DNA of 64,000 bases, taken from IMG/VR virus record IMGVR_UViG_3300033553_000165, positions 1 through 64,000 of that record; one strand, 5' to 3'. The first letter of the stretch is position 1, and each line of letters opens with the position of its first letter. The notes beneath the pieces were generated by a model, which was not told the origin of the DNA, ran no database searches, and was given only the letters and a program-made list of their open reading frames with translations. This document shows, piece by piece, positions 1 to 64,000 of the stretch. A program made the position numbers and the translations under genes. This DNA comes from a virus.

Positions 1-5
1 GCATA

Positions 6-38
6 TCGTCGGCAGCGTCAGATGTGTATAAGAGACAG
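6..38 (+). other. Nextera/Tn5 read-1 adapter (library artifact)
   Basis: Exact TCGTCGGCAGCGTCAGATGTGTATAAGAGACAG at the contig end. Confidence 0.98.
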
Positions 39-1603
39 ACTGTACTCCAAGTAGATATACTTTGATTAAACGAAGTAGCATTTTTGAATATACTACTAAA
101 AGAAGTTACCAGTGAAGTATTCCATCCACTTACTGAACTGTTAAAGCTAATCGCACCATCAAACATACTACTCATCTGCGTACAAGATGAAAGATTAAGG
201 GTGCTTAAAGGTTGATTGAACGCTTCTGCAGATTGTAAGAAAGAACCAAAGGTTATAACTAATGCAGTATTCCAATTCGACAGTGATTGATTAAATACTG
301 TACACCCTCTAAATGTATAAGCCATATCTGTAACCTTAGCGGTGTTAAAATGGCTTACTGATTGATTAAATGCAGGACATTGATAAAATGAGAAGCCTAA
401 GTTTGTTACATTAGTTGTTACCCAACTTGTTAATGGTTGATTAAATACAGCGCAAGTGCTAAAGATGCTGTTTAAATTGGTAGCAGAAGTAGTTACTAAT
501 CCCGAAACAGAACTATCAAAACTAGCACAGTCTTTAAACATAGATTGGTAATTTTGACCAGCCGTTGTAGTCCAATTAGATACTGGATAATTATATGCAG
601 CACAACTATCGAACATAAAACTATAGTTAGTAACATTAGAAGTGTTGCTTCCCCAAACGCTTAAATCCCTATTAAAAATAGTACAACCACTAAACATTGC
701 AGAAAGGTTAGTTGCACCGCTTACATTCCAAGTGCTTACATCAGCATTAAAATTAGCGCAGTTTCTAAAACATTCACTAAAAGTAGTAACACCACTTACA
801 TTCCAGTTTTCTAATCCCACTCCATCAAAAGAAGCGCAGTCTTTAAAATTAACAGTTGCTAAATTCGTGTTCCACTCGGATAATCTAGGTATACTAGAAA
901 AACCGCAGTTAATAAGAGATAGCCTAGTTATAGTCTGTTGTGGCAACCCATAATTATCAGGGAAAGTTAAATTTAAACCGTTAGTCATATACAACCGCTG
1001 AAGCGATGCCCCAAAGTTTAAAAACTCTGTGATCTTAAAGCAGTCTGTGGTAGGAAAAACAGTTTCATTAATATTTCCTTTAATTTTAACTATGTAAATA
1101 CCTGGCGCTGCATATTGATGCACTATACCTGACGATGATCCTGCTCCTGTTCCTACTGCTTCAGTAGTGCCATCACCCCAATCAATTGTACCATTTATAT
1201 TCGTAGATAGCGGAGCGGTTAAAAAAGGAGATGTATAGCTATCAACTCCACTATCATTTACTCCTCCATTTGTTTTTGTAGTATCGACTTTAAAAGCTAT
1301 AGCTTCTCCACCTTGCGCAATTCTAAAATACAAGTTCTTACCAGCTGTATTGTCTAATGGGGGATTCATTGCATTTAAGTAATCCGCTATACCTTGTTCA
1401 TCCGGAGAAGTTAAATCAAACTCAGGTAAGTCAATAAACATATTAACGTTAGGGTTACCACTTCCCTCTCCTGCAGGTATGGGTCCTTTTGTACCGTTAG
1501 TTCTCCAGTACTCAGCAGCACTACCGCCAGCAGGGTCTTGAACCCCTTCGGTGATAACTTTACCTTGTATTCTTATATCTGAAGTGAATTTCTTTTCAGC
1601 CAT
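39..1603 (-). CDS. BspA/DUF285 leucine-rich-repeat surface/adhesin protein with PKD-like domain, 3'-truncated
   Basis: Absent from the ORF track (no stop). Hand translation from ATG at 1603: MAEKKFTSDIRIQG..TIDWGDGTTE..VHQYAAPGIYIVKIKG, then repeats such as FNADVSTWNVSGATNLSAMFSGC and FNQSLSNWNTALV. Confidence 0.88.
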
Positions 1604-1607
1604 TATT

Positions 1608-2744
1608 TTATCCTACTATTGTTACGTGGTATTGATTTAATGTCGGAGCAGTATTAAATTGAAACTGAACCGTATTTATTGTCGGTGCCGTCCAAGCTCC
1701 ATCTATTGCTTCCGTTCCTTCTTTCATATTTACTAATACATCAGTGGTTCCTAAGTTATGAGTAACTGTGATAGCAGTGGCAGCGGCATCCCCTATGTTC
1801 TGAGAGTAGGTTTTAACGTAACCTCCAAGAACAGTTCCTAAATGAGCAGGAGAAACAGCTACGTTCGTCAAAGTTAATGCATCAACCTCAGCGGCAGTAG
1901 CTAATCGGATTATACCCTTTTCAACTTCAGTCGCATCTACGATATCCGGAATGTTTCTTTCTATTCTGATCCAATCTGCAAGTACAGTCGGAGCATCAAT
2001 TTTCGCTATCAACGTATCTCCTATACTAACGTCTTCTGTGAAGAAGGTACCAGCGGCAGATACAACATAAAAATCACCTTTTTTAACCGCTCCTGCTCCC
2101 GTTTCTAAATCCGGAACATTTGTAGATGCGTTGTAAGATTCTATCGTAGGAGTCGGTACACCTGAAAGTGCCGCAGCGATTTCAGCTTCAATTTTAGTAG
2201 AACTCCACGTGTCTGTAGAATTAGTTACCGCATCATTGATTACGGCTGCTCCTATATCAGCCGCAGTAAGTGATCTTGTAGCAAAACCTGTTACGTGACC
2301 TTCTGCGTTTACTTCTACGTCTGAGATAACTTGGGCTCCCGATAAAGCGACCCCTAAATCGTTTCCAGCAAAAGTTGGGTGAACGTAATTATTCGCATCA
2401 GCTGCTCCCGTGTACCCTAAATCTGCAAGAGTAAGAACCCTTGTGGTCAGTACATCTACGTGTCCTTCCGCATCAGTTTGAAATGTAGCTAATACGTTCG
2501 CTCCTGTCAGTGTAGGAGTTTGAGCTCCGTTAGTTGCTTCTGGATGCGTGTAGGTCGCTCCTCCGGAAGCCATCATATCTACCCAAACCGTTCCGTTATA
2601 ACCCCATAGAATCTTATTGGCAGTGTTGAAATAGATTTGTCCCTGTAAAGGACTCGTTGGGTCTGTAGCTAAATTTTGAACTACGGCATTCAATAATTGA
2701 TTTTTATTTAGATCAATATGAACGATAAATTTTTTTGCGGCCAT
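1608..2744 (-). CDS. Fibre protein (tail or head fibre)
   Basis: Two YxHP..GAxV....xxEGHV...TRxLTxADxG repeats; DATEVEKGIIRLATAAEV fibre repeat; C-terminal THNLGTTDV domain. Confidence 0.75.
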   Translation of the reverse strand: MAAKKFIVHIDLNKNQLLNAVVQNLATDPTSPLQGQIYFNTANKILWGYNGTVWVDMMASGGATYTHPEATNGAQTPTLTGANVLATFQTDAEGHVDVLTTRVLTLADLGYTGAADANNYVHPTFAGNDLGVALSGAQVISDVEVNAEGHVTGFATRSLTAADIGAAVINDAVTNSTDTWSSTKIEAEIAAALSGVPTPTIESYNASTNVPDLETGAGAVKKGDFYVVSAAGTFFTEDVSIGDTLIAKIDAPTVLADWIRIERNIPDIVDATEVEKGIIRLATAAEVDALTLTNVAVSPAHLGTVLGGYVKTYSQNIGDAAATAITVTHNLGTTDVLVNMKEGTEAIDGAWTAPTINTVQFQFNTAPTLNQYHVTIVG

Positions 2745-2765
2745 AATTGTTTATTTAATATTAAG

Positions 2766-4511
2766 TTAGTTAAGAGTTGCTTTTCCTGAAAACGGTGCGT
2801 TAAATTCTATTGTTAAATTATTAATATCTGTATGTATGATTTCACCTTCGACTTCATTGTTGGCAGTATCCAAAACGTGGGGAGTTGGATATTTACCTAA
2901 TCCGTGAGCTATCGTCCAAATTGCGGAAGCAGTTCCTTGATCGTGTACATAATTTTTATCCCCACTTCCAGTTCCGGAAGGCTTTGGCTCCCATACTATA
3001 CTCCCGTCTAATTGAGAGACTGGTATTAAATCTTGCGTTTCTGGAACAAAGAATTTAGCAACCGTTTGTTTCTCAATTAGGGTGTAATTTTCTTGAGATA
3101 AACCGTATCCTGCTATTTTATCAACCTTTAATGCGTCTTGTTGGTCTACATACGCTACAGTGGCATAATCCCCAAAAGATGGATTTGAAGTTCCCTTTAT
3201 TGTAAAAATATTATCTAACCAAAGTCCAAAACTTAAATTAGATGCCGTCCAAATGACGAAACGAATCTTAGTAAGGGTGGTCATTATTGAATCTTGAGGA
3301 ACTGTAGCAGCTAAATTTTGCCAAGATGTACTATTAGATATGTCGAAAGAAGGGTCACTTGGTAAGTATAAATTAACAGGATTTGCCCCTGCGTCAGTTC
3401 CTATAAATTGAATTCTATAAGCGTCTCCTCTATGTTTATTGTAATTTCCGGCTTTTATGAATAAGCTATAACCTAAAGAAGACAAGTCAGAAAGAAGTAT
3501 CGGAGCATCTGGAGTAAATTCTACAGCGTCAAACTGTTGTAAAAGTGTTCCCTCAATTGAGATAGTATTCGTTAAAGGTTTTGTTGTACTATTAAGTACG
3601 AACCGAGTCATAGCCGCAGGGAAATTCGCTGTATTATATTCTCCACCTACAACCTGAGCATTTTCATCGTAAACTTTACCTGTCGTTACACCGTCTGGAG
3701 TTAAGGCTCCCGCTTTTATGATTATGATAGCAGCCTTTAATTGCGTTAGAGGATCAATGGAAGGCTCTACGGGATTTAATGCCGGAGTACCTTCTATAAT
3801 TGAACCCGTTCCGTCAGAATTTAAAGCGAAAACCGCTATACGATCAAACGTTGGGTCTGCTGTAGCGGCAGTTTGTGGGTCTTGATTTAATATATATGTA
3901 GTTCCTCCAAATTCCCACCTTGCTGTCCATAAATACTCAAGTCCTCCTTGATAACCATCGTTGAAATAAATTATTCTATCCCCAGTTCCTGCGGCAAAAA
4001 TTGATTCATCTAAAAAGACCTTACCATCAGCACCTGTAGTTAAGGCTTGATTCGGGTCTGTAGATACACCTTCGAGCGCATCGAACTTCAATAGGTTATT
4101 TACAGTAATTAGCGTATTCACGCCACCATATTCTCCTTTTCCTAATCCTGTTAAGAAAAACTTATCTCCATTTATTATGCGGACGATTATTACTTCTTTA
4201 TCTGAAATTGTAAGTCCAACGTTCAAAAATTCCGCAACCCCCTCTTCGTCTTGAGTCGTTAGACTCGCTGAAGGGATTGTTATTACTCTAAATTTATTAT
4301 CTTGATCAAGAGCAGGTAAATTTTGTATATTTGCCGCATCTAAAATTATACTATCAATCAGCGCATTATTCTCATCCAGAAAATTTATCTGGAAAGGATT
4401 CGTGCCGTCATATTCAGCGACTTTGAAAATCTGTTTTGTGACGTGACCCGTTAAACCGTTGAAGCTTTCAACGACTCTTCCATTTAATATGTTTATACTG
4501 TTAACAGCCAT
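2766..4511 (-). CDS. Fibre/structural protein with beta-sandwich domain
   Basis: ADPTFDRIAVF motif; KVDKIAGYGLSQENYT fibre motif; C-terminal YVHDQ..WTIAHGLGKYP domain. Confidence 0.7.
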   Translation of the reverse strand: MAVNSINILNGRVVESFNGLTGHVTKQIFKVAEYDGTNPFQINFLDENNALIDSIILDAANIQNLPALDQDNKFRVITIPSASLTTQDEEGVAEFLNVGLTISDKEVIIVRIINGDKFFLTGLGKGEYGGVNTLITVNNLLKFDALEGVSTDPNQALTTGADGKVFLDESIFAAGTGDRIIYFNDGYQGGLEYLWTARWEFGGTTYILNQDPQTAATADPTFDRIAVFALNSDGTGSIIEGTPALNPVEPSIDPLTQLKAAIIIIKAGALTPDGVTTGKVYDENAQVVGGEYNTANFPAAMTRFVLNSTTKPLTNTISIEGTLLQQFDAVEFTPDAPILLSDLSSLGYSLFIKAGNYNKHRGDAYRIQFIGTDAGANPVNLYLPSDPSFDISNSTSWQNLAATVPQDSIMTTLTKIRFVIWTASNLSFGLWLDNIFTIKGTSNPSFGDYATVAYVDQQDALKVDKIAGYGLSQENYTLIEKQTVAKFFVPETQDLIPVSQLDGSIVWEPKPSGTGSGDKNYVHDQGTASAIWTIAHGLGKYPTPHVLDTANNEVEGEIIHTDINNLTIEFNAPFSGKATLN

Positions 4512-5458
4512 TATCCTCTAAATTGTTTTGAACCGAAATCACTAATTCTTGACGTCCATTCCGTGTAAACATCTAATCTTTCCGGATCAGGTGTATATGT
4601 AAGCTCACCAACCGCAATATCATTAGGAAAGGATAAAACTTGACCAACCGTTATATCTACTCCTCTTAATCTTAACCATCCAAACTCAGGTAATGAATCT
4701 ACAATTAATTCAAACGGATCATCATTTTCTGGATCAGCATAATTAGGAGTGCTCTTAGTCGTAAAGTCCGCTACAGTGTATTCGTACACCTCACTTGTTT
4801 GAACCGCTATCGACGTGCTTCCTACGGCACTCGGTGGTTGGTTAACGGTTGTTTCTCTAGCATTTATAAATCCTGTTGGGACGAAACTCCATTGGGCTAC
4901 ATTACTTTCTCTATCCGCTGTATCTGTAGTAACAAAATCAAATGCGAATCTTTCGGCATCTACAAGTCTTCCGCTAAGATAAACAATATCGGTATCGCTC
5001 TTTTTAAAAGTTAGCGTACCATCTATATTATCCAATAAAGCATACCCTAATGCGGCATATTCTTCTATTATTAAACTAATCTCTTTATCAAATTCATACG
5101 CTATTCCATTATAAACCGCAAACGCATCCGAAAGTTCAAATTTCAAACCGCTTGAATTTAAGACCGCAATCGTATCTCCTTCTCTAACTATCACTCCTAA
5201 ATATTTTAATTGAGGAACATCAGGAAGTGTTTTTATAATTACATTTTTGTAGGTATTTCCTTCCGCACTAAAATCTTTAGTGAAGCTGGAAAGTGAAAAT
5301 GTGTATATAGTTTCAGTCAATGAATCCGAATTATTTGCGACATAAACCCCTATCGTTTCACAGCTTCTAATTAAGACACTGCCTACATATACATTACAAA
5401 TCTCTATGGATCCGAGATGTATATTCCAGTCATCTATATTATTCAAGTGTACGGGCAT
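4511..5458 (-). CDS. Virion protein with two Ig/cadherin-like repeats
   Basis: Duplicated YxF..xDFT..IxxLP..L.xxG..V..G motif; lies in the fibre cluster. Confidence 0.55.
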   Translation of the reverse strand: MPVHLNNIDDWNIHLGSIEICNVYVGSVLIRSCETIGVYVANNSDSLTETIYTFSLSSFTKDFSAEGNTYKNVIIKTLPDVPQLKYLGVIVREGDTIAVLNSSGLKFELSDAFAVYNGIAYEFDKEISLIIEEYAALGYALLDNIDGTLTFKKSDTDIVYLSGRLVDAERFAFDFVTTDTADRESNVAQWSFVPTGFINARETTVNQPPSAVGSTSIAVQTSEVYEYTVADFTTKSTPNYADPENDDPFELIVDSLPEFGWLRLRGVDITVGQVLSFPNDIAVGELTYTPDPERLDVYTEWTSRISDFGSKQFRG

Positions 5459-5461
5459 AAT

Positions 5462-6832
5462 CTAGACTGTTTTTGGAGTCAAATAGATAATAGCTGGGTC
5501 TAGAGTCCCGGCAGTGTTCATTGCTTCCCATTCTGCGTACGGGAGATAAATTATTTTTGTTAAATTGTCGCTCTTTTGTAGAAGCTTAGCAAGTTCTACT
5601 GATAAGTTCGTAACTGTAGATATGGCCTGAACCCCAGTATGATTTGCTCTATCTCTTGAATCTATATCGGCTTGCTCCAACAACGTCATCTTCTGATCAT
5701 ATTCGGTCTTATTATTGGTTACCGTTTGATCTATGGTATTATTGAAGGTCGTTTGATTTGATAAGAAAGCATCGTGAGAAATACTTAACGCTAATAAATC
5801 ACTGTTTGTATTATTTATCTCTTCCCAAAGTTTTGCTATCTGCTCATTGTAATTCCCCTCTTCAGAATAATTATTAGAACCTAATAAGGGAGCCCAAGTT
5901 CCATTAAATAAAGCAGCATTTACAATTGATGCTTCCATATCTTGGGTTTTAATCCCTATAAACTTCCTAAATTCATAGCAATTTGTAGGGATGACGTAAG
6001 ATGGCTCGCACTGTGCACTTCCTACCTTTAATACGATTGACCCAGAAAATCCTGAAACACCATTAGTCGAAACCTTTAATCGTGCTACACTTCCGTTTAT
6101 CGTTTTTATAAAACTATCCGCTGTTCCGGCTTCATTATAGATAACGAAATTATCGGTGGAGTTGGCGTCGGTGTTCAGTTCTAAAATTCCTTCGGCAGAC
6201 CAAGCTGCATCTTTTATGATTTCAAAATATTGCTGAGAAAGGTTTGGAATTAATGTCGTTCCTCTTTTTAGCGTTATCTCTATAATGTTTCCATAAACTA
6301 AGTTTGTGAAATCAATTCTTACACCTTCCGTAACTGGAGTGAGTGCGAATGAACCTGTCGAGCTTTTTATTGTAAAACTATCTACCCAAGAACATACTTC
6401 ACAAGCGACTTCATATTTCGGTTCAACGCTAAAGTTTAAACCTGACTCATCGTCAGCAAAACCTACGTATGTGAAGTTTCCTCCACCGCTTCCAGATCCA
6501 TCAAAAGCTGTCCACCTTCCGGAAAATAAAGTTGAGGTCAAAGTTGTAATTGGAGTCGTTGAAGTAATTACCGCCCAATAAGTAGAAGTGACTTGTTTAG
6601 TGGTTGTAAAATTCGCTCCTTCTGTACTTGTAGCATATCCAATATAGGTATAAATACCATTTACCGTCGCACCGCTTCCTAAGGGAGTCCAAGCTGCCCC
6701 AATTACGCTATAATATTTATGTATTTTGATTCCAGGATTATCATCGAACCAAATAATCTTGGTATTCAACGGAGGATTTACTCCTACGTGAATTGCTTTT
6801 ATTAAGCCAAAGTTCTTGGTTTCTCTACTCAT
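5462..6832 (-). CDS. Fibre/structural protein
   Basis: YTYIGYA/FTYVGFAD repeats, coiled coil, RDRANHTGVQAISTVTNL fibre motif. Confidence 0.65.
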   Translation of the reverse strand: MSRETKNFGLIKAIHVGVNPPLNTKIIWFDDNPGIKIHKYYSVIGAAWTPLGSGATVNGIYTYIGYATSTEGANFTTTKQVTSTYWAVITSTTPITTLTSTLFSGRWTAFDGSGSGGGNFTYVGFADDESGLNFSVEPKYEVACEVCSWVDSFTIKSSTGSFALTPVTEGVRIDFTNLVYGNIIEITLKRGTTLIPNLSQQYFEIIKDAAWSAEGILELNTDANSTDNFVIYNEAGTADSFIKTINGSVARLKVSTNGVSGFSGSIVLKVGSAQCEPSYVIPTNCYEFRKFIGIKTQDMEASIVNAALFNGTWAPLLGSNNYSEEGNYNEQIAKLWEEINNTNSDLLALSISHDAFLSNQTTFNNTIDQTVTNNKTEYDQKMTLLEQADIDSRDRANHTGVQAISTVTNLSVELAKLLQKSDNLTKIIYLPYAEWEAMNTAGTLDPAIIYLTPKTV

Positions 6833-8460
6833 TACTTCTTAAGATTATTTTTAAACGCCTTCAGAAAGGGATTATCGTCCTCATCCATATTACCGTAATT
6901 CAAGAAAGGATTATCACCTCCTTCATTCCATTCCTCTTCTTCGTCGTCCATATTTACACCTTCAAGAAAAGGATTCGGTGCTTCGCCTTCCATTCCCATT
7001 CCTGCTTGAGCTTGTTGTTGCTCCATCATTTTCATTTGGGTGTAAGTAGGATTCAAAATTATATCTCCTCCGTCAACTGGCGGGAGATTGTACTTTTTAC
7101 GAATTTCATTTAGTGTTTGGAAGTTGGTAAGTTTTTTAATCTCCATTTCCAACTCTTCCTCAATCGTCATACCGTTCAACCCTACGAACTGAAGCTCATA
7201 ATCTGGATCAAGTTGGCTAACAATATGCTTGTTGAGTTTTCTCTGAATAAATTTCAGAAGAGGAAATAAACCTTTATCTTGAGAATGCTTTAATTTACTT
7301 TCATTATTACTTTCATAAGAAGTTTTAACTCCGGCACTCGCAAGGTTAAATCCTATCTCATTTGGATCAATTGAATAAACTGAACAAGAAAGTTTTATAA
7401 GATATTCGCTCCAAGAAGAGAACTCCATATCTCTATTATTCTTCTGTAAATCTATCCAGTCAATATCTGCATCTACAATCGGAGTCTTCCAAGATTGTTG
7501 AACCCCCGTTATCATAGATAACCATTCTTGTCTGAAGGCTGAAAGTTGCTTTTCGCTCACATTACCCTTAACCTTTAATAAACCTTTCGGTGCGGCTCCT
7601 TGGCTGAAGAATCTCTTATTATATTCATCTGCCCAAAGCATAGCTGTTACCGTGCTTATTAATTCTTCAAGTTCCGAAATTCCATATCCAGTGTTATGAA
7701 TACTGGTTGAGGGATTCCTAACTCCGAAGCAAAGTTCCCAAGGATAAAAGTCATTAACTACGTTTCCTTGATAAATTTGAACGTATGACGGATAGTAACC
7801 TTTTATCGCTTCCCGTTCCATCCCGTCATATTCATCATCGTCGTAAGAATCGGCAACCCTGAAAGTTGTAGCATCTGTAGCGAAAAACTCGAACGGTCTC
7901 CCGAACGAATCCCTTACTACTTCAAAAGTCAATTGATCAAAAGTTAAACTATCCTCCGTTATCTTTCTTATAAAGGTCTCAAAATCGTCATTCTCCCAGT
8001 TTTCATTGACTCCGCAATTAAGTATGAAGTTTTGAATCTCTTCGATTTTAGCCCAATCTTCCGGCTCGTCTTCTATCTGTCCTGGCTTCTTCTTTTTACG
8101 GATAATGAAGCCTGTCGAATATTTATCAGCTTGCGGTTCAGCGAAATCAGCTATTTGGTTTTTTCTGGTCTTGATAATAGCGTTGATAATTGGAGTCTTG
8201 GACATAGCCTTTAGCGTTGAATATGTTAACGCATATGGTTTGTCTTTGTATCCAAAACTACTATTAAATTCCAGTGGGTCTATTACAAAAGACTTCTTAT
8301 CACTATGTTGTCTTTCCTCAACCCCCTGTAGAACCTTTTGGGCTCTCATTATATCCGTTGGTGAAGAAGACTTCAACCCTTCGTCAGTCAGGAGAGCCTT
8401 CTTCACTTCTAGCTTTTGTTGTAGAATTTCTAACTTATCAAGCTTTTTACTAATCGACAT
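6832..8460 (-). CDS. Portal protein
   Basis: DSLTFDQLTFEVVRD, GYGISELE, YNKRFFSQGAAPKGLL, DMEFSSW..YLIKLSCSVYSIDPNEIGF: SPO1/Twort-like portal motifs. Confidence 0.92.
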   Translation of the reverse strand: MSISKKLDKLEILQQKLEVKKALLTDEGLKSSSPTDIMRAQKVLQGVEERQHSDKKSFVIDPLEFNSSFGYKDKPYALTYSTLKAMSKTPIINAIIKTRKNQIADFAEPQADKYSTGFIIRKKKKPGQIEDEPEDWAKIEEIQNFILNCGVNENWENDDFETFIRKITEDSLTFDQLTFEVVRDSFGRPFEFFATDATTFRVADSYDDDEYDGMEREAIKGYYPSYVQIYQGNVVNDFYPWELCFGVRNPSTSIHNTGYGISELEELISTVTAMLWADEYNKRFFSQGAAPKGLLKVKGNVSEKQLSAFRQEWLSMITGVQQSWKTPIVDADIDWIDLQKNNRDMEFSSWSEYLIKLSCSVYSIDPNEIGFNLASAGVKTSYESNNESKLKHSQDKGLFPLLKFIQRKLNKHIVSQLDPDYELQFVGLNGMTIEEELEMEIKKLTNFQTLNEIRKKYNLPPVDGGDIILNPTYTQMKMMEQQQAQAGMGMEGEAPNPFLEGVNMDDEEEEWNEGGDNPFLNYGNMDEDDNPFLKAFKNNLKK

Positions 8461-8473
8461 ACTGTCTTAAATT

Positions 8474-10246
8474 TTATTTCTTATTACCGCCTTTTCTTCT
8501 ACTCTGTTCCAACTTATCAAGTGCCATAGATTGGGCTCTTGCTAAGTCTTTAGAAGTAAAAGTTTCTCCACCGCTTCTTTTAAGTTCTTTATTCGTTTCC
8601 GCTTCTATAAACTTAAAGTCTTCAACGTCTTTTACAATTGCGTGATATCTTTCTGCTACACTACCTCCAGTTGGTTCAGGTTTATCTCTATCTTCTTCAT
8701 CATCATCTCCTTCGTCTTCTCCATACTGTTCCTTAGAAGCTTTTCTAGAAGCTTCTTCGTCATCTTCTTCATCTTCTTCCCCGTCTTGCTCTTTCATAGC
8801 ATTCTGGTAAGCTTCCTCATCTTCTTCCTCGTCTTCTTCTTCGTCGTAGAAATTCCCACTTCCAGTTTCTCTCCTGTAGTCTTCCATATCTTCATCCTCT
8901 TCATCCTCTTCGTCGTCCCAATCCTGTCCTGGGTCTTCTTCTTCATCTCCGTCGTGATCCATTCCTGGTCTATCGCTTCCTGGTACCTCATCATCTTCAT
9001 CTTTATCTGTAGGCTCGTTTCCGTCTTCATCTCTCATCATCCAACCCTCTACTTCTCCTCCAGCTTCCTTGAATCTATTTATTAAATCTTGATCCCATTT
9101 CCCTTCTCCGTCATCGAAAGCATTAGCCATTGCGTGAATATCGTCCCACATAGCATCTAAATCACTATCGTCTCCATCGAAGCTTCCGTCGTTTTCATCT
9201 TCATCTTCGTCTCCACCTATAATTTCCTTATCATAGGTTTCGTCAGCGTCAGGGTCATCCTCAGAAGTTTCAAACCCATAACCTTCAGCTCTGAATTTTT
9301 CCATTGCTTGATCAACTAACGCCTCATCAATCGTTCCATCCTCACCATAAAGATCGTCAAATTCTAATCCAACTCCGCCTAACATTCTATCGATATCTTC
9401 AGAAAATTGCTCATCATCTGTACCGTTCATTAAGGCTTCCTTGACTCCTTCTAAACTATCTGCACCGCTTTCTCCCCCACCTTCCCCAGCGTCTGGATGT
9501 CCAGCGTGAGCTTTAAGGTCGTCAAGTGCCGCTTGAGCCGCATCTATCTTAGCGTGAGTTTCGGGACTCTTACCTGCGTTTTGAGCTTGGTGAATCTTAA
9601 CTGCCATAGAAGCAGTCATATTTGGGTCTTCCATTAGCATACCCATTATAGCTTCGTGATTTTCGGATACATATGCCCCTAAATCTACTTCAGCCTGACC
9701 TTCTTCGTCGGTCATCTCTCCACCTTCTCCGCCTTGACGTTGTTCTAATTCTTCTTGAGCGATTTCAACCTCAGCCATTCTTTCTCCAATATTACCGTTC
9801 TTTTCGATAAATTCTTGGAGTTGTTCGTCGGATAATTGAGAAGCGAAACTTCTTAGTTCTTCCTCTGAATGTTCACCTTGGTTCCGGTCTTGGTTGAATT
9901 GTTGATCTGCGCTTCCGTCATCTTCTGAATTGGAAGTCTTGGGCGAAGCTTGTTGTTTTTGAACACCTCCTTCTTTTACGTTAGATTTTGCTTCGCCCTC
10001 CTCTTCCTCACCGCCCATCGGTTTCTTTTCAGCTTTTGGATCTTCCCCATTTTTTACCCATCGAGTAGTTTGGTGACCCCTTTTATCTTGAACCTTTTTT
10101 TGAACCAGTTGGCTCTTTGGTTTATCTTTCTTATCCCCAAAATCCATATGCCCTTTAGTTAATTCCTCAAAGTCTTTGAAACCTTTGAGGATATTTAACT
10201 TTCGGGATGCTTGGTGTTCGTGGATGCTTTCAAATTTATCCGACAT
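8474..10246 (-). CDS. Highly acidic putative internal head/scaffold-like protein with RLNILKGF-type leader
   Basis: 590 aa, D/E-rich and low complexity; N-terminus shared with 14608..15027 and 15030..16148; adjacent to portal. Confidence 0.55.
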   Translation of the reverse strand: MSDKFESIHEHQASRKLNILKGFKDFEELTKGHMDFGDKKDKPKSQLVQKKVQDKRGHQTTRWVKNGEDPKAEKKPMGGEEEEGEAKSNVKEGGVQKQQASPKTSNSEDDGSADQQFNQDRNQGEHSEEELRSFASQLSDEQLQEFIEKNGNIGERMAEVEIAQEELEQRQGGEGGEMTDEEGQAEVDLGAYVSENHEAIMGMLMEDPNMTASMAVKIHQAQNAGKSPETHAKIDAAQAALDDLKAHAGHPDAGEGGGESGADSLEGVKEALMNGTDDEQFSEDIDRMLGGVGLEFDDLYGEDGTIDEALVDQAMEKFRAEGYGFETSEDDPDADETYDKEIIGGDEDEDENDGSFDGDDSDLDAMWDDIHAMANAFDDGEGKWDQDLINRFKEAGGEVEGWMMRDEDGNEPTDKDEDDEVPGSDRPGMDHDGDEEEDPGQDWDDEEDEEDEDMEDYRRETGSGNFYDEEEDEEEDEEAYQNAMKEQDGEEDEEDDEEASRKASKEQYGEDEGDDDEEDRDKPEPTGGSVAERYHAIVKDVEDFKFIEAETNKELKRSGGETFTSKDLARAQSMALDKLEQSRRKGGNKK

Positions 10247-10262
10247 CGTGGTTTGTTTTAGA

Positions 10263-10811
10263 TTATGCTACTGTTAATGTCGCAGTTCCGACTTTGGTTC
10301 CGTCAGCCGCAGAAGTAGCAGTTACAGTATAATTTCCAAGCGTTACTGTTCCAACTGTAACTAAACCGTTTTGGTTAATACTTAGATTTGCGGCTGCCGC
10401 TATGCTCCAAACTACATCTTGTGAAGCAAGTGCTGGTAGAACGCTTGAAGTGAATTGAACGGTCGTGTCGACTCCTGTACTTGTAGTTGCTGGAGTAACC
10501 GAAACGCTATCGACCACCGCAGTAATATCAGCGCCCTTAACAGCGTCTTTAATAACTAAAGTATTCCCGATAAGTGCGCCAAATTTAGCTTTCACTTCGT
10601 CTTCGGTAACAGTTTGCTCGGCTTTGAAGTCAAACTTATTTCTTAAGTCAGTCTCTCCTAAAGTAAGTAATTCCGCATCCCATTCAGGTGAGGTGGTTAT
10701 GTGAGAGATTACAAATTCTTTTTCTTTTACCGCCAAGCCTTTAATATCAAGCCTTTTTGTAGGGTCTGCAGCGTTGACTACCTGATATAGTCTTACATTT
10801 GAGTTGCTCAT
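10263..10811 (-). CDS. Ig-like (Big_2) domain virion protein
   Basis: C-terminal VDSVSVTP..VQFTSSVLP..VVWS..INQNGLVT. Confidence 0.8.
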   Translation of the reverse strand: MSNSNVRLYQVVNAADPTKRLDIKGLAVKEKEFVISHITTSPEWDAELLTLGETDLRNKFDFKAEQTVTEDEVKAKFGALIGNTLVIKDAVKGADITAVVDSVSVTPATTSTGVDTTVQFTSSVLPALASQDVVWSIAAAANLSINQNGLVTVGTVTLGNYTVTATSAADGTKVGTATLTVA

Positions 10812-10894
10812 AATGAATTCATTTTAATTTTTAATAACTAGTCAAATTGATAATAGCTGTTTATCAAATTTTACTTCGTCAAAATTAAACGTCC

Positions 10895-11899
10895 TTACAT
10901 TTTTTGTATTTCATCCGCTTTACTTTGAGGAACGAATTGGCTTCTCTGCTTCCCCTTACCGATTGTCATCTTCCAATACTTCTGAAATTCACATAACCAC
11001 ATTTCTACTTGATGTAAGGTAATTTTCCCGTCCTTTTTTACGGAATAGCTTTTAGTCTCCTTATCCCAATTTAAATATTTGAAATCACCGAACTGACCTA
11101 ACTGTTCTTGAGCTAAATCCCTCAACCAGTAAATGCCCACTGTCTGATCTTTACCGTTCTTCAAGTTAGGAAATATTAATCTTATACCTACAGACGCTCC
11201 TGGTCCTACGTTTGTAAAGTCATCCTGGTCAAAACGCATAAGATTCACTTCAGAATATTTCGGAGCATAAGTAAAATCTTGGTAAAATTCGTGAGCTATG
11301 AAATCAGCTACAGCCGGAAGCGTCTTGAGGAAAGTTATTATGACTTCCGGACTTTTCGCCTTAGCTAAAACTAATTGAAGCTTTCTTACTTTTTTATGTA
11401 AAGTTGGGATAACCTTATTAGCATAGCACCAATCTCTTTTCCTTCCTGGGCAAGCCATAGAATTTATTAAGTAGGCATTTGTGAAAGGATTCTCACCCGT
11501 TTCCCTATAATCTGCCATCTGTTGTTCTAATGTCGCTTGATCATATTCCTCATAACTCGGAACTCCTCCTATGAATTCAAAAAATTCCGGCTTGTTGAAA
11601 TATCTGAATAGCATAATTCTCCAAAGTAAATCTACATTACCATTTTTCTTTTCGTGCTTAAGAAATACGTTTTTGATTTGCCATTGACTGTGACGGTCTA
11701 ACTCACGGTAAACATTTGTGAATTTATTGTTACTAAAAAATGGGTCTTCTGTCCAAGGTCTTTCTTGACCTAATATAAACCGCTTATGCCAGATTTCTTG
11801 ACGCTCGAACATAGTTTTAAAGAATAATTCTAGATTCGGCTCATATACGTCTAATTCAGCGTCCGGAAGATCGCCTGTCCAGCTTGAGACATAACTCAT
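10895..11899 (-). CDS. aGPT-PPlase clade 1 (alpha-glutamyl/putrescinyl-thymine pyrophosphorylase-like) DNA hypermodification enzyme
   Basis: ERQEIW..R..G..RPWTEDP....KFTNVYRELDR, NVGPGASVGI, VEMWLCEFQKY family motifs. Confidence 0.88.
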   Translation of the reverse strand: MSYVSSWTGDLPDAELDVYEPNLELFFKTMFERQEIWHKRFILGQERPWTEDPFFSNNKFTNVYRELDRHSQWQIKNVFLKHEKKNGNVDLLWRIMLFRYFNKPEFFEFIGGVPSYEEYDQATLEQQMADYRETGENPFTNAYLINSMACPGRKRDWCYANKVIPTLHKKVRKLQLVLAKAKSPEVIITFLKTLPAVADFIAHEFYQDFTYAPKYSEVNLMRFDQDDFTNVGPGASVGIRLIFPNLKNGKDQTVGIYWLRDLAQEQLGQFGDFKYLNWDKETKSYSVKKDGKITLHQVEMWLCEFQKYWKMTIGKGKQRSQFVPQSKADEIQKM

Positions 11900-12720
11900 A
11901 ATTTTATACTTTGAAATTCTTTGGTTCTTGCGATATCGGGTTCAAACGTCCAAGTCTTTTTAACAGGCTTCCATTTTAGATATGGATATTTCTCACTCAT
12001 TATTTCTTTAGTCTTAAGAACGGCTGCTCCTCTGTCGAAATCTTGTACTCCTCCCGCATTTTTGCCTACTGGTCTGTAATCAAGTCCAAGTTGTTCGTGG
12101 CGAACCGTATTGAATCCTGAATGCACTAAATGGAAGAAGGTATCAAAATCCTCAAAACCACTATTATCTAGATGTTCTGGATATGGAAATAAATGTTCGG
12201 TCTCTACAATGTAGGAACTTTGGAACCTTTTATTTAGCCTATCCCAAATTATGCTTAAATCTTCTTGACGCAATTCTTGACCGTAACAAAATGAGACACC
12301 TTTAATTTGGCTCCCCAATTCTTCTAGAATAATAAGGCTATCATCAATTGCTTTATCCAAAAAGGTTTGTGTCCGGAATTTTCTATCAACTTTATGTATT
12401 TCTTTCAACTCCGTAATATTCCGCACCCTTATATTATTGATATCATCATCCATCTTGAAAACATACTTATAATTGTTTTCTCTGGCGTATTCTTGAATAC
12501 ATAATTTCGCATAACATAGTCCTTCGTCGTTAGCGTCAATTATAACCAGCTCGTCATCCGTGAAGGATTTTGAGTAACTTTCATATTGTTGCGGCTCAAC
12601 GAATATTTTGTAAGGGAATTTTGAATGTTTGATGAATGAGTGAGTGTCCTTCTTTAAACCTTCCGCTCGACTTCGGCTTGGTATTGCGATTAAAATTTGA
12701 CCATTAGTAGAGTCTTCCAT
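11896..12720 (-). CDS. GT-A glycosyltransferase, TET-associated/GREB1-like DNA-glycosylating type
   Basis: IAIPSRSRA, IFVEPQQYESY, FKMDDDI (DxD), FEDFD, KNAGG; overlaps the aGPT-PPlase1 gene by 4 nt. Confidence 0.8.
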   Translation of the reverse strand: MEDSTNGQILIAIPSRSRAEGLKKDTHSFIKHSKFPYKIFVEPQQYESYSKSFTDDELVIIDANDEGLCYAKLCIQEYARENNYKYVFKMDDDINNIRVRNITELKEIHKVDRKFRTQTFLDKAIDDSLIILEELGSQIKGVSFCYGQELRQEDLSIIWDRLNKRFQSSYIVETEHLFPYPEHLDNSGFEDFDTFFHLVHSGFNTVRHEQLGLDYRPVGKNAGGVQDFDRGAAVLKTKEIMSEKYPYLKWKPVKKTWTFEPDIARTKEFQSIKL

Positions 12721-12961
12721 TTTTAATTAGGCTTTTGAGTATATTAATATTTGAAACTTCTAAAACTATTTTCCCCGTCTTTTTGGTAATTGTTTCTTTA
12801 AATATGATATTCACGTACATCTCTCTGGAGGAAGAATACGACATATAAAATTCGTTTTCCCCTTCCAGAAGTGACTTAGCTAAACTTTTAAATTTTGGGT
12901 GGATTTTTCTTTGACGACTCGCTTCTTCCAATTGAAGCTTTATTTTCTTTCTCCAACTCAT
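12704..12961 (-). CDS. Hypothetical protein
   Basis: ORF coupled to the glycosyltransferase gene. Confidence 0.6.
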   Translation of the reverse strand: MSWRKKIKLQLEEASRQRKIHPKFKSLAKSLLEGENEFYMSYSSSREMYVNIIFKETITKKTGKIVLEVSNINILKSLIKNGRLY

Positions 12962-13221
12962 AAACTATCTAGATGTATTTCGGCCAAACTTTCAACTGCT
13001 TCAAATACCTTCGGCTTCAGATTTTTTATTTCTTCCATTATATCTTTTTCCCTTCTCATCATTATCCAAGCGTCAGACGCTCTAAGATTTTTCCAACAAT
13101 CATCAAATGATGTAAATGATAAAATGAGGTCGGTTGTCTTCTCCTTATGTTTTATATAGATATCGTTGGCTCCTAATTTTCTTAGAAATAAAAAACGGTC
13201 TATAATAGCTTGATTTCTCAT
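12958..13221 (-). CDS. Hypothetical protein
   Basis: First ORF after the TTACACGGTT motif. Confidence 0.6.
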   Translation of the reverse strand: MRNQAIIDRFLFLRKLGANDIYIKHKEKTTDLILSFTSFDDCWKNLRASDAWIMMRREKDIMEEIKNLKPKVFEAVESLAEIHLDSL

Positions 13222-13230
13222 ACTACTATA

Positions 13231-13240
13231 AACCGTGTAA
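13231..13240 (-). promoter_or_regulatory. Putative phage middle-promoter motif TTACACGGTT
   Basis: Identical intergenic copies at 26313 and 53306; variants at 18088, 23904 and 60834. Confidence 0.6.
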
Positions 13241-13260
13241 GGTTTTAAGGTGAAAGGTCT

Positions 13261-13650
13261 TTAGAGACCGCTCTTCTTATTGATCTCGGTAAGTATTGCT
13301 GTTAATATTAGGAAGATTGAATGGTTGGTTAAATCAGGGAACCTTCCGCTTAATTTGTCGTATATTTCTGACGAAGCTTCTAATATGGCTTCCTCTCCGA
13401 AAAGGTCTTGAGGACCATAGGTATTCCAGAAGAATGATTTTACAAGAGATTCGTTATCCAAAATGAACCCGAACCCGTTGTTGATGGTTTCTATGGAAAA
13501 GTTCTTTTCTCCCAATCTGTCCATTTCTAAAATTACTCTATCGCCTTCCCATCTTTTAAAGATAGCTAACCTTCCGTCTAATTTAGACTGAAGCATTTTA
13601 GCAGTTAGAAGATTAACGTTGATTGCGGATAAGTTGTTTTGAGTTGCCAT
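13261..13650 (-). CDS. Hypothetical early protein
   Basis: Directly downstream of early promoter copy 1. Confidence 0.7.
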   Translation of the reverse strand: MATQNNLSAINVNLLTAKMLQSKLDGRLAIFKRWEGDRVILEMDRLGEKNFSIETINNGFGFILDNESLVKSFFWNTYGPQDLFGEEAILEASSEIYDKLSGRFPDLTNHSIFLILTAILTEINKKSGL

Positions 13651-13680
13651 AATATTAAAATTTTTACGATTAGAAATTAA

Positions 13681-13735
13681 TTACCTTACAAAGATATAAC
13701 TCTTTTTGTAAATAAAAAAATATTTTGTAAATTAA
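13681..13735 (-). promoter_or_regulatory. Early promoter repeat copy 1 (Bacteroidota -7 element TATCTTTG)
   Basis: Minus strand AAAATATTTTTTT..TATCTTTGTAAGG; four intergenic copies. Confidence 0.8.
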
Positions 13736-13748
13736 TTTCTAATCTTTG

Positions 13749-14582
13749 TTAAAATTTTAATGCAATCATCTGCTTAGCTGTTAATTCGTATGTACTTTTG
13801 TCGTCTAAATTATTTTCGTACATTTCAATAGCTTTTACTTCGGCTGCATTTTCTAACCATTGATATACTAAATTATTATAATTACTATTTAACTTTGCGT
13901 CGGCTGGACTAGCACACGCAGACAAGGCTTCTCCAGACGCAGAGTCAATTGAAGGAGAACCGTTATCACAATACGTCTGACTCCAGTCAAAAACCTTATA
14001 CGGGCATTTAACCAGTTCTCTATAACCGTATGTATTTGGACTCTGAGTAGGAAGATTCGGCAAAGCTTCCATAGCTACCATAATCTGGGAACAAAGTTCC
14101 TCACATTTATCTTCAATAGCATCCTTAACATTTATGAGTCTACTTTTTATATCACCTCCAGTTTTCTTGAATACAATATTTCCGGAATACTCAAAAGCTT
14201 CCATAACCCCCTTTTCAAGCTCATTTTCATTTCCCTTCTTTAAGGTATCTTCAACGGCTTTCTGGAGAACGTACACCGTCCGGATATTTCCTTCGTGAGA
14301 AACTTTAATAGGCTTTAAGCTACCAAGATCAGCCGAAGCTTTTGATAAGAACCCATTAACTTCTTCGGTGTCATTGAAACCGCCTTTTACAATTTCCCCT
14401 CCAACCGACTCATAAGTTTTACGGATAAACTCATCAATATTTGATTTTTCAAATGTTAAGAATTTGGTTTCCGGATATCTTGTAGCTAATTGTTCCTCTG
14501 TAATTGATTTTTCAACGTTGGTGAAGATGCCCATATTTAGACGTCCTTCAAATTTATCTGCTGATAAGAATAAGTTTTCCAT
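13749..14582 (-). CDS. Putative head-associated protein with repeated xxK(A/S/G) motifs
   Basis: N-terminal RLNMGIF..VEKS; FEKS, IVKG, LSKA, LQKA, LKKG, LEKG. Confidence 0.55.
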   Translation of the reverse strand: MENLFLSADKFEGRLNMGIFTNVEKSITEEQLATRYPETKFLTFEKSNIDEFIRKTYESVGGEIVKGGFNDTEEVNGFLSKASADLGSLKPIKVSHEGNIRTVYVLQKAVEDTLKKGNENELEKGVMEAFEYSGNIVFKKTGGDIKSRLINVKDAIEDKCEELCSQIMVAMEALPNLPTQSPNTYGYRELVKCPYKVFDWSQTYCDNGSPSIDSASGEALSACASPADAKLNSNYNNLVYQWLENAAEVKAIEMYENNLDDKSTYELTAKQMIALKF

Positions 14583-14607
14583 TTTATTTATTTCTAATTA
14601 TTTTGTT

Positions 14608-15027
14608 TTATTTTTTGGGTCTGGGAGGATACGCTTCCTTCACCTCGTGTATTTTTACTTGACCAGTAACAACTAATTTCCCGTCCTTCCGACTTATCAT
14701 ATGCCTAGGAACGTGATAAACATTTACTTTGTGATCTCCTGGAAAAGTGTTAACCTGAACATAATCCTTATGAAGGTCAACGATATTAGATTTCTCTCCA
14801 ACGATTCCCCCACCCGTTACCTCATTACCGTAATCTAATCTTGGTGCTTTGTTTTCTCCCTTTTGGCCATATTTTAATCCTACTCTTCCTAATCTACGGT
14901 TTTCTGGGTTATCCCCATAAACTCCACTCTTCGCCTTTTCCAAAGCGTCATCTGATTCCTTAAATCCCTTTAGGATATTTAAACGCCTTTTAGCGTTATC
15001 CTCATTTATTTCGTCTTGCCAATTCAT
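14608..15027 (-). CDS. Putative internal head protein
   Basis: MNWQDEI..RRLNILKGF..LEKA leader. Confidence 0.6.
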   Translation of the reverse strand: MNWQDEINEDNAKRRLNILKGFKESDDALEKAKSGVYGDNPENRRLGRVGLKYGQKGENKAPRLDYGNEVTGGGIVGEKSNIVDLHKDYVQVNTFPGDHKVNVYHVPRHMISRKDGKLVVTGQVKIHEVKEAYPPRPKK

Positions 15028-15029
15028 AA

Positions 15030-16148
15030 CTACTTTTTTGTTTGTCTTACTTTATAACTGGCTTCCCCATAAAATTCGCTATCCTGATAACCACGGTCGT
15101 CGTAATTGTCGTCGTCTTGTTTTATAGTCTTAGCTGTGATCTCTTTACCGCTATATCGGTTGATAGGCTTTTTATCTACATATTCCAATCCAGCTGGTAA
15201 ACTTGGTAAGGAAGCACTCATAGCCTTCTTATCAGCGTCCCGAGGATATCCCCTTTTCCCATTTACCGCAACTTGTAGAAGATAGCTTCCATCTTTTTGC
15301 TTATCAGTTAATCGGAAGTCAACATCGAGACCTCCGGAACGATAGGATTTTTTCTCCAACTCATCATTCACCTTATCAACATCAATCTGGATAGGCTTCT
15401 TCATTGGCTTGATTGGTGGAGCTTTCTTTTCAGATAAATCCTCAACCTTATCCCAAAGGTCTTTACTTCCGTTCCAACGGTAATTTTCTTTTTTGAATCC
15501 CTCCAATTTTTTAGCTTGTTGAAATTCTGAAGATGATAAGCTTGATTGTTTTAATAATGGGCTTGTCTTAGCTGCCCCTCCCCTACTTGCTAATGCAGAT
15601 TTTGCCGAAGCAACTACTTTGTCTGGGGATTTCTTACCTCCGTCACGCTGACCGAGAACGTATTTTTTACCAGTGATCTCAACGTATTTCTTTTGAAGTT
15701 TGGATATCTTATTATCAGTGTGTCCCGAAACGTGACCAACTGTTTCAATTTGAGATTTCCTGTCCCATAGAACGGAACTTAGCTCATCTTCTAATTTTGT
15801 CTGCTCGGAACGAACCTTTTTAACTGCGTTCGCAATAACTTCTTTTTGGTTTTGGTTGGCGATGTCTTTCCTGTTTGCTTGAGCTCTTGGGGAATTACTT
15901 GCCCCACCCGTTCCGGAATCAGTTTTACCGCTTGCCGAAGCACCCCCAGTTTTATCGGAAGCTTTTGCCCCTCTCCAGTCAAACTTTCCTGGTGCGTATT
16001 CCTTCCACACCCATTTACCGTTCGGGTGCATTTCTCCTACTTTTCTATTCTTTGCTTTCATAAGTTCGTCTTCTACTTCGACAAAACCTTTGAGAATATT
16101 TAGCCTTTGATTAGCTTGGTGATTGAGAATATCGTCGTGCCAATTCAT
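15030..16148 (-). CDS. Putative basic internal head protein
   Basis: MNWHDDI..QRLNILKGF..LMKA leader; K/R-rich. Confidence 0.6.
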   Translation of the reverse strand: MNWHDDILNHQANQRLNILKGFVEVEDELMKAKNRKVGEMHPNGKWVWKEYAPGKFDWRGAKASDKTGGASASGKTDSGTGGASNSPRAQANRKDIANQNQKEVIANAVKKVRSEQTKLEDELSSVLWDRKSQIETVGHVSGHTDNKISKLQKKYVEITGKKYVLGQRDGGKKSPDKVVASAKSALASRGGAAKTSPLLKQSSLSSSEFQQAKKLEGFKKENYRWNGSKDLWDKVEDLSEKKAPPIKPMKKPIQIDVDKVNDELEKKSYRSGGLDVDFRLTDKQKDGSYLLQVAVNGKRGYPRDADKKAMSASLPSLPAGLEYVDKKPINRYSGKEITAKTIKQDDDNYDDRGYQDSEFYGEASYKVRQTKK

Positions 16149-16170
16149 AACATACTTAGTTTTGTCTTAT

Positions 16171-16180
16171 TAATAGTTGT
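16171..16180 (-). promoter_or_regulatory. Putative late-promoter motif ACARCTATTA
   Basis: Also at 10851..10860 and 18107..18116; partial copy at 41292. Confidence 0.45.
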
Positions 16181-16196
16181 AAGGAAGCTGTTTAAT

Positions 16197-16532
16197 TCAA
16201 CAGCTTTGCTTTTTGATAAATTCTTCTTCGGTATCAACTACCAGTTCTTGACCTGATAATTTCAACTTCCCTAATAATGCTAAATGTAGCTGGATATAAG
16301 GTTGACCGCTTTTTGTTTTTTGAGCCAGTATCATCGCCCCAGCGCATTGACGTCGTTGTGGGTCTATTTCCCCTTGCTCTTTATCGTAATCAACGGTCTT
16401 GTGACAAACGAACCCTTCGGTCTTATTTTGATCAATGATTTCCTTGGCTCTTTTAGCTCCTAAGTGACCGACACCCCCTTCTTTACGAAAGGGGCATTGA
16501 TCACAAACTTCTTTACGGTGAAAATTTTTCAT
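16197..16532 (-). CDS. Cys-rich protein, DUF6283-like
   Basis: CDQCPFR..FVCHKT..CAGA. Confidence 0.65.
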   Translation of the reverse strand: MKNFHRKEVCDQCPFRKEGGVGHLGAKRAKEIIDQNKTEGFVCHKTVDYDKEQGEIDPQRRQCAGAMILAQKTKSGQPYIQLHLALLGKLKLSGQELVVDTEEEFIKKQSC

Positions 16533-16533
16533 T

Positions 16534-16740
16534 TTAAGATTTTTTATCTTTTAACCATTCCTTATAAGATTTTGAATTTAGCATACCAAATTGGCATAAA
16601 CCGCCTTCAATAATTTCCACAGTGGCTACGTGAGCCAACTCGTTATGCCTTCTAACTAAATCTTCTTTACCATTGTAAGAAATAAGCGTCGTTGGAGAAA
16701 TAGTGTCGTCAATATATAATTTGATGATTTCCGTTTTCAT
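16534..16740 (-). CDS. Hypothetical protein
   Basis: ORF track; packed operon. Confidence 0.6.
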   Translation of the reverse strand: MKTEIIKLYIDDTISPTTLISYNGKEDLVRRHNELAHVATVEIIEGGLCQFGMLNSKSYKEWLKDKKS

Positions 16741-16874
16741 AATGATGCTATATAAATGAATGCGTATAAAGTCGGTACCAGTATCAGGACGGCTAAACCG
16801 TCCCGAATCATACCTTTTCTGTCTGCTTCCCAGCTTTCTTTGATCATCTGGGCTATTAGTTTCAAATCTTTCAT
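16737..16874 (-). CDS. Small membrane protein (45 aa)
   Basis: Hand translation MKDLKLIAQMIKESW..GLAVLILVPTLYAFIYIASL; fills the gap with a 4-nt overlap. Confidence 0.55.
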   Translation of the reverse strand: MKDLKLIAQMIKESWEADRKGMIRDGLAVLILVPTLYAFIYIASL

Positions 16875-16890
16875 ATCGTGCTTATTTATC

Positions 16891-17364
16891 TTAGTTAATT
16901 CCCCAACCTTGTCCGTAAGTTCTTGAGTCTTGACCTACTGCCTCTATTCTGTAGCTGAATGGTCCTTCTACCCAACCTTCACATCCGTCCATAAATTCGT
17001 GAAAGTCATCCAGACTTCTTATCTTCGTGCTTCCTTCTCCGTGAACCCCGTCACAATCCGTGGTACTCCAGTTGATGTAAGCGCATCCGTTCTTAGCTAC
17101 AAGCTTTTCAATTTTATCAAGTTCCATCTCCTCCCAAGTTTTGGGCTTTTCAAGGTCTGGAAGAATACTTACTACTACACATTCCATTTCTCTCATTTCC
17201 TGATCGGTTAAAAGTTCCGCTACATCGGATTTCAATAACATTCCGTCATTAGCCTTATTGAGAACTAAATCTATGAATTTTTCGGTCGTTTCCGGATTTT
17301 TTAGAAAGTCCTTTTTGGTGAAATAACCTACTACGTCTTGAGTTCTAAATTTTGAATTTTTCAT
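16891..17364 (-). CDS. Hypothetical early protein
   Basis: ORF track; AACCGTAAA leader. Confidence 0.7.
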   Translation of the reverse strand: MKNSKFRTQDVVGYFTKKDFLKNPETTEKFIDLVLNKANDGMLLKSDVAELLTDQEMREMECVVVSILPDLEKPKTWEEMELDKIEKLVAKNGCAYINWSTTDCDGVHGEGSTKIRSLDDFHEFMDGCEGWVEGPFSYRIEAVGQDSRTYGQGWGIN

Positions 17365-17382
17365 TTTGAAATATTTTTACGG

Positions 17383-17526
17383 TTAAAAATTAAGTTGAAT
17401 CCAAACGTCGGTTAATCGGTTGTCTAAACGATCAACTAAATCTTGGCTGTTTTTCTTAGCTTCCGCTCTTCTGATTGCGGCTGTTAGCTTTTGAAATTTT
17501 TCAGATAATTTTGCTCTTGTTCCCAT
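17383..17526 (-). CDS. Small early protein (47 aa)
   Basis: Hand translation MGTRAKLSEKFQKLTAAIRR..; first ORF after early promoter copy 2. Confidence 0.6.
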   Translation of the reverse strand: MGTRAKLSEKFQKLTAAIRRAEAKKNSQDLVDRLDNRLTDVWIQLNF

Positions 17527-17550
17527 TTTGAAATAATTTTACGGTTGAAA

Positions 17551-17600
17551 TACCTTACAAAGATAGTACGAAATTTACAAAGAAAAAAATATTTTGGTAA
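17551..17600 (-). promoter_or_regulatory. Early promoter repeat copy 2
   Basis: AAAATATTTTTTTCTTTG..TATCTTTGTAAGG. Confidence 0.8.
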
Positions 17601-17624
17601 TTATTTTATAAAACTTTGGTAAAA

Positions 17625-17656
17625 TAAAAAAAGTCCCTCCTATTTGGGGGGACTTT
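17625..17656 (-). terminator. Intrinsic terminator
   Basis: AAAGTCCCCCC-AAATA-GGAGGGACTTT hairpin followed by T-tract. Confidence 0.8.
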
Positions 17657-17679
17657 CTTAATATATAGTAACCTTTAAC

Positions 17680-18057
17680 CTAACACGACAACGAGTGCGT
17701 CATCCTATGAAGGTAAATCAGATTATCCGGATTGGTAGCTTTATAATTAATTGTGGTAGAATTTATATCAGGTTTATAGTCCTCCGCCATATTCAGGCTT
17801 TTATAGGTTTCTACAACTCCGGAAATTCTCCCTGTTTGGTAAATGTAAATGTTTTGCTTTAGATCGACATCTTGTACCGAGACCGCTTCGTCAAATACTT
17901 CCGTATTAATAACGATTACAAAATCTACAGATACAACATCCATACTGGCAATGTTTTCTTTTTCCGAAATACCATCCCCAACGTCATTAACTACTCCCGC
18001 AGTCATAACGCCCGAAAACAAGAAGAGGGCAAAAATTAAGGTGAAAATGTTTTTCAT
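17680..18057 (-). CDS. Signal-peptide-bearing exported protein
   Basis: MKNIFTLIFALFLFSGVMTA signal peptide. Confidence 0.7.
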   Translation of the reverse strand: MKNIFTLIFALFLFSGVMTAGVVNDVGDGISEKENIASMDVVSVDFVIVINTEVFDEAVSVQDVDLKQNIYIYQTGRISGVVETYKSLNMAEDYKPDINSTTINYKATNPDNLIYLHRMTHSLSC

Positions 18058-18115
18058 AATTGAAAAGTGTTTAATTATAAGGTTATAAACCTTGTATGAG
18101 TTTATTTAATAGTTG

Positions 18116-19792
18116 TTAAAGAAACTTAAAGCTAAATCCAGTTGTTAACTTTTTAACTCCTACGGAATTTAACCATAGCGACATCGCTTGATCATCGTGT
18201 TCCCCAACCCCTTCTAAACCTTTCTCCGTCCAAGTCACCGACATCAATTCTGAAGCTAAGGAATCTGAGATATCAATACTTTGTTGGTTCCCTCTCGGAA
18301 TTTTGATCTTACCTCGTTCAAAGGTGATTGCTAAGCCAGGAAGACCAGCTTTCAGATCGTACTTATTAGTTCCAGTCGTATGACCCTGTACGGGCAAGTT
18401 ATATCGTTCTCCTTCTTGTACGAATATTTGCTGGAAGACGTTATTTTCTAATATCATAATATCAGGTCGGAAGGAATGATTGATCTGGCGCATAATCGCT
18501 AACTGTTCCGCAAACGTTTTACCTTTAAATCTAGTTATGTTCATCAACCACATTGTTTCATTTTCATCAATACCCGAAGTTATCATTACCGTGTAATCGG
18601 CTCCGACTGATGACGAAATACTAAAATCGATAGAAGTAACAACTTGGTCAAATTTACGTTGGTAAGCTTCTCTGGATTGGACGAAGGTGTAATTCTCCAT
18701 ACCAACGTATGCCCGTTTGATAATAGCTTCCGGAAATATAGTAGACTCATTCGTCACAGGTCTTACTAAGTTTTCTCTGGAGAAAATTAGGTTTCCTTGA
18801 GTCTCCCTTTTGTCTAATAGGTTTTGAAAATCCCAACGCTCTCTCCATAGTATTTTACCGTCCGGAAAGATAGCGGGATATTCCCGCACGTGCCAACCCT
18901 TTTTAGTTTTTAAATCCCCATATAAATCCGCAGCGTGAAAAGGTGTCCCCACTACAATCACTTGACCATTAGGGACAATCATATTCATAATTACAGCGTG
19001 GAAATAATCAATTGACTTTTTACGTTGAACGCTTGAATAAATAACGTTATCTTTCAGCCCATCATCTACCACTATGTATCCTGGGTGAGCCCCACGCACT
19101 GAAGACCCAAAACCTTTAGTTGTAATTCTTGCCCCATTTTTACCTACGATATCCGTCTTAGCCCAACCGTCTCCCTTTCCAGGAAATAGCTTTTCACGCA
19201 ACTCATCATTTTCCTCAATGGTACTTTTAACAATATCTAGAAGGTCAACTGCCTGTTCCTTGGAGAATGAAAATAGATACCCACGCTTAGATAAGGCTAA
19301 ATCCCGTCGTCCTCCAGGAACGAACTTTTTATATCGGTACATTTTCCAAACGAAATATGCGTTGCTCCAAAAATAGCTTTTACCGTGATCTCGGGCAGCG
19401 ATAACATTCGCCTTCAAATACCTCATAGCAACGTCACCCCATTCCAAGTGATGCCAGTTAATCTCAAATTGGGGCATTCTGGAAGTAATGAAATATGTAA
19501 GATTTTCAATACATAAGGTTTCCTCAACGCTATTGGTCAGATGGTCAAAATAACCTAATTTATGTTGAAGATCATTTCCTTTACCATATAAGGAACTCAG
19601 AATCTCTTCCATTAATACGCCATAAAGTTGCTCTATGTCCGCTTCCGTTCCTCCGAATAGTTCTCTCGTCCCCTTCTCGTCTAAGTTTTCTAGTATCTCG
19701 TCTAAAATGCGAAACGCCTCATCCATTTTGTTTATGGATAAGACGCTATCATATTTCCCAAGTATTTTTAAATCCTCTTGTTCTAAAATCAT
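18116..19792 (-). CDS. terL: Terminase large subunit
   Basis: Walker A AARDHGKS, Walker B IVVDD, VVGTPF, nuclease SIDF..ADYT and HDDQAMSL. Confidence 0.95.
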   Translation of the reverse strand: MILEQEDLKILGKYDSVLSINKMDEAFRILDEILENLDEKGTRELFGGTEADIEQLYGVLMEEILSSLYGKGNDLQHKLGYFDHLTNSVEETLCIENLTYFITSRMPQFEINWHHLEWGDVAMRYLKANVIAARDHGKSYFWSNAYFVWKMYRYKKFVPGGRRDLALSKRGYLFSFSKEQAVDLLDIVKSTIEENDELREKLFPGKGDGWAKTDIVGKNGARITTKGFGSSVRGAHPGYIVVDDGLKDNVIYSSVQRKKSIDYFHAVIMNMIVPNGQVIVVGTPFHAADLYGDLKTKKGWHVREYPAIFPDGKILWRERWDFQNLLDKRETQGNLIFSRENLVRPVTNESTIFPEAIIKRAYVGMENYTFVQSREAYQRKFDQVVTSIDFSISSSVGADYTVMITSGIDENETMWLMNITRFKGKTFAEQLAIMRQINHSFRPDIMILENNVFQQIFVQEGERYNLPVQGHTTGTNKYDLKAGLPGLAITFERGKIKIPRGNQQSIDISDSLASELMSVTWTEKGLEGVGEHDDQAMSLWLNSVGVKKLTTGFSFKFL

Positions 19793-19793
19793 T

Positions 19794-20396
19794 TTACAAT
19801 TTTAACGATAGTTTCCTTTTGAGGGCAGTAAGTTTTTTCTTCGCCTCAGTATCGTTAATAACTGTTTTCGCTAAATCTATTTGTTGTGTTAGTTCTGTAA
19901 TCTTCCTGTTGATTGTCTCCATATGGTTTCGGTCAATCATTTCCTTCTGGAGAACGATACGGAAATATTCAGGCTCTGTCTCTTTATCAAGCCATTGTAT
20001 ATGACCGAATAATTCTAAGGTATCAATTACCGTATTGAATCTCTTCCAGCTAAGGTTGGTCAAATCCTTCCAACGTCGTCTCTGAGGAAAATTATTTTCA
20101 TTCTCATACTCCTTATTATGCTTTTCCATTTCATCAATAAGCTTATTGGCGAACCCGTGAGCATTTTCCTGCTCTTGCTTATTGGCTAAAAATTCCTTAA
20201 CCGCTTCCCCTTGCTTCAAACCTTTACGGTTATCAATGATGCTTATGATTTCCGGCTTCTCTAAATGTATAACTTGCATACTTGGATTTTTACAATGCTC
20301 TAACCACTGTTTCCTAAATTCCGCAAGCTGTTCTTCGGGAATATTACCGCCCATCATCAAGATAGGCTTAACTTCTTCTTCTACTTTTTTACTCAT
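19794..20396 (-). CDS. Hypothetical protein
   Basis: ORF track; coupled to terL. Confidence 0.7.
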   Translation of the reverse strand: MSKKVEEEVKPILMMGGNIPEEQLAEFRKQWLEHCKNPSMQVIHLEKPEIISIIDNRKGLKQGEAVKEFLANKQEQENAHGFANKLIDEMEKHNKEYENENNFPQRRRWKDLTNLSWKRFNTVIDTLELFGHIQWLDKETEPEYFRIVLQKEMIDRNHMETINRKITELTQQIDLAKTVINDTEAKKKLTALKRKLSLKL

Positions 20397-21009
20397 AATA
20401 ATAGGTTATTTCAATTTTGACTTTAGTTGCTTTTCCTTGTTGATTCTTAACCTTATCCAAAACCTTTAGTTCTGGGTCTTCTTTATGTTTTGCCGTTTTC
20501 ATAGGCATCTTGATAAAATCCCCTTTATGGGTTTTCATATAGGTCGGCTGGTGAAGCATATTATTTTTGGCTCTCCATCTCATCTCCTCAATCCAAGCAT
20601 CCTTGCGCTCCGCATATTCTACATTATTATCCTCTTCCTCAACTTCTTCCCCTTTAGCTTTCCGTGCCTCATCTAACTTCTCTTTAAGCTTCCTCGCTTT
20701 TCGATCTGCCTTTCTTCTAGCTTTCTCCTCGTCGCTAATTTTAGCAGCGCTCTCCCTTACCTTTTGATTCCCGTATTCAATAACCTCATCAACCATTTTG
20801 ATATCTGGGTGTCTATCCGCTATCCAAAGATAATTTTTACTATCAACCTTTTCAATTATCTTCAAAGATATAAGGTTTGAAAATACGGCTCGGCTGATCT
20901 TCCTTTCTTCTGTGAATGTTGAGGCAGTTAATTCCTCTTTCCTTTTGATCTGGGTATAAAGTTCTTGTAGAGCTTTAAAATACCTCTTTTGTGTTAACGT
21001 GTGTTCCAT
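20389..21009 (-). CDS. Hypothetical protein, possible N-terminal winged HTH
   Basis: ISRAVFSNLISLKIIEK..NYLW pattern. Confidence 0.55.
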   Translation of the reverse strand: MEHTLTQKRYFKALQELYTQIKRKEELTASTFTEERKISRAVFSNLISLKIIEKVDSKNYLWIADRHPDIKMVDEVIEYGNQKVRESAAKISDEEKARRKADRKARKLKEKLDEARKAKGEEVEEEDNNVEYAERKDAWIEEMRWRAKNNMLHQPTYMKTHKGDFIKMPMKTAKHKEDPELKVLDKVKNQQGKATKVKIEITYYYE

Positions 21010-21041
21010 TACTAAAAAATTTACGATTTAAAAATTCATTG

Positions 21042-21671
21042 TTAAAATTGGAACGACAACCTCAGCTTTTTATTTTCCGCCTTTTTTACAGCAACCGCTG
21101 AATTGCCTGATCTCAATTTGTTTATATAAACCTTGGCCATTTCTACAGTCGCCAAAGTATCATTCATCGCACGGTGAGCACCGCTTAATTCTACGTCTAT
21201 TTCTTTACAACAATTCCCCAAACTTAACGACGTAGCATCTTTATTGAACATCTTACTCAATAACATTGTACACATTGGGGTTGGGCTAAAAAAGTCAAAT
21301 AGTTCTTTATTACAACGCTCAAATAAGCTTCCGGTCATCCTTATATCAAATTGTACATTATGACCCACTAAGATGGGACGGTTTTCCGGACGACTATTCG
21401 GTGAGTTCTTCTTGGCAAAATCAATAATAAGCTTCACCGCTTCCTTTTTATCGTATCCGTTATTAATATCAACCATCTTCAATCCCGTGACGTCTAATGC
21501 CCCCTTAGTGATTTCTAGATCATCATACGGCTTAATATACATTTCGAACCTATTAAGTTCCTTCAACGAACTTCCGTCAAGTGCTACTAAGGCTATTTGT
21601 GTAATGGGGTTTTCCTTTTCAGAAAGACCCCCAGTTTCACAATCGAATACAATATAATTCGCTTTTTTCAT
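21042..21671 (-). CDS. dnaQ: DEDDh 3'-5' exonuclease (DNA Pol III epsilon-like)
   Basis: VFDCETGG, VGHNVQFDI, AHRAMND. Confidence 0.9.
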   Translation of the reverse strand: MKKANYIVFDCETGGLSEKENPITQIALVALDGSSLKELNRFEMYIKPYDDLEITKGALDVTGLKMVDINNGYDKKEAVKLIIDFAKKNSPNSRPENRPILVGHNVQFDIRMTGSLFERCNKELFDFFSPTPMCTMLLSKMFNKDATSLSLGNCCKEIDVELSGAHRAMNDTLATVEMAKVYINKLRSGNSAVAVKKAENKKLRLSFQF

Positions 21672-21881
21672 TTATTCAAGCATTTCTGTAATTAACGTTG
21701 GGTGAACGCTTTGAATCTTATTGTCTTCACCCTGTATCATATAAGTATCATAGGACATAACCTGACCCGTATCATTTACAAATGAATTACGGAATTTATC
21801 AAGTACAACTCCTGAACCCGTTTGAGTCGTATCATTATCGACTGGGAACTCATAACCTACTTTTTTACCAATTATTGACAT
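21672..21881 (-). CDS. Hypothetical protein
   Basis: Start moved to MSIIGKK to avoid overlapping dut. Confidence 0.6.
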   Translation of the reverse strand: MSIIGKKVGYEFPVDNDTTQTGSGVVLDKFRNSFVNDTGQVMSYDTYMIQGEDNKIQSVHPTLITEMLE

Positions 21882-21903
21882 ATCTATTTCTGTTTTTAAA
21901 TTA

Positions 21904-22338
21904 CTACTTATTTCCCGTGCTACCAAAACCGCCTTCACCTCTTTGGGTTGGATCAAGTTTACTGACTTCTACCCAATCGGCTCTTTCGTGCTTAGCTATT
22001 ACCAATTGGGCGATACGGTCTCCTGCTGAAATTACAACTCTTTCGTTTGAAAGGTTTACCAAGATAACTCCAATTTCTCCCCGATAGTCAGCGTCAATAG
22101 TTCCTGGGGAATTTAATACGGTAATTCCTTGTTTGGCTGCTAAACCGCTTCTGGGTCTAACTTGAGCCTCAACTCCCGTTGGTAACTGGATGAAAAGTCC
22201 TGTTGGGATAACCCTTCTTTCTAATGGTCCTAATTCTACTAAGTCTTTTAAAACCGCTCTCAGATCCATTCCGGCAGATTGCCAAGTTTCATACTTTGGT
22301 AAATCGTGACCCGATTTGTTGATAATTTTAATATCCAT
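21904..22338 (-). CDS. dut: dUTPase (trimeric)
   Basis: [40 protein letters not shown]. Confidence 0.97.
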
Positions 22339-22356
22339 TTTTATAAATTAATTGAT

Positions 22357-22620
22357 TTAACTTCCTTCTATAACTTTGATGAATTCGTGGCTCTCTAGAA
22401 CCATCATAAGAGTCTCCATTTTATTGTCTCTAAGTTCTTCGGTCTTATAGCTAAATGTTAACGGCATATCGGTACCAAACCCTTCGTTGTAAGGTCGGTT
22501 AAATTCGATATTATAATCCATCCTCAAATCATTATCATTCCACCGCTCCGCTTTCTCTACAAATTTGATTTTATAAACATCAATCAGTTTACCTTCAAAC
22601 GCCAAAAGTGTCTTGCTCAT
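22357..22620 (-). CDS. Hypothetical protein
   Basis: ORF track. Confidence 0.65.
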   Translation of the reverse strand: MSKTLLAFEGKLIDVYKIKFVEKAERWNDNDLRMDYNIEFNRPYNEGFGTDMPLTFSYKTEELRDNKMETLMMVLESHEFIKVIEGS

Positions 22621-23185
22621 CTGTATGGTTTTTTATCTTTTCGCCTTTAGGCTTATTAAATTGATCTTCGTGTTGCTTGGATATTTTATCATCCTCTTCA
22701 CGCTTGTCCTCTTCTTCCTTTTCCTTTCTACGTTTTCTTATGTTCATAATTAAATCATCTATTTGTTCAATGTTTAGTTTAAATTTATCCGCCAATATTT
22801 TAACGTCTTTTTCAGAAATTCCCGTATCAACAAATGATCTGGGGTGTTGAGTCATAAATGTAAATGCTAATTCCTCAAAAAGAAATGGGGAAGATAACTC
22901 CCCCTCCTCATTTTTAATACGTGCCTTTAATATTGCCAACTCCCGTCTCCAATCTTCATAACATTCCTCATAAAACTCAATCTTCTTAATAGCTTTCATA
23001 CACGCCACGTGGGTCTTCATCTTGAATTTGGCTCCGATAGCTTCGTAACCAGCTCCTTCAATTTTCCAAATGAGATATTGGCATATATGCTTGGGTCGGA
23101 TGATTTCTGTCTTCCTTGTCTTTGACGTCATTAATTCTTTATCAACTCCATAAAAGTCCGAAACGATCCGTATAATCCTTTCCAC
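22595..23185 (-). CDS. DnaA C-terminal (domain IV)-like HTH protein
   Basis: IIRIVSDFYGV..LMTSKTRKTEII.PKHICQYL..IGAKF..H....AIKKIE. Confidence 0.8.
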   Translation of the reverse strand: MERIIRIVSDFYGVDKELMTSKTRKTEIIRPKHICQYLIWKIEGAGYEAIGAKFKMKTHVACMKAIKKIEFYEECYEDWRRELAILKARIKNEEGELSSPFLFEELAFTFMTQHPRSFVDTGISEKDVKILADKFKLNIEQIDDLIMNIRKRRKEKEEEDKREEDDKISKQHEDQFNKPKGEKIKNHTDEQDTFGV

Positions 23186-23401
23186 TTAGGAAATCTGTTT
23201 GAAATTTAGCTTTCTCTCAGATAGGAAGGCTTCTATTTTCTCTCCCTCTTCCTTATCCTTAACGCTGAAGTAAATTAGTTCGGTGCCCCCTTTGCGCTTC
23301 CCTACGGAGATCTGGAGTGTGTTGAAGTGCTTAAGCATTTGCTTGTGCGCTTTCTTAACGTTGTACGAAGTTTCTAATTGGTAACGGAAATTTTTTGACA
23401 T
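23186..23401 (-). CDS. Hypothetical protein
   Basis: ORF track; AATCGTAAA leader. Confidence 0.6.
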   Translation of the reverse strand: MSKNFRYQLETSYNVKKAHKQMLKHFNTLQISVGKRKGGTELIYFSVKDKEEGEKIEAFLSERKLNFKQIS

Positions 23402-23876
23402 TGCTTGGTAGTTTTACGATTGTAACATTAAAATCTTTTAGCTCTTTTCTAATTAACTTTGAAACCTCTTTCCAATCTCCTCCGGCAATTCCGCACCCTA
23501 TTAATGGTAACCCTATATTAATCGCCTCAATATCATCTTCACTCAGCGTTTCTTTCATAACGGTTGCGAACTCACGAAAAGAACTTTCTAAGGCTTTAAT
23601 CCTTAAATCTGGTCCTGGCATAAATTGGGTATAAAAATTGACTACCATAACGCCATATTTTATATTTTCTCCAACTGTGAAGCTTCCTAATCTTTTTTCT
23701 GGTGTAGCTTTCCAATTCTGATCTGCTTTATAAGCTTCCGGAAAAGCTTCTTTGATTGGTTTAGCAATTCCTGCCTGCATAGTAGCGAAGCAATTACATC
23801 CGTGGCCAATGATATCAAACTTACCAGCCTTCGCCAGTACGATCAAATCGCCTTCAATTTCTTTATAAGTTCCCAT
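23355..23876 (-). CDS. Macrodomain ADP-ribose-binding/hydrolase protein
   Basis: GDL, IGHGCNC..MQAGIA, NFYTQ, LPLIGCGIAGGDW. Confidence 0.9.
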   Translation of the reverse strand: MGTYKEIEGDLIVLAKAGKFDIIGHGCNCFATMQAGIAKPIKEAFPEAYKADQNWKATPEKRLGSFTVGENIKYGVMVVNFYTQFMPGPDLRIKALESSFREFATVMKETLSEDDIEAINIGLPLIGCGIAGGDWKEVSKLIRKELKDFNVTIVKLPSNVKKFPLPIRNFVQR

Positions 23877-24074
23877 TTTGAATATATTTCCGTTTTAAAG
23901 ATAAACCTTGTAAATTATTTTCTTTGGTAAATTTTTTCCTTTTGTTCAACTTCTTTTACCAATTCGTAAGAAATATAAAAAGAAACCGCCAATAATAATA
24001 CAACAACGGCAACGCTTAATTTGAGATTTTTATACATAACTCTAAGACCTTTAGCTTCTTAGAAATAATACCTG

Positions 24075-24329
24075 TTAATTAACGGCATCGTAACAGTCCG
24101 TACATATTTGCTCGTCGTCATCTGCTCTTTCAACCGTTTCGCACCACCAATTACATTCCCCACATAGGAAAATTTCCCCGTCAATTTCCTTACATTGATC
24201 TTCTGTTAAAGAATCCTCGTCTAAATCGTCATTTCCCGTCACTTCTTGAATCGCTCCAGATAGCGTGTCGCAAGTTCCCTGAAGAGTCTCTATAATCTCT
24301 TGAACCTCGCTGTTTTTGATCTTAGTCAT
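24075..24329 (-). CDS. Small zinc-finger protein
   Basis: CGECNWWC..CTDC. Confidence 0.65.
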   Translation of the reverse strand: MTKIKNSEVQEIIETLQGTCDTLSGAIQEVTGNDDLDEDSLTEDQCKEIDGEIFLCGECNWWCETVERADDDEQICTDCYDAVN

Positions 24330-24334
24330 CTTAT

Positions 24335-24871
24335 TTACCTTTTGATTTCAAATATTACCGTCGTATCATTCAATCTGGATACGAATAACGTATAAACTAA
24401 TCCCCTCGGAAGGTTGTGAAGGCTTATCAGATCATTATTCACATAAAAGGTTTTTGATATTCCTCTTCCCTCAATCGCAACTTGATAAATCTTACTTTTA
24501 GAATGTAAACGCAATATGCTATTCTTATCGTCTTCCCATTCCCAAGTTATGATATTTGCTATGGTTCTATTATAATTGGTAAGGTTGGTAACAGGCTCCG
24601 GAGATTGCTTCCCTCTAATCCTAATCGGAACCGCCTTTTTACCGTTGATCCAAATTAAGGAATTACCATCAACTATAATTTCCCCAATCCCTGTGATATT
24701 TCCCATCACGTCAAGATGAGTGTTGATGAGCTTTAAGGTTTTGTTGTTAAGGTGAATCGCTTGGTATTTTAATTCCTTATTGTAAATCTCTTGATCTACG
24801 TCTACGTCTAAAATCTGAGAATGCGCCCCCAGAGAGAGCGCAAACATCAGTGTAATTAATTTCCCTTTCAT
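24335..24871 (-). CDS. Secreted protein with T9SS type-A CTD-like C-terminus
   Basis: Signal peptide MKGKLITLMFALSLGAHS|Q; C-terminus ISLHNLPRGLVYTLFV..IFEIKR. Confidence 0.55.
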   Translation of the reverse strand: MKGKLITLMFALSLGAHSQILDVDVDQEIYNKELKYQAIHLNNKTLKLINTHLDVMGNITGIGEIIVDGNSLIWINGKKAVPIRIRGKQSPEPVTNLTNYNRTIANIITWEWEDDKNSILRLHSKSKIYQVAIEGRGISKTFYVNNDLISLHNLPRGLVYTLFVSRLNDTTVIFEIKR

Positions 24872-24872
24872 C

Positions 24873-25505
24873 TTAGCTTTTTAGGTTTAATTCTGCCTTT
24901 TGAGCATAGTCCTTACTGGAGTTGATATTGCTCCAATAGTTATGACCTTGTGGAGTATCGTCCCAGTCAAAGGCTGCTTTTAAAGATACCTTATGAAGAT
25001 CAAAATCCGAATCCATAACTTTTCTGGTTGTATCAGCGTCCTCAAAAAACGCTCTATCAAAGTAACCTTTCGCCATTTCTCTTAACCCTTGAGGAAGGCT
25101 TCCTAATGTTCCGTCAAACTCGAACTCCTCAACTTCCGCTTCCGGAGCCACCTCAACTTCTGGTTGTGGATAGGTGTTAGGCTTGATGGTTACTTGGATT
25201 GGAAGTCCCCAACCTTGGAAGTAAGTGTGGTGGTTCATATTTCTAACGTCGTCCATACGGTTGATCGCTATCCCTCTATATTTCTTTACCGATATGTCCT
25301 CGGTAGAAATTCCGGCTAAACCGCTATTCTTTACCAACTGCTCTATAAGGTCTCCTGTTAGTTTGTCGTAACAGCTTTTCTCAAGATAGATGGCTTCTGG
25401 TTGGGCGCCCATTTGTTCGATCATTCCGATCTGTTGTCCAATAATTGATTGGATGGTTGCGATTTCGATGTTAACGTTTGCGGAAGTGTTTGATTCTGTA
25501 CACAT
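24873..25505 (-). CDS. Hypothetical early protein
   Basis: After early promoter copy 3; FDWDDTPQGHNYW motif. Confidence 0.7.
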   Translation of the reverse strand: MCTESNTSANVNIEIATIQSIIGQQIGMIEQMGAQPEAIYLEKSCYDKLTGDLIEQLVKNSGLAGISTEDISVKKYRGIAINRMDDVRNMNHHTYFQGWGLPIQVTIKPNTYPQPEVEVAPEAEVEEFEFDGTLGSLPQGLREMAKGYFDRAFFEDADTTRKVMDSDFDLHKVSLKAAFDWDDTPQGHNYWSNINSSKDYAQKAELNLKS

Positions 25506-25544
25506 AATTTTACGATTTAAAAGTGAATATTTAATTGTTTTCTT

Positions 25545-25590
25545 TTACAAAGATATAACGAAATTTACAAAGAAAAAAATATTTTGTAAA
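25545..25590 (-). promoter_or_regulatory. Early promoter repeat copy 3
   Basis: TTTACAAAATATTTTTTTCTTTG..TATATCTTTGTAA. Confidence 0.8.
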
Positions 25591-25628
25591 CTTTTTTACT
25601 TATTTTGTAAACTTTAACGTTTTGTAAA

Positions 25629-25895
25629 TTAGAAGTCCTCGTCTTTAGGAGCTTTTGTCTCCATCGTCCTTTTTACAAAAGCTTTTAGTTCTTTATACTT
25701 TACCTCATTAAAGTTCTTTTCATAGAACACATCTATTTTAGTTTCTTTAAGACCGCTCGGTATAATAAGAATGTAGTAACTATCACTCATCCCCATTTTT
25801 TCAATTGATGATCCAAGTTCGGCTATCTTAGCCTGTGACGCTTGGGCTTCGTGAACCCTTATCGTCAGTATCGGTTTTGGTTGTTTTCTTTCCAT
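25629..25895 (-). CDS. Hypothetical protein
   Basis: ORF track. Confidence 0.6.
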   Translation of the reverse strand: MERKQPKPILTIRVHEAQASQAKIAELGSSIEKMGMSDSYYILIIPSGLKETKIDVFYEKNFNEVKYKELKAFVKRTMETKAPKDEDF

Positions 25896-26061
25896 TTTTT
25901 ACATCTTTTATAAATCTGTTCTTTATACCTACTTCAACCCGCATTAGTGCTTCGGTTAATATTCCAAGTACTTCGTACTCGTGTAAACCTTCCAACGTTG
26001 TACTTGTACGGATCGCATCTCCTTCGTCAAATATCTCAATCGTTATCTTCTTTTTCGCCAT
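25828..26061 (-). CDS. Hypothetical protein
   Basis: ORF track. Confidence 0.55.
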   Translation of the reverse strand: MAKKKITIEIFDEGDAIRTSTTLEGLHEYEVLGILTEALMRVEVGIKNRFIKDVKNGKKTTKTDTDDKGSRSPSVTG

Positions 26062-26209
26062 TAGCTAATAAATTAAATTTCTCAATTATGTTTTCAGTTT
26101 GTTCGTTTGTTAATTTGTGACGGGTCTTTACTTTATTCTCCAACCAATCAAAAAACATTTCTGCTTCCTTAATAGGGCAATAATCTTTACTTAAAATTAA
26201 AATGTTCAT
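26036..26209 (-). CDS. Small hypothetical protein (57 aa)
   Basis: Hand translation MNILILSKDYCPIKEAEMFF..; AACCGTAAA leader. Confidence 0.55.
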   Translation of the reverse strand: MNILILSKDYCPIKEAEMFFDWLENKVKTRHKLTNEQTENIIEKFNLLANGEKEDND

Positions 26210-26228
26210 ATCAAAATTTTTTACGGTT

Positions 26229-26305
26229 AAAAAAACTGCCCCGATAACGTCCCCTACAGACTTGGCGAGTATAAGAGCTCAAACCTTCTAATCGGGACAG
26301 CTTAA
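26229..26305 (-). ncRNA. Candidate small structured RNA
   Basis: 11-bp closing stem GCUGUCCCGAU/AUCGGGGCAGU (G-U pairs form only on the minus strand), two inner hairpins, U-tract, own promoter motif at 26313. Confidence 0.55.
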
Positions 26306-26312
26306 ATTAGTA

Positions 26313-26322
26313 AACCGTGTAA
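26313..26322 (-). promoter_or_regulatory. Putative middle-promoter motif TTACACGGTT
   Basis: Sits between a terminator and the candidate sRNA. Confidence 0.6.
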
Positions 26323-26323
26323 A

Positions 26324-26353
26324 GAAAAAAGTCCCGAACCGCAGTCCAGGACA
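26324..26353 (-). terminator. Intrinsic terminator
   Basis: GTCCTGGACT-GC-GGTTCGGGAC followed by TTTTTT. Confidence 0.75.
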
Positions 26354-26382
26354 AAAAACCAGATGTAGGGCAAATCCGATTT

Positions 26383-26595
26383 CTATTCAGCTTCCTTCTG
26401 GCGTACCCTTTCCAAGTGAGCCTTCCGGACAATTTCATCATATACGGTTTTCCGAGGATACCCCCTAAACCATATGGTAATATTACTTACAAATAATTCC
26501 ATTAGATACAAAATAAAATGTAGAAATATAGCTATTAGGATAAGGCATCCCCAGAATACCCAAAACCCACTAAACATAAAGTTAATAATCTGCAT
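26383..26595 (-). CDS. Small membrane protein
   Basis: Hydrophobic N-terminal half. Confidence 0.6.
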   Translation of the reverse strand: MQIINFMFSGFWVFWGCLILIAIFLHFILYLMELFVSNITIWFRGYPRKTVYDEIVRKAHLERVRQKEAE

Positions 26596-26725
26596 ACTGT
26601 CTTTCTTTGTTCTTCTTGTTCTTACGGTTGTCTTTGTAAGCGATATACATTACCGCTATGAAACTTGTGGTTCCGCTTACTATTATAAGTGAGCCGATAA
26701 ATGTCCATAAATTAAATACTTCCAT
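26582..26725 (-). CDS. Small membrane protein (47 aa)
   Basis: Hand translation MEVFNLWTFIGSLIIVSGTTSFIAVMYIAY plus basic tail. Confidence 0.5.
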   Translation of the reverse strand: MEVFNLWTFIGSLIIVSGTTSFIAVMYIAYKDNRKNKKNKERQYADY

Positions 26726-26745
26726 TAGTGGGGGATTTTAGGTTA

Positions 26746-27111
26746 TTATTTTTCTGATTTAAAAATTATTAATCTCATTGTTATTTTTTGATGATCTGGA
26801 TTGGTAGCAAAAACGGGATTTATTCTCTCTGTAATTATTTCTATGAATTTACCTGCTTCCTCAAGCAATTCCCTTCTCATTACCTGCTTCTCATACGTGA
26901 GCATTTTAGAATTAATATCTACTATCCTTTCGCTTCTTAATACAATCGGCTTAGCGCTCTGTTCTATGAACCGAGGAGGCATACTCGTCAGTTCTTTAGA
27001 TTTCTCCTTTAATTTCTTTTCTAGCTTCCTAATCTTAGAGGTGTAATGCGATAATAATAAAACTATACACGTCCCAGCTATCACTACAAGGTATAAATAT
27101 TCCTGCCACAT
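26746..27111 (-). CDS. Membrane-anchored hypothetical protein
   Basis: N-terminal TM helix plus coiled coil. Confidence 0.6.
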   Translation of the reverse strand: MWQEYLYLVVIAGTCIVLLLSHYTSKIRKLEKKLKEKSKELTSMPPRFIEQSAKPIVLRSERIVDINSKMLTYEKQVMRRELLEEAGKFIEIITERINPVFATNPDHQKITMRLIIFKSEK

Positions 27112-27425
27112 TACTTTACAATTTTTAATTGGTTATCCTCATCGTCATCCTCAGATGATGGTAAATCTTTTTCCGTCTCGTCAATGATTTCTTCCGGTTC
27201 TGGAAATAAAGTTTGCGTATCTTTTACAACTACCTTCCCTTGAGAAACTATTTGTAAAGGCTCTACGTGTTTACTCCGGATAGGCTCTAAGGTCGCTTGG
27301 AGTTGATACTCCCTCCCCCTTACCTTTAAGACTCCGATTGCTACGGTGACCTCTTCCGTAATACTCTTGTCTTGATTAACGGCTTCCGCTAATACGTTTA
27401 CAATTTGTCCTAATTCAATTTCCAT
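27111..27425 (-). CDS. Hypothetical protein
   Basis: ORF track. Confidence 0.6.
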   Translation of the reverse strand: MEIELGQIVNVLAEAVNQDKSITEEVTVAIGVLKVRGREYQLQATLEPIRSKHVEPLQIVSQGKVVVKDTQTLFPEPEEIIDETEKDLPSSEDDDEDNQLKIVK

Positions 27426-27657
27426 CTCTTCTTAATTCAATTAATTTTTCTACTTTAAATTTTCTGTCTAAAAATACGTTTGCATTTGGATTTTCATCAA
27501 AAGCATTATCTACTTCCGCTACAAATTCGTTAACCGTGGGATACCTTTCAGCTTCGTCTTCATCACGAACCCAAGAACTATCACCTTCCCACCACTTACC
27601 ATTATAGTATCTTCCGGTGTCGGCATCTTTAATTACTATAAATTCCTCAACTAACAT
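27415..27657 (-). CDS. Hypothetical protein
   Basis: ORF track. Confidence 0.6.
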   Translation of the reverse strand: MLVEEFIVIKDADTGRYYNGKWWEGDSSWVRDEDEAERYPTVNEFVAEVDNAFDENPNANVFLDRKFKVEKLIELRRDGN

Positions 27658-27919
27658 CTTTATCCTTTTTGTTTAAATATGCGGGACGATTTAATACCTT
27701 CCCATTGATTTGATTTAACTCTGTAACGATATCCGTTCCTACCCTTATAAATTTACGGTTGTCCAATAATATATCTTCTGTCGTTTGGTACCTTTGCCGT
27801 CCTCTGTACCCGCATTCCGGTCTATCAGGCTCATCCAGTCTTTTACTACCTATAAATTTCGTACCAATATAATAGTCTATTGAATACCCCAATACCTCAA
27901 ATCTATTCTCTTTTTCCAT
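27647..27919 (-). CDS. Hypothetical protein
   Basis: ORF track. Confidence 0.6.
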   Translation of the reverse strand: MEKENRFEVLGYSIDYYIGTKFIGSKRLDEPDRPECGYRGRQRYQTTEDILLDNRKFIRVGTDIVTELNQINGKVLNRPAYLNKKDKDVS

Positions 27920-28202
27920 CTTGAATAAATTTTTCGTATAATTTCTCTAATGTAAAAAATTGTATCTCTACCAATTCGCCTTCCGTGACTAAGTGAATGA
28001 CTTTTTCATTACTTAATCTCCAGCGCCCCATCTCCGTATCAGGTATGTATCCGGAATCTATTACCCAATCTAAAAAACTTATAGATTCTTCTTCTACGTG
28101 CTTCTTTATCCGCTTATTAAAATTGAAGAAAATTAGGAATAACATTACCACGAGAGATAAAATTAGTACCGACAGGAAGATAACGCTTATAATTTCATAC
28201 AT
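27903..28202 (-). CDS. Membrane-anchored hypothetical protein
   Basis: N-terminal TM helix. Confidence 0.6.
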   Translation of the reverse strand: MYEIISVIFLSVLILSLVVMLFLIFFNFNKRIKKHVEEESISFLDWVIDSGYIPDTEMGRWRLSNEKVIHLVTEGELVEIQFFTLEKLYEKFIQDGKRE

Positions 28203-28343
28203 AATTTCTAACTATTTAAAACCCTAAATCAATCCCTTGCAAACTGTTCATCTCGGTGAATTAATAAACCAAAAGAGAATTAAAAATAACAGTTGAGATT
28301 CTTTGAACTCGTAGTGAATATCATTAGGGTTTATTTCTACCTA

Positions 28344-28844
28344 TTATAACTTTGGTAAACCCCAGTCTGTTGCTAAAATATCAGTCTGGGAAGCTAACCA
28401 AGGTACGAATTTATTATCCGCAGTCTTCATTCCTATCCAAGGTAAAAAACCGTCCGTATCCTTATTTATCTGTTCGTAGACTGTCCCCAATCCCCATTTT
28501 CCGCTTTCTATCATTAACAGATACATACCCTTTCCATTCCAGCCTTTACGACTCACCATTTTTCCGGCTTTCAGTGCTTCTACAGCTTGACCAAAAGTTC
28601 CCCTTTCAAGATGTAAACCCCCAAAAGGTCCTGGAGACGCTGTTTCCCCCCAACTCTGGACGAAGGCTTCCTCATTTATCCCTTCCTTACTATAATCCTC
28701 AATCTCCTTAGCGATTTTAAGGATCTCTTCCGTATCAGCGGCAGTTTCTCCAGCCTTAGCTTCTAACCACCCTTGAGCGTGAGCCTTTCTGGCTATCCGG
28801 AACGCTTCTGAGTCAATCGGCTTAGTTTCTTTTTGTTCGTCCAT
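28344..28844 (-). CDS. tad2: Thoeris anti-defence 2 (DUF2829) family protein with N-terminal extension
   Basis: FGQAVEALKAGKMVSRKGWNGKGMYL..PWLASQTDILATDW. Confidence 0.85.
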   Translation of the reverse strand: MDEQKETKPIDSEAFRIARKAHAQGWLEAKAGETAADTEEILKIAKEIEDYSKEGINEEAFVQSWGETASPGPFGGLHLERGTFGQAVEALKAGKMVSRKGWNGKGMYLLMIESGKWGLGTVYEQINKDTDGFLPWIGMKTADNKFVPWLASQTDILATDWGLPKL

Positions 28845-29299
28845 TACCTTGCTTCTTTAGTTTCGTCAGAACTTTGAGAACTATTAATATGGTGTTGATT
28901 TCCATACTGGTCTACTCCTCCTGGTCCGTTTTTGGTGTCGAAAAGTGTTCTCTTGTATTCCGTATTTCTCACCAAGCCCATAGTGACGTCTTTGGTAAAT
29001 TGGGTCTTGTCCTTTTCGGTTTGAAGCTCATACTTCAACTTCTCAATCTCAGCTTGACGCTCCCTTTCTGATACGTCCTTCTCACGCTTTTCCAAAGTGG
29101 CGTTTCTGGTATCAAATTCTTGGTACTCCGAAATGATCCTTTTAAGTCCTGCGATTTCTTCCTTCCTTTCAGAAGCTGCACTTAATAAAAGTTCAATTTC
29201 ATTTTCATCACGTTCTGCTTTTTCAAGCCTTTCTCTTAGAACCATTCCAACCTGAGCTGGTAAGTTCTTTTCGATAATTTCTTTGATCTCTTTTTCCAT
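28844..29299 (-). CDS. Coiled-coil hypothetical protein
   Basis: ORF track; AATCGTAAA leader. Confidence 0.65.
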   Translation of the reverse strand: MEKEIKEIIEKNLPAQVGMVLRERLEKAERDENEIELLLSAASERKEEIAGLKRIISEYQEFDTRNATLEKREKDVSERERQAEIEKLKYELQTEKDKTQFTKDVTMGLVRNTEYKRTLFDTKNGPGGVDQYGNQHHINSSQSSDETKEAR

Positions 29300-29437
29300 T
29301 GTTTTACGATTTTAAAATTTACTTACTTAACTTTGGTAAGTCTTACGTCTAAATCTGCTTTAAATACCGCATAGGAATTAGTTATGCGCTCAAATAGTTC
29401 TGGATTGATGGATCCTCCGGAGTCTCTTACTAAAAGA

Positions 29438-29683
29438 TCACCCGTTTGTCTCATCATTATTATTTTTCCCATTATGATTTTTTACAATTACGCAATCTTT
29501 TGCTTGTTCGAATGTTAAACCTACAATTTTCTTTTCCTTCTTTAATTTTTGTAAAGCTGCCCTCAATTGAACCGCTCTCCTCCCGAATATACGGACTTCA
29601 ATCATTCCTCTCCCATTTGACTTTAACGTCAAAGGCAACCTGTGGTAGTCCGAGATTGCCTGTAGATTCCGTATTATGTCCAT
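29438..29683 (-). CDS. Hypothetical protein
   Basis: ORF track. Confidence 0.55.
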   Translation of the reverse strand: MDIIRNLQAISDYHRLPLTLKSNGRGMIEVRIFGRRAVQLRAALQKLKKEKKIVGLTFEQAKDCVIVKNHNGKNNNDETNG

Positions 29684-29717
29684 ACCCTACTATTTCCTCT
29701 TTCATAGCTGATAATGA

Positions 29718-30461
29718 CTATTTAAGGTTTTTAATGAGCTCTATGCGCTTATCTTTTATGCGATTGATATAATCCTTTAAGTCTAAAGTCCCATTCTGGA
29801 TACGGTCTAATTTATCTCCTAATTTCTTATAGAAGTCAATCTCTAGAACGGTTTCGTGACGCTCCGCAAATTCCCCTAATTTTCGGTTGATAACTTTTCC
29901 CGTATTTTCTTCAATTCGCCTTTCGCAATAATCATTGATGGTTGATTGGCTTAAATGGTAGCTTAACCTTTTCGCAGTTGTATGAAATTCATCATTAGCT
30001 TCCTTAAGAACATCCGGAAGATTATTCCAAAGTTTGATCAATGTAGATAAATCCTTAGATAATTCCGCCAAGCTTTCTTCCATAATTGTAGGTCGCTCTT
30101 TACCTTGAAGTTCTCTTATGCGCTCTTTATCTTCTTCGGCGAACGGGACAGTGTACCGAAGTGGCGGACCAACGCTATTAATTGGTAAATTTAGATTTTG
30201 TAATTCTTCTCCTGTTGCGGCTCTCGGCATTTCGACTTTATAATATAAATCCCCATCTATCACTATCACTTCGCCATCTTTACCTAACCTATCAACCTTA
30301 TTATAATTAACAGAGTCACCCTCCTCTACTCCCTCTATTTTATACAAGATTTTGCGAATATAGCTGATCTCTCTTGTTAATTGTGCGTGTGTTCCTGATA
30401 GTGAAAATTCCCAAATATTGGATAGGGCATTTCTAATTTCTTCAATGTGTTTTGATTTCAT
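29718..30461 (-). CDS. Hypothetical protein
   Basis: ORF track. Confidence 0.7.
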   Translation of the reverse strand: MKSKHIEEIRNALSNIWEFSLSGTHAQLTREISYIRKILYKIEGVEEGDSVNYNKVDRLGKDGEVIVIDGDLYYKVEMPRAATGEELQNLNLPINSVGPPLRYTVPFAEEDKERIRELQGKERPTIMEESLAELSKDLSTLIKLWNNLPDVLKEANDEFHTTAKRLSYHLSQSTINDYCERRIEENTGKVINRKLGEFAERHETVLEIDFYKKLGDKLDRIQNGTLDLKDYINRIKDKRIELIKNLK

Positions 30462-30654
30462 CTTTATAACTTTTTCCGTTGATTAATACTTTGTTAGAAT
30501 TACGCTCTTCCCAAGCTTCTGGATCAAATCCAGCCTTTACATATTGTTGATAGGTTATTTCCGGAACGAAATTTATATCTACCATATAACGATTCTTACC
30601 ATTTAAATTTTTCAGCGTGTTGTCGCTAAATCCTACGATTTTAATTTGCGCCAT
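30442..30654 (-). CDS. Hypothetical protein
   Basis: ORF track. Confidence 0.55.
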   Translation of the reverse strand: MAQIKIVGFSDNTLKNLNGKNRYMVDINFVPEITYQQYVKAGFDPEAWEERNSNKVLINGKSYKDEIKTH

Positions 30655-30777
30655 ATCTTATTTATAAACTTCATAAAATCTCTTTCTTTTTCAAACGTCA
30701 TAAAACACCAAACTAATACCCAAGAAAATAATATTATACAAATCATTAACCCTTTAGCTAATAGTTCCCGTTCCATC

Positions 30778-31131
30778 TTAAAGTTTTTTGGTAATTTTAT
30801 CAATATTAAATTTCCTTAACCTTTCCTCAATTCCGCCAGCGCTTAAAATATCTAAAGATTTTACGGAAATGAATATTTGAACTCCGTTCTTAAGTGATGG
30901 GGCAACAAGTGGACGCCCATACCGCCTTTCTAATTTTAAACCTATGTATCCTGGATATTGTTCCATCCATCGGTTGTCGCTTATTATTTTATTACCAAAA
31001 TATATACAATCCTTTTCCTCATCAAATACGTGAGAATGAAATTTCTCAGTAGTATATTTTTCGCACTCATCTTCACCTACAATCTCTGGGTGAGAATACC
31101 GTATATCTATTTCCAAATAAAATCTTTTCAT
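30778..31131 (-). CDS. Hypothetical protein
   Basis: ORF track. Confidence 0.6.
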   Translation of the reverse strand: MKRFYLEIDIRYSHPEIVGEDECEKYTTEKFHSHVFDEEKDCIYFGNKIISDNRWMEQYPGYIGLKLERRYGRPLVAPSLKNGVQIFISVKSLDILSAGGIEERLRKFNIDKITKKL

Positions 31132-31237
31132 AATTATTCTACGTATGGTTTTTCTATTCCTTTAAGCTTATAATATTGATCTGATAAATCTACAATGATT
31201 GCCCCGATCATCATTACCGCAAATATTACAATTACTC

Positions 31238-31480
31238 TCATCCCCAATAAATATATCCGTTAGCACCGTCTCCCGCCATATGTCGACCTTCATGCCCCTT
31301 TTCCCTCCAACACTGATAACCTTCACAGCTATCGCCCCAATCGTCCGTTATGTCCTTTCCGGCTTTCTCTTCGCACTTATCTTCACTTTTGATAGCTACC
31401 TTATGCTTGGGAGTTGATTCGTCCTTTAAAGCTTGAATTGCTTGGTCAATTGGTAGTCTTGCTAAATGTTCAGTTTTCAT
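31238..31480 (-). CDS. Small Cys/His protein
   Basis: C..CxxxxGHxGxH motif; AATCGTAAA leader. Confidence 0.6.
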   Translation of the reverse strand: MKTEHLARLPIDQAIQALKDESTPKHKVAIKSEDKCEEKAGKDITDDWGDSCEGYQCWREKGHEGRHMAGDGANGYIYWG

Positions 31481-31613
31481 TATTTACGATTAAAATGTTT
31501 ATGTATTCTATTAACTATGTAGCCGAATCCTATTCCTAACCAAACCACGAGCCAGTACACGACCGCTCTTTTCCAATCTACGTTCGGAACCAACATGGCT
31601 TCCAATTCTTCCA

Positions 31614-31823
31614 TTATTTCCGTTTTGTAATATTCATTATTCTCCAGACCGTGTAATACTCCAATCCTAAAACCTTAGCGATTGACTTGTACTTTAGCTT
31701 TCCTTCGCAAGCCCAGACCTTGGCGACGATTTCTGGGGAGAGTTTTTTATTTACTTTAGTTCGGGGGATAACTTCCATAACTACATTAATTTTTATTGTG
31801 GTTTTTGCGCATATCAGAAGCAA
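31614..31823 (-). CDS. Small HTH protein (start uncertain)
   Basis: KYKSIAKVLGLEYYTVWRIM HTH pattern. Confidence 0.55.
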   Translation of the reverse strand: MLLICAKTTIKINVVMEVIPRTKVNKKLSPEIVAKVWACEGKLKYKSIAKVLGLEYYTVWRIMNITKRK

Positions 31824-31894
31824 TACCTAATTTAAGCTTCCAATTCTTATTTAGTTTAATCTTAGCTTTGAATTTACTCAAAAGCTTTTTTAAT

Positions 31895-32290
31895 TTACTC
31901 ATTTTCTGGTCTTGTAGTTTTACTTTCGGCTGATGGTTGACCCTCACTTTTGATATTATAAAATGAGAACGGATATGCCCCACTATGTTGTTTAGAGTCC
32001 GAATTACTTTTAGGGAGTGCTTTCCCTAATAAGATATCTGCACAATACCAAGAACCTTGAATACCTGAATTATCAGGATAAGCTAAACCTGCCCCGCATA
32101 TACATCTTGCTTCAGCTGAAAATACTAACTCATCTATTGTAAATTTATCCTCTAACATCTGAACCGATTTAAGCTTCTCTTTTATCTCTTCTTCTCGCTT
32201 AGTCCATAGTTCTCGCCTTTCAACTTGAAGTGGTTCTAATTTGCTCTCAAGAGCTTTAATTTCCTGATTTAATTCTTCTAATCTATCCAT
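31895..32290 (-). CDS. Zinc-binding hypothetical protein
   Basis: CICGAGLAY..WYC..H motif. Confidence 0.65.
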   Translation of the reverse strand: MDRLEELNQEIKALESKLEPLQVERRELWTKREEEIKEKLKSVQMLEDKFTIDELVFSAEARCICGAGLAYPDNSGIQGSWYCADILLGKALPKSNSDSKQHSGAYPFSFYNIKSEGQPSAESKTTRPENE

Positions 32291-32300
32291 TATTTTAGTT

Positions 32301-32657
32301 TTAAAATTTCTTTGAACTTGTAAGTGTCATCGTTTCCCTGTCTTCGTCTACCTGATGAATATTAGAAACCAACCCTACCATTGCCGCTGAGGATAATTTA
32401 ATCTGAGATACTTGAATAAATATCCGACTATCAGGATTTCTCCTTATTAATTGTATTTCGGCACTTTGGCGACAACAAACCATTCTCTTCAAATCCTCAT
32501 CCGTCTTAGCCTTAACAACCCGTAAAAATCTTATGACGAATAACTCTTCCCCTAAATCTGATTTCTCATCTATCTTGTAGGTTTCTATTCTTCGCCCTCT
32601 AAATTTAGTCTCTACGCAGTTGGGGTGATGTACGTGATGTAAAATTAATCTTTCCAT
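32301..32657 (-). CDS. Hypothetical protein
   Basis: ORF track. Confidence 0.6.
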   Translation of the reverse strand: MERLILHHVHHPNCVETKFRGRRIETYKIDEKSDLGEELFVIRFLRVVKAKTDEDLKRMVCCRQSAEIQLIRRNPDSRIFIQVSQIKLSSAAMVGLVSNIHQVDEDRETMTLTSSKKF

Positions 32658-32817
32658 TATTTATCAATTAATTGGTTATATTCTTTTACCCATTCCTCAT
32701 CAACTTTTAAATCCGCATCTAAATATCTGGTGATGGATTCTTTTAATTGCTTCCTTCGCCTTTCGTCCCAAATGTACTTTGGTACTACTCCGATTGGTGG
32801 TTTAGTGTTTTCTGGCA

Positions 32818-33927
32818 TTACTTCCCGTTTTTATTTTTAGTATCTACATTCAAGTCAGCTTGCCCTTTACCTAACTTTGATTGCTTAGCTTTTAACTTTG
32901 CTAACATTTTAGCCTTTATATCATTCGCCCTATCTCCGTCCTTTTCCTCATCTTCTTTGGCGTCAATCAATACTGCTTCCTCAACGTTTCGGTCTAAGGC
33001 TTTTTGGGCTTTACCAATACGCTCAAAGTCATAATTCATCTGAGATGGGTAAATTGCATCCCCTTCCGCTTCAACGGGATCAAAGTCGCCGAGGACGTTG
33101 CTAAATCTTTTGTAATACGAACTATTAAGACTGTAAATCAATTTGACTGGACTAACGCCCATACGTGCCGCAACCCTTCCTAAGATCACCTCCTTTAAGT
33201 TCATCGTCCGGAATATCTCATTCCTTAAATGTTGTTGTAAATTACTTTCGTATGTAACGTCTATTTTGCCTTCTATTGTTAGCCTATCCCCTTCGCTTTC
33301 TTTCCTGATACTTTCTAGCGTTTGTAAAAGAAGTCTGTAGCTATCGTTACTCTTGCTATCCTCGTACTTCGTTTTCTGTTGCCCATAGAGATATGTATAT
33401 TCTTCCAATCGGGAACGCTTAACGCCTAAACGAATATCTGAGTATGATGCTTTGTAACGTTCTATTGCCGCCTCAATTTCTTTGGAGTGTTGCTTCCGGA
33501 ACTCTTGTAATTTCTTTATGCTGTTAAACTTGATTCCCCAGTCTTTGTTAATTACCTTTAGAACTTCAGCCGTTGTAAACATACGCCCAAAATAGTCTAT
33601 TATTTCCGTACCCCTTAGATCAAGAAGGCTCGGAGTCCCGTCTTTGGTAGCACCTCTCCCCTGCTTTAGCCCAAAAGCTAATCTTTTTTGTACAGTAGCA
33701 TTATTGTTAATCGAGCTGTAGGTATCTTTCATTATCAATATATCCTCCTGCTCATTATCCGGAAGGTGCTCAATCTTCTTTTTTAGGAAGTGCGGGAACC
33801 ACGCTAAGTTAATATCCTCGCCATCTGAGGCTTTAAAGATCATCGCCTCATTTAGTATCGGATGTCTATCTAACTTTATGTATTTTATATAGGCTTTCTT
33901 ATCAATTACTCCGTCTGGGAACTTCAT
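32818..33927 (-). CDS. Helical DNA-binding protein, possible terminase small subunit (DUF2280-like)
   Basis: HTH-like TTAEVLKVINKDWGI followed by DIRLGVKRSRLEE, resembling DUF2280; weak. Confidence 0.4.
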   Translation of the reverse strand: MKFPDGVIDKKAYIKYIKLDRHPILNEAMIFKASDGEDINLAWFPHFLKKKIEHLPDNEQEDILIMKDTYSSINNNATVQKRLAFGLKQGRGATKDGTPSLLDLRGTEIIDYFGRMFTTAEVLKVINKDWGIKFNSIKKLQEFRKQHSKEIEAAIERYKASYSDIRLGVKRSRLEEYTYLYGQQKTKYEDSKSNDSYRLLLQTLESIRKESEGDRLTIEGKIDVTYESNLQQHLRNEIFRTMNLKEVILGRVAARMGVSPVKLIYSLNSSYYKRFSNVLGDFDPVEAEGDAIYPSQMNYDFERIGKAQKALDRNVEEAVLIDAKEDEEKDGDRANDIKAKMLAKLKAKQSKLGKGQADLNVDTKNKNGK

Positions 33928-34039
33928 TTTTTCTTTGTATTTATTTACAGGCTTTTATAAGTTAAAACCTCATACCTGTAATACGTGTTTCCTTCTTGTG
34001 TCGCCTTGTACAATATACTCCTGTATCTTTTTTATAGCT

Positions 34040-34420
34040 TTACTTTATTTTCGCTAAAAATTCTAGTTTATCAATATCATACCTTAGTAAGTAACTCTCA
34101 ATCTGTTCTTTGTTTTCTGGAGAAGAATTACACCAATTTTCTATCCTATGAATATCATAATTGATACCATTTTGTATATCTTCTCTTTGTCGTTTTGATT
34201 CTTCCTCATTTAGCATTCTTGAGTAGACGATAGAATCATTCTTAAAGTAGTAAGTCTCTACACTATTTAGGATATCAATTAACTCTTGCTTAGGAATAGA
34301 ATTTACATCTAACTCAATAGTTCTCTCTTTACCGTCTAAGTTCTTTAGTTCTTTCCTACGGTGTTGTAGTAATTTGATAGCGTCGGCAAAAGCAGCCTTT
34401 ATTGTTATTTTATTTTCCAT
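34040..34420 (-). CDS. Hypothetical protein
   Basis: Start moved to MENKITIK. Confidence 0.6.
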   Translation of the reverse strand: MENKITIKAAFADAIKLLQHRRKELKNLDGKERTIELDVNSIPKQELIDILNSVETYYFKNDSIVYSRMLNEEESKRQREDIQNGINYDIHRIENWCNSSPENKEQIESYLLRYDIDKLEFLAKIK

Positions 34421-34425
34421 AGCTT

Positions 34426-34602
34426 TTACATCCAACCTAAAGATTCCAATTCGTCTATTCTGGTACAAACCTCCTTTAGCTTATTTGCTTGGTCTATTAT
34501 GAAGTCTGCGTTATACCTTATCTTGGGATTGTTTACACGGTTCAAGATATCCCTTTTATTGTCTTTATGAGTTTGTAGCCTCAATTTTATTTTTTCTTCC
34601 AT
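34426..34602 (-). CDS. Small hypothetical protein (58 aa)
   Basis: Hand translation MEEKIKLRLQTHKDNK..LGWM fills the gap. Confidence 0.55.
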   Translation of the reverse strand: MEEKIKLRLQTHKDNKRDILNRVNNPKIRYNADFIIDQANKLKEVCTRIDELESLGWM

Positions 34603-34808
34603 TACTCAATATATTTTATCATTTGGGAATTTACAAGAACCTCTATATTTTTCCCTTTATCTACGCACTTTAAATGCCCGTCAACTGAATCAACATCATA
34701 GTCTACTCTTTTGACCGTTATCCAAGCATCTAGATAAATCATTTTCTTTAGTTCTTCTTTAGTCTCACGGACTGTAAAGGAATCTCCTGTAAATTTTATT
34801 ACTGCCAT
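34602..34808 (-). CDS. Hypothetical protein
   Basis: ORF track. Confidence 0.6.
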   Translation of the reverse strand: MAVIKFTGDSFTVRETKEELKKMIYLDAWITVKRVDYDVDSVDGHLKCVDKGKNIEVLVNSQMIKYIE

Positions 34809-34818
34809 ATTCTTTTAT

Positions 34819-35334
34819 TTAGTTAAACTCTTTAGCGATTTCCGTTATCTTCTTTGTAAAGGCTTCTTCACTTCCGTTCGGAATATTTACGTGAATCATT
34901 TTACCATTTAACCCTTCCCCAAATTCTACCCCAAAGTCTTTACCAAAGTCCACCCCTAACATCTCATCAGTCATTTTCATCAGCCTATCATTTAGTTCGG
35001 CAACCGCTTGAACCTTTCCATAGACCTCCGCTTGCTTCTTATCTCTTTCCTTTATAATATTCTCACGGACTTCTACAAAGGCATCCCTTTTATTTAGGAA
35101 CGCTGTGTAATCGCTTGTGTAATATTTCATCTTAAAACTATGCCGCTCTTCAAATGGTAAATCTACATCGTCAGCTGGAGAAGGGAGCCTTTCGTAAACA
35201 TACTCAACTGCCTCAATTTTCTTCTTTTCCAGCTTGGTTATCTTCCTTTCTATTATCTCTAAACCCCTTACCACATATACTGGGAAATCAATCTTTAAAT
35301 CGCCTATTTTAATCCTTCGTGTTAAATCTTCCAT
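34819..35334 (-). CDS. Hypothetical protein
   Basis: ORF track. Confidence 0.65.
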   Translation of the reverse strand: MEDLTRRIKIGDLKIDFPVYVVRGLEIIERKITKLEKKKIEAVEYVYERLPSPADDVDLPFEERHSFKMKYYTSDYTAFLNKRDAFVEVRENIIKERDKKQAEVYGKVQAVAELNDRLMKMTDEMLGVDFGKDFGVEFGEGLNGKMIHVNIPNGSEEAFTKKITEIAKEFN

Positions 35335-35411
35335 ACCTTAACTTTTTTACATTATTTATGCTTATACGGTTTTGTAATATCCAGTTCTGGGGTCAGTCTC
35401 AGTTTTAATGT

Positions 35412-35699
35412 TTAAAGGTCTTCCTGCTTAAACTTCTTGTAACTCATTTCCGCTTCGTCTTTAGCTTCTCTCGCTTCATCGTACGTCATAACACTAAGTT
35501 CGTCTTCCCTTATACGGAATCTTTTCCTAATCTTTTTAACGCATTCTTCAGCTTTTTCGTAAGTTGGGAAAATCTTACTTAGCTCTAGTCTCTTGGACCA
35601 TTGAACACTTCTTAGCTTCTCTTTGTTTACAAAAAATAACGGATAGATTTCAAACCGCTTTATTACAAACATTTTCCATTTTAAAAATTTATCTCGCAT
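35412..35699 (-). CDS. Hypothetical protein
   Basis: ORF track. Confidence 0.6.
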   Translation of the reverse strand: MRDKFLKWKMFVIKRFEIYPLFFVNKEKLRSVQWSKRLELSKIFPTYEKAEECVKKIRKRFRIREDELSVMTYDEAREAKDEAEMSYKKFKQEDL

Positions 35700-36018
35700 T
35701 AAGTCTATTTACCAAATAATGCGCAATATTATCTTTCCTTTTCCTTGGTTCCGGTTTATGTTGTAGTCTTGACCATCCCCTTATATTTCCAACGCTCAAG
35801 CCAGTTTTTATATCTACAAACATACCGCTTTTATTTAGCTCAAACCTCGCTTCAATATCTTCTACCTCAATAAATTTTCCAGTCAACCTATCTGATATAT
35901 CATCGTCAAGTTTGTCTGCTATCAAATTATCGGCTTTATCGTATAAACGATCACCAACTACCTTTAACGGAAAGTTAACGTCTTCGAGTAACATTTCCTC
36001 TTCATATTGTAAAAACAT
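35689..36018 (-). CDS. Hypothetical protein
   Basis: ORF track. Confidence 0.6.
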   Translation of the reverse strand: MFLQYEEEMLLEDVNFPLKVVGDRLYDKADNLIADKLDDDISDRLTGKFIEVEDIEARFELNKSGMFVDIKTGLSVGNIRGWSRLQHKPEPRKRKDNIAHYLVNRLNAR

Positions 36019-36251
36019 AGTATTTCCTTTTAAATTAAATCTAAGTTAATAAATTTTATCTTTACGATCGTGTATCCATTCCCCTAAACTTTATTAGGGG
36101 AACTTAGCTATCAAATTGAGTAGCCTTCGGATACACAGATAATTTGTGCCCACATTAACTTATCCAGCTATATGTGCAAAGGCAAAAATTAAGCCCACGA
36201 AACTAAATCCGTAAATCATCGTACGAGTGGTTACATTTCTAAATTGCATAA

Positions 36252-36482
36252 TTATTTATTTAAACATTGGTCTATAATTCCGCTCTCCACTTCCGAACCC
36301 TTCCTCTTTATTTCTTCTTCTCTGAAGTGAGGAATTAAATAATTACCTTTTTCAAACCAACACTTTTTTAAACCTAACTCTCCCGCCATTTCGTGTAAGT
36401 TGTCTAAACTATACGGCAAACAGATTAATCTTCCGTCCTTGTCGTATAATATTTTAAGATTCTGCCCGTTCTTTGTTCTCAT
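36252..36482 (-). CDS. DUF4031-like small protein
   Basis: LHEMAGELGLKKCWF motif. Confidence 0.55.
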   Translation of the reverse strand: MRTKNGQNLKILYDKDGRLICLPYSLDNLHEMAGELGLKKCWFEKGNYLIPHFREEEIKRKGSEVESGIIDQCLNK

Positions 36483-36855
36483 CTTTCACGAAATTAAAAT
36501 GCTTCATAAAACCCTCTTTGTTATTCTTGAATTGCTCCAATATCATTTCGGCATCTTCCAACTCTTCAGGGTCGTATGAAGATAATAACTTTGTAACGTT
36601 TTCAAACATCCTTAACATATACTGAAAGTCCTCAGGGGACCGATCGTGTATTTGACTTATTTGTTGCTCTATTACTTTATGCCCCAAACTCTTATTGAAA
36701 GCCTTACCGCTATTTTTTATATTCATAGCCCAAACTGGAAGGTCACTCAACTCATCGAGATATTCCATCATCAACATACTCAAAAGATAAACGTGTAGCG
36801 TTAAAACCCGAACCCTTGAAACTTCAGGGGTTTCGTCAATATTTACTTTCATCAA
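36454..36855 (-). CDS. Hypothetical protein
   Basis: ORF track. Confidence 0.65.
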   Translation of the reverse strand: MMKVNIDETPEVSRVRVLTLHVYLLSMLMMEYLDELSDLPVWAMNIKNSGKAFNKSLGHKVIEQQISQIHDRSPEDFQYMLRMFENVTKLLSSYDPEELEDAEMILEQFKNNKEGFMKHFNFVKDENKERAES

Positions 36856-37085
36856 TAACTAAATTTTTTATAAGCACAAACAAATTTTACACCAGGATTT
36901 TTCTTTCTTAGAATTTTAAGTATTTTCCGAAACTTTGCGTCTTTCATATAAAAGTCAAAGTCATTAACTAAAATCACGTATTGGTATTGTCCGTGCCCTT
37001 CTTCAATATCCCAGTCGTACTCTGGAAAGATATCCGCTAAATGTAATACAATATCTTCAATCATTTTACAAATTTTTCGAGACAA
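36852..37085 (-). CDS. Hypothetical protein
   Basis: ORF track. Confidence 0.6.
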   Translation of the reverse strand: MSRKICKMIEDIVLHLADIFPEYDWDIEEGHGQYQYVILVNDFDFYMKDAKFRKILKILRKKNPGVKFVCAYKKFSY

Positions 37086-37513
37086 TATTTTCTAGCTTCT
37101 CCCGCCAGATAATCTGCACGTTCATTATATTCTACTCCTGTGTGACCTTTTACTTTTTTGAATCTTACTTTGTTAATTCTTTGGAATATTTCATCAAGCA
37201 TTTCCTGCCAAACTTGAGGATTCTTAACCTCATACCATTCCGTCTCTATCCATCTCAGGTACCAACGCTCCTTAAAGCAATTAACCACCGTCGCATAATC
37301 TGTAACGATATGCACTTCAATTCCTTTATAGTTGTTATTCGCATATCTTATAGCTTTAATAACCGCCATCATTTCCATCACGGCTGAAGTAGTATCCGGA
37401 TAGGCTCCTAAGTCTTCGTCTATTATCTTATCTCCCTCAACTACTACGAACGCCCAACCTCCTGCTCGGTCTTTATGATAACAACTGCCGTCGGTCCAAA
37501 TCTCTACTCCCAT
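37061..37513 (-). CDS. rnhA: Ribonuclease HI
   Basis: WTDGS..GGW, MEMMAV, VTDY, KVKGHTG..NERADYLA. Confidence 0.95.
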   Translation of the reverse strand: MGVEIWTDGSCYHKDRAGGWAFVVVEGDKIIDEDLGAYPDTTSAVMEMMAVIKAIRYANNNYKGIEVHIVTDYATVVNCFKERWYLRWIETEWYEVKNPQVWQEMLDEIFQRINKVRFKKVKGHTGVEYNERADYLAGEARKYCLEKFVK

Positions 37514-37794
37514 TATCCTAGAACTTCCACGTTATCCCCTTCCGGAACGTACTGTCCCCCCTTTCGGTCATCCAATTGATTTACTACAATTTTATATCCT
37601 ACATAATGTGTAATGTCCAAGACTCCAAAGCTTAAATTAGTGGTAATTTTTGTATTCTTAAGTCCAACTAAATGCCTCTTAAATTTGAAATAGGCTGAAT
37701 GGCCTAGAAGAATATATTTTGGCTCAATATTTTTCATTATTTTTGCCGATATCCCCTCTTCTATTTCCTTCATTATTTGTTTCTCAGTTTTCAT
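37513..37794 (-). CDS. Hypothetical protein
   Basis: ORF track. Confidence 0.6.
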   Translation of the reverse strand: MKTEKQIMKEIEEGISAKIMKNIEPKYILLGHSAYFKFKRHLVGLKNTKITTNLSFGVLDITHYVGYKIVVNQLDDRKGGQYVPEGDNVEVLG

Positions 37795-39292
37795 CTTCTA
37801 TTGATTTTAAAATTATCTTTTCAACTTTATCATAATCCTCAACAATAATAAACCTATCCTCGGCTCTGGTAATTGCTACATAGAATAAATTTTGCTCTTG
37901 CTCTAGTTGCCATTCTTGCGTCGCATACTTACTTGGAAGTAACTCTGGACATAATAGGAATATTGTGCCGTTCTCCAACCCTTTACTTTTATGAATGGTA
38001 GATAGTACAACCGCATTTTCTTGGGCTCTAAAAACGTCTCTAATTCTTGTTATTACAGATTTGGTATCTAAGCAATTTCTTGATAGAACTTTTATGATGT
38101 CCCGTTGTTGAATCATCCTGTCAATCTTTTCCGTCTTAAAGGGATTTCTAACGCCTTTCTTCTTAAGTTTAGATATCTCCTTCGCAATATCCTGTTCAAC
38201 TGCCGCTCCCAGAGTAGCGACTCCGGACGCACCTAATTTCTTTATGTAGTTCTCCAACTTCTGACCTATCTCAACTCCCTTAACATAACTCTTAACACCT
38301 TTAGTAATTAGGTATAAATTAAGAATTATCAAAGGTTTCAGGTTTCTACATAAAACCCAATCTTCGCTTCTTATTTCTTTACAGAAACCATTTCTCACCT
38401 CACCATCCTCATTCCCATCATAGGCTTCAATCTGAGGATTCAGCTTCTTAGCATATGCGACTATATTTTTCCCGCAACGGTAATTTACCGACAGGGGAAG
38501 CTCAACGGTGTTAGGAAATACATTCTTCAGATTATTATAGCTATTAGCATCTGCACCCGCAAAACCGTATATCGCTTGTCTTGGGTCTCCAACCGCTATC
38601 ATCCTACCATTTCTTTTCAATATTCTACTTACTATCTTTTGTTGTAATACGGATAAATCTTGCGCCTCATCTATAAATAATATATCGAATTTTGGTAACC
38701 TTATATTATCAATGTGGGCACGGTAAATCATATCTGTGAAATCAAAAACCCTATTATTTTTGTCCATCAGTCTTAGCGTCTCTATCGCCATATCTTCCAT
38801 ATCGGGTGTAAGTTCTAAATCATACCTCATAGCCAATTCAGCAAGGTCTTCCTTTTCGGTCATAAGGTTATGCCTCATCACATCTACCATTTTTGATACG
38901 ACGAACATATAATACCCATACTTCTTTTTATCAATTTTAGCCTTGATGCATAGCTTTTGTATAATCTGAGCTGACTTCCCTTTCTTTAACTCCTTCTTTC
39001 CTGGCTTGGCTCTTAATAGTGCTCTCCAGCAAAAACTATGCATCGTGGTGATCGTTGTGTTCCGGCTTTTTATAGTTAGTTTTAATTCATCCACTATGGA
39101 ATTGTTAAATGCTATAAACGCCTTATCAAGATCATCAGGAAGTCTAGTAACAGCTTCTTTTATTGTAGTAGTTTTTCCGGAACCCGCAACGGCATTGACG
39201 ACGACGTTGTTTGCCGTATTCTCAATCTCATTGAAAATACGAATTTGGTATTTTGAAAAATTCATCCTTAATCTTTCTGGAAGAATCTCCAA
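37784..39292 (-). CDS. UvrD/Rep-like SF1 helicase
   Basis: AVAGSGKTT, IDEAQD, VGDPRQAIYGF, STIHKSKGLE, YVAITRA. Confidence 0.93.
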   Translation of the reverse strand: MEILPERLRMNFSKYQIRIFNEIENTANNVVVNAVAGSGKTTTIKEAVTRLPDDLDKAFIAFNNSIVDELKLTIKSRNTTITTMHSFCWRALLRAKPGKKELKKGKSAQIIQKLCIKAKIDKKKYGYYMFVVSKMVDVMRHNLMTEKEDLAELAMRYDLELTPDMEDMAIETLRLMDKNNRVFDFTDMIYRAHIDNIRLPKFDILFIDEAQDLSVLQQKIVSRILKRNGRMIAVGDPRQAIYGFAGADANSYNNLKNVFPNTVELPLSVNYRCGKNIVAYAKKLNPQIEAYDGNEDGEVRNGFCKEIRSEDWVLCRNLKPLIILNLYLITKGVKSYVKGVEIGQKLENYIKKLGASGVATLGAAVEQDIAKEISKLKKKGVRNPFKTEKIDRMIQQRDIIKVLSRNCLDTKSVITRIRDVFRAQENAVVLSTIHKSKGLENGTIFLLCPELLPSKYATQEWQLEQEQNLFYVAITRAEDRFIIVEDYDKVEKIILKSIEDEN

Positions 39293-39585
39293 ATGTGATT
39301 ATCGGAAAATTGGAAAAGTATGTCTGGATCTCTTTCGTCAATTGCTCTAAGGTTATTTACCAGAACCTCTGCCGTTGGAGACATAGTGTAATTTTCTATA
39401 AATTGAGTAATATCTTTCCCTTTTAATTCGAAGAACGGTGCACTCTGAATACTACCGACGCTCGATTTTTCAAAAGTTTTACAAAGGAAGAAATTTGATT
39501 CATCTTGAATAATCACTTCCAAAATTCTGTAGTTTGCCATAACTAACAAAAGCAACAGATTTTTCTTTTCATTATAATTCGCCAT
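39268..39585 (-). CDS. Hypothetical protein
   Basis: ORF track. Confidence 0.6.
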   Translation of the reverse strand: MANYNEKKNLLLLLVMANYRILEVIIQDESNFFLCKTFEKSSVGSIQSAPFFELKGKDITQFIENYTMSPTAEVLVNNLRAIDERDPDILFQFSDNHIWRFFQKD

Positions 39586-40408
39586 TTTCTCTTAGTTTTA
39601 AAATTATTTTCTTTACGTTTTTTAAAGTGGCATAATATTTACCCGAGGAAAAGTCTGAATTCTTCTCCAGGAAAACCGCCTTCTTTTCATTATTTAACTT
39701 TGAGCGCAATACTACTTCCTCTTGGTCGGTCAAATTCAATTGCTCTATCAAAAGGTCTAAACTATGGTTTCCGTTGCGGGACTTAGTTTCAGAAGTATTA
39801 ATCTTCTCAGAGGAATATTTACGATGCTTATCAAGTCTCTGTACCGTATTGAAGAACATACGATAAAAGTTCCGACCCAATGCTTTATTATAATAGAAAT
39901 AGAAACACCATTTGGGTTTCGCCTTAAATTTATCTATACAATTATCTAAAATTACCCAAGACTCACCTATCATTTCGTCACGGTCATAGCACTCATCGGT
40001 GACTGGAGAATTATAGGCTAAATTCATATAATTATTGATATTCTTAACAACTACCTTACTCATCATATTGAAAAGCTCAAACTTTAAATCAGAAGATTCC
40101 TTTTCCCATTTCCTAACTAAAATCCTCTTCTTAATTTCAATCTTACCAACTTCGTTTGTAGCCTTTAGATTTTCGCTCCTTTTTACATTAGCTATTTTCT
40201 TAAGGTTGGTTGAGTCTTTTACCCTTTTTATCTCTATGATACGGAGTGTAATATTCTTTTGAGCTTGATTGGTAACCTCAGATATTTTACTATCGGTACA
40301 CGTCTCACTTTTGGCGATTAATCTATTTAATTTTTGAACTCTTAAAACTAACTCATTCGCTCTTTCTCTATTGTATGTAGAATGTTCTACTTTGAAGATA
40401 TCGTACAT
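39572..40408 (-). CDS. Putative sigma-factor-like transcription factor (late?)
   Basis: Region-2-like DRDEMIGESWVILDNCIDKF...FYFYYNKAL; region-4-like LTDQEEVVL.. Confidence 0.55.
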   Translation of the reverse strand: MYDIFKVEHSTYNRERANELVLRVQKLNRLIAKSETCTDSKISEVTNQAQKNITLRIIEIKRVKDSTNLKKIANVKRSENLKATNEVGKIEIKKRILVRKWEKESSDLKFELFNMMSKVVVKNINNYMNLAYNSPVTDECYDRDEMIGESWVILDNCIDKFKAKPKWCFYFYYNKALGRNFYRMFFNTVQRLDKHRKYSSEKINTSETKSRNGNHSLDLLIEQLNLTDQEEVVLRSKLNNEKKAVFLEKNSDFSSGKYYATLKNVKKIILKLRENGEL

Positions 40409-40410
40409 AA

Positions 40411-40716
40411 CTATTTAGCTTCAAAGTCATTAATCAGCTTTTTATTCATTTCGTACTTCTGCTCCTTGATCTCTTTTTTGAAATGATCTGAGGAACGCTT
40501 TTGAAGCATCTTTTTTAAAGTCGCCTTATCATTTGACTTTAGAAAATCCGGAACGCCCTCTTTGGGGATAGATGTAAGAACATTTCCGGTTTTTGGATTG
40601 GTTATGAGTTTACGTGTATGTTTATCCACGTTGACCCATTTACCGTTTCTAGAGACTAGACTGAAGTTAGGAACGGTGAATTTTTCGCCTGTTTTTTCAT
40701 CAATAAAATTTGCCAT
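40411..40716 (-). CDS. Hypothetical protein
   Basis: ORF track. Confidence 0.65.
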   Translation of the reverse strand: MANFIDEKTGEKFTVPNFSLVSRNGKWVNVDKHTRKLITNPKTGNVLTSIPKEGVPDFLKSNDKATLKKMLQKRSSDHFKKEIKEQKYEMNKKLINDFEAK

Positions 40717-40723
40717 AGTTTTG

Positions 40724-41263
40724 TTAGGAGTTTATTTTTGATTTTAGATAGTGTAAGATATGTAGTGCGTCAGACTCGTTATCGTCTTCGCCTTGGTAGT
40801 CCCATAATTTTTTAGCATACTCCACCATCAACGGTTTGCCTGCGTTTCCATTAAAAGTGGCAAACTTTTTAATAGAACTGGCTGAGAACTCAATGTACTC
40901 AACTCCTAATTCAACGCAAACCTTCTCGATTATACCTATCAATTTTGAAGAATGTATGATAGGCTTAATATTCCTTCCAGCTGGGAGCTCATAAGCTACG
41001 ACATCGATTTCGTGCTTAGCGAGGAATTTCCGGACTCTGGCGTCAAACCGAATCCATTTCATTCCTTGGCTTTCTTTTGATTTTATATTCAAATCCCAAA
41101 GTTCAACTTTAGGCTCCCCCGTCCCCTCTAATTCGTAAGAAACTCCGCAAATAGTAGCTTGATCAAATGCGGCGATATTTAGAGTGGTTTTTAATCTAGC
41201 GAGCTTTATTTCTTTGGCTCGCTTTAGTTTTTCTTCCCTTTTTAATCTTTCTGCTTTATTCAT
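40724..41263 (-). CDS. ruvC: RuvC-like Holliday junction resolvase
   Basis: AAFDQAT, VAYE, SIKKFAT..GNAGK, DDNESDA. Confidence 0.85.
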   Translation of the reverse strand: MNKAERLKREEKLKRAKEIKLARLKTTLNIAAFDQATICGVSYELEGTGEPKVELWDLNIKSKESQGMKWIRFDARVRKFLAKHEIDVVAYELPAGRNIKPIIHSSKLIGIIEKVCVELGVEYIEFSASSIKKFATFNGNAGKPLMVEYAKKLWDYQGEDDNESDALHILHYLKSKINS

Positions 41264-41338
41264 TTACTGGGGGGTTGAGGGGATTTGTAATTAATAGTTA
41301 AATTTTTAACTAAAATCATAATAATTTAACGAAGTTAG

Positions 41339-43246
41339 TTAACTTTTTTTTAATATACTAATGCCATTTACTTTTTTTATTATCAATTCGTTATTTGCTC
41401 CGATGGGTGTATTTCTGTGGGAGACTACCAATGTAGTAACCCCGAGACCTTCCAATATTTTTATCAGATCTTTTTGGCCCGTAACATCCAGACCCTCAAA
41501 TACTTCATCTAATCCTAAGAAATTCAAACCACCATTTGGAGCCGACATATTGAATAACTTCTGCATACCTACGATATTGGCTAAATTTATGCGCCCCTTC
41601 TCTCCTCCACTATACTTCTCATATACTCCTACGTTCTTACCGTTCCGGATAATTGAGACGTCTATTTTCTCCCTTACATCGCCACTCTTTAAAACGGTAA
41701 ATCCATCTATGTTTACTTGGAGATCAGTATTGATTTTCTTAAGATAGCTGTTTGTGATACCTTCTATGGATTTTATACTCTTATTAGTTAAAAAAGTCAT
41801 AAAACCCTTTTTTCCTAAATGGTGTATCCAAAACTCATTTTCATCTACTTTCATTTCCCACTCCAGCATTTCTTTCGTGTGAACTTTTAGCTTCGTGCGG
41901 GCATTACCAAACTCTTCCTTCAGCTTAACGATTTTTTCGTCCTTATTTGCCCCTTCTTTTAGTTTCTCTATAATCTCCTCGTTATTCTTTATAGAACGCT
42001 TAAATCCTTCTATTTCATCCTCTAGTATAGTGTATGAGTTCTTAAGGCTTTTATGTTTACGCTTGGCGTCTAAATATTCTTGATCAGCTTCATCAGCCTT
42101 CTCAATTTCAACCTCAATATTTTTAATCCGCTTCTCCAACTTTTTAATCGAAACTCCATCAATCTCTATATTCTCCTTAAGAATCTTAATATTCTCATTA
42201 GTGGCTTCCATTAGTTCCGGAACCTCTTCTAAACTTATATTGGCCGAAGGATTAAATCCAAACTTACATTCTGGACAATCTATTCTCCCCTTCTTGATAT
42301 TCTCCAAGTGGTTTATTAAATGCTCAGCTTCCGCTATATCATCTTGAGTTTTATTTCGCTCCTTTTTTATCTTAGCGATTTTCCCCTTCAACTTCTTAAC
42401 CCTATCATATAATTCAGTGGTATCTTTAAGAGCATCCTTTTTAATTAGGATATCTCGCTCCGCAAGAATAACCTTTTCCTCCAATTCCATTCTCTTTTCA
42501 CCGCCTTCTGAAATCTTTAATTTATACTTATCAATCTGGTTAGTGTAGCCGGAAATTTTAGTCTCAATCCTCTGTAAATAATTTTCCTTTTCATCCTTAA
42601 TTTCACCCTCAATAAATTCCATTTTATTCTCCAATTTCGTAACCTTTTCCTTCAGATCATTTAGCTTTAAATTGTTACCCTTATTGGATGATTTAAGTTC
42701 CTCAATCTTATCACTTATAAATTGGGTGTTTGAAAATCTAGCAATAATATTTTTCTTTTCAGCGTCTCCAGCCGTCAAGAAAGAATAATGCGTATCTTGC
42801 CCTATAACGAAGAAGTGAATGAAGTCCTCACGAGTTAATCCGATAAGTTCTAAGATTCGGTTATTTGCCTCAATTACCGAAGTAACTTGCGTATTCTTCT
42901 CACCGTTCTCCCATAGCTCAATACGTGAAGATTTCTTCCTATCAAACCAGCGTCTAATACTTAGCGTCTTTATTTTGCATACTTGGTTAGTCAGATCAAA
43001 TTGGACATAGGTTTCATCAGCGTCGTCAGCTATGAAACTATCCTTATTTACGTCCCGATTTGTTGAACCTGTTATTGCCAACGTTATTCCTTCAATCAGA
43101 GTAGACTTTCCGGAACCATTACTATCTGCTCCTGGGTCGGTTTCATTTTCTCCGTAAATCATCACGCATTGATTATTCTGGAATTCATATTCTGAATCAG
43201 CGTGGGACATTAAGTCTTTAAGTATTATTTTGGTTGGTTGCCACAT
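41339..43246 (-). CDS. SbcC/Rad50-like (gp46-like) recombination ATPase
   Basis: NGSGKST, coiled coil with CPEC zinc hook, YSGGEK, LDEVFEGLD, VVSH. Confidence 0.93.
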   Translation of the reverse strand: MWQPTKIILKDLMSHADSEYEFQNNQCVMIYGENETDPGADSNGSGKSTLIEGITLAITGSTNRDVNKDSFIADDADETYVQFDLTNQVCKIKTLSIRRWFDRKKSSRIELWENGEKNTQVTSVIEANNRILELIGLTREDFIHFFVIGQDTHYSFLTAGDAEKKNIIARFSNTQFISDKIEELKSSNKGNNLKLNDLKEKVTKLENKMEFIEGEIKDEKENYLQRIETKISGYTNQIDKYKLKISEGGEKRMELEEKVILAERDILIKKDALKDTTELYDRVKKLKGKIAKIKKERNKTQDDIAEAEHLINHLENIKKGRIDCPECKFGFNPSANISLEEVPELMEATNENIKILKENIEIDGVSIKKLEKRIKNIEVEIEKADEADQEYLDAKRKHKSLKNSYTILEDEIEGFKRSIKNNEEIIEKLKEGANKDEKIVKLKEEFGNARTKLKVHTKEMLEWEMKVDENEFWIHHLGKKGFMTFLTNKSIKSIEGITNSYLKKINTDLQVNIDGFTVLKSGDVREKIDVSIIRNGKNVGVYEKYSGGEKGRINLANIVGMQKLFNMSAPNGGLNFLGLDEVFEGLDVTGQKDLIKILEGLGVTTLVVSHRNTPIGANNELIIKKVNGISILKKS

Positions 43247-43569
43247 TATCTTGTTGGGTTTACGATGAATCTGTATCTGGGTGAAAGGAACTTATTACCT
43301 ACTTTCTTTTCGATCATTTGTTGAGCCTTGTGTTCACCCTTCTTCTCAATTATTTTTTGTACGAAACGGATTGCGGATTTTTTACTTTTATGTAAAGCAG
43401 ATACCTTCGTTCCGGATTTGGCTTCGCTAATACAAAGCCGATTATTAAATTTATGTAAGAATAATTCTAAGCTATCAAAACCATCTATCTGTATTGGGAG
43501 ACCGCTAACCTTTTTGAAGGTATTTCCGTTCCGGACATAATAATTTTCGTTGACTAATCTAATCCACAT
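43246..43569 (-). CDS. Hypothetical protein
   Basis: ORF between the SbcD-like and SbcC-like genes. Confidence 0.65.
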   Translation of the reverse strand: MWIRLVNENYYVRNGNTFKKVSGLPIQIDGFDSLELFLHKFNNRLCISEAKSGTKVSALHKSKKSAIRFVQKIIEKKGEHKAQQMIEKKVGNKFLSPRYRFIVNPTR

Positions 43570-44617
43570 TTTGTTTAAGTATTTTAAGACCTCGTTTGCG
43601 GCTGATAGAATCTATACCTTGGATTTTACAATATTCGGCGAAATACTTTATTATAGCTTTTTGATCAAGTTCTTTTAGATCACCGCTCTCAATTTTAAGT
43701 ATTTCTTCATTGATATCATTCAGCTCAAACTTACAGTCAATTCCTAAACTACTTAACTTTGCTTGATCTACCTTATGAATCTCAGATTTATCTCCAGAGA
43801 ATATAAACCGTACATTATCTTCTTTTCCACCGTACATCTCAATCTCATTATCAACGTCGTCATTAACGTCCAACTTGATCTTTATGTATTTAGGGAAGTT
43901 TGTAGGCTCAAAATCTATATCTCCATTTTCCATTAGGATAGTAAATCCTTTGTCCTCTATATTTTCCCCATAATTACCTTGATAGGCTGAACCAATATAA
44001 AAGATATTTTTACCGATTTCACTCCCATCGTGATAATGCCCGACTAAGACCTTATCCCAGCTTTTTACGTCCTTCGGCGAAATAGCATCTTCAACTACTG
44101 AACCGTCGTTATTTCGTACCCCATTAAAGGCGACGTGAGTTATTAAGATTGACTTCTCATACGGAACCTTTTCTCTCAGGGTTTCAAGCTCTTTTAATCT
44201 CGCTTTATAACTATTGGAGAAGTATGGTAAAAATCCTACCGATATGTCCCCCATTTTTATACATCTAAAGTTTCTGACCAATTGGAAGTTTACCGTATTA
44301 TCAAATACATCTAAATAGCTATCCTCACTATCTAAATCCGTCTTATCGTGGTTACCAGGAATACCAACTAACGTTATTCCCGTTCCCTCAAATATACCTA
44401 AGATTTTCTTCATAGTAATCAACGTCATCAGGTTTTGACCTATACGATTTGTGAAGAAGTCTCCACCGTGAATTACATAATCGACTCCTAATAAATTAGC
44501 AAGGTCATATGCCTGCACAAAAATATTATAGACTAAATCTAAATTATCACGCTTTAAATGCGTATCGGTCAAAACTACTGCTAACGGCTTATTGATCATA
44601 ACTTTCTCTTTCTTCAA
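43559..44617 (-). CDS. SbcD/Mre11-like (gp47-like) nuclease
   Basis: TDTH, GGDFF, PGNHD, ITH, GHYH metallophosphoesterase motifs. Confidence 0.92.
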   Translation of the reverse strand: MKKEKVMINKPLAVVLTDTHLKRDNLDLVYNIFVQAYDLANLLGVDYVIHGGDFFTNRIGQNLMTLITMKKILGIFEGTGITLVGIPGNHDKTDLDSEDSYLDVFDNTVNFQLVRNFRCIKMGDISVGFLPYFSNSYKARLKELETLREKVPYEKSILITHVAFNGVRNNDGSVVEDAISPKDVKSWDKVLVGHYHDGSEIGKNIFYIGSAYQGNYGENIEDKGFTILMENGDIDFEPTNFPKYIKIKLDVNDDVDNEIEMYGGKEDNVRFIFSGDKSEIHKVDQAKLSSLGIDCKFELNDINEEILKIESGDLKELDQKAIIKYFAEYCKIQGIDSISRKRGLKILKQNVD

Positions 44618-45674
44618 TTACTTGTTGATGTCTTTGCTTTGTAATCTTCTTATGGATAATCTCCATATATTTATTCTTGCTCCAGTACAGCTGATAGAGT
44701 GTCCGCTTACTACTCCAACTAACTTTGCCCTTCATAGCCGAGTGCTTTAGAGCTCCTTCTTTTTCAATAATCCCGTGCTCAACACCAAAGGTAATATCTT
44801 CAGCGCTCAATACCATACCGAACCCCATTAGGATTTCAATATTTGTTTCTCGTCGGCTTCCGAAGTCATTCTTTTCAACCGAAACTTTTGTTATCTGAGC
44901 TACCTTAGCATCGTCAATCTTTTCACTCTTAATAGTGACCATCCTTAACCGTATTGTGGACATTAATTCAACCCACTCACCACCTGTCGATTTCTTACCG
45001 TGACCTCCGATTTTATCATAAACGTGGTTCAACATTATGAAGTGTATGGTGGTGTTATACATTTCCCCTACTAAGAACTTGGCGAACATCTTAGCTGGTT
45101 TAGCAAAGGCTCCGATTTTTTCGTGCTTCAACTTTTCCATATCTTTCCCCTTCGTCATTGTCTTTTCCATAGCGGCAGTATTCTCCTGCATAGTATCAAG
45201 CTCAGATCGAGATAGGGTTGCCCCTAAACTATCCCAAAGGAAATAAAATTTAGGCTCTCCCATCTTTTCCGCTCTGAAAATATCCTTAGCTTCTTCAATA
45301 AGGTTTTTGACTTGAAGAAACATCATCTCAACATAGCGGATTTTTATTATCATAACCTTTTCCAAATCAATACCGAGACGTGTAGCGTATTCACGATTGT
45401 CCCTATTTTCTGAAGATAGGATAACCGCTATTCCATCAGGTTGAGCATTGAGGAAATTTCTCATACCTACTAATCCCAACGTTGTCTTTCCGGAAGCACT
45501 TGGCCCAGCTATTTCAACGATTCCTGTAGGTAATCCAAAAGTTCCTAAATTGTAATCTAATTCGGGGGATCCCGTATGCGCCCAACTACTAACTTCCTTG
45601 AAGCTATTTTTGTCGGAGAACTTGATAACGTCTCCGGAGTTGAACCGCTTTACCAGTTTGTCTATTATACTCAT
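44589..45674 (-). CDS. recA: RecA/UvsX-like recombinase
   Basis: TGSPELD, EIAGPSASGKTT, WDSLGA, STGG, VEKN. Confidence 0.9.
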   Translation of the reverse strand: MSIIDKLVKRFNSGDVIKFSDKNSFKEVSSWAHTGSPELDYNLGTFGLPTGIVEIAGPSASGKTTLGLVGMRNFLNAQPDGIAVILSSENRDNREYATRLGIDLEKVMIIKIRYVEMMFLQVKNLIEEAKDIFRAEKMGEPKFYFLWDSLGATLSRSELDTMQENTAAMEKTMTKGKDMEKLKHEKIGAFAKPAKMFAKFLVGEMYNTTIHFIMLNHVYDKIGGHGKKSTGGEWVELMSTIRLRMVTIKSEKIDDAKVAQITKVSVEKNDFGSRRETNIEILMGFGMVLSAEDITFGVEHGIIEKEGALKHSAMKGKVSWSSKRTLYQLYWSKNKYMEIIHKKITKQRHQQVIEERESYDQ

Positions 45675-45696
45675 AATTTTAACTTTATTTTAATAT

Positions 45697-45732
45697 AAAA
45701 AACCGTGGGCAGATTTCTCCACTCACGGTTTT
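45697..45732 (-). terminator. Intrinsic terminator
   Basis: AAAACCGTGAG..CCCACGGTTTTTT hairpin after the SSB gene. Confidence 0.75.
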
Positions 45733-45753
45733 CTTAACATAAATTAAGGGAGA

Positions 45754-47019
45754 TTATTTTTTATTTCTAAGTCGGCTTCGGATATCATCTATGGACATTT
45801 TACCCTTTTTCTTTGGGGCTTCTTCCTCTTCCTCTTCTTCCTCATCCTCTTCTTCCTCATCCTCTTCTTCCTCAACCTCGTCGGCTTCTTCTTCCTCAAC
45901 CTCTTCTTCGTCTTCTTCCTCTTCACCTACTTCCTCACGGATAGCGTCTCGGATTTCTTCGTCGGTCATAGATTTCAGAACCTTTATATCTAAGTCCTCT
46001 GCCTTGATATATTTCAGAAGTTCCTTCCGGCTCATATCATCCAGCTCATCTCCTTCTTCGTCTTCCTCTTCCTCCTCTTCATCTTCTTCCTCTTCAACTT
46101 CTTCAACTTTAGCCTTCTTAGCTTTCTTGGACTTTTTATCTTCCTTCTTAGCTTTTTTAGGCTTTTCATCCTCCTCTTCGTCTTCATCCTCTTCTTCATC
46201 ATATTGGTCTTTAACTTCCTCAACGATTTCTAACCACCTGTCGTCGTCAAAAAAGTCAAACTCATTATTCGTATCATAATGCTCCAAACCTTTTAAAGCT
46301 CTCTGAAAATCCTTTAGCGTATAAACTTCACGGAATAATTCAATCAAACTCTTTGCTTTATCGAACTTATCAAGTTCCTCATCTTCCAAAGGCTCTGATC
46401 TTTTACTTACCGTGACTGAATAATAGTCCTCGCCTTTCTTCTTATTAGGCTTGCTAATATACTTAATAAGTATCGGAAGACCGTCGTCGATATCTGTGAA
46501 CGGATCAACCTCTATCGGGTCAGATTCGTCTTCCATAAATAATTCCTTATTCAGCGCATCACGAACCGTTTTCTTGAAAGCAAGTAAACCAAATTCCCTT
46601 TTAGATTTAGAAATTTTAACAGCGTATGCTACCCATTCTAAATCATAACTTAATCCAGTTTTCCAATCGCCAAGCAGCTTCAATTTATCGTCGTCCTTCA
46701 AATTCGCCTTAGCAAATTTAATATACTCATCAATAATATCCAATTTGGTTCCCCCGTGTAAAACTGAGTTGAGAACCGTTCTGCGGATTTCTTTACCCTC
46801 GTCATCTTCCAGCGTTAACCACGCTTGTTTTTTCATTATGAAAAAATCAACCCCATCGTGAGGTGGAAATAAACGGAATTTGGTAGCTTTACCGTCTTCG
46901 AATTCAAGATAGTCGTTAAAACCTCTTACGCCAATAAGCTCGTTTTCTTGGTCCGCCTTTTCTTTAAGGTCTCCAATTTTTACGCTCTTAGCTTTGTACT
47001 TTTTTCTTAAGTCTGACAT
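45754..47019 (-). CDS. gp32-like single-stranded DNA-binding protein with very long acidic tail
   Basis: KFRLFPP, DPFTDIDDG; poly-D/E C-terminus; lies between uvsY-like and recA. Confidence 0.75.
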   Translation of the reverse strand: MSDLRKKYKAKSVKIGDLKEKADQENELIGVRGFNDYLEFEDGKATKFRLFPPHDGVDFFIMKKQAWLTLEDDEGKEIRRTVLNSVLHGGTKLDIIDEYIKFAKANLKDDDKLKLLGDWKTGLSYDLEWVAYAVKISKSKREFGLLAFKKTVRDALNKELFMEDESDPIEVDPFTDIDDGLPILIKYISKPNKKKGEDYYSVTVSKRSEPLEDEELDKFDKAKSLIELFREVYTLKDFQRALKGLEHYDTNNEFDFFDDDRWLEIVEEVKDQYDEEEDEDEEEDEKPKKAKKEDKKSKKAKKAKVEEVEEEEDEEEEEEDEEGDELDDMSRKELLKYIKAEDLDIKVLKSMTDEEIRDAIREEVGEEEEDEEEVEEEEADEVEEEEDEEEEDEEEEEEEEAPKKKGKMSIDDIRSRLRNKK

Positions 47020-47038
47020 CGTTTTTAAAATTTAATTT

Positions 47039-47563
47039 TTAATCGGTTATTGTTCCCTTTTTTATTTTGAAGTAAACTTTGTTAAGCTGAGACTGAAGAA
47101 TTTGATCATCCATATCCCCAAACTTTAACGTCATACTCAATTTATCCAGCTTGTGGCTTTTATCTTTAGCAGATTGGTAAATTGTGTACATAAACTCCTT
47201 TTCTTTAGTAACCCTGTTAAACTTTTGCTTCTTCTTCTGCCATATTTTGTCCATTGTTAAAGCATCGTCTACTTCAGCTATCGTGTAACGCTTCCGTTCA
47301 TCATCAGCGTCAAAAGCATTCCGGATTCTTTCCTTAGCCTTCGCCTCATAAATAGAGAGGTCAAGTTTTGATTCCTGAACCAACCCGTCCATTTCAGCCG
47401 CCAATAGTCCAAACCTATTAACCACCACTGGAAAAGTTATAAGTTCCGCCATAAGATTTGAATAATCTATCTTCAATAGTTTATCAATATCCATATTGTC
47501 TTCAAAGTCGTCCAACTTAAATTGGATAACATTGTCTCCCATTGTAAATTTTAGTTCTCTCAT
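47039..47563 (-). CDS. UvsY-like recombination mediator
   Basis: LKIDYSNL..helical, KDKSHKL; adjacent to SSB and RecA. Confidence 0.55.
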   Translation of the reverse strand: MRELKFTMGDNVIQFKLDDFEDNMDIDKLLKIDYSNLMAELITFPVVVNRFGLLAAEMDGLVQESKLDLSIYEAKAKERIRNAFDADDERKRYTIAEVDDALTMDKIWQKKKQKFNRVTKEKEFMYTIYQSAKDKSHKLDKLSMTLKFGDMDDQILQSQLNKVYFKIKKGTITD

Positions 47564-47829
47564 CCTTCTATTACTTCAATTTTATTAGCCTTTAGTTGTT
47601 CATTAACCTCAATCATCCTCTCCAGATAATCCTTAGCTTTTATAAGGTCTATTTGATTATTCCCCTTACTACTTTCAGGTCGGATGAAACGGTCTAAATA
47701 TCGTTCTACGTGTCCCGCACAATAAGCGTCCCCGTGGGTTTTGCTTCTCCTATACATACGGGATATCATATCGTGTTCCTTTTCACCGTATTTAGAACGG
47801 TTGGAAGCTTCCAGTTCGTCTCTAGTCAT
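47560..47829 (-). CDS. DUF3310 family protein (T7 gp1.7-like)
   Basis: YCAGHVERYLDR..KG...DLIKAKDYLERMIE. Confidence 0.7.
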   Translation of the reverse strand: MTRDELEASNRSKYGEKEHDMISRMYRRSKTHGDAYCAGHVERYLDRFIRPESSKGNNQIDLIKAKDYLERMIEVNEQLKANKIEVIEG

Positions 47830-48451
47830 TGTATTTCCAATTTATAGTTTTTAAATCAAATAAAATATTCAGGTCTTTAGTCTCAAGAATAAATGAATTT
47901 TCTTGGTAATAATCTATACATTCATCAACGGCCAAGTTTAGGTTTTTGATACAATATTTATACTTAACCTTTAAGATCAAGTTCCCTAACTCCATCTCCT
48001 TTTTAATGTAGAACGCCATACTCATCCAGTCTGCGACTTTCACTAATAATTTTACATATTTATGCTTCATAGCGAAATTATCCCGAAATAAGGAATTTGA
48101 TTTCGTTTCAGATCCAAATAAGTTTTCTATGGAAACATCTACGAAACTATCAAGTTCTTGGCGAATTTTGATACCGTTGTGTTTGTTGTACTTAACGTTG
48201 TGGTTAATGTCACCTGTGAACATTTCGTCAAAGTCGTGAAAGGCAGCATAAGTCATAACCGCTAATTTCTGTTCACACGCTTCCTTTTCGAATATCTCCT
48301 CGGCAAGTATCCTTGAGAACCAAGTTACCAAGAAGCTGTGGTGAGCAACGGTTTCATCCTTTATTCGGTGCATACCGTTCCAACGGATCATATTATTTAG
48401 TTGATCAAAATTTTCATCAAATAGGATATTTTCAAATAAATTAACTTTCAT
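47822..48451 (-). CDS. HD-domain (YfbR-like) deoxynucleotide phosphohydrolase
   Basis: RW..ETVAHHSF, HDFDEMFTGDI, VKVAD. Confidence 0.88.
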   Translation of the reverse strand: MKVNLFENILFDENFDQLNNMIRWNGMHRIKDETVAHHSFLVTWFSRILAEEIFEKEACEQKLAVMTYAAFHDFDEMFTGDINHNVKYNKHNGIKIRQELDSFVDVSIENLFGSETKSNSLFRDNFAMKHKYVKLLVKVADWMSMAFYIKKEMELGNLILKVKYKYCIKNLNLAVDECIDYYQENSFILETKDLNILFDLKTINWKYND

Positions 48452-48463
48452 AAGTTGTGGGGA

Positions 48464-51400
48464 TTATAATTCTATTACCTTAGTTCTAGAAGTAACTTTG
48501 AACATATTTTTACCTCTAAAATCGTCAAAGAAGGCTCCACCGTGAACGGCAAACATTCCTTTAGTTATATTGAGTTCCTTAAATTGTTTTCCATATTTCT
48601 TGGCTTCCTCTTTCCAGAGAACGGTTAATATGATCGCATTGTTAGATTCTATAGAGACTTTATGGTAAATGTCCCCATTTCTATCTACAGCGTCAAATAT
48701 AGCTAATACCCTTCCAGCTATCGTACAAGGCTCTCCATCATCATACCTTCCTCTCTTTCCTTTTTTAGTATCATTCCAACTTAAAAATGATTGTCCGTTC
48801 CAGTAACTACTTATAACACGCTTCACTTTGGTTTTCTTCATAAGAAGTTCCTTATAATCAATCTCACCAAACCCCGTGATGTCTCTTTGCTTATATGTCC
48901 AGAACCAGTTCTTATCATTATTTTCGTCAGTCTCTATTTCTTCTGGAATATCGGCTTTAATCAACTCATAATAAGTTTTTAAAACCTTATACCGCTTTCG
49001 GGATTGATTTCCTACTACGTCTCCCTCTGAGTCCTCAATAGCGTCAAACGCTCCTGCGACTATCAAGTTAGTCACAACCCTTTTATTTACCTTGCTCTTG
49101 GGAACCCTATTTAAAAATTCTTCCAATGAAAAGAACATCCCGCCATCTTCTCTAGCTCTAAGGATTTCCGCTACAGCTACCTCCCCTGCGTGCTTAATTT
49201 TGGTCAACGACCAGTATATGGTATTTTCCTCAGGATCAGAAGTAAAGTGCCTGTCAGACTTATTTATATCTGGGGGCATAACTTTTATCTTTTTCTTAGA
49301 ATTTAAGTTAATTGCCGTGATCTCTGAAAGTCTATTCGGAACCTCATTTTTCTCGTCCGAAAAGTTTAAAGAACCCGTCCAAAACTCCAACGGATATTTA
49401 ACTTTAAGATATTGACACCAGTACCCCATCAGGGTGTAGGCTGCGGAGTGAGAACGGTTAAATCCATAAGCAGAGAAAGCATAAAGTTTGTCCCATACTT
49501 TAATAGCTATTTCTTCCCCATCACCTTCGGCGAATAGGACTGAGTATCCTTGGATGAATTTTTCCTTGAATTTAGCTAATGATTTATCATCAAACTTTTT
49601 CATATAAGTTCTGACCTGATCGGCTTCGGCTAATGTTAATCCACCGACCACCATCGCTTGCATTACTTGTTCTTGAAATACATATAGACCGTGAGTATTT
49701 TTGGTTATCACGTCCATATATGGGTCAAACTTCGCTTTCTTCTCCTTATGCTTAATTTTAGCAAAATCATTATGCGCATCACTATCCATCGGTCCTGGTC
49801 TAAATAATGCGTTCATAGAAATTAGGTCTTCTATATTATCAGGTCTTACCTTTTTAGAATAGCTTTTAAGTCCGGAAGTACCAAATTGAAATACGTCTTC
49901 ATTCCAACCCTTCTGGAAGAACTTAAAAACGCTCCTACGATTTACCGGAATTTTGTTTAAATTGATCTTTTTACCTTGGTTAACTTTTATCAGCCTCAAA
50001 ACTTCTTTAAATTTATCCAGCTGTGCTATCCCCAGAATATCTTCCTTTAAGAACCCAGCACGATCTACATACTTCCCTTCCCATTCTGCTACTAAGTTCC
50101 CATCAATTTTCTTAACAGGCAACCAATCAAAAACCGTCATAGGGTTTCCGTCTTTATCTTCCTTTGGTACAATTAAAACCGCTGACGGATGTATAGAACC
50201 TGCCCTCGGTTGCCCCAAGACTCCTTTTATTACCTCACAGACTTCCGCATTCTTTTGTACGAAGCTTTTCAACTTCGGCTTAATCATAGCGTTATCAAAT
50301 ATCTCTTGCCAGTTTGCCTTTTGAGAATCCGGAATTTCTTTAGTTGCGAAATTTATATCCTGAAACTGTAAGCCCATTACCCTTCCAAAATCCTTAAGAG
50401 CCGACTTGACTTTCATCCTACTATAAGTTCCCACGGAACATACGCTTGAAACTCCGTATTTCTGTTCTATGTACCTTTTTACTTCCTGCCGCTTACTACC
50501 TTCAAAATCCACATCAATATCCGGAAGAGCATCAGCCGATTTGGCTCTTTCCCCAGATACTCTAGTTTTATTCATAAATCGCTCAAAAAGTAAATCATAC
50601 TCAATCGGGTCAATTTCCGTAACTCCTAATAAATAGGCTACCAAAGAACCCCCAGCGGAACCCCTTCCTGGTCCTACTAAGATATCATTTTTCTTAGACC
50701 AATCCACTATGTCCCAAAGTATCATAAAATAGTCAACAAACCCCGCACCTACAATAACGTCGTTTTCTTCCTGAATCCGCTCAACGTATTCATTTATAGT
50801 TTTTTCGTCTTCAAACTTATTAAGAACTTTTTCGGTGAACCCTTCCTCAATTTTTTGGTAATATAAACCTATCGTGTCTTCGTGTTCAAATTTAGGTAAT
50901 TTGTGATTTCCTACGTCTATTAGAAAATCGCAAGCTTCAGCAACCTCAACCGTATTGGTTAGGGATTCTATGAATATATCCAACTTATCTTCGTCTCCAA
51001 ATAAGGGGAGATTTTCATTAATGATCGTTTGTGAATCCTTGTAATATTGCTGTGATGAAACTGGTTGAGATTTTCGGCTGATATCGTTCAATAGTTTTTT
51101 AACACCGCTATTTACTTTCTCACTATAATAACAGTCTCCTATGTAAATAGGCTTTAAAACCTTATAGAATTTCTTCATATAAGTTTTTATGTTATTCAGA
51201 TTTTCCATATCAATGACTTCGTCTTCAAGTTCATTTAGGTCTATCTGGTAATAAAGGTTTTCTTTGCCGTAAATCTCTTGATAAATTTCTATCCTCTCAA
51301 GAAATAATTTACTCTTATTGATAATTCTATTGAAGTAGCTATCCCTCGGAATTACACAAATGATACCTTCGTTGTATTGGAGTAGAATTTCCTCTGGAAT

Positions 51401-52090
51401 GAAACCGTTGAAATTTACGTTCACTTCCGTGTTGATTCTTAATAAGTTTCTCCAACCCTTCTCATTCTTAGCATAAACTTTTATCTCAAAAATATTTTGA
51501 AAGTCGGCTTCCGGATCATAATCGTACGCAACCGAATAGGTCGCCCCCATAATTGACTTAACTTCGCTGCCGCATTCTAATTGAAAAGCCAGTGTTCCTG
51601 CTAAGGTGTCTTTGTCGCAAATTGCTAAAGACGGGTGCTTGAAATACTTAGCTTTCTTAACCCAATCTTTCGGCTCCCCAGATCCATTTAATAATTCGTA
51701 TCCAGTGTGTACTCCCAGATTTACGAAAGGAATCGGAACCTCGGGTTCATATTCCCCTAAACTTAGAAATTCGTTAAATTCGGGCAGATAAATCACGTCG
51801 TTGATTTGATCCTTTCCGGTTTTTGAAGTACTTGAATAATAGAACCTTGAACCCCATCTGAAAAGCAAGAATCTTACCTCATCTTCCTCTTCAACAAAAT
51901 CCTTTTCCTCATCGGTCATTTTGAAATAGTACTCCCCTTGATCTTTTGAGTCTTCGTTCGTTAATAGGATACCATTTTTAGGTTCAACAAAAAGAAGAGT
52001 CCCCAATTTAGGGACTCTTATACAATTTACTTCCTCAACGATTTCGCAATTAATATTGTGATCTTCTATCCAAGCCTTCAATTCTTCCAT
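48464..52090 (-). CDS. dnaE: DNA polymerase III alpha subunit
   Basis: PHP GVHTGYELLNG, GPGRGSAGGSLVAY, LPDIDVDF, FQFG, RPGP, YGFNRSHS. Confidence 0.97.
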   Translation of the reverse strand: MEELKAWIEDHNINCEIVEEVNCIRVPKLGTLLFVEPKNGILLTNEDSKDQGEYYFKMTDEEKDFVEEEDEVRFLLFRWGSRFYYSSTSKTGKDQINDVIYLPEFNEFLSLGEYEPEVPIPFVNLGVHTGYELLNGSGEPKDWVKKAKYFKHPSLAICDKDTLAGTLAFQLECGSEVKSIMGATYSVAYDYDPEADFQNIFEIKVYAKNEKGWRNLLRINTEVNVNFNGFIPEEILLQYNEGIICVIPRDSYFNRIINKSKLFLERIEIYQEIYGKENLYYQIDLNELEDEVIDMENLNNIKTYMKKFYKVLKPIYIGDCYYSEKVNSGVKKLLNDISRKSQPVSSQQYYKDSQTIINENLPLFGDEDKLDIFIESLTNTVEVAEACDFLIDVGNHKLPKFEHEDTIGLYYQKIEEGFTEKVLNKFEDEKTINEYVERIQEENDVIVGAGFVDYFMILWDIVDWSKKNDILVGPGRGSAGGSLVAYLLGVTEIDPIEYDLLFERFMNKTRVSGERAKSADALPDIDVDFEGSKRQEVKRYIEQKYGVSSVCSVGTYSRMKVKSALKDFGRVMGLQFQDINFATKEIPDSQKANWQEIFDNAMIKPKLKSFVQKNAEVCEVIKGVLGQPRAGSIHPSAVLIVPKEDKDGNPMTVFDWLPVKKIDGNLVAEWEGKYVDRAGFLKEDILGIAQLDKFKEVLRLIKVNQGKKINLNKIPVNRRSVFKFFQKGWNEDVFQFGTSGLKSYSKKVRPDNIEDLISMNALFRPGPMDSDAHNDFAKIKHKEKKAKFDPYMDVITKNTHGLYVFQEQVMQAMVVGGLTLAEADQVRTYMKKFDDKSLAKFKEKFIQGYSVLFAEGDGEEIAIKVWDKLYAFSAYGFNRSHSAAYTLMGYWCQYLKVKYPLEFWTGSLNFSDEKNEVPNRLSEITAINLNSKKKIKVMPPDINKSDRHFTSDPEENTIYWSLTKIKHAGEVAVAEILRAREDGGMFFSLEEFLNRVPKSKVNKRVVTNLIVAGAFDAIEDSEGDVVGNQSRKRYKVLKTYYELIKADIPEEIETDENNDKNWFWTYKQRDITGFGEIDYKELLMKKTKVKRVISSYWNGQSFLSWNDTKKGKRGRYDDGEPCTIAGRVLAIFDAVDRNGDIYHKVSIESNNAIILTVLWKEEAKKYGKQFKELNITKGMFAVHGGAFFDDFRGKNMFKVTSRTKVIEL

Positions 52091-52091
52091 A

Positions 52092-53279
52092 TTATAACTT
52101 AGCTGATTGTATTAGTTTTTCCGCTATCACTTCGCCTACTTCGTTATCTAACTTTGAATAGAAAAAATTCTGCGCTAATGCTAAGATATCAAGTGGGGGA
52201 TATAATTCGGCAATATCAATAATCTGAAGAAGTTTCTCAAACTTTGCCTTTTCGCTTCTATCAGAAATAAATTTATAATCAATATACAAAAACAGTAATT
52301 CGTAAGTCAGGTACAAGAAGTTTGAAAACGCCTTTACGGATTCTTCTTGTTTTTCCGTTAACTCCGTTTTATTTCTACAAGCATCAATTACTAAGCTGAA
52401 CATTTTATCAATTTGCCTTAGCCTTAAATTAACATCTATAGAGTCAAAATTGAAATCCATCTTAAACGGAATAGCGTTATCATAAAGGTCTTCAAATTTA
52501 CCGTTCGTGATTTGAATATTATCATACATATTGAAGGTCGTTGGGTTGGAAGTGTAAACGTGTAAACTTTGAGAATTATGCGTTTGCGTTCCTAACTCTA
52601 CCCCTAATATTCTTGCCATAACTTCCGTCACAAAACTAAACTGGAAGACGTTAGTGGGTAAACCCCAATGTAAATCGTTGCTTCTGTTAGCTATCGTCGT
52701 GATCATTTTTCCGTCCCTTATTTTAAGCATAACAAAATCGTTACACGGGATATCTACAGAGTCCGTACCTAAATCAAGTTCGGCATTCCAAATCTGTAGG
52801 GCAACCCTTCTGGTTTCCGGATTTTCATCTAACATTTGTAAAGCTTTCTCAACTTGATCAAACCCATCAATGATCTGTTGTGATGCGTGACCGTTGTTTT
52901 CCGGAGAAGTGGAATTTATTTCATCATAACTACTTACCCCGTGTTTCCGCATTCTGAAACCGTATGGTGCGTGAAATACCTTCCCATCGTCTGAGAATGT
53001 TTTCATTTTCGTATTAAAGATTTCCAGAAATTCTACATCCTTTTCCCCTTTGAAAATCCAAAGTGCTTCAGCTAATAAAAAAAATATGTTTATATCCCTT
53101 TCATTATTCCCAACGCATCTAAAATATGGATTGGTTATCTTCAGCTTGAAATCTAAAATCTCTCTCGTGTCCCCATATCGGCTGGGAATGAAGTCCCCGT
53201 TCTCAATAATATATTTATTGACGAAGGGATAATCATATGAAAACCTTTCGGTCTTTAAAGATTCATTTACTATATTCAT
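52092..53279 (-). CDS. Thymidylate synthase homolog, probable dUMP hydroxymethylase
   Basis: FSDDG..YG, TRR, DIPCN, NRSNDLHWG..TN (Asn at the dUMP-specificity position), SLHVY; phage modifying-type rather than canonical ThyA. Confidence 0.8.
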   Translation of the reverse strand: MNIVNESLKTERFSYDYPFVNKYIIENGDFIPSRYGDTREILDFKLKITNPYFRCVGNNERDINIFFLLAEALWIFKGEKDVEFLEIFNTKMKTFSDDGKVFHAPYGFRMRKHGVSSYDEINSTSPENNGHASQQIIDGFDQVEKALQMLDENPETRRVALQIWNAELDLGTDSVDIPCNDFVMLKIRDGKMITTIANRSNDLHWGLPTNVFQFSFVTEVMARILGVELGTQTHNSQSLHVYTSNPTTFNMYDNIQITNGKFEDLYDNAIPFKMDFNFDSIDVNLRLRQIDKMFSLVIDACRNKTELTEKQEESVKAFSNFLYLTYELLFLYIDYKFISDRSEKAKFEKLLQIIDIAELYPPLDILALAQNFFYSKLDNEVGEVIAEKLIQSAKL

Positions 53280-53305
53280 AACTTACTTTTTTAATTATAA
53301 TAAAT

Positions 53306-53315
53306 AACCGTGTAA
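53306..53315 (-). promoter_or_regulatory. Putative middle-promoter motif TTACACGGTT
   Basis: Immediately after a terminator, upstream of the TS-dnaE operon. Confidence 0.6.
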
Positions 53316-53317
53316 TA

Positions 53318-53342
53318 GAAAAGGCTCCCGAAGGAGCCTTTC
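53318..53342 (-). terminator. Intrinsic terminator
   Basis: AAAGGCTCC-TTCG-GGAGCCTTTT. Confidence 0.9.
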
Positions 53343-53370
53343 CAAACTTACCGCTAAAATCTACCCCCAC

Positions 53371-54387
53371 TTATTTCTTAGCGGCAGTTTTCTTTTTAGA
53401 AGTGGTTTTCTTAGCTGCGGGTGCCTTTGAAGAGGATTTCTTCTTAATGATTTTCTTCTTCGGCTTTTTAGCTGGAGCAGTCTCCTCTACCTCAGCTTCA
53501 GCTTCGGCTTCTACTTTCGGAGCCTTTTTGCTTTTAATAGCAGCAACCTTTTCTTCTTTATCACTTTTTAAATCGTCCATCATCTTCTTACGATTTTTCC
53601 CAAGCTTCTCATCTTTCTTACCGAGTCCAGTCAGAATAGCTTGAAACTTTTCAGCGTCGTCGGTCATAAGCGTTACAAGGTCATTAACATCTACGTCGTG
53701 AACTAAATGGTTTCCGGACCAGTCGGATTTTATTTCATAATCTTCACCAAATAGGCTTCTCACATCGTCCTCTTTTTTCAGGACTGGGAAGTAAACCCGA
53801 GCAAGTATTTGTTCACCCTTACACTTCGGAGAGTCAAAAGAGAAGAAAGCACGTTTACTATTATCTCCAAGGAACTTAACCGTAACACCCCCGTTGGCGA
53901 TAAAGTTGAAATCAAATGCGTCATCAGGTGATAATGCCTCAACCGCTGATACAAGTGCGTCGTACCTTTTAGCGTCTTCCGGATTATTTTTCGGATCAAG
54001 ACGTTTTGTAACTCGCTTCACTTTATCCTTTTTCTCAGCCTTTGGTTTAGTAGCTTTAGGCTTCGGTGTCTTTTTGGCGGGTTTGGTATCTTCTTCTTCC
54101 TCTTCCATTTCTTCTTCCTCAACTTCCGCTTCAATTTCCGCTTCCAAATCTTCTTCAGCTTCTACCTCTTCTGCCAGTTCGTCGTTTTCTTTATCAGAAC
54201 CTTCATACATTAGGGAAGACATTTCAAAAAGTTCATCGAAGGTATCTTCATCAACGTCTTCAATATCTTCTGAGTGAAGGAAAGCAATCATTGCCTTTCT
54301 TCCGGCTTCTACGTCTTTAGCGTTTTTGATTCCGATTGACTGAAGTTGTTTAACTTGAGCCTTTGATAATTTTTCCGATTTTGCCAT
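53371..54387 (-). CDS. Hypothetical protein with acidic linker and histone-H1-like K/A-rich tail
   Basis: PAKKPKKK..AAKK tail; E-rich linker. Confidence 0.7.
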   Translation of the reverse strand: MAKSEKLSKAQVKQLQSIGIKNAKDVEAGRKAMIAFLHSEDIEDVDEDTFDELFEMSSLMYEGSDKENDELAEEVEAEEDLEAEIEAEVEEEEMEEEEEDTKPAKKTPKPKATKPKAEKKDKVKRVTKRLDPKNNPEDAKRYDALVSAVEALSPDDAFDFNFIANGGVTVKFLGDNSKRAFFSFDSPKCKGEQILARVYFPVLKKEDDVRSLFGEDYEIKSDWSGNHLVHDVDVNDLVTLMTDDAEKFQAILTGLGKKDEKLGKNRKKMMDDLKSDKEEKVAAIKSKKAPKVEAEAEAEVEETAPAKKPKKKIIKKKSSSKAPAAKKTTSKKKTAAKK

Positions 54388-54463
54388 TGTTTCTAAAATT
54401 TAAATGATTATTAATTGTTTTCGATTTATTATTGTTAATTGTTAGTAATTAACTTTGTAAATT

Positions 54464-55033
54464 TTATGAAGATGTAAATACTTCAAATTCATTTACATTA
54501 GTTTTATTCGCTTCTAAATATTCCCTCAAGTATTCCAGCGTGGTGTTAATTAGGATATCTGCATTACAAGTTCCCTTATATAGTTTCTTTGTCTTTTTGA
54601 CATCAAAATCCCTTAGGATGAGGATTTGTAAAATTTTACGCTGTTCTCCCTTAAAAATGTTAAGTATACTTTCCGAACCTATCTTCACATCCATACGTTC
54701 AATAGTTAGTAGCTCAACCTCAACCCCACGGTCATACCCCATTTCTGAATCTCTGACGAAGCTCATCTGATTGATCTCCTTGATCATATCCCGTGATTTA
54801 TTCAACATAGTAGTTTTAAGGTAAAATTCGATAGGGATGGGTCGGTTGCGTCCCGTCTTCTTAAATTCGTTCCAGCGTCGGGCATAGGCTTTAATCGCTA
54901 AAAATAAACGGATTTTTAGTTCCTGCTGAATATCCTCTTTTTCTAATCCGAGATTTTCCTCGTTCCAAATCTTACTTGCGTAAAAATTTGCTAAACCTTC
55001 GTACTTGTGGAATATTTTTTCGACTGTGGTCAT
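54464..55033 (-). CDS. Putative sigma-factor-like transcription factor (middle?)
   Basis: KYEGLANFYASKI..LEKEDIQQEL..LFLAIKAY..YLKTTMLNKSRD region-2-like; second gene after an early promoter. Confidence 0.65.
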   Translation of the reverse strand: MTTVEKIFHKYEGLANFYASKIWNEENLGLEKEDIQQELKIRLFLAIKAYARRWNEFKKTGRNRPIPIEFYLKTTMLNKSRDMIKEINQMSFVRDSEMGYDRGVEVELLTIERMDVKIGSESILNIFKGEQRKILQILILRDFDVKKTKKLYKGTCNADILINTTLEYLREYLEANKTNVNEFEVFTSS

Positions 55034-55057
55034 ATCGCCTGTGGGGGATTTGTACGG

Positions 55058-55312
55058 TTAAACTAATTCTCTTTCCATTAGGGTGACTTCATAATCTCCA
55101 AAACTCGTGGCCCAATCTTCTATGATCTCTCCTACGGTTTCGCCTGTCTCCTCGGCTCTGAGTTTGGCCTCCTCAACTAATTGTTGACCACTGCCTTCAT
55201 ATATCCTTGGAAAATATAAACCCTTTTGAATACAAAGCCACTGTTCTGCCCTGTCGAAAGTTTCTTCGTCAACCCCTTCAATTATGATATTTAAAATTAT
55301 AGTATTTGCCAT
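55058..55312 (-). CDS. Hypothetical early protein
   Basis: After early promoter copy 4. Confidence 0.65.
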   Translation of the reverse strand: MANTIILNIIIEGVDEETFDRAEQWLCIQKGLYFPRIYEGSGQQLVEEAKLRAEETGETVGEIIEDWATSFGDYEVTLMERELV

Positions 55313-55340
55313 CTTGAAAATTTTTACGGTTAAAAATTAA

Positions 55341-55394
55341 TTACCTTACAAAGATATAACTCTTTTTACAATAAAAAAAATATTTTGTAAATTA
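55341..55394 (-). promoter_or_regulatory. Early promoter repeat copy 4
   Basis: Near-identical to 13681..13735. Confidence 0.8.
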
Positions 55395-55406
55395 TTTTAA
55401 AAACTT

Positions 55407-55841
55407 TTACAATATCCTTTTAATTTCATTTAGGTCAACCTCACACTCATTATCACCTTGCTCAATTGTGGCCATACCTTCCGTCAAGTCATATTGTAGT
55501 AACTTGGCTCCTCTACCTTGGTAAGAAAAATCGCTCCCTATAAAGTAATAGAAATATCGATCACGATTGGATAACCCCTGAGGATTTCCAAACTCATTAT
55601 AAAATTTATTTTCAGCTTCCTTTCTAACGCCTTCTGAATTGAAGATATTTAACAAATCATTCTTTCCGGAGATATCCTCAATTTTTTCCTTTTTAAATTC
55701 CAGTACATCAAAATACTTTTCTTTGTCCCTTTTAGATGGATAGATTTTTGTCCTCAGCTCATACAATAGGTATTCCTGTTGAAGCTGATCAAAATAATCT
55801 AATATTGAAATATGTCTTCTTTTTTTAACCTCGTTTTTCAT
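55407..55841 (-). CDS. Hypothetical protein
   Basis: ORF coupled to primase. Confidence 0.7.
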   Translation of the reverse strand: MKNEVKKRRHISILDYFDQLQQEYLLYELRTKIYPSKRDKEKYFDVLEFKKEKIEDISGKNDLLNIFNSEGVRKEAENKFYNEFGNPQGLSNRDRYFYYFIGSDFSYQGRGAKLLQYDLTEGMATIEQGDNECEVDLNEIKRIL

Positions 55842-56825
55842 CTATAACTTTTTTACAAATTTTCTATCAAAGTAGTGCACATCGTACAATCTATCAAAGA
55901 TTTCAATAATTTCCTTTTCGCTTGAATCGTTTATATCCTTATTATAGGTGAAACTAATCTTAACATTAAAAAAGTCGTTAAGAATTTTTCCGTATTTCTT
56001 CATTTCTCTTATAGCATCATAATCAAAAATGAGAATAATATTCTTTACACCCTTCCTCAAAAGTTTCAAAATCTGACTCTGTGAAATCTTCTTACCGAAA
56101 GTACAACAACATTTTACTTCTTCTTGTTCGTATAATTGTAATGTATTGTCTAAAGTAACTTTATCGGTAAACCCCTCAAGTAATATTACCGTATCTGTTT
56201 TTTCCGTTATTTCATCATAACCTAATAATAGGTTTGAAAATTTCGCTCCACTATCATTTAGATATCTGAGCTTCTTCCGTCCTGTACGTTCTTCGTACCT
56301 TTCAACCTTTTCCTTACTCCAAGTGAGTCTGGACAAATAACCTTTAACCTCGTCGTCCTCTTCAACCGCTAATATAATATAATCTTTTAAATTAGGAACC
56401 AAATTTGTGTATCCGAATTTCAACTTTTTTAAGTTTTCCGGAAGGAACCTTCTAGAATAAAGGTATTCGTCGTCTGTGACTCTTTTGAACCCTATCGGAA
56501 GTCTGCGCTTCTCAGGCTCAAGATCAACCTCATCATCATTTACATCAAATGCAAATTCTGAGAGAGACTTCAACTTTGTACGATCAATGCTTTTAAATTC
56601 TCCAAGTAGAAATAACTTACCAAGGAAAGTTAGTAGCTTTATGATATTACCTTCCTCACCGCATTTTTTACAATCCCAGAGTTGTGTATGTCTATTAATA
56701 TAAAAGTGACGTTCCTTATTACAATATGGACAGTTGGAGATATATTGATTCCCTCCACCTAAACGAAATTTTTTATCGAATAGGGAACGTAAATCGTTAT
56801 CGGGAATTGTAACATTTTTAGCCAT
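55842..56825 (-). CDS. DNA primase
   Basis: CPYC..H..CKKC zinc finger; TOPRIM LLEGFTD and FDYD. Confidence 0.92.
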   Translation of the reverse strand: MAKNVTIPDNDLRSLFDKKFRLGGGNQYISNCPYCNKERHFYINRHTQLWDCKKCGEEGNIIKLLTFLGKLFLLGEFKSIDRTKLKSLSEFAFDVNDDEVDLEPEKRRLPIGFKRVTDDEYLYSRRFLPENLKKLKFGYTNLVPNLKDYIILAVEEDDEVKGYLSRLTWSKEKVERYEERTGRKKLRYLNDSGAKFSNLLLGYDEITEKTDTVILLEGFTDKVTLDNTLQLYEQEEVKCCCTFGKKISQSQILKLLRKGVKNIILIFDYDAIREMKKYGKILNDFFNVKISFTYNKDINDSSEKEIIEIFDRLYDVHYFDRKFVKKL

Positions 56826-58209
56826 TGTCTATTATTTCATCAATATCATCTTCATACTCTACCATTAAGTCTAACGTCTTACGACGGTCGTAGAAGCGTG
56901 ATCGTTTGAAATTAGTAACTATGCGAGTTATTTGACCGGAACTGTATTCCCGCATCTTATCAGCAAATATCCGAAGCTGAGAGAATACTTCCCCCGATTC
57001 TTCATCAACAGCTTTCATTTCATCATAGGTTTGATTCATTGTAAAGAAGAAGTCAAATGGACGAATCTTACCTTTGTCCTCAGAAAGAAATTCTCTGGTC
57101 ATAACGAAGTTTGGATCTTTCTTGAGTTCGGAAGGTAAATTTGAAGCCTGTGTAACCGTTCCGACCACAACATTTTGCTCCATAGCTAACTCCTTCATAA
57201 ATCGCCCTATCTTCTGTTGACGGAAACGTTCATTTTGGGGACCATAAGATATTCCGTCTCCAATTTCCAATAACTCCAAATAATCTATAAGTACGAGCCT
57301 CAAATCATCACCATATAACTTCTTCAACTCAATTACAGAATTTCGGATTTCAATAGTAGTAACTCCCCCAAACTTTTCAAACGCCTCAACATATATTTCC
57401 CCTCGTACCTTTTTAATAATCTGACCGACTTTCTTATATCGGCTCTGCTCCATCTTACCTCCCTTTATATCGTGATACAGTGCCCCAGTCCAAGCTGAAT
57501 CTAATCTATCCATAACCTGCCGTTCCGTACCTTCAATCTGGAATAAAGCAACCTTATCTCCTCTACGTGCCGTTTGAACCGCCCAGTGGATAAGCCATTG
57601 AGATTTACCGATACCTGATTCCGCCATCATTAAAACAACCTCTCCCGTTTCCGGACCACCATTACTAAATTCATCCAGCCTATCTATCACGAAAGGAACT
57701 TTATGGCGAACATCGTCTCCTAAAATCCTTTCGCTATTTCTTTCATTGAAACCCGCAAATACCTTTTTAAAGATTTTGTCTTTAATGCTAAAATTATGAA
57801 TTTCTTCCGCACCTTTAGCAAATACCTTAAAAGCTTCCTTTTCGTCTCCACGGTTGTAAAGCTCTCCGGAAGATTCATAAATCTCCACGAACATACTTTC
57901 TTTAATAAAATCTTGGAAGGCATCAATCACCGACATCGGGTCAGAAACTTCATTGTCTTTAATTTCAACAATGAAATCCTTAACCTTTTCGTCTTTTCGT
58001 AATTCTACCTGAATAAGTCCTAAGGATGGGACTTTATTTTTTAACCGATAAATTTGGTTAGCTTTTTTCCAGAACTTCTTTTCGTGTTCTAGCGTGAGAT
58101 AGGAGTATTTTAAATGTTGCGCTAATATCTCAAAAAATTCTTCTTTTTTAAATGCAATTGTAAATAAATCTAGAATGTACTCACCTGTTAAGTGTTGATT
58201 GTCTGCCAT
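56818..58209 (-). CDS. dnaB: Replicative DnaB-like helicase
   Basis: AESGIGKS, LIDYLE, TVTQ, DKMR. Confidence 0.9.
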   Translation of the reverse strand: MADNQHLTGEYILDLFTIAFKKEEFFEILAQHLKYSYLTLEHEKKFWKKANQIYRLKNKVPSLGLIQVELRKDEKVKDFIVEIKDNEVSDPMSVIDAFQDFIKESMFVEIYESSGELYNRGDEKEAFKVFAKGAEEIHNFSIKDKIFKKVFAGFNERNSERILGDDVRHKVPFVIDRLDEFSNGGPETGEVVLMMAESGIGKSQWLIHWAVQTARRGDKVALFQIEGTERQVMDRLDSAWTGALYHDIKGGKMEQSRYKKVGQIIKKVRGEIYVEAFEKFGGVTTIEIRNSVIELKKLYGDDLRLVLIDYLELLEIGDGISYGPQNERFRQQKIGRFMKELAMEQNVVVGTVTQASNLPSELKKDPNFVMTREFLSEDKGKIRPFDFFFTMNQTYDEMKAVDEESGEVFSQLRIFADKMREYSSGQITRIVTNFKRSRFYDRRKTLDLMVEYEDDIDEIIDNG

Positions 58210-58673
58210 ACTTTACCGTCGTTATAATCGTACTCCAGGAACGTTCTTTCGTTGGGGGAGCCGAAGTCAATTATATATTTTCCTTTAGTTCGGTCGTCCG
58301 AGTACCAGTGAATAACTCTCTGGTCGTATTCCTTTCTCGTAATACCTAATTTCTTTACAGCTTGTTGAAGATTCGAAACAATCAACCAATATATATTACT
58401 GTAACTTTTACTTTGAACTTTACCGCTTATGCGATTAAAACCCTTTTCTGTTACTCTTATAACTGGAACAACTGCCCGAAAGTTTTCCTTATCTACCAAT
58501 GTGTGAGTTACCTTAAATGTACCATTTATTATATGATAATCTGTAGGCAACCACCTCCCATTAGTTTTTAACATATACCCATAATCATTCAGCCATTCAT
58601 AAAAATGCTTCCGCTTAAATCCAAGCATCTTTGCTACCTCCGTAACCATTAAATTTCTAGTCGCTTGTCCCAT
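58188..58673 (-). CDS. Antirepressor KilAC-domain protein
   Basis: VTEVAKMLG...FYEWL...Y....WLP...G.F..RVTEKG. Confidence 0.75.
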   Translation of the reverse strand: MGQATRNLMVTEVAKMLGFKRKHFYEWLNDYGYMLKTNGRWLPTDYHIINGTFKVTHTLVDKENFRAVVPVIRVTEKGFNRISGKVQSKSYSNIYWLIVSNLQQAVKKLGITRKEYDQRVIHWYSDDRTKGKYIIDFGSPNERTFLEYDYNDGKVWQTINT

Positions 58674-59256
58674 AACCTCGCTTTTTATAAATCTTAGGAT
58701 ATTGAAGTTTTAATTCTTCCTTACATTCTTTTATTTTAGGGCATTTCATACATAATGGACTCTTGTGGTTATATAGGGTTGTTGCTAATAAACAATTGTA
58801 AAACCCTTTAACCGTTCCGAAGAACCTAACTTTCTCATCTTCCTCAACGGGATTGAGATTTAAAAGCAAATCGTCCCAGTTTTCTTTTACTAACCTTGAC
58901 TTCAATTTAACGTCCGTCTTCAGATTTTTTCTTACAATAAAACCTATAATTTTTTTATCAACCTTCTTCCACCTCGCAATAGCTTTCTTTCCCACAATCC
59001 ACTCAATCTGGATAGCCTTAACGGAGCTCTTACTGTCGTACTTGTACCAATGGTTAAATTGAAATTCAAAATACTGGCGAAGGTAATCTTCCTGGAGAAC
59101 TTTAGTCTTGGAAAGTTCTTTTATATCCCGTACAAAATTCTCTATGGTTTTTTCCTTACTGTCCGTGATCTTAAATCTGTAATTGGTTACATTTAATACA
59201 CTGGAATAGTAGTATTTGAATAAATTTACAATTAATCTAAGTTCACTCTTTTTCAT
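58657..59256 (-). CDS. Hypothetical protein with C-terminal Cys cluster (replication cluster)
   Basis: C..CMKCP...C; lies between the helicases. Confidence 0.65.
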   Translation of the reverse strand: MKKSELRLIVNLFKYYYSSVLNVTNYRFKITDSKEKTIENFVRDIKELSKTKVLQEDYLRQYFEFQFNHWYKYDSKSSVKAIQIEWIVGKKAIARWKKVDKKIIGFIVRKNLKTDVKLKSRLVKENWDDLLLNLNPVEEDEKVRFFGTVKGFYNCLLATTLYNHKSPLCMKCPKIKECKEELKLQYPKIYKKRGYGTSD

Positions 59257-60814
59257 TCAACCATTCTTTTATACTTTCAGTCATAAGGCTAAATTCGTCG
59301 AACATATAAACCTCAAGCCTATCGTTCGGAACTTCTTTACCGTAAACCTCTAATCTATTTAAACTATGTTCAGAAAAGTGCTTAGTTCCTACATCCATAA
59401 TATCTATAATCGCTGCCCGAGTCTTCCCCTCAATTGATCCTAGAACCCTTCCCTGCTTTTGTGTGATATTACTTCCTTCTAAACCTCCGTCGGCTAAAAT
59501 CAGTATCTCTGCCTCCGGAAGTGTTATCCCTTTCTTGTAGATATTACTGGCCAATAAGATTTTCCCCTTTCCTTTCAAAAACTTTAATTTTGCCCGTTCT
59601 CGCTCGGTTGGTTTACTGTCCCCACTAATAAACATCTCACCCGTCTCCTCAGAAATAATATATCCGTGCTTCTTGGAATTAAATATGACTAAAGTTTTCC
59701 AGTGGTTCTTTTTACAAGTTTTGATTAATTTCGTAAGAATATGGTTCCGCTCGTCGTTGTGGTGAATTGTCTGAGAAAGATAATCGTGGTAACTTTCTGC
59801 CTTATAAATTCTATTGCGCCTTATGTAATCTGAATGATCATAACTAACCAAGAAAATTTTATCTAAGGCTAAAAATCCCTCATCTTGTAACCGCTTCTTT
59901 TTAACCTCATAACAGATGCCGCCAAAAAATCCTTTAATCTTCAGATTTTCAATCAACCCACCGACCTGTTTGAATGGCGTGGCTGAAAGTCCCAAAAGTT
60001 GATTCATACTTTTACAATTATTTAGAACATTCATACGTTTTGTACTTGAATATTCGTGAATCTCATCTACTATCAGAAAATCAACCTGACGCATATACTT
60101 TTGAACCCTTCGCTTCTCAGCATTCTTGATTTTATTCTTAGCTTTAATCTCTTCCTTGCTTAAACTTACCTTTTCCTTGTTAACGGTCTTACTTTCCGAA
60201 ACTTTCCCGTACAATTTAGAAGTTAGCGTCTGGATCATAGCGACTGTTACTTGCTTGGGTTCAAAGCCTTTATCGTTAACATATCCCATATCTTCTAGAT
60301 TGGCTCCTAAATATCCCGCAATTTCTTCTGTTGCTTGCTTAAATAAGTCAACCGTATCAACTACAAACAAAATATTCGCATTCTCATTAAATTGTAAAGT
60401 TTGCCGGATCGTTTCTGAAGCAATAAACGTTTTACCTCCCCTCGTGGGGACAATCATAATACCAATATTGTTTTTGAAAAATTCGTTAATGCCCTCCCTC
60501 TGGTGTGGGCGCAATTTTTTCGGCAAATCTTTGGGAATTATCTTATGTCGGCTAAATTTATAAGAATCCTTGATTTTGTATTGCAATTCATCCTTATCCA
60601 TATTGTAAATCACCTCATCCAGTAACCCAAAGTCAAAAAAGTCTTTTTTATCGTAAAATCGGTGATAACCATCCCAATCTCCTTTTTTAAAGATTTCAGA
60701 GAAATGAGCCCCATCTACATAAAATTCCAAATATTCCTTAACCCAACGTAATTCTCTTGGTTTATCAGCCGTTAATTTACAACGGGACATATTTACACGT
60801 GTTATCGTTATCAT
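59243..60814 (-). CDS. SF2 DExH helicase (UvsW-like)
   Basis: LRPHQ, PTRGGKT, DEIH, SATP, QKQGRVL. Confidence 0.92.
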   Translation of the reverse strand: MITITRVNMSRCKLTADKPRELRWVKEYLEFYVDGAHFSEIFKKGDWDGYHRFYDKKDFFDFGLLDEVIYNMDKDELQYKIKDSYKFSRHKIIPKDLPKKLRPHQREGINEFFKNNIGIMIVPTRGGKTFIASETIRQTLQFNENANILFVVDTVDLFKQATEEIAGYLGANLEDMGYVNDKGFEPKQVTVAMIQTLTSKLYGKVSESKTVNKEKVSLSKEEIKAKNKIKNAEKRRVQKYMRQVDFLIVDEIHEYSSTKRMNVLNNCKSMNQLLGLSATPFKQVGGLIENLKIKGFFGGICYEVKKKRLQDEGFLALDKIFLVSYDHSDYIRRNRIYKAESYHDYLSQTIHHNDERNHILTKLIKTCKKNHWKTLVIFNSKKHGYIISEETGEMFISGDSKPTERERAKLKFLKGKGKILLASNIYKKGITLPEAEILILADGGLEGSNITQKQGRVLGSIEGKTRAAIIDIMDVGTKHFSEHSLNRLEVYGKEVPNDRLEVYMFDEFSLMTESIKEWLNEKE

Positions 60815-61232
60815 AATTGGATTTTTCTAAAATAACGTTGTATGTGTTTTTGCTTTTTAGTTTAGAGATATCTTGAGAAATTTAGGTATAAGAGACAAAC
60901 CCCCTCCCCTCAATGTAAATTAATACATTAAAGGAAAAAAGTTTGTACCTAAACTATCAAGAATTACTTGAGCGAATTTGAGGCTGGCACGGCTCACAAC
61001 CCCTAAAAAGAACCAGTTGCCATTTAAACATAAGAAGTTTCTAAGATAACTTAGATTATAACTTCTCTCCCAACTAAACTTTGGTGAAAATCTTATCGGT
61101 ATCAGATTCTATACCTGATATTTTTAGGAAGGTAATAAAACGATTTTAAGGCATTTTAACGATGTGTTAGGGTTTTCTTAACTACTTACTTCCCTACGAA
61201 AAGTACAATTATAACCAATAGGATAAATGTGG

Positions 61233-61268
61233 AAACCAAAAGTGCCCTCTAGTATTTTAGAAGGCACT
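61233..61268 (-). terminator. Intrinsic terminator of tail operon
   Basis: AGTGCCTTCTA..TAGAGGGCACT followed by TTT. Confidence 0.75.
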
Positions 61269-61295
61269 AATGAGAAAACAATAAAAAATCGAAAA

Positions 61296-62093
61296 TTAAT
61301 CGAAGCTGAACAAAACGTCTAAAGATTCACTCTTATTTAAATCCTCACTGAAATCAATAACTAATTGCGGCTTAACTTTTCGTCTAACCCAAATTCCTAA
61401 AGATTTTCCAGCGTCTAAAGAAGCGACTAAAGAAGTTTCTCCGTCAACGTAACCGCTAAAATTAACTATGTTACTTTCGGCAGTTCCCGTTGAAGTTATT
61501 TGAACCACCGCATCGGTCTTCGTTAAGGCTTCTCGTCTTATATAGACGCTCGTGTTTGAATATTTTTGAACCGTAAATTCCGGAACCAACTCAAAGTGCG
61601 CTATAATCTCATCCACCATATGTTCTAAGGTACTGCCGACAAAAAGAATCGCTTGACCTAATAGATTGAAGGTTTCTCCGGAAGCAGGAACCGTAACCAT
61701 TTTTAGGATACAGCTTTCTCGAACGGTTGTTGGATTAAAGAAGTCAGCATTGAAAGGCGATTCTTGAGAACTTCCGATAACTTCTATTTGGTGATCGTCT
61801 GTTGGTTCAACTATCGCCCAATCAAAATCAGCGTCATTATCAACCTCTCCTAAAAAATCTTGATATATTTGCTGAATGGATAAATTGGTTATTGCAGTTT
61901 GAGTTTCGTTATAAATGAAGAAGGCTAAAGTTTCTTCAATTCTATTCTTCTGAGAATAAATGGACAGGGAAGAGAATAACGCTCCTGGTCTCCCATTGGG
62001 GATCGGCGTTGAAGACATATACCCTCCAAGGCTTTGTGTTTTGTCGTTTTGAGCTGACAGCGAGTGTTTTGCTCCTGAGAATAAAAATTTCAT
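61296..62093 (-). CDS. Putative tail/baseplate protein
   Basis: SLGGYMSSTPIPN and GIWVRR motifs; follows a tail-collar-like gene. Confidence 0.55.
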   Translation of the reverse strand: MKFLFSGAKHSLSAQNDKTQSLGGYMSSTPIPNGRPGALFSSLSIYSQKNRIEETLAFFIYNETQTAITNLSIQQIYQDFLGEVDNDADFDWAIVEPTDDHQIEVIGSSQESPFNADFFNPTTVRESCILKMVTVPASGETFNLLGQAILFVGSTLEHMVDEIIAHFELVPEFTVQKYSNTSVYIRREALTKTDAVVQITSTGTAESNIVNFSGYVDGETSLVASLDAGKSLGIWVRRKVKPQLVIDFSEDLNKSESLDVLFSFD

Positions 62094-64000
62094 TTAGACT
62101 ATTTTTTCTATGTATATGAATTTTATATGTTTCGGTTGAATTTTAACATCTTCCACTGCACCATCTTTCTTATTAATTTCCAGACCACCTGTGTAAGTTG
62201 TTCTAGTTAATGGATCTCCGTTAGCGTCCGGAGAAATATGAACTTGGTTAATATTATATCCAGAACCACTCGTATTTCTATCTGAACTTCTACCCCAAAC
62301 TTCGTGACGGTGAGATGGAATATTTGCTAAGGTTAATTTAACTTTATCTGTACCTCCCGTTTGACCCAACTCAGTCCAAATTGCCGTACCCATAACAAAT
62401 TGATCTTGCATTTCACTTACAATTCTCCATCCCCAGAATCCTGATCTAACTCCCATACCGTCTACGGTGAAGCTATTTTGAGGAACATCTTTTAACATCC
62501 TCACCATACCTTTAGGATTTATATCGGAGTCGTAATGGCAAATCCAATTTCCGGTATCATCAAAGGTACATCTTATGAATAATCCGCTTGAAAGCTTTTC
62601 GGCACTCTTAGAATTATTCTTAATGTAAGCAGTGTCGTTGCTGGTAATGTTTGCTAAAGTTTTGAAAGAAGTAGGATTTGAATAATCTTGAACGATTTTA
62701 AGTGTAAAATTGTTTAAGGTTATGAATTGATCTATATGTAAAATAAATTCGTTTCCTTGCCTTAAAGAACCCCCTTCTTCATCCGTCTTCGCAAGGTTAA
62801 TAACCATATTTGCGGACATACTCAAGGTGCCCGTATAATGTTGATATCTTTTATCCCTACCAACTATCAGATCAACCACTGGGATTGAATTGTCTAAAGA
62901 AGACGTGTTGACTCCAAAAACATCTCCCGTAACAACTTGCCCCTTGAAGTTCCAAAAAGAATCTGGATGAGGACATACCTCTATGAATCCTTTAGTAAGG
63001 TGTCCTGTGTAAGGTTTCAAAGTTCTATTTATAGTTTCTACCTTTAAATTCCCTACATCGTCAAAAGAATCTTCATCATAATATCCTATCGTATCATTCG
63101 GGAATTTCTTCCAGTCTGTAAAATCATTTTGGATTTTATACCTATAAGTAAGATTGTATTTGTAGCAACTTTCAAAGGACGGAACCTGAAGACTGGCAAT
63201 TGGCGTATTTATAGGAAAGTTAAAAATCTTATCAATCAACGCTGTTGTATTTATATCTCCGTCTTGACGAACCTTTACTTCTATCTCTTCATATGGAGGA
63301 GCAATAAATAATGCCGCCTTATCTGTATAATCAGTAGGATTTAAAACATCAAGTGTTACCACGATTTGAGTTCCGGAATCTTGACTGTCGATAATTTCCT
63401 TCCAGTCTCCGTTGGAAGAATAAATTCTCCAGCCGTTAAAATCTCCATTAGTAAATTGCGAAGTATCTTTAAACACCCCACCATTACCTATCAAGATACT
63501 GATCTTTTTAGAAGAAGTATCTATGGTATAAGAATTTATTCTGAATCCAAATGCTAACTGGATAAAGTTATCCGCTTGCGTGCTAGTTTTTACTCCGTAT
63601 CTTATATTCTCAACTCCGATTATTGGATTGGCGGCAGTTCGGTTAATACTTCTTAAGTAATTAAACGCCTCACTCCTCCACCACTTTTTTCTTTTATCTT
63701 GAATCGTTAAATCTATTCCCGTATTTTTTACCCTTGCTACGAAAAATTCTTTATCGGCTATATGAGCTGGTTCTATGTTAAAGTTGTTTTCCCTTACTAA
63801 TTGAACCTTCACCGAATCATAACGGAAGATCATTTGGTTTTCGGCAGGAACGGGATATCCTGGAGTGAAAGTTCCTACGACCCCATATTTCAAGTTATTT
63901 TCAGAATTGAAATCTCCGCTAATAATACAACTCGTGTCGTCTATTACTTTAACAACTTCATAATCATCCGCATTTCCATTTAAGGAATTTTCTAATCTGA
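62094..64000 (-). CDS. Baseplate/tail-fibre protein, 5'-truncated by the window end
   Basis: Frame stays open upstream of 63893 to the window edge; C-terminal GQTGG..VKLTLANIPSHRH..IQP..FIYIEK collar-like domain. Confidence 0.7.
   Translation of the reverse strand, partial: RLENSLNGNADDYEVVKVIDDTSCIISGDFNSENNLKYGVVGTFTPGYPVPAENQMIFRYDSVKVQLVRENNFNIEPAHIADKEFFVARVKNTGIDLTIQDKRKKWWRSEAFNYLRSINRTAANPIIGVENIRYGVKTSTQADNFIQLAFGFRINSYTIDTSSKKISILIGNGGVFKDTSQFTNGDFNGWRIYSSNGDWKEIIDSQDSGTQIVVTLDVLNPTDYTDKAALFIAPPYEEIEVKVRQDGDINTTALIDKIFNFPINTPIASLQVPSFESCYKYNLTYRYKIQNDFTDWKKFPNDTIGYYDEDSFDDVGNLKVETINRTLKPYTGHLTKGFIEVCPHPDSFWNFKGQVVTGDVFGVNTSSLDNSIPVVDLIVGRDKRYQHYTGTLSMSANMVINLAKTDEEGGSLRQGNEFILHIDQFITLNNFTLKIVQDYSNPTSFKTLANITSNDTAYIKNNSKSAEKLSSGLFIRCTFDDTGNWICHYDSDINPKGMVRMLKDVPQNSFTVDGMGVRSGFWGWRIVSEMQDQFVMGTAIWTELGQTGGTDKVKLTLANIPSHRHEVWGRSSDRNTSGSGYNINQVHISPDANGDPLTRTTYTGGLEINKKDGAVEDVKIQPKHIKFIYIEKIV

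Follow-up and report, generated by a model that had tools for sequence, protein, structure and literature searches.

A predicted DNA glycosyltransferase gene coupled to a clade 1 aGPT-Pplase (PF18723) gene in a phage that very probably replaces thymine with 5-hydroxymethyluracil

Introduction

To our knowledge, every thymidine hypermodification pathway worked out so far proceeds via a DNA kinase together with an aGPT-Pplase of clade 2 (transferase), and all characterised thymidine-hypermodifying phages carry a clade 1 protein. In M6/YuA, PaMx11, ViI, PhiW-14, SP10, and SH-Ab 15599, 5-hydroxymethyluracil (hmU) is supplied before replication by a dUMP hydroxymethylase (PMC5889632, PMC8989533, PMC13458397). 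The known thymine hypermodifications are chemically varied, several of them (putT, dapT) adding a charged amine, and only clade 2 proteins have demonstrated activity, the clade 1 protein M6 gp55 being dispensable in vitro (PMC8989533). Sugars are placed on DNA by the TAGT glycosyltransferases associated with 5mYOX (TET/JBP) enzymes (PMC8256090; bioRxiv 10.1101/2023.12.21.572611; PMC13229309); TAGT enzymes of demonstrated activity modify 5hmC, not hmU (PMC8256090; bioRxiv 10.1101/2023.12.21.572611), and Tet_JBP genes that mostly occur without a C5-methyltransferase (C5-MTase) have been read as belonging to T-dioxygenase (hmU) pathways (PMC13229309). None of these three TAGT papers mentions a coupling of such a glycosyltransferase to PF18723, the Pfam family of the clade 1 proteins, and no paper reporting a measurement of glycosyl-hmU in a phage was found in the literature searched.

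The locus described here belongs to an uncultured phage with a 96.9-kb genome and lies within the 64-kb stretch that was analysed, hereafter the window. With the hmU-derived systems it shares a predicted pre-replicative hmU supply and a PF18723 protein, homologous to M6 gp55, YuA gp14, ViI gp160, and the C-terminal domain of SP10 gp186, which has the HhH fold and the Glu/Cys motif of the clade 2 transferases of those phages. In contrast to them, it has no PF18748, PF18724, PLP, or radical-SAM tailoring genes, and a glycosyltransferase gene (GT) takes the place that the kinase gene holds ahead of PF18723 in YuA. With the 5mYOX-associated TAGTs the GT shares the Pfam family, the GT-A fold, and the motif, and its nearest outgroup relatives adjoin Tet_JBP genes; however, a dioxygenase and a C5-methylase are lacking, and the modified base would be hmU derived from a thymidylate synthase (TS) homolog before replication rather than hmC. 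As in base J, which in kinetoplastids arises through the thymidine hydroxylases JBP1/2 followed by JGT, the predicted product is an O-glycosylated hmU and the enzyme is, going by the literature, a JGT-like GT-A protein. Unlike in base J, hmU would come from a nucleotide-level hydroxymethylase instead of oxidation of T in DNA, the replacement would probably be genome-wide instead of confined to rare sites, and an additional HhH-fold enzyme is encoded. The division of labour recalls hmC glucosylation in T-even phages (dCMP hydroxymethylase gp42, alpha/beta-GT), where a TS homolog changes the nucleotide pool and glycosyltransferases decorate the polymer, except that the base here would be of the uracil type (Asn210) and not of the cytosine type (Asp), and that no dCTPase was seen in this phage.

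Results

Organization of the operon

All genes of the operon lie on the minus strand, two small ORFs being followed by the GT gene and the PF18723 gene.

13225..13270, minus strand: terminator-like hairpin, then TTACACGGTT (13231-13240) with a TATAGT box, the first ORF following after 9 nt
12958..13221, minus strand: small ORF, 87 aa, opening the operon, without Pfam or PHROG family
12704..12961, minus strand: small ORF, 85 aa, which the nearest relatives also have upstream of PF18723
11896..12720, minus strand: GT-A glycosyltransferase of the TAGT/JGT-like DNA-glycosyltransferase family (PF20691), 274 aa
10895..11899, minus strand: stand-alone PF18723 protein (Pfam; aGPT-Pplase clade 1 / HMUDK_hel), 334 aa

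The stop codon of GT and the start codon of the PF18723 gene share the sequence ATGA, and the two genes are translationally coupled. An earlier note on this DNA had described the arrangement as a DxD GT-A glycosyltransferase of the TET-associated/GREB1-like type overlapping an aGPT-PPlase clade 1 gene by 4 nt behind two small ORFs, with TTACACGGTT ahead of both the operon and a dUMP-type TS homolog 40 kb away. The overlap and both copies of the element were found as described, and the family assignments of the three proteins held as well, as detailed below. Homologs of the 85-aa ORF (36-49% identity) occupy the same position in four relatives (L033, L034, L037, and L041). The idea that the small ORFs are relics of a kinase or of an amino-acid:DNA transferase (ADDT, clade 2) was rejected, as six-frame HMM searches gave no similarity. 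A DNA-level search of cultured phages with the operon region returned no match, and the sequencing runs listed with matching DNA are two, from one cold-spring study, one of the two being probably the origin of this DNA, with no RNA run listed.

The glycosyltransferase belongs to the TAGT family

GT matches the Pfam family PF20691 (TAGT) over residues 11-223 of 274 with 54.7 bits (cut-off 27.5; E 1.7e-14). In the alignment, R18, the DDD motif at 91-93, and E190-D191 are invariant and F192 is nearly so; this R...DDD...EDF pattern corresponds to the DNA GT-A/JGT motif of bioRxiv 10.1101/2023.12.21.572611. The AlphaFold2 model (pLDDT 91.5) matches GT-A folds in the PDB, while its best matches in BFVD are TAGT-domain phage proteins with TM scores of 0.6-0.72, well above generic GT-A proteins. 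Sequence searches of PDB chains with GT and with the PF18723 protein gave no match for either. The closest homologs of GT (P0002) are 78% identical, and its nearest outgroup, at 30-34% identity, has Tet_JBP as a neighbour in 23 out of 29 records, of which just one contains a C5-MTase gene, the pattern that PMC13229309 assigns to hmU pathways. GT thus has the profile, fold, and motif of the TAGTs, in a genome that lacks the TET/JBP gene with which they are associated.

The PF18723 protein retains a catalytic motif

The downstream protein matches the PF18723 HMM over residues 23-315 with 180.9 bits (cut-off 25; E 4e-53), and its AlphaFold2 model (pLDDT 95.6) shows an HhH-glycosylase-like fold. 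Across 98 diverse members of the family, C303 and K307 never vary, while E299 and E304 hardly do. Foldseek found no match to the model in the PDB at E<=0.001; after re-scoring with VIA-align, first place went to 8z2n, the clade 2 5-PmdU glycinyltransferase gp46 of PaMx11 (233 residues, rmsd 3.9), with a Z score of 11.2, although a Z of about 11 is, for a helical fold, too low to be trusted by itself. The glycosylases Ogg and AlkA followed with Z scores of 8-10. By hhalign, E299...C303-E304 aligns with the metal Glu and catalytic Cys of the clade 2 protein YuA gp10 (PMC13458397), which is a correspondence of motifs rather than a proof of homology, since the alignment to this single clade 2 sequence has an overall E value of 0.22 and covers the catalytic motif only.

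Proteins of this family are otherwise found in phages with hmU-derived hypermodification, and, as there, the genome encodes a putative dUMP hydroxymethylase (below); a 5-hmdU kinase, fused or separate, is missing. Clade 1 proteins were dispensable in vitro for the known pathways (PMC8989533), which counts against the catalytic role proposed for the PF18723 protein below. The label of small terminase (phrog_800, and the RefSeq labels of SP10 gp186 and YuA gp13) was rejected, as the labelled records are a kinase or a kinase fusion; in this genome the large terminase gene has another gene, of 200 aa and distinct from PF18723, immediately upstream. The predicted complex of the PF18723 protein with GT scored 0.00 in a run made without controls, which speaks neither for nor against an interaction.

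Predicted supply of hmU and absence of the usual partner genes

The window contains three genes that bear on the nucleotide pool.

52092..53279, minus strand: thymidylate-synthase homolog with the signature of a dUMP hydroxymethylase (PF00303, E 2e-22)
21904..22338, minus strand: dUTPase, nucleotide-pool support (PF00692, E 3e-31)
47822..48451, minus strand: YfbR-like HD 5'-deoxynucleotidase (PF12917, E 4e-18)

A dUMP hydroxymethylase is recognised by a TS fold with the catalytic Cys and by three further residues, namely Asn where E. coli has N177, an acidic side chain in place of L143, and Asp retained at D169 (PMC13326640). The alignments place C179 at the catalytic Cys, N210 at the dUMP-specific N177, and D176 at L143, where an acidic residue admits water; D202 retains the Asp of D169 and hence argues against a 5-hydroxy synthase. 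The dUMP hydroxymethylase gp188 of SP10 has identical residues at these positions. The best cultured matches of the protein, with 37-40% identity and E values of about 1e-36, are SPO1 gp29 and its counterparts in SP8 and SP82G and the dUMP hydroxymethylase of SP-10. No other TS homolog is encoded in the whole genome, and 26 of 26 relatives have this gene too. On this evidence, which is that of sequence comparison, the TS homolog is predicted to be the source of hmdUMP, and the phage very probably swaps thymine for hmU. The HD 5'-deoxynucleotidase is a candidate for the removal of competing dTMP. A putative DUF3310 (T7 gp1.7-like kinase) at 47620-47790 reached 15 bits only, under the cut-off, and was discarded.

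The window had previously been described as free of TET/JBP, C5 methylase, and hmdU kinase genes, and HMM searches extend this statement to the entire 96.9-kb record: no Tet_JBP was found at E<=1, no C5-MTase, and no PLP or radical-SAM tailoring gene. The 5-hmdU DNA kinase PF18748 and the clade 2 transferase PF18724 were both absent at E<=10, and six-frame searches of the whole genome with kinase and ADDT HMMs built from the lineage itself were equally negative. The clade 2 transferase by which canonical thymidine hypermodification is recognised is therefore missing here, and it was found in none of 30 relatives, 29 of which also lack the 5-hmdU kinase. In the absence of dioxygenase, C5-methylase, kinase, and clade 2 transferase genes, hmU is the sole visible acceptor for GT, in agreement with the earlier proposal that the substrate of GT comes from the TS homolog.

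A promoter-like element is common to the operon and the TS homolog

The element TTACACGGTT occurs four times in the window, against 0.1 copies expected, and none of 100 shuffles reached four; a fifth copy is intragenic, at genome position 75988. Three intergenic copies on the minus strand each follow a terminator-like hairpin, namely the one at 13231 ahead of the 87-aa ORF and two others.

26313-26322, minus strand: TTACACGGTT in the same hairpin arrangement, ahead of a small unit
53306..53315, minus strand: TTACACGGTT after a terminator hairpin, upstream of the TS homolog, arranged as at the operon

Hairpin, TTACACGGTT, and TATAGT box together are probably a phage-specific promoter. As the terminator-promoter element is common to this operon and that of the TS homolog and DNA polymerase, the operon is likely to be expressed alongside the DNA-metabolism genes despite its location between terminase and portal.

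Distribution of the gene pair among relatives

PF18723 is a core gene of a lineage of phages of about 100 kb, in which it always lies between terminase and portal, and a search of viral contigs with a broad PF18723 alignment mostly returned this same lineage. GT, in contrast, is a rare add-on. Its orthologs occur elsewhere in the orders kinase-ADDT-GT-PF18723-portal (L205) and GT-ADDT-kinase-FkbM MT-PF18723 (L203 and L204) and, in L207, near an ADDT and a radical-SAM gene; the clade 2 transferase is present in all four of these records. Of the four other contexts found for the GT clade, three have a clade 2 transferase in the same locus, and three loci have a kinase too. A different TAGT, 21% identical to GT, lies directly downstream of PF18723 in L068, L071, and L078. 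The linkage of a GT with PF18723 therefore recurs, as the earlier note had suggested might be checked, whereas its account of the pair is only partly sustained, one member being core and the other an occasional addition.

The note had further taken the aGPT-PPlase as an actor in hypermodification and had proposed that either two different adducts are installed or one adduct containing a sugar is built in sequence. The activity shown is that of clade 2 (PMC8989533), so the installation of two adducts would rest on an enzyme without a known reaction, and the genome lacks the kinase and clade 2 transferase that the known chemistry requires. A second glycosyltransferase system, which that account had left out, is considered below.

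Discussion

A DNA-type glycosyltransferase together with a clade 1 protein, in a predicted hmU phage devoid of the usual kinase, points to a sugar-bearing thymine analogue. According to the reading that we prefer, to which we give about an even chance, GT O-glycosylates hmU in DNA and the PF18723 protein carries out a separate catalytic step that does not depend on a kinase. A dUMP hydroxymethylase of the SPO1 gp29 type would make hmdUMP, and the DNA would replicate with hmU in place of T. We infer this replacement as well as the donor, an NDP-sugar, and the acceptor, the oxygen on the hydroxymethyl group of hmU in double-stranded DNA, to which the TAGT GT-A enzyme would move the sugar; family, motif, and the lack of another acceptor suggest that the product would be a base-J-like O-glycosyl-hmU. 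The PF18723 protein, the lineage-core clade 1 paralog of the amino-acid:DNA transferases, would act in a phage with neither kinase nor clade 2 transferase. Its HhH fold and the retained metal-Glu/catalytic-Cys motif suggest that it probably attacks C6 of a flipped-out 5-substituted uracil, and our best guess is that it would process hmU or O-substituted hmU at some sites, in parallel with or after glycosylation. As the GT clade elsewhere sits with the clade 2 transferase and kinase, the native acceptor of GT could also be an amino-acid adduct, which this phage would be unable to make.

The acceptor of GT might itself already carry a sugar. The best PHROG match of GT is phrog_842, annotated as beta-glucosyl-HMC-alpha-glucosyltransferase, an enzyme of T2/T6-like phages, and a like-named protein is among its structural matches, though such names are annotations and not tests. 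The genome also encodes a candidate for the first transfer.

89996-91411 of the genome: GT-B glycosyltransferase, among head genes, with a homolog in 20 of 30 relatives

TAGTs substitute for this gene: nine complete relatives without GT-B carry two TAGTs, one of them exactly in the GT-B slot. GT-B combined with a single TAGT is found, among the genomes examined, only in this phage and the L068 group (two of three records, fragmentary). The gene beside GT-B is PIG-L-like, an assignment (PF02585) that falls below the Pfam cut-off, and in L207 the GT ortholog is two genes away from a PIG-L-like gene. GT-B, with or without this neighbour, may thus be the primary hmU transferase, and GT may extend the product to a disaccharide or serve other sequence contexts; the position of GT-B among head genes, however, means that its target could be something other than DNA. 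On balance we consider this division of roles unlikely.

Alternatively, the sugar could replace phosphate as the activating group, GT glycosylating hmU and the PF18723 protein attacking C6 and expelling the sugar, whereupon the exocyclic methylene would be resolved by a nucleophile or hydride to give another adduct or thymine at chosen sites. GT lies directly upstream of, and is translationally coupled to, PF18723, a position held in YuA by the kinase gene (gp13, which overlaps gp14 by 1 nt). SP10 gp186 is a fusion of the kinase with PF18723, and the clade 2 catalytic motif is retained here. Every lineage genome examined has PF18723 and at least one glycosyltransferase (GT-B, or TAGTs in the GT-B slot), nearly always without a kinase, but this co-occurrence was inherited within one lineage and so is not independent evidence. 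Moreover, GT and kinase are not simple alternatives, as they occur together in the L203, L204, and L205 operons, and O-glycosides leave poorly, no such reaction being known. We regard this pathway as very unlikely.

Still less probable is an incidental adjacency, in which GT would have a target other than DNA (a protein of the virion or a polymer of the host surface) and would merely have come to lie in one of the variable slots among the head genes. The pair does lie between terminase and portal amid genes for probable packaged proteins, unrelated genes also occupy the slot beside PF18723, for example one for a glucosaminidase in L033 and L034, and the structural matches of GT include generic GT-A enzymes from cell-wall pathways. 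Against this stand a TAGT score of twice the cut-off, the lead of TAGT proteins over generic GT-A proteins in BFVD, the independent arrival of two unrelated TAGT clades next to PF18723, the embedding of GT orthologs in kinase/ADDT/radical-SAM operons, and the promoter element common to this operon and that of the TS homolog. That the DNA holds ordinary T, with a genuine thymidylate synthase (the Pfam match is Thymidylat_synt, and many homologs are so named in database records) and with GT and PF18723 as relics or acting elsewhere, is hardly credible in view of the Asp at the L143 equivalent, the closeness to biochemically known dUMP hydroxymethylases, a best PDB match to the hydroxymethylase MilA (E 7e-20, against 3e-14 for a true TS), and the occurrence of PF18723 otherwise in phages with hypermodifications derived from hmU.

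Besides the preferred reading, glycosylation of hmU by GT with a separate step by the PF18723 protein, a bolder generalization deserves mention, although we hold it to be quite unlikely: clade 1 PF18723 proteins might be kinase-independent C5-methylene enzymes that take O-glycosylated rather than O-phosphorylated hmU as their activated substrate. If so, the priming step for hypermodifying thymine, or for turning hmU back into T, at chosen sites would in this lineage fall to a glycosyltransferase and not a kinase, the clade 1 paralog of all thymidine-hypermodifying phages would gain a function, and the two-gene operon would be a minimal test system. Since the clade 1 protein occurs here without the kinase and the clade 2 enzyme and is coupled only to GT, its function is directly testable with two genes and the hmU-DNA of SP8 or SPO1. 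With a sugar placed on hmU by a phage, base J would have its counterpart among bacterial viruses, and sugar-modified DNA bears on restriction evasion and on the recovery of such phages by sequencing. The lineage itself is widespread, public metagenomes containing more than 600 protein clusters that belong to it.

Operon organization and a repeated element

The window covers the first 64 kb of its source record, a 96,896-bp IMG/VR virus genome rated 98% complete. Among cultured phages, those of Bacteroides thetaiotaomicron have the nearest large terminases (35% identity), and sequencing runs with this DNA came only from one cold-spring metagenome study. The minus strand carries all genes. The earlier note had described a glycosyltransferase (GT) paired with an aGPT-Pplase clade 1 protein (PF18723) behind two small open reading frames (ORFs); Pfam matches to both families and an ATGA overlap joining the two genes confirmed this arrangement.

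12958-13221, minus strand, 87-aa ORF, in the same direction as the next three ORFs
12704-12961, minus strand, 85-aa ORF
11896-12720, minus strand, GT, 274 aa (Pfam TAGT, score twice the curated cut-off)
10895-11899, minus strand, PF18723 protein, 334 aa (Pfam PF18723, E 4e-53)

The window contains four copies of the promoter-like element TTACACGGTT, versus 0.1 expected. Each of the three intergenic minus-strand copies is preceded by a terminator-like hairpin, and these copies front the GT-PF18723 operon, a small unit at 26.3 kb, and the thymidylate synthase (TS) homolog; a motif common to the GT operon and the TS homolog, as noted before, is therefore present. Three flanking proteins (8474-10246, 14608-15027, and 15030-16148) have a common N-terminal RLNILKGF-type segment, which GT and the PF18723 protein lack. 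In the two nearest IMG/VR relatives (L033:5496-5987 and L034:5460-5987), a glucosaminidase-domain gene (PF01832) fills the GT slot and overlaps the PF18723 start, so the slot is a general insertion hot spot.

Assignment and proposed role of the glycosyltransferase

In an 11-member alignment, R18, D91-D92-D93, and E190-D191 of GT are invariant and F192 nearly so. The protein carries the motif R...DDD...ED(Y/F), reported from JGT and from phage GT-A enzymes that modify DNA (bioRxiv 10.1101/2023.12.21.572611). AF2 modelled it in a GT-A fold (pLDDT 91.5), and the first twenty matches among viral models were mostly TAGT-domain phage proteins (TM 0.6-0.72), clearly ahead of generic GT-A enzymes. GT is rare, with 12 clusters among 5.8 billion proteins. 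The nearest outgroup (30-34% identity) occurs in ~32-kb phages, in which a Tet_JBP gene adjoins in 23 of 29 records, and a C5-methylase is found in one of the 29 records and in none of four complete genomes; Tet_JBP without a C5-methylase is the pattern of predicted T-dioxygenase, i.e., 5-hydroxymethyluracil (hmU), pathways (PMC13229309). Going beyond the gene content, motifs, folds, and synteny that are established here, we propose that hmU would take the place of T in the phage DNA and that GT would O-glycosylate it there, a role in which we have moderate confidence.

Metavirome mining had already counted GT-A enzymes near TS homologs (bioRxiv 10.1101/2023.12.21.572611), and hmU-producing dioxygenases with glycosyltransferases have been described (PMC13229309); the literature searched held no report of measured glycosyl-hmU from a phage, nor one linking TAGT with PF18723. 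With only two genes, the pair would best serve as a minimal system for testing the putative clade-1 enzyme.

Exchange of GT-B and TAGT enzymes

Some glycosyltransferase was found in every genome examined of this lineage of ~100-kb phages with PF18723. Beyond the window, the present genome encodes a further one.

genome 89996-91411, minus strand, GT-B-like glycosyltransferase, 471 aa

A 220-aa gene is coupled to it (pair at genome 89996-92070, equal to L003:9996-12070), its PIG-L assignment being below the Pfam cut-off. GT-B homologs occur in 20 of 30 relatives; the nine complete relatives without GT-B have two TAGTs each, and in the complete relative G037 (L122:5699-6622) a TAGT sits exactly in the GT-B slot, beside the same adjoining gene. 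This in situ replacement suggests a common target for GT-B and TAGTs; it is also compatible with GT being a second-sugar enzyme, a role that we consider unlikely. Among the genomes examined, only this one and the L068 group were seen to combine GT-B with one TAGT, GT-B being seen in two of the three fragmentary records of that group.

The PF18723 protein as a candidate enzyme

The aGPT-Pplase clade 1 family, now named HMUDK_hel in Pfam, makes up the C-terminal half of SP10 gp186, a fusion with the kinase, and has 2,891 representatives overall; more than 600 close homolog clusters of the present protein lie on contigs of ~90-125 kb. In 80 IMG/VR relatives PF18723 occupies a single syntenic place, upstream of the portal and preceded by a 13749-14582 homolog and then a small gene, and the GT of this genome occurs in none of the 80. 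The PF18723 gene is not accessory.

Across 98 diverse members, R33, D68, F200, G234, C303, and K307 do not vary, and E299 and E304 hardly do. The structure model (pLDDT 95.6) has the 5-PmdU glycinyltransferase PaMx11 gp46 as its nearest neighbor (Z 11.2, 233 residues), followed by queuine-salvage DUF2419 and Ogg/AlkA glycosylases. The sole stretch aligning with the clade-2 protein YuA gp10 is IEHxLCEFxK, onto VETVLCKWK, and in clade 2 this very stretch contains the metal-binding Glu and the catalytic Cys (PMC13458397). Because of this alignment, PF18723 is read as a probable enzyme, a candidate for chemistry as in clade 2 rather than a passive DNA binder. The clade-1 protein gp55 of M6 was dispensable in a reconstituted pathway (PMC8989533). 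That the sugar added by GT would be a leaving group for PF18723 seems improbable.

In one complete relative the PF18723 frame appears in two pieces (L041:5974-6672 onward; 59% and 53% identity), which may reflect a frameshift or a disrupted gene. The RefSeq/PHROG-based label "terminase small subunit" on 5-hmdU kinase and PF18723 proteins (SP10 gp186, L113:1883-3796; YuA gp13, L121:5054-5617; phrog_800) seems to be an annotation error that has spread. The window encodes, at 28344-28844, a protein with a Tad2-like (anti-Thoeris) domain, and in Bacillus phage YungSlug a Tad2-like gene (L114:3568-4098) lies directly upstream of the PF18723 gene. A macro-domain protein (PF01661, E 5e-6) is encoded among the early genes at 23355-23876.

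Kinase, transferase, and GT orthologs in relatives

The genome yielded no 5-hmdU kinase (PF18748) or clade-2 transferase (ADDT, PF18724) at E<=10, and none in a six-frame search with the lineage's own kinase and transferase HMMs, which extends to the whole genome the lack of a P-loop hmdU kinase noted earlier for the window. PF18748 matched none of 26 complete relatives; among 30 relatives, the lineage kinase HMM matched one and the lineage ADDT HMM none. Scans with the family HMM can overlook the lineage kinase, whose PF18748 score is only 18 bits.

GT holds here the position that the kinase gene has in YuA, where it lies immediately before the clade-1 gene and overlaps it; in SP10 the kinase is fused to the clade-1 protein. 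The parallel in position is suggestive; GT and kinase are not simple substitutes, since both coexist on three metagenome contigs with GT orthologs. These orthologs are set in operons of classical appearance, and some members of the lineage thus have the complete gene set. One contig reads P-loop kinase-ADDT-GT-PF18723-portal (L205, 3459-6822), and two read GT-ADDT-P-loop kinase-FkbM methyltransferase-PF18723 (L203, 4977-9149, and L204); a fourth contig, L207, has ADDT-PIG-L-like-radical SAM-GT. Equal contig sizes point to shared contigs for the nearest homologs of GT and of PF18723, one such candidate being 2,420 bases long, with no room between the two genes. In the relatives L068, L071, and L078, a second TAGT, 21% identical to GT, lies directly downstream of PF18723. 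As both this TAGT and the GT orthologs accompany PF18723, the link is recurrent and arose at least twice; the adjacency seen in the window thus has counterparts in relatives. This GT clade belongs with thymidine-hypermodification genes, and action on a non-DNA target appears very improbable.

In 21 of 80 related loci, the gene that immediately follows PF18723 encodes an FkbM-type methyltransferase (PF05050, 338-363 aa; examples: L037:7027-8043, L047:2050-3078, L064:7105-8151, and L068:7932-8957); in L068, L071, and L078 the gene stands behind the second-type TAGT. These genes suggest O-methylation of the adduct or of its sugar.

Probable source of hmU

The genome has a single TS homolog, which is also present in all 26 complete relatives.

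52092-53279, minus strand, TS homolog, 395 aa

It has the catalytic C179 and the dUMP-selecting Asn (N210, E. coli N177). D176 stands at the position of E. coli L143, where true thymidylate synthases have a bulky hydrophobic residue that excludes water, and D202 retains the Asp of E. coli D169, replacement of which by Asn is a hallmark of 5-hydroxy-dCMP synthases (PMC13326640). The SP10 dUMP hydroxymethylase has the same four residues, and the best cultured-phage matches are SPO1 gp29 and the SP8, SP82G, CP-51, and SP-10 enzymes (37-40% identity). An ordinary TS, with plain T in the DNA, seems very improbable. Because no Tet_JBP, C5-methyltransferase, or second TS homolog was found in the whole genome, pre-replicative hmU is the only hydroxymethyl pyrimidine whose synthesis the gene content predicts. 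The earlier note had taken the TS homolog as the source of the GT substrate, no TET/JBP or C5 methylase being visible in the window; that absence holds genome-wide, and the TS homolog is dUMP-hydroxymethylase-like. The genome also encodes a dUTPase and a YfbR-like HD 5'-deoxynucleotidase.

The gene that directly follows the TS homolog in its operon encodes a DnaE-type DNA polymerase III alpha with a PHP domain (48464-52090, 1208 aa); a DEDDh exonuclease is encoded by a separate gene (21042-21671). At 47620-47790 there is a weak match (15 bits, below the cut-off) to DUF3310, a T7 gp1.7-like nucleotide kinase; if real, it would make this gene a candidate hmdUMP kinase.
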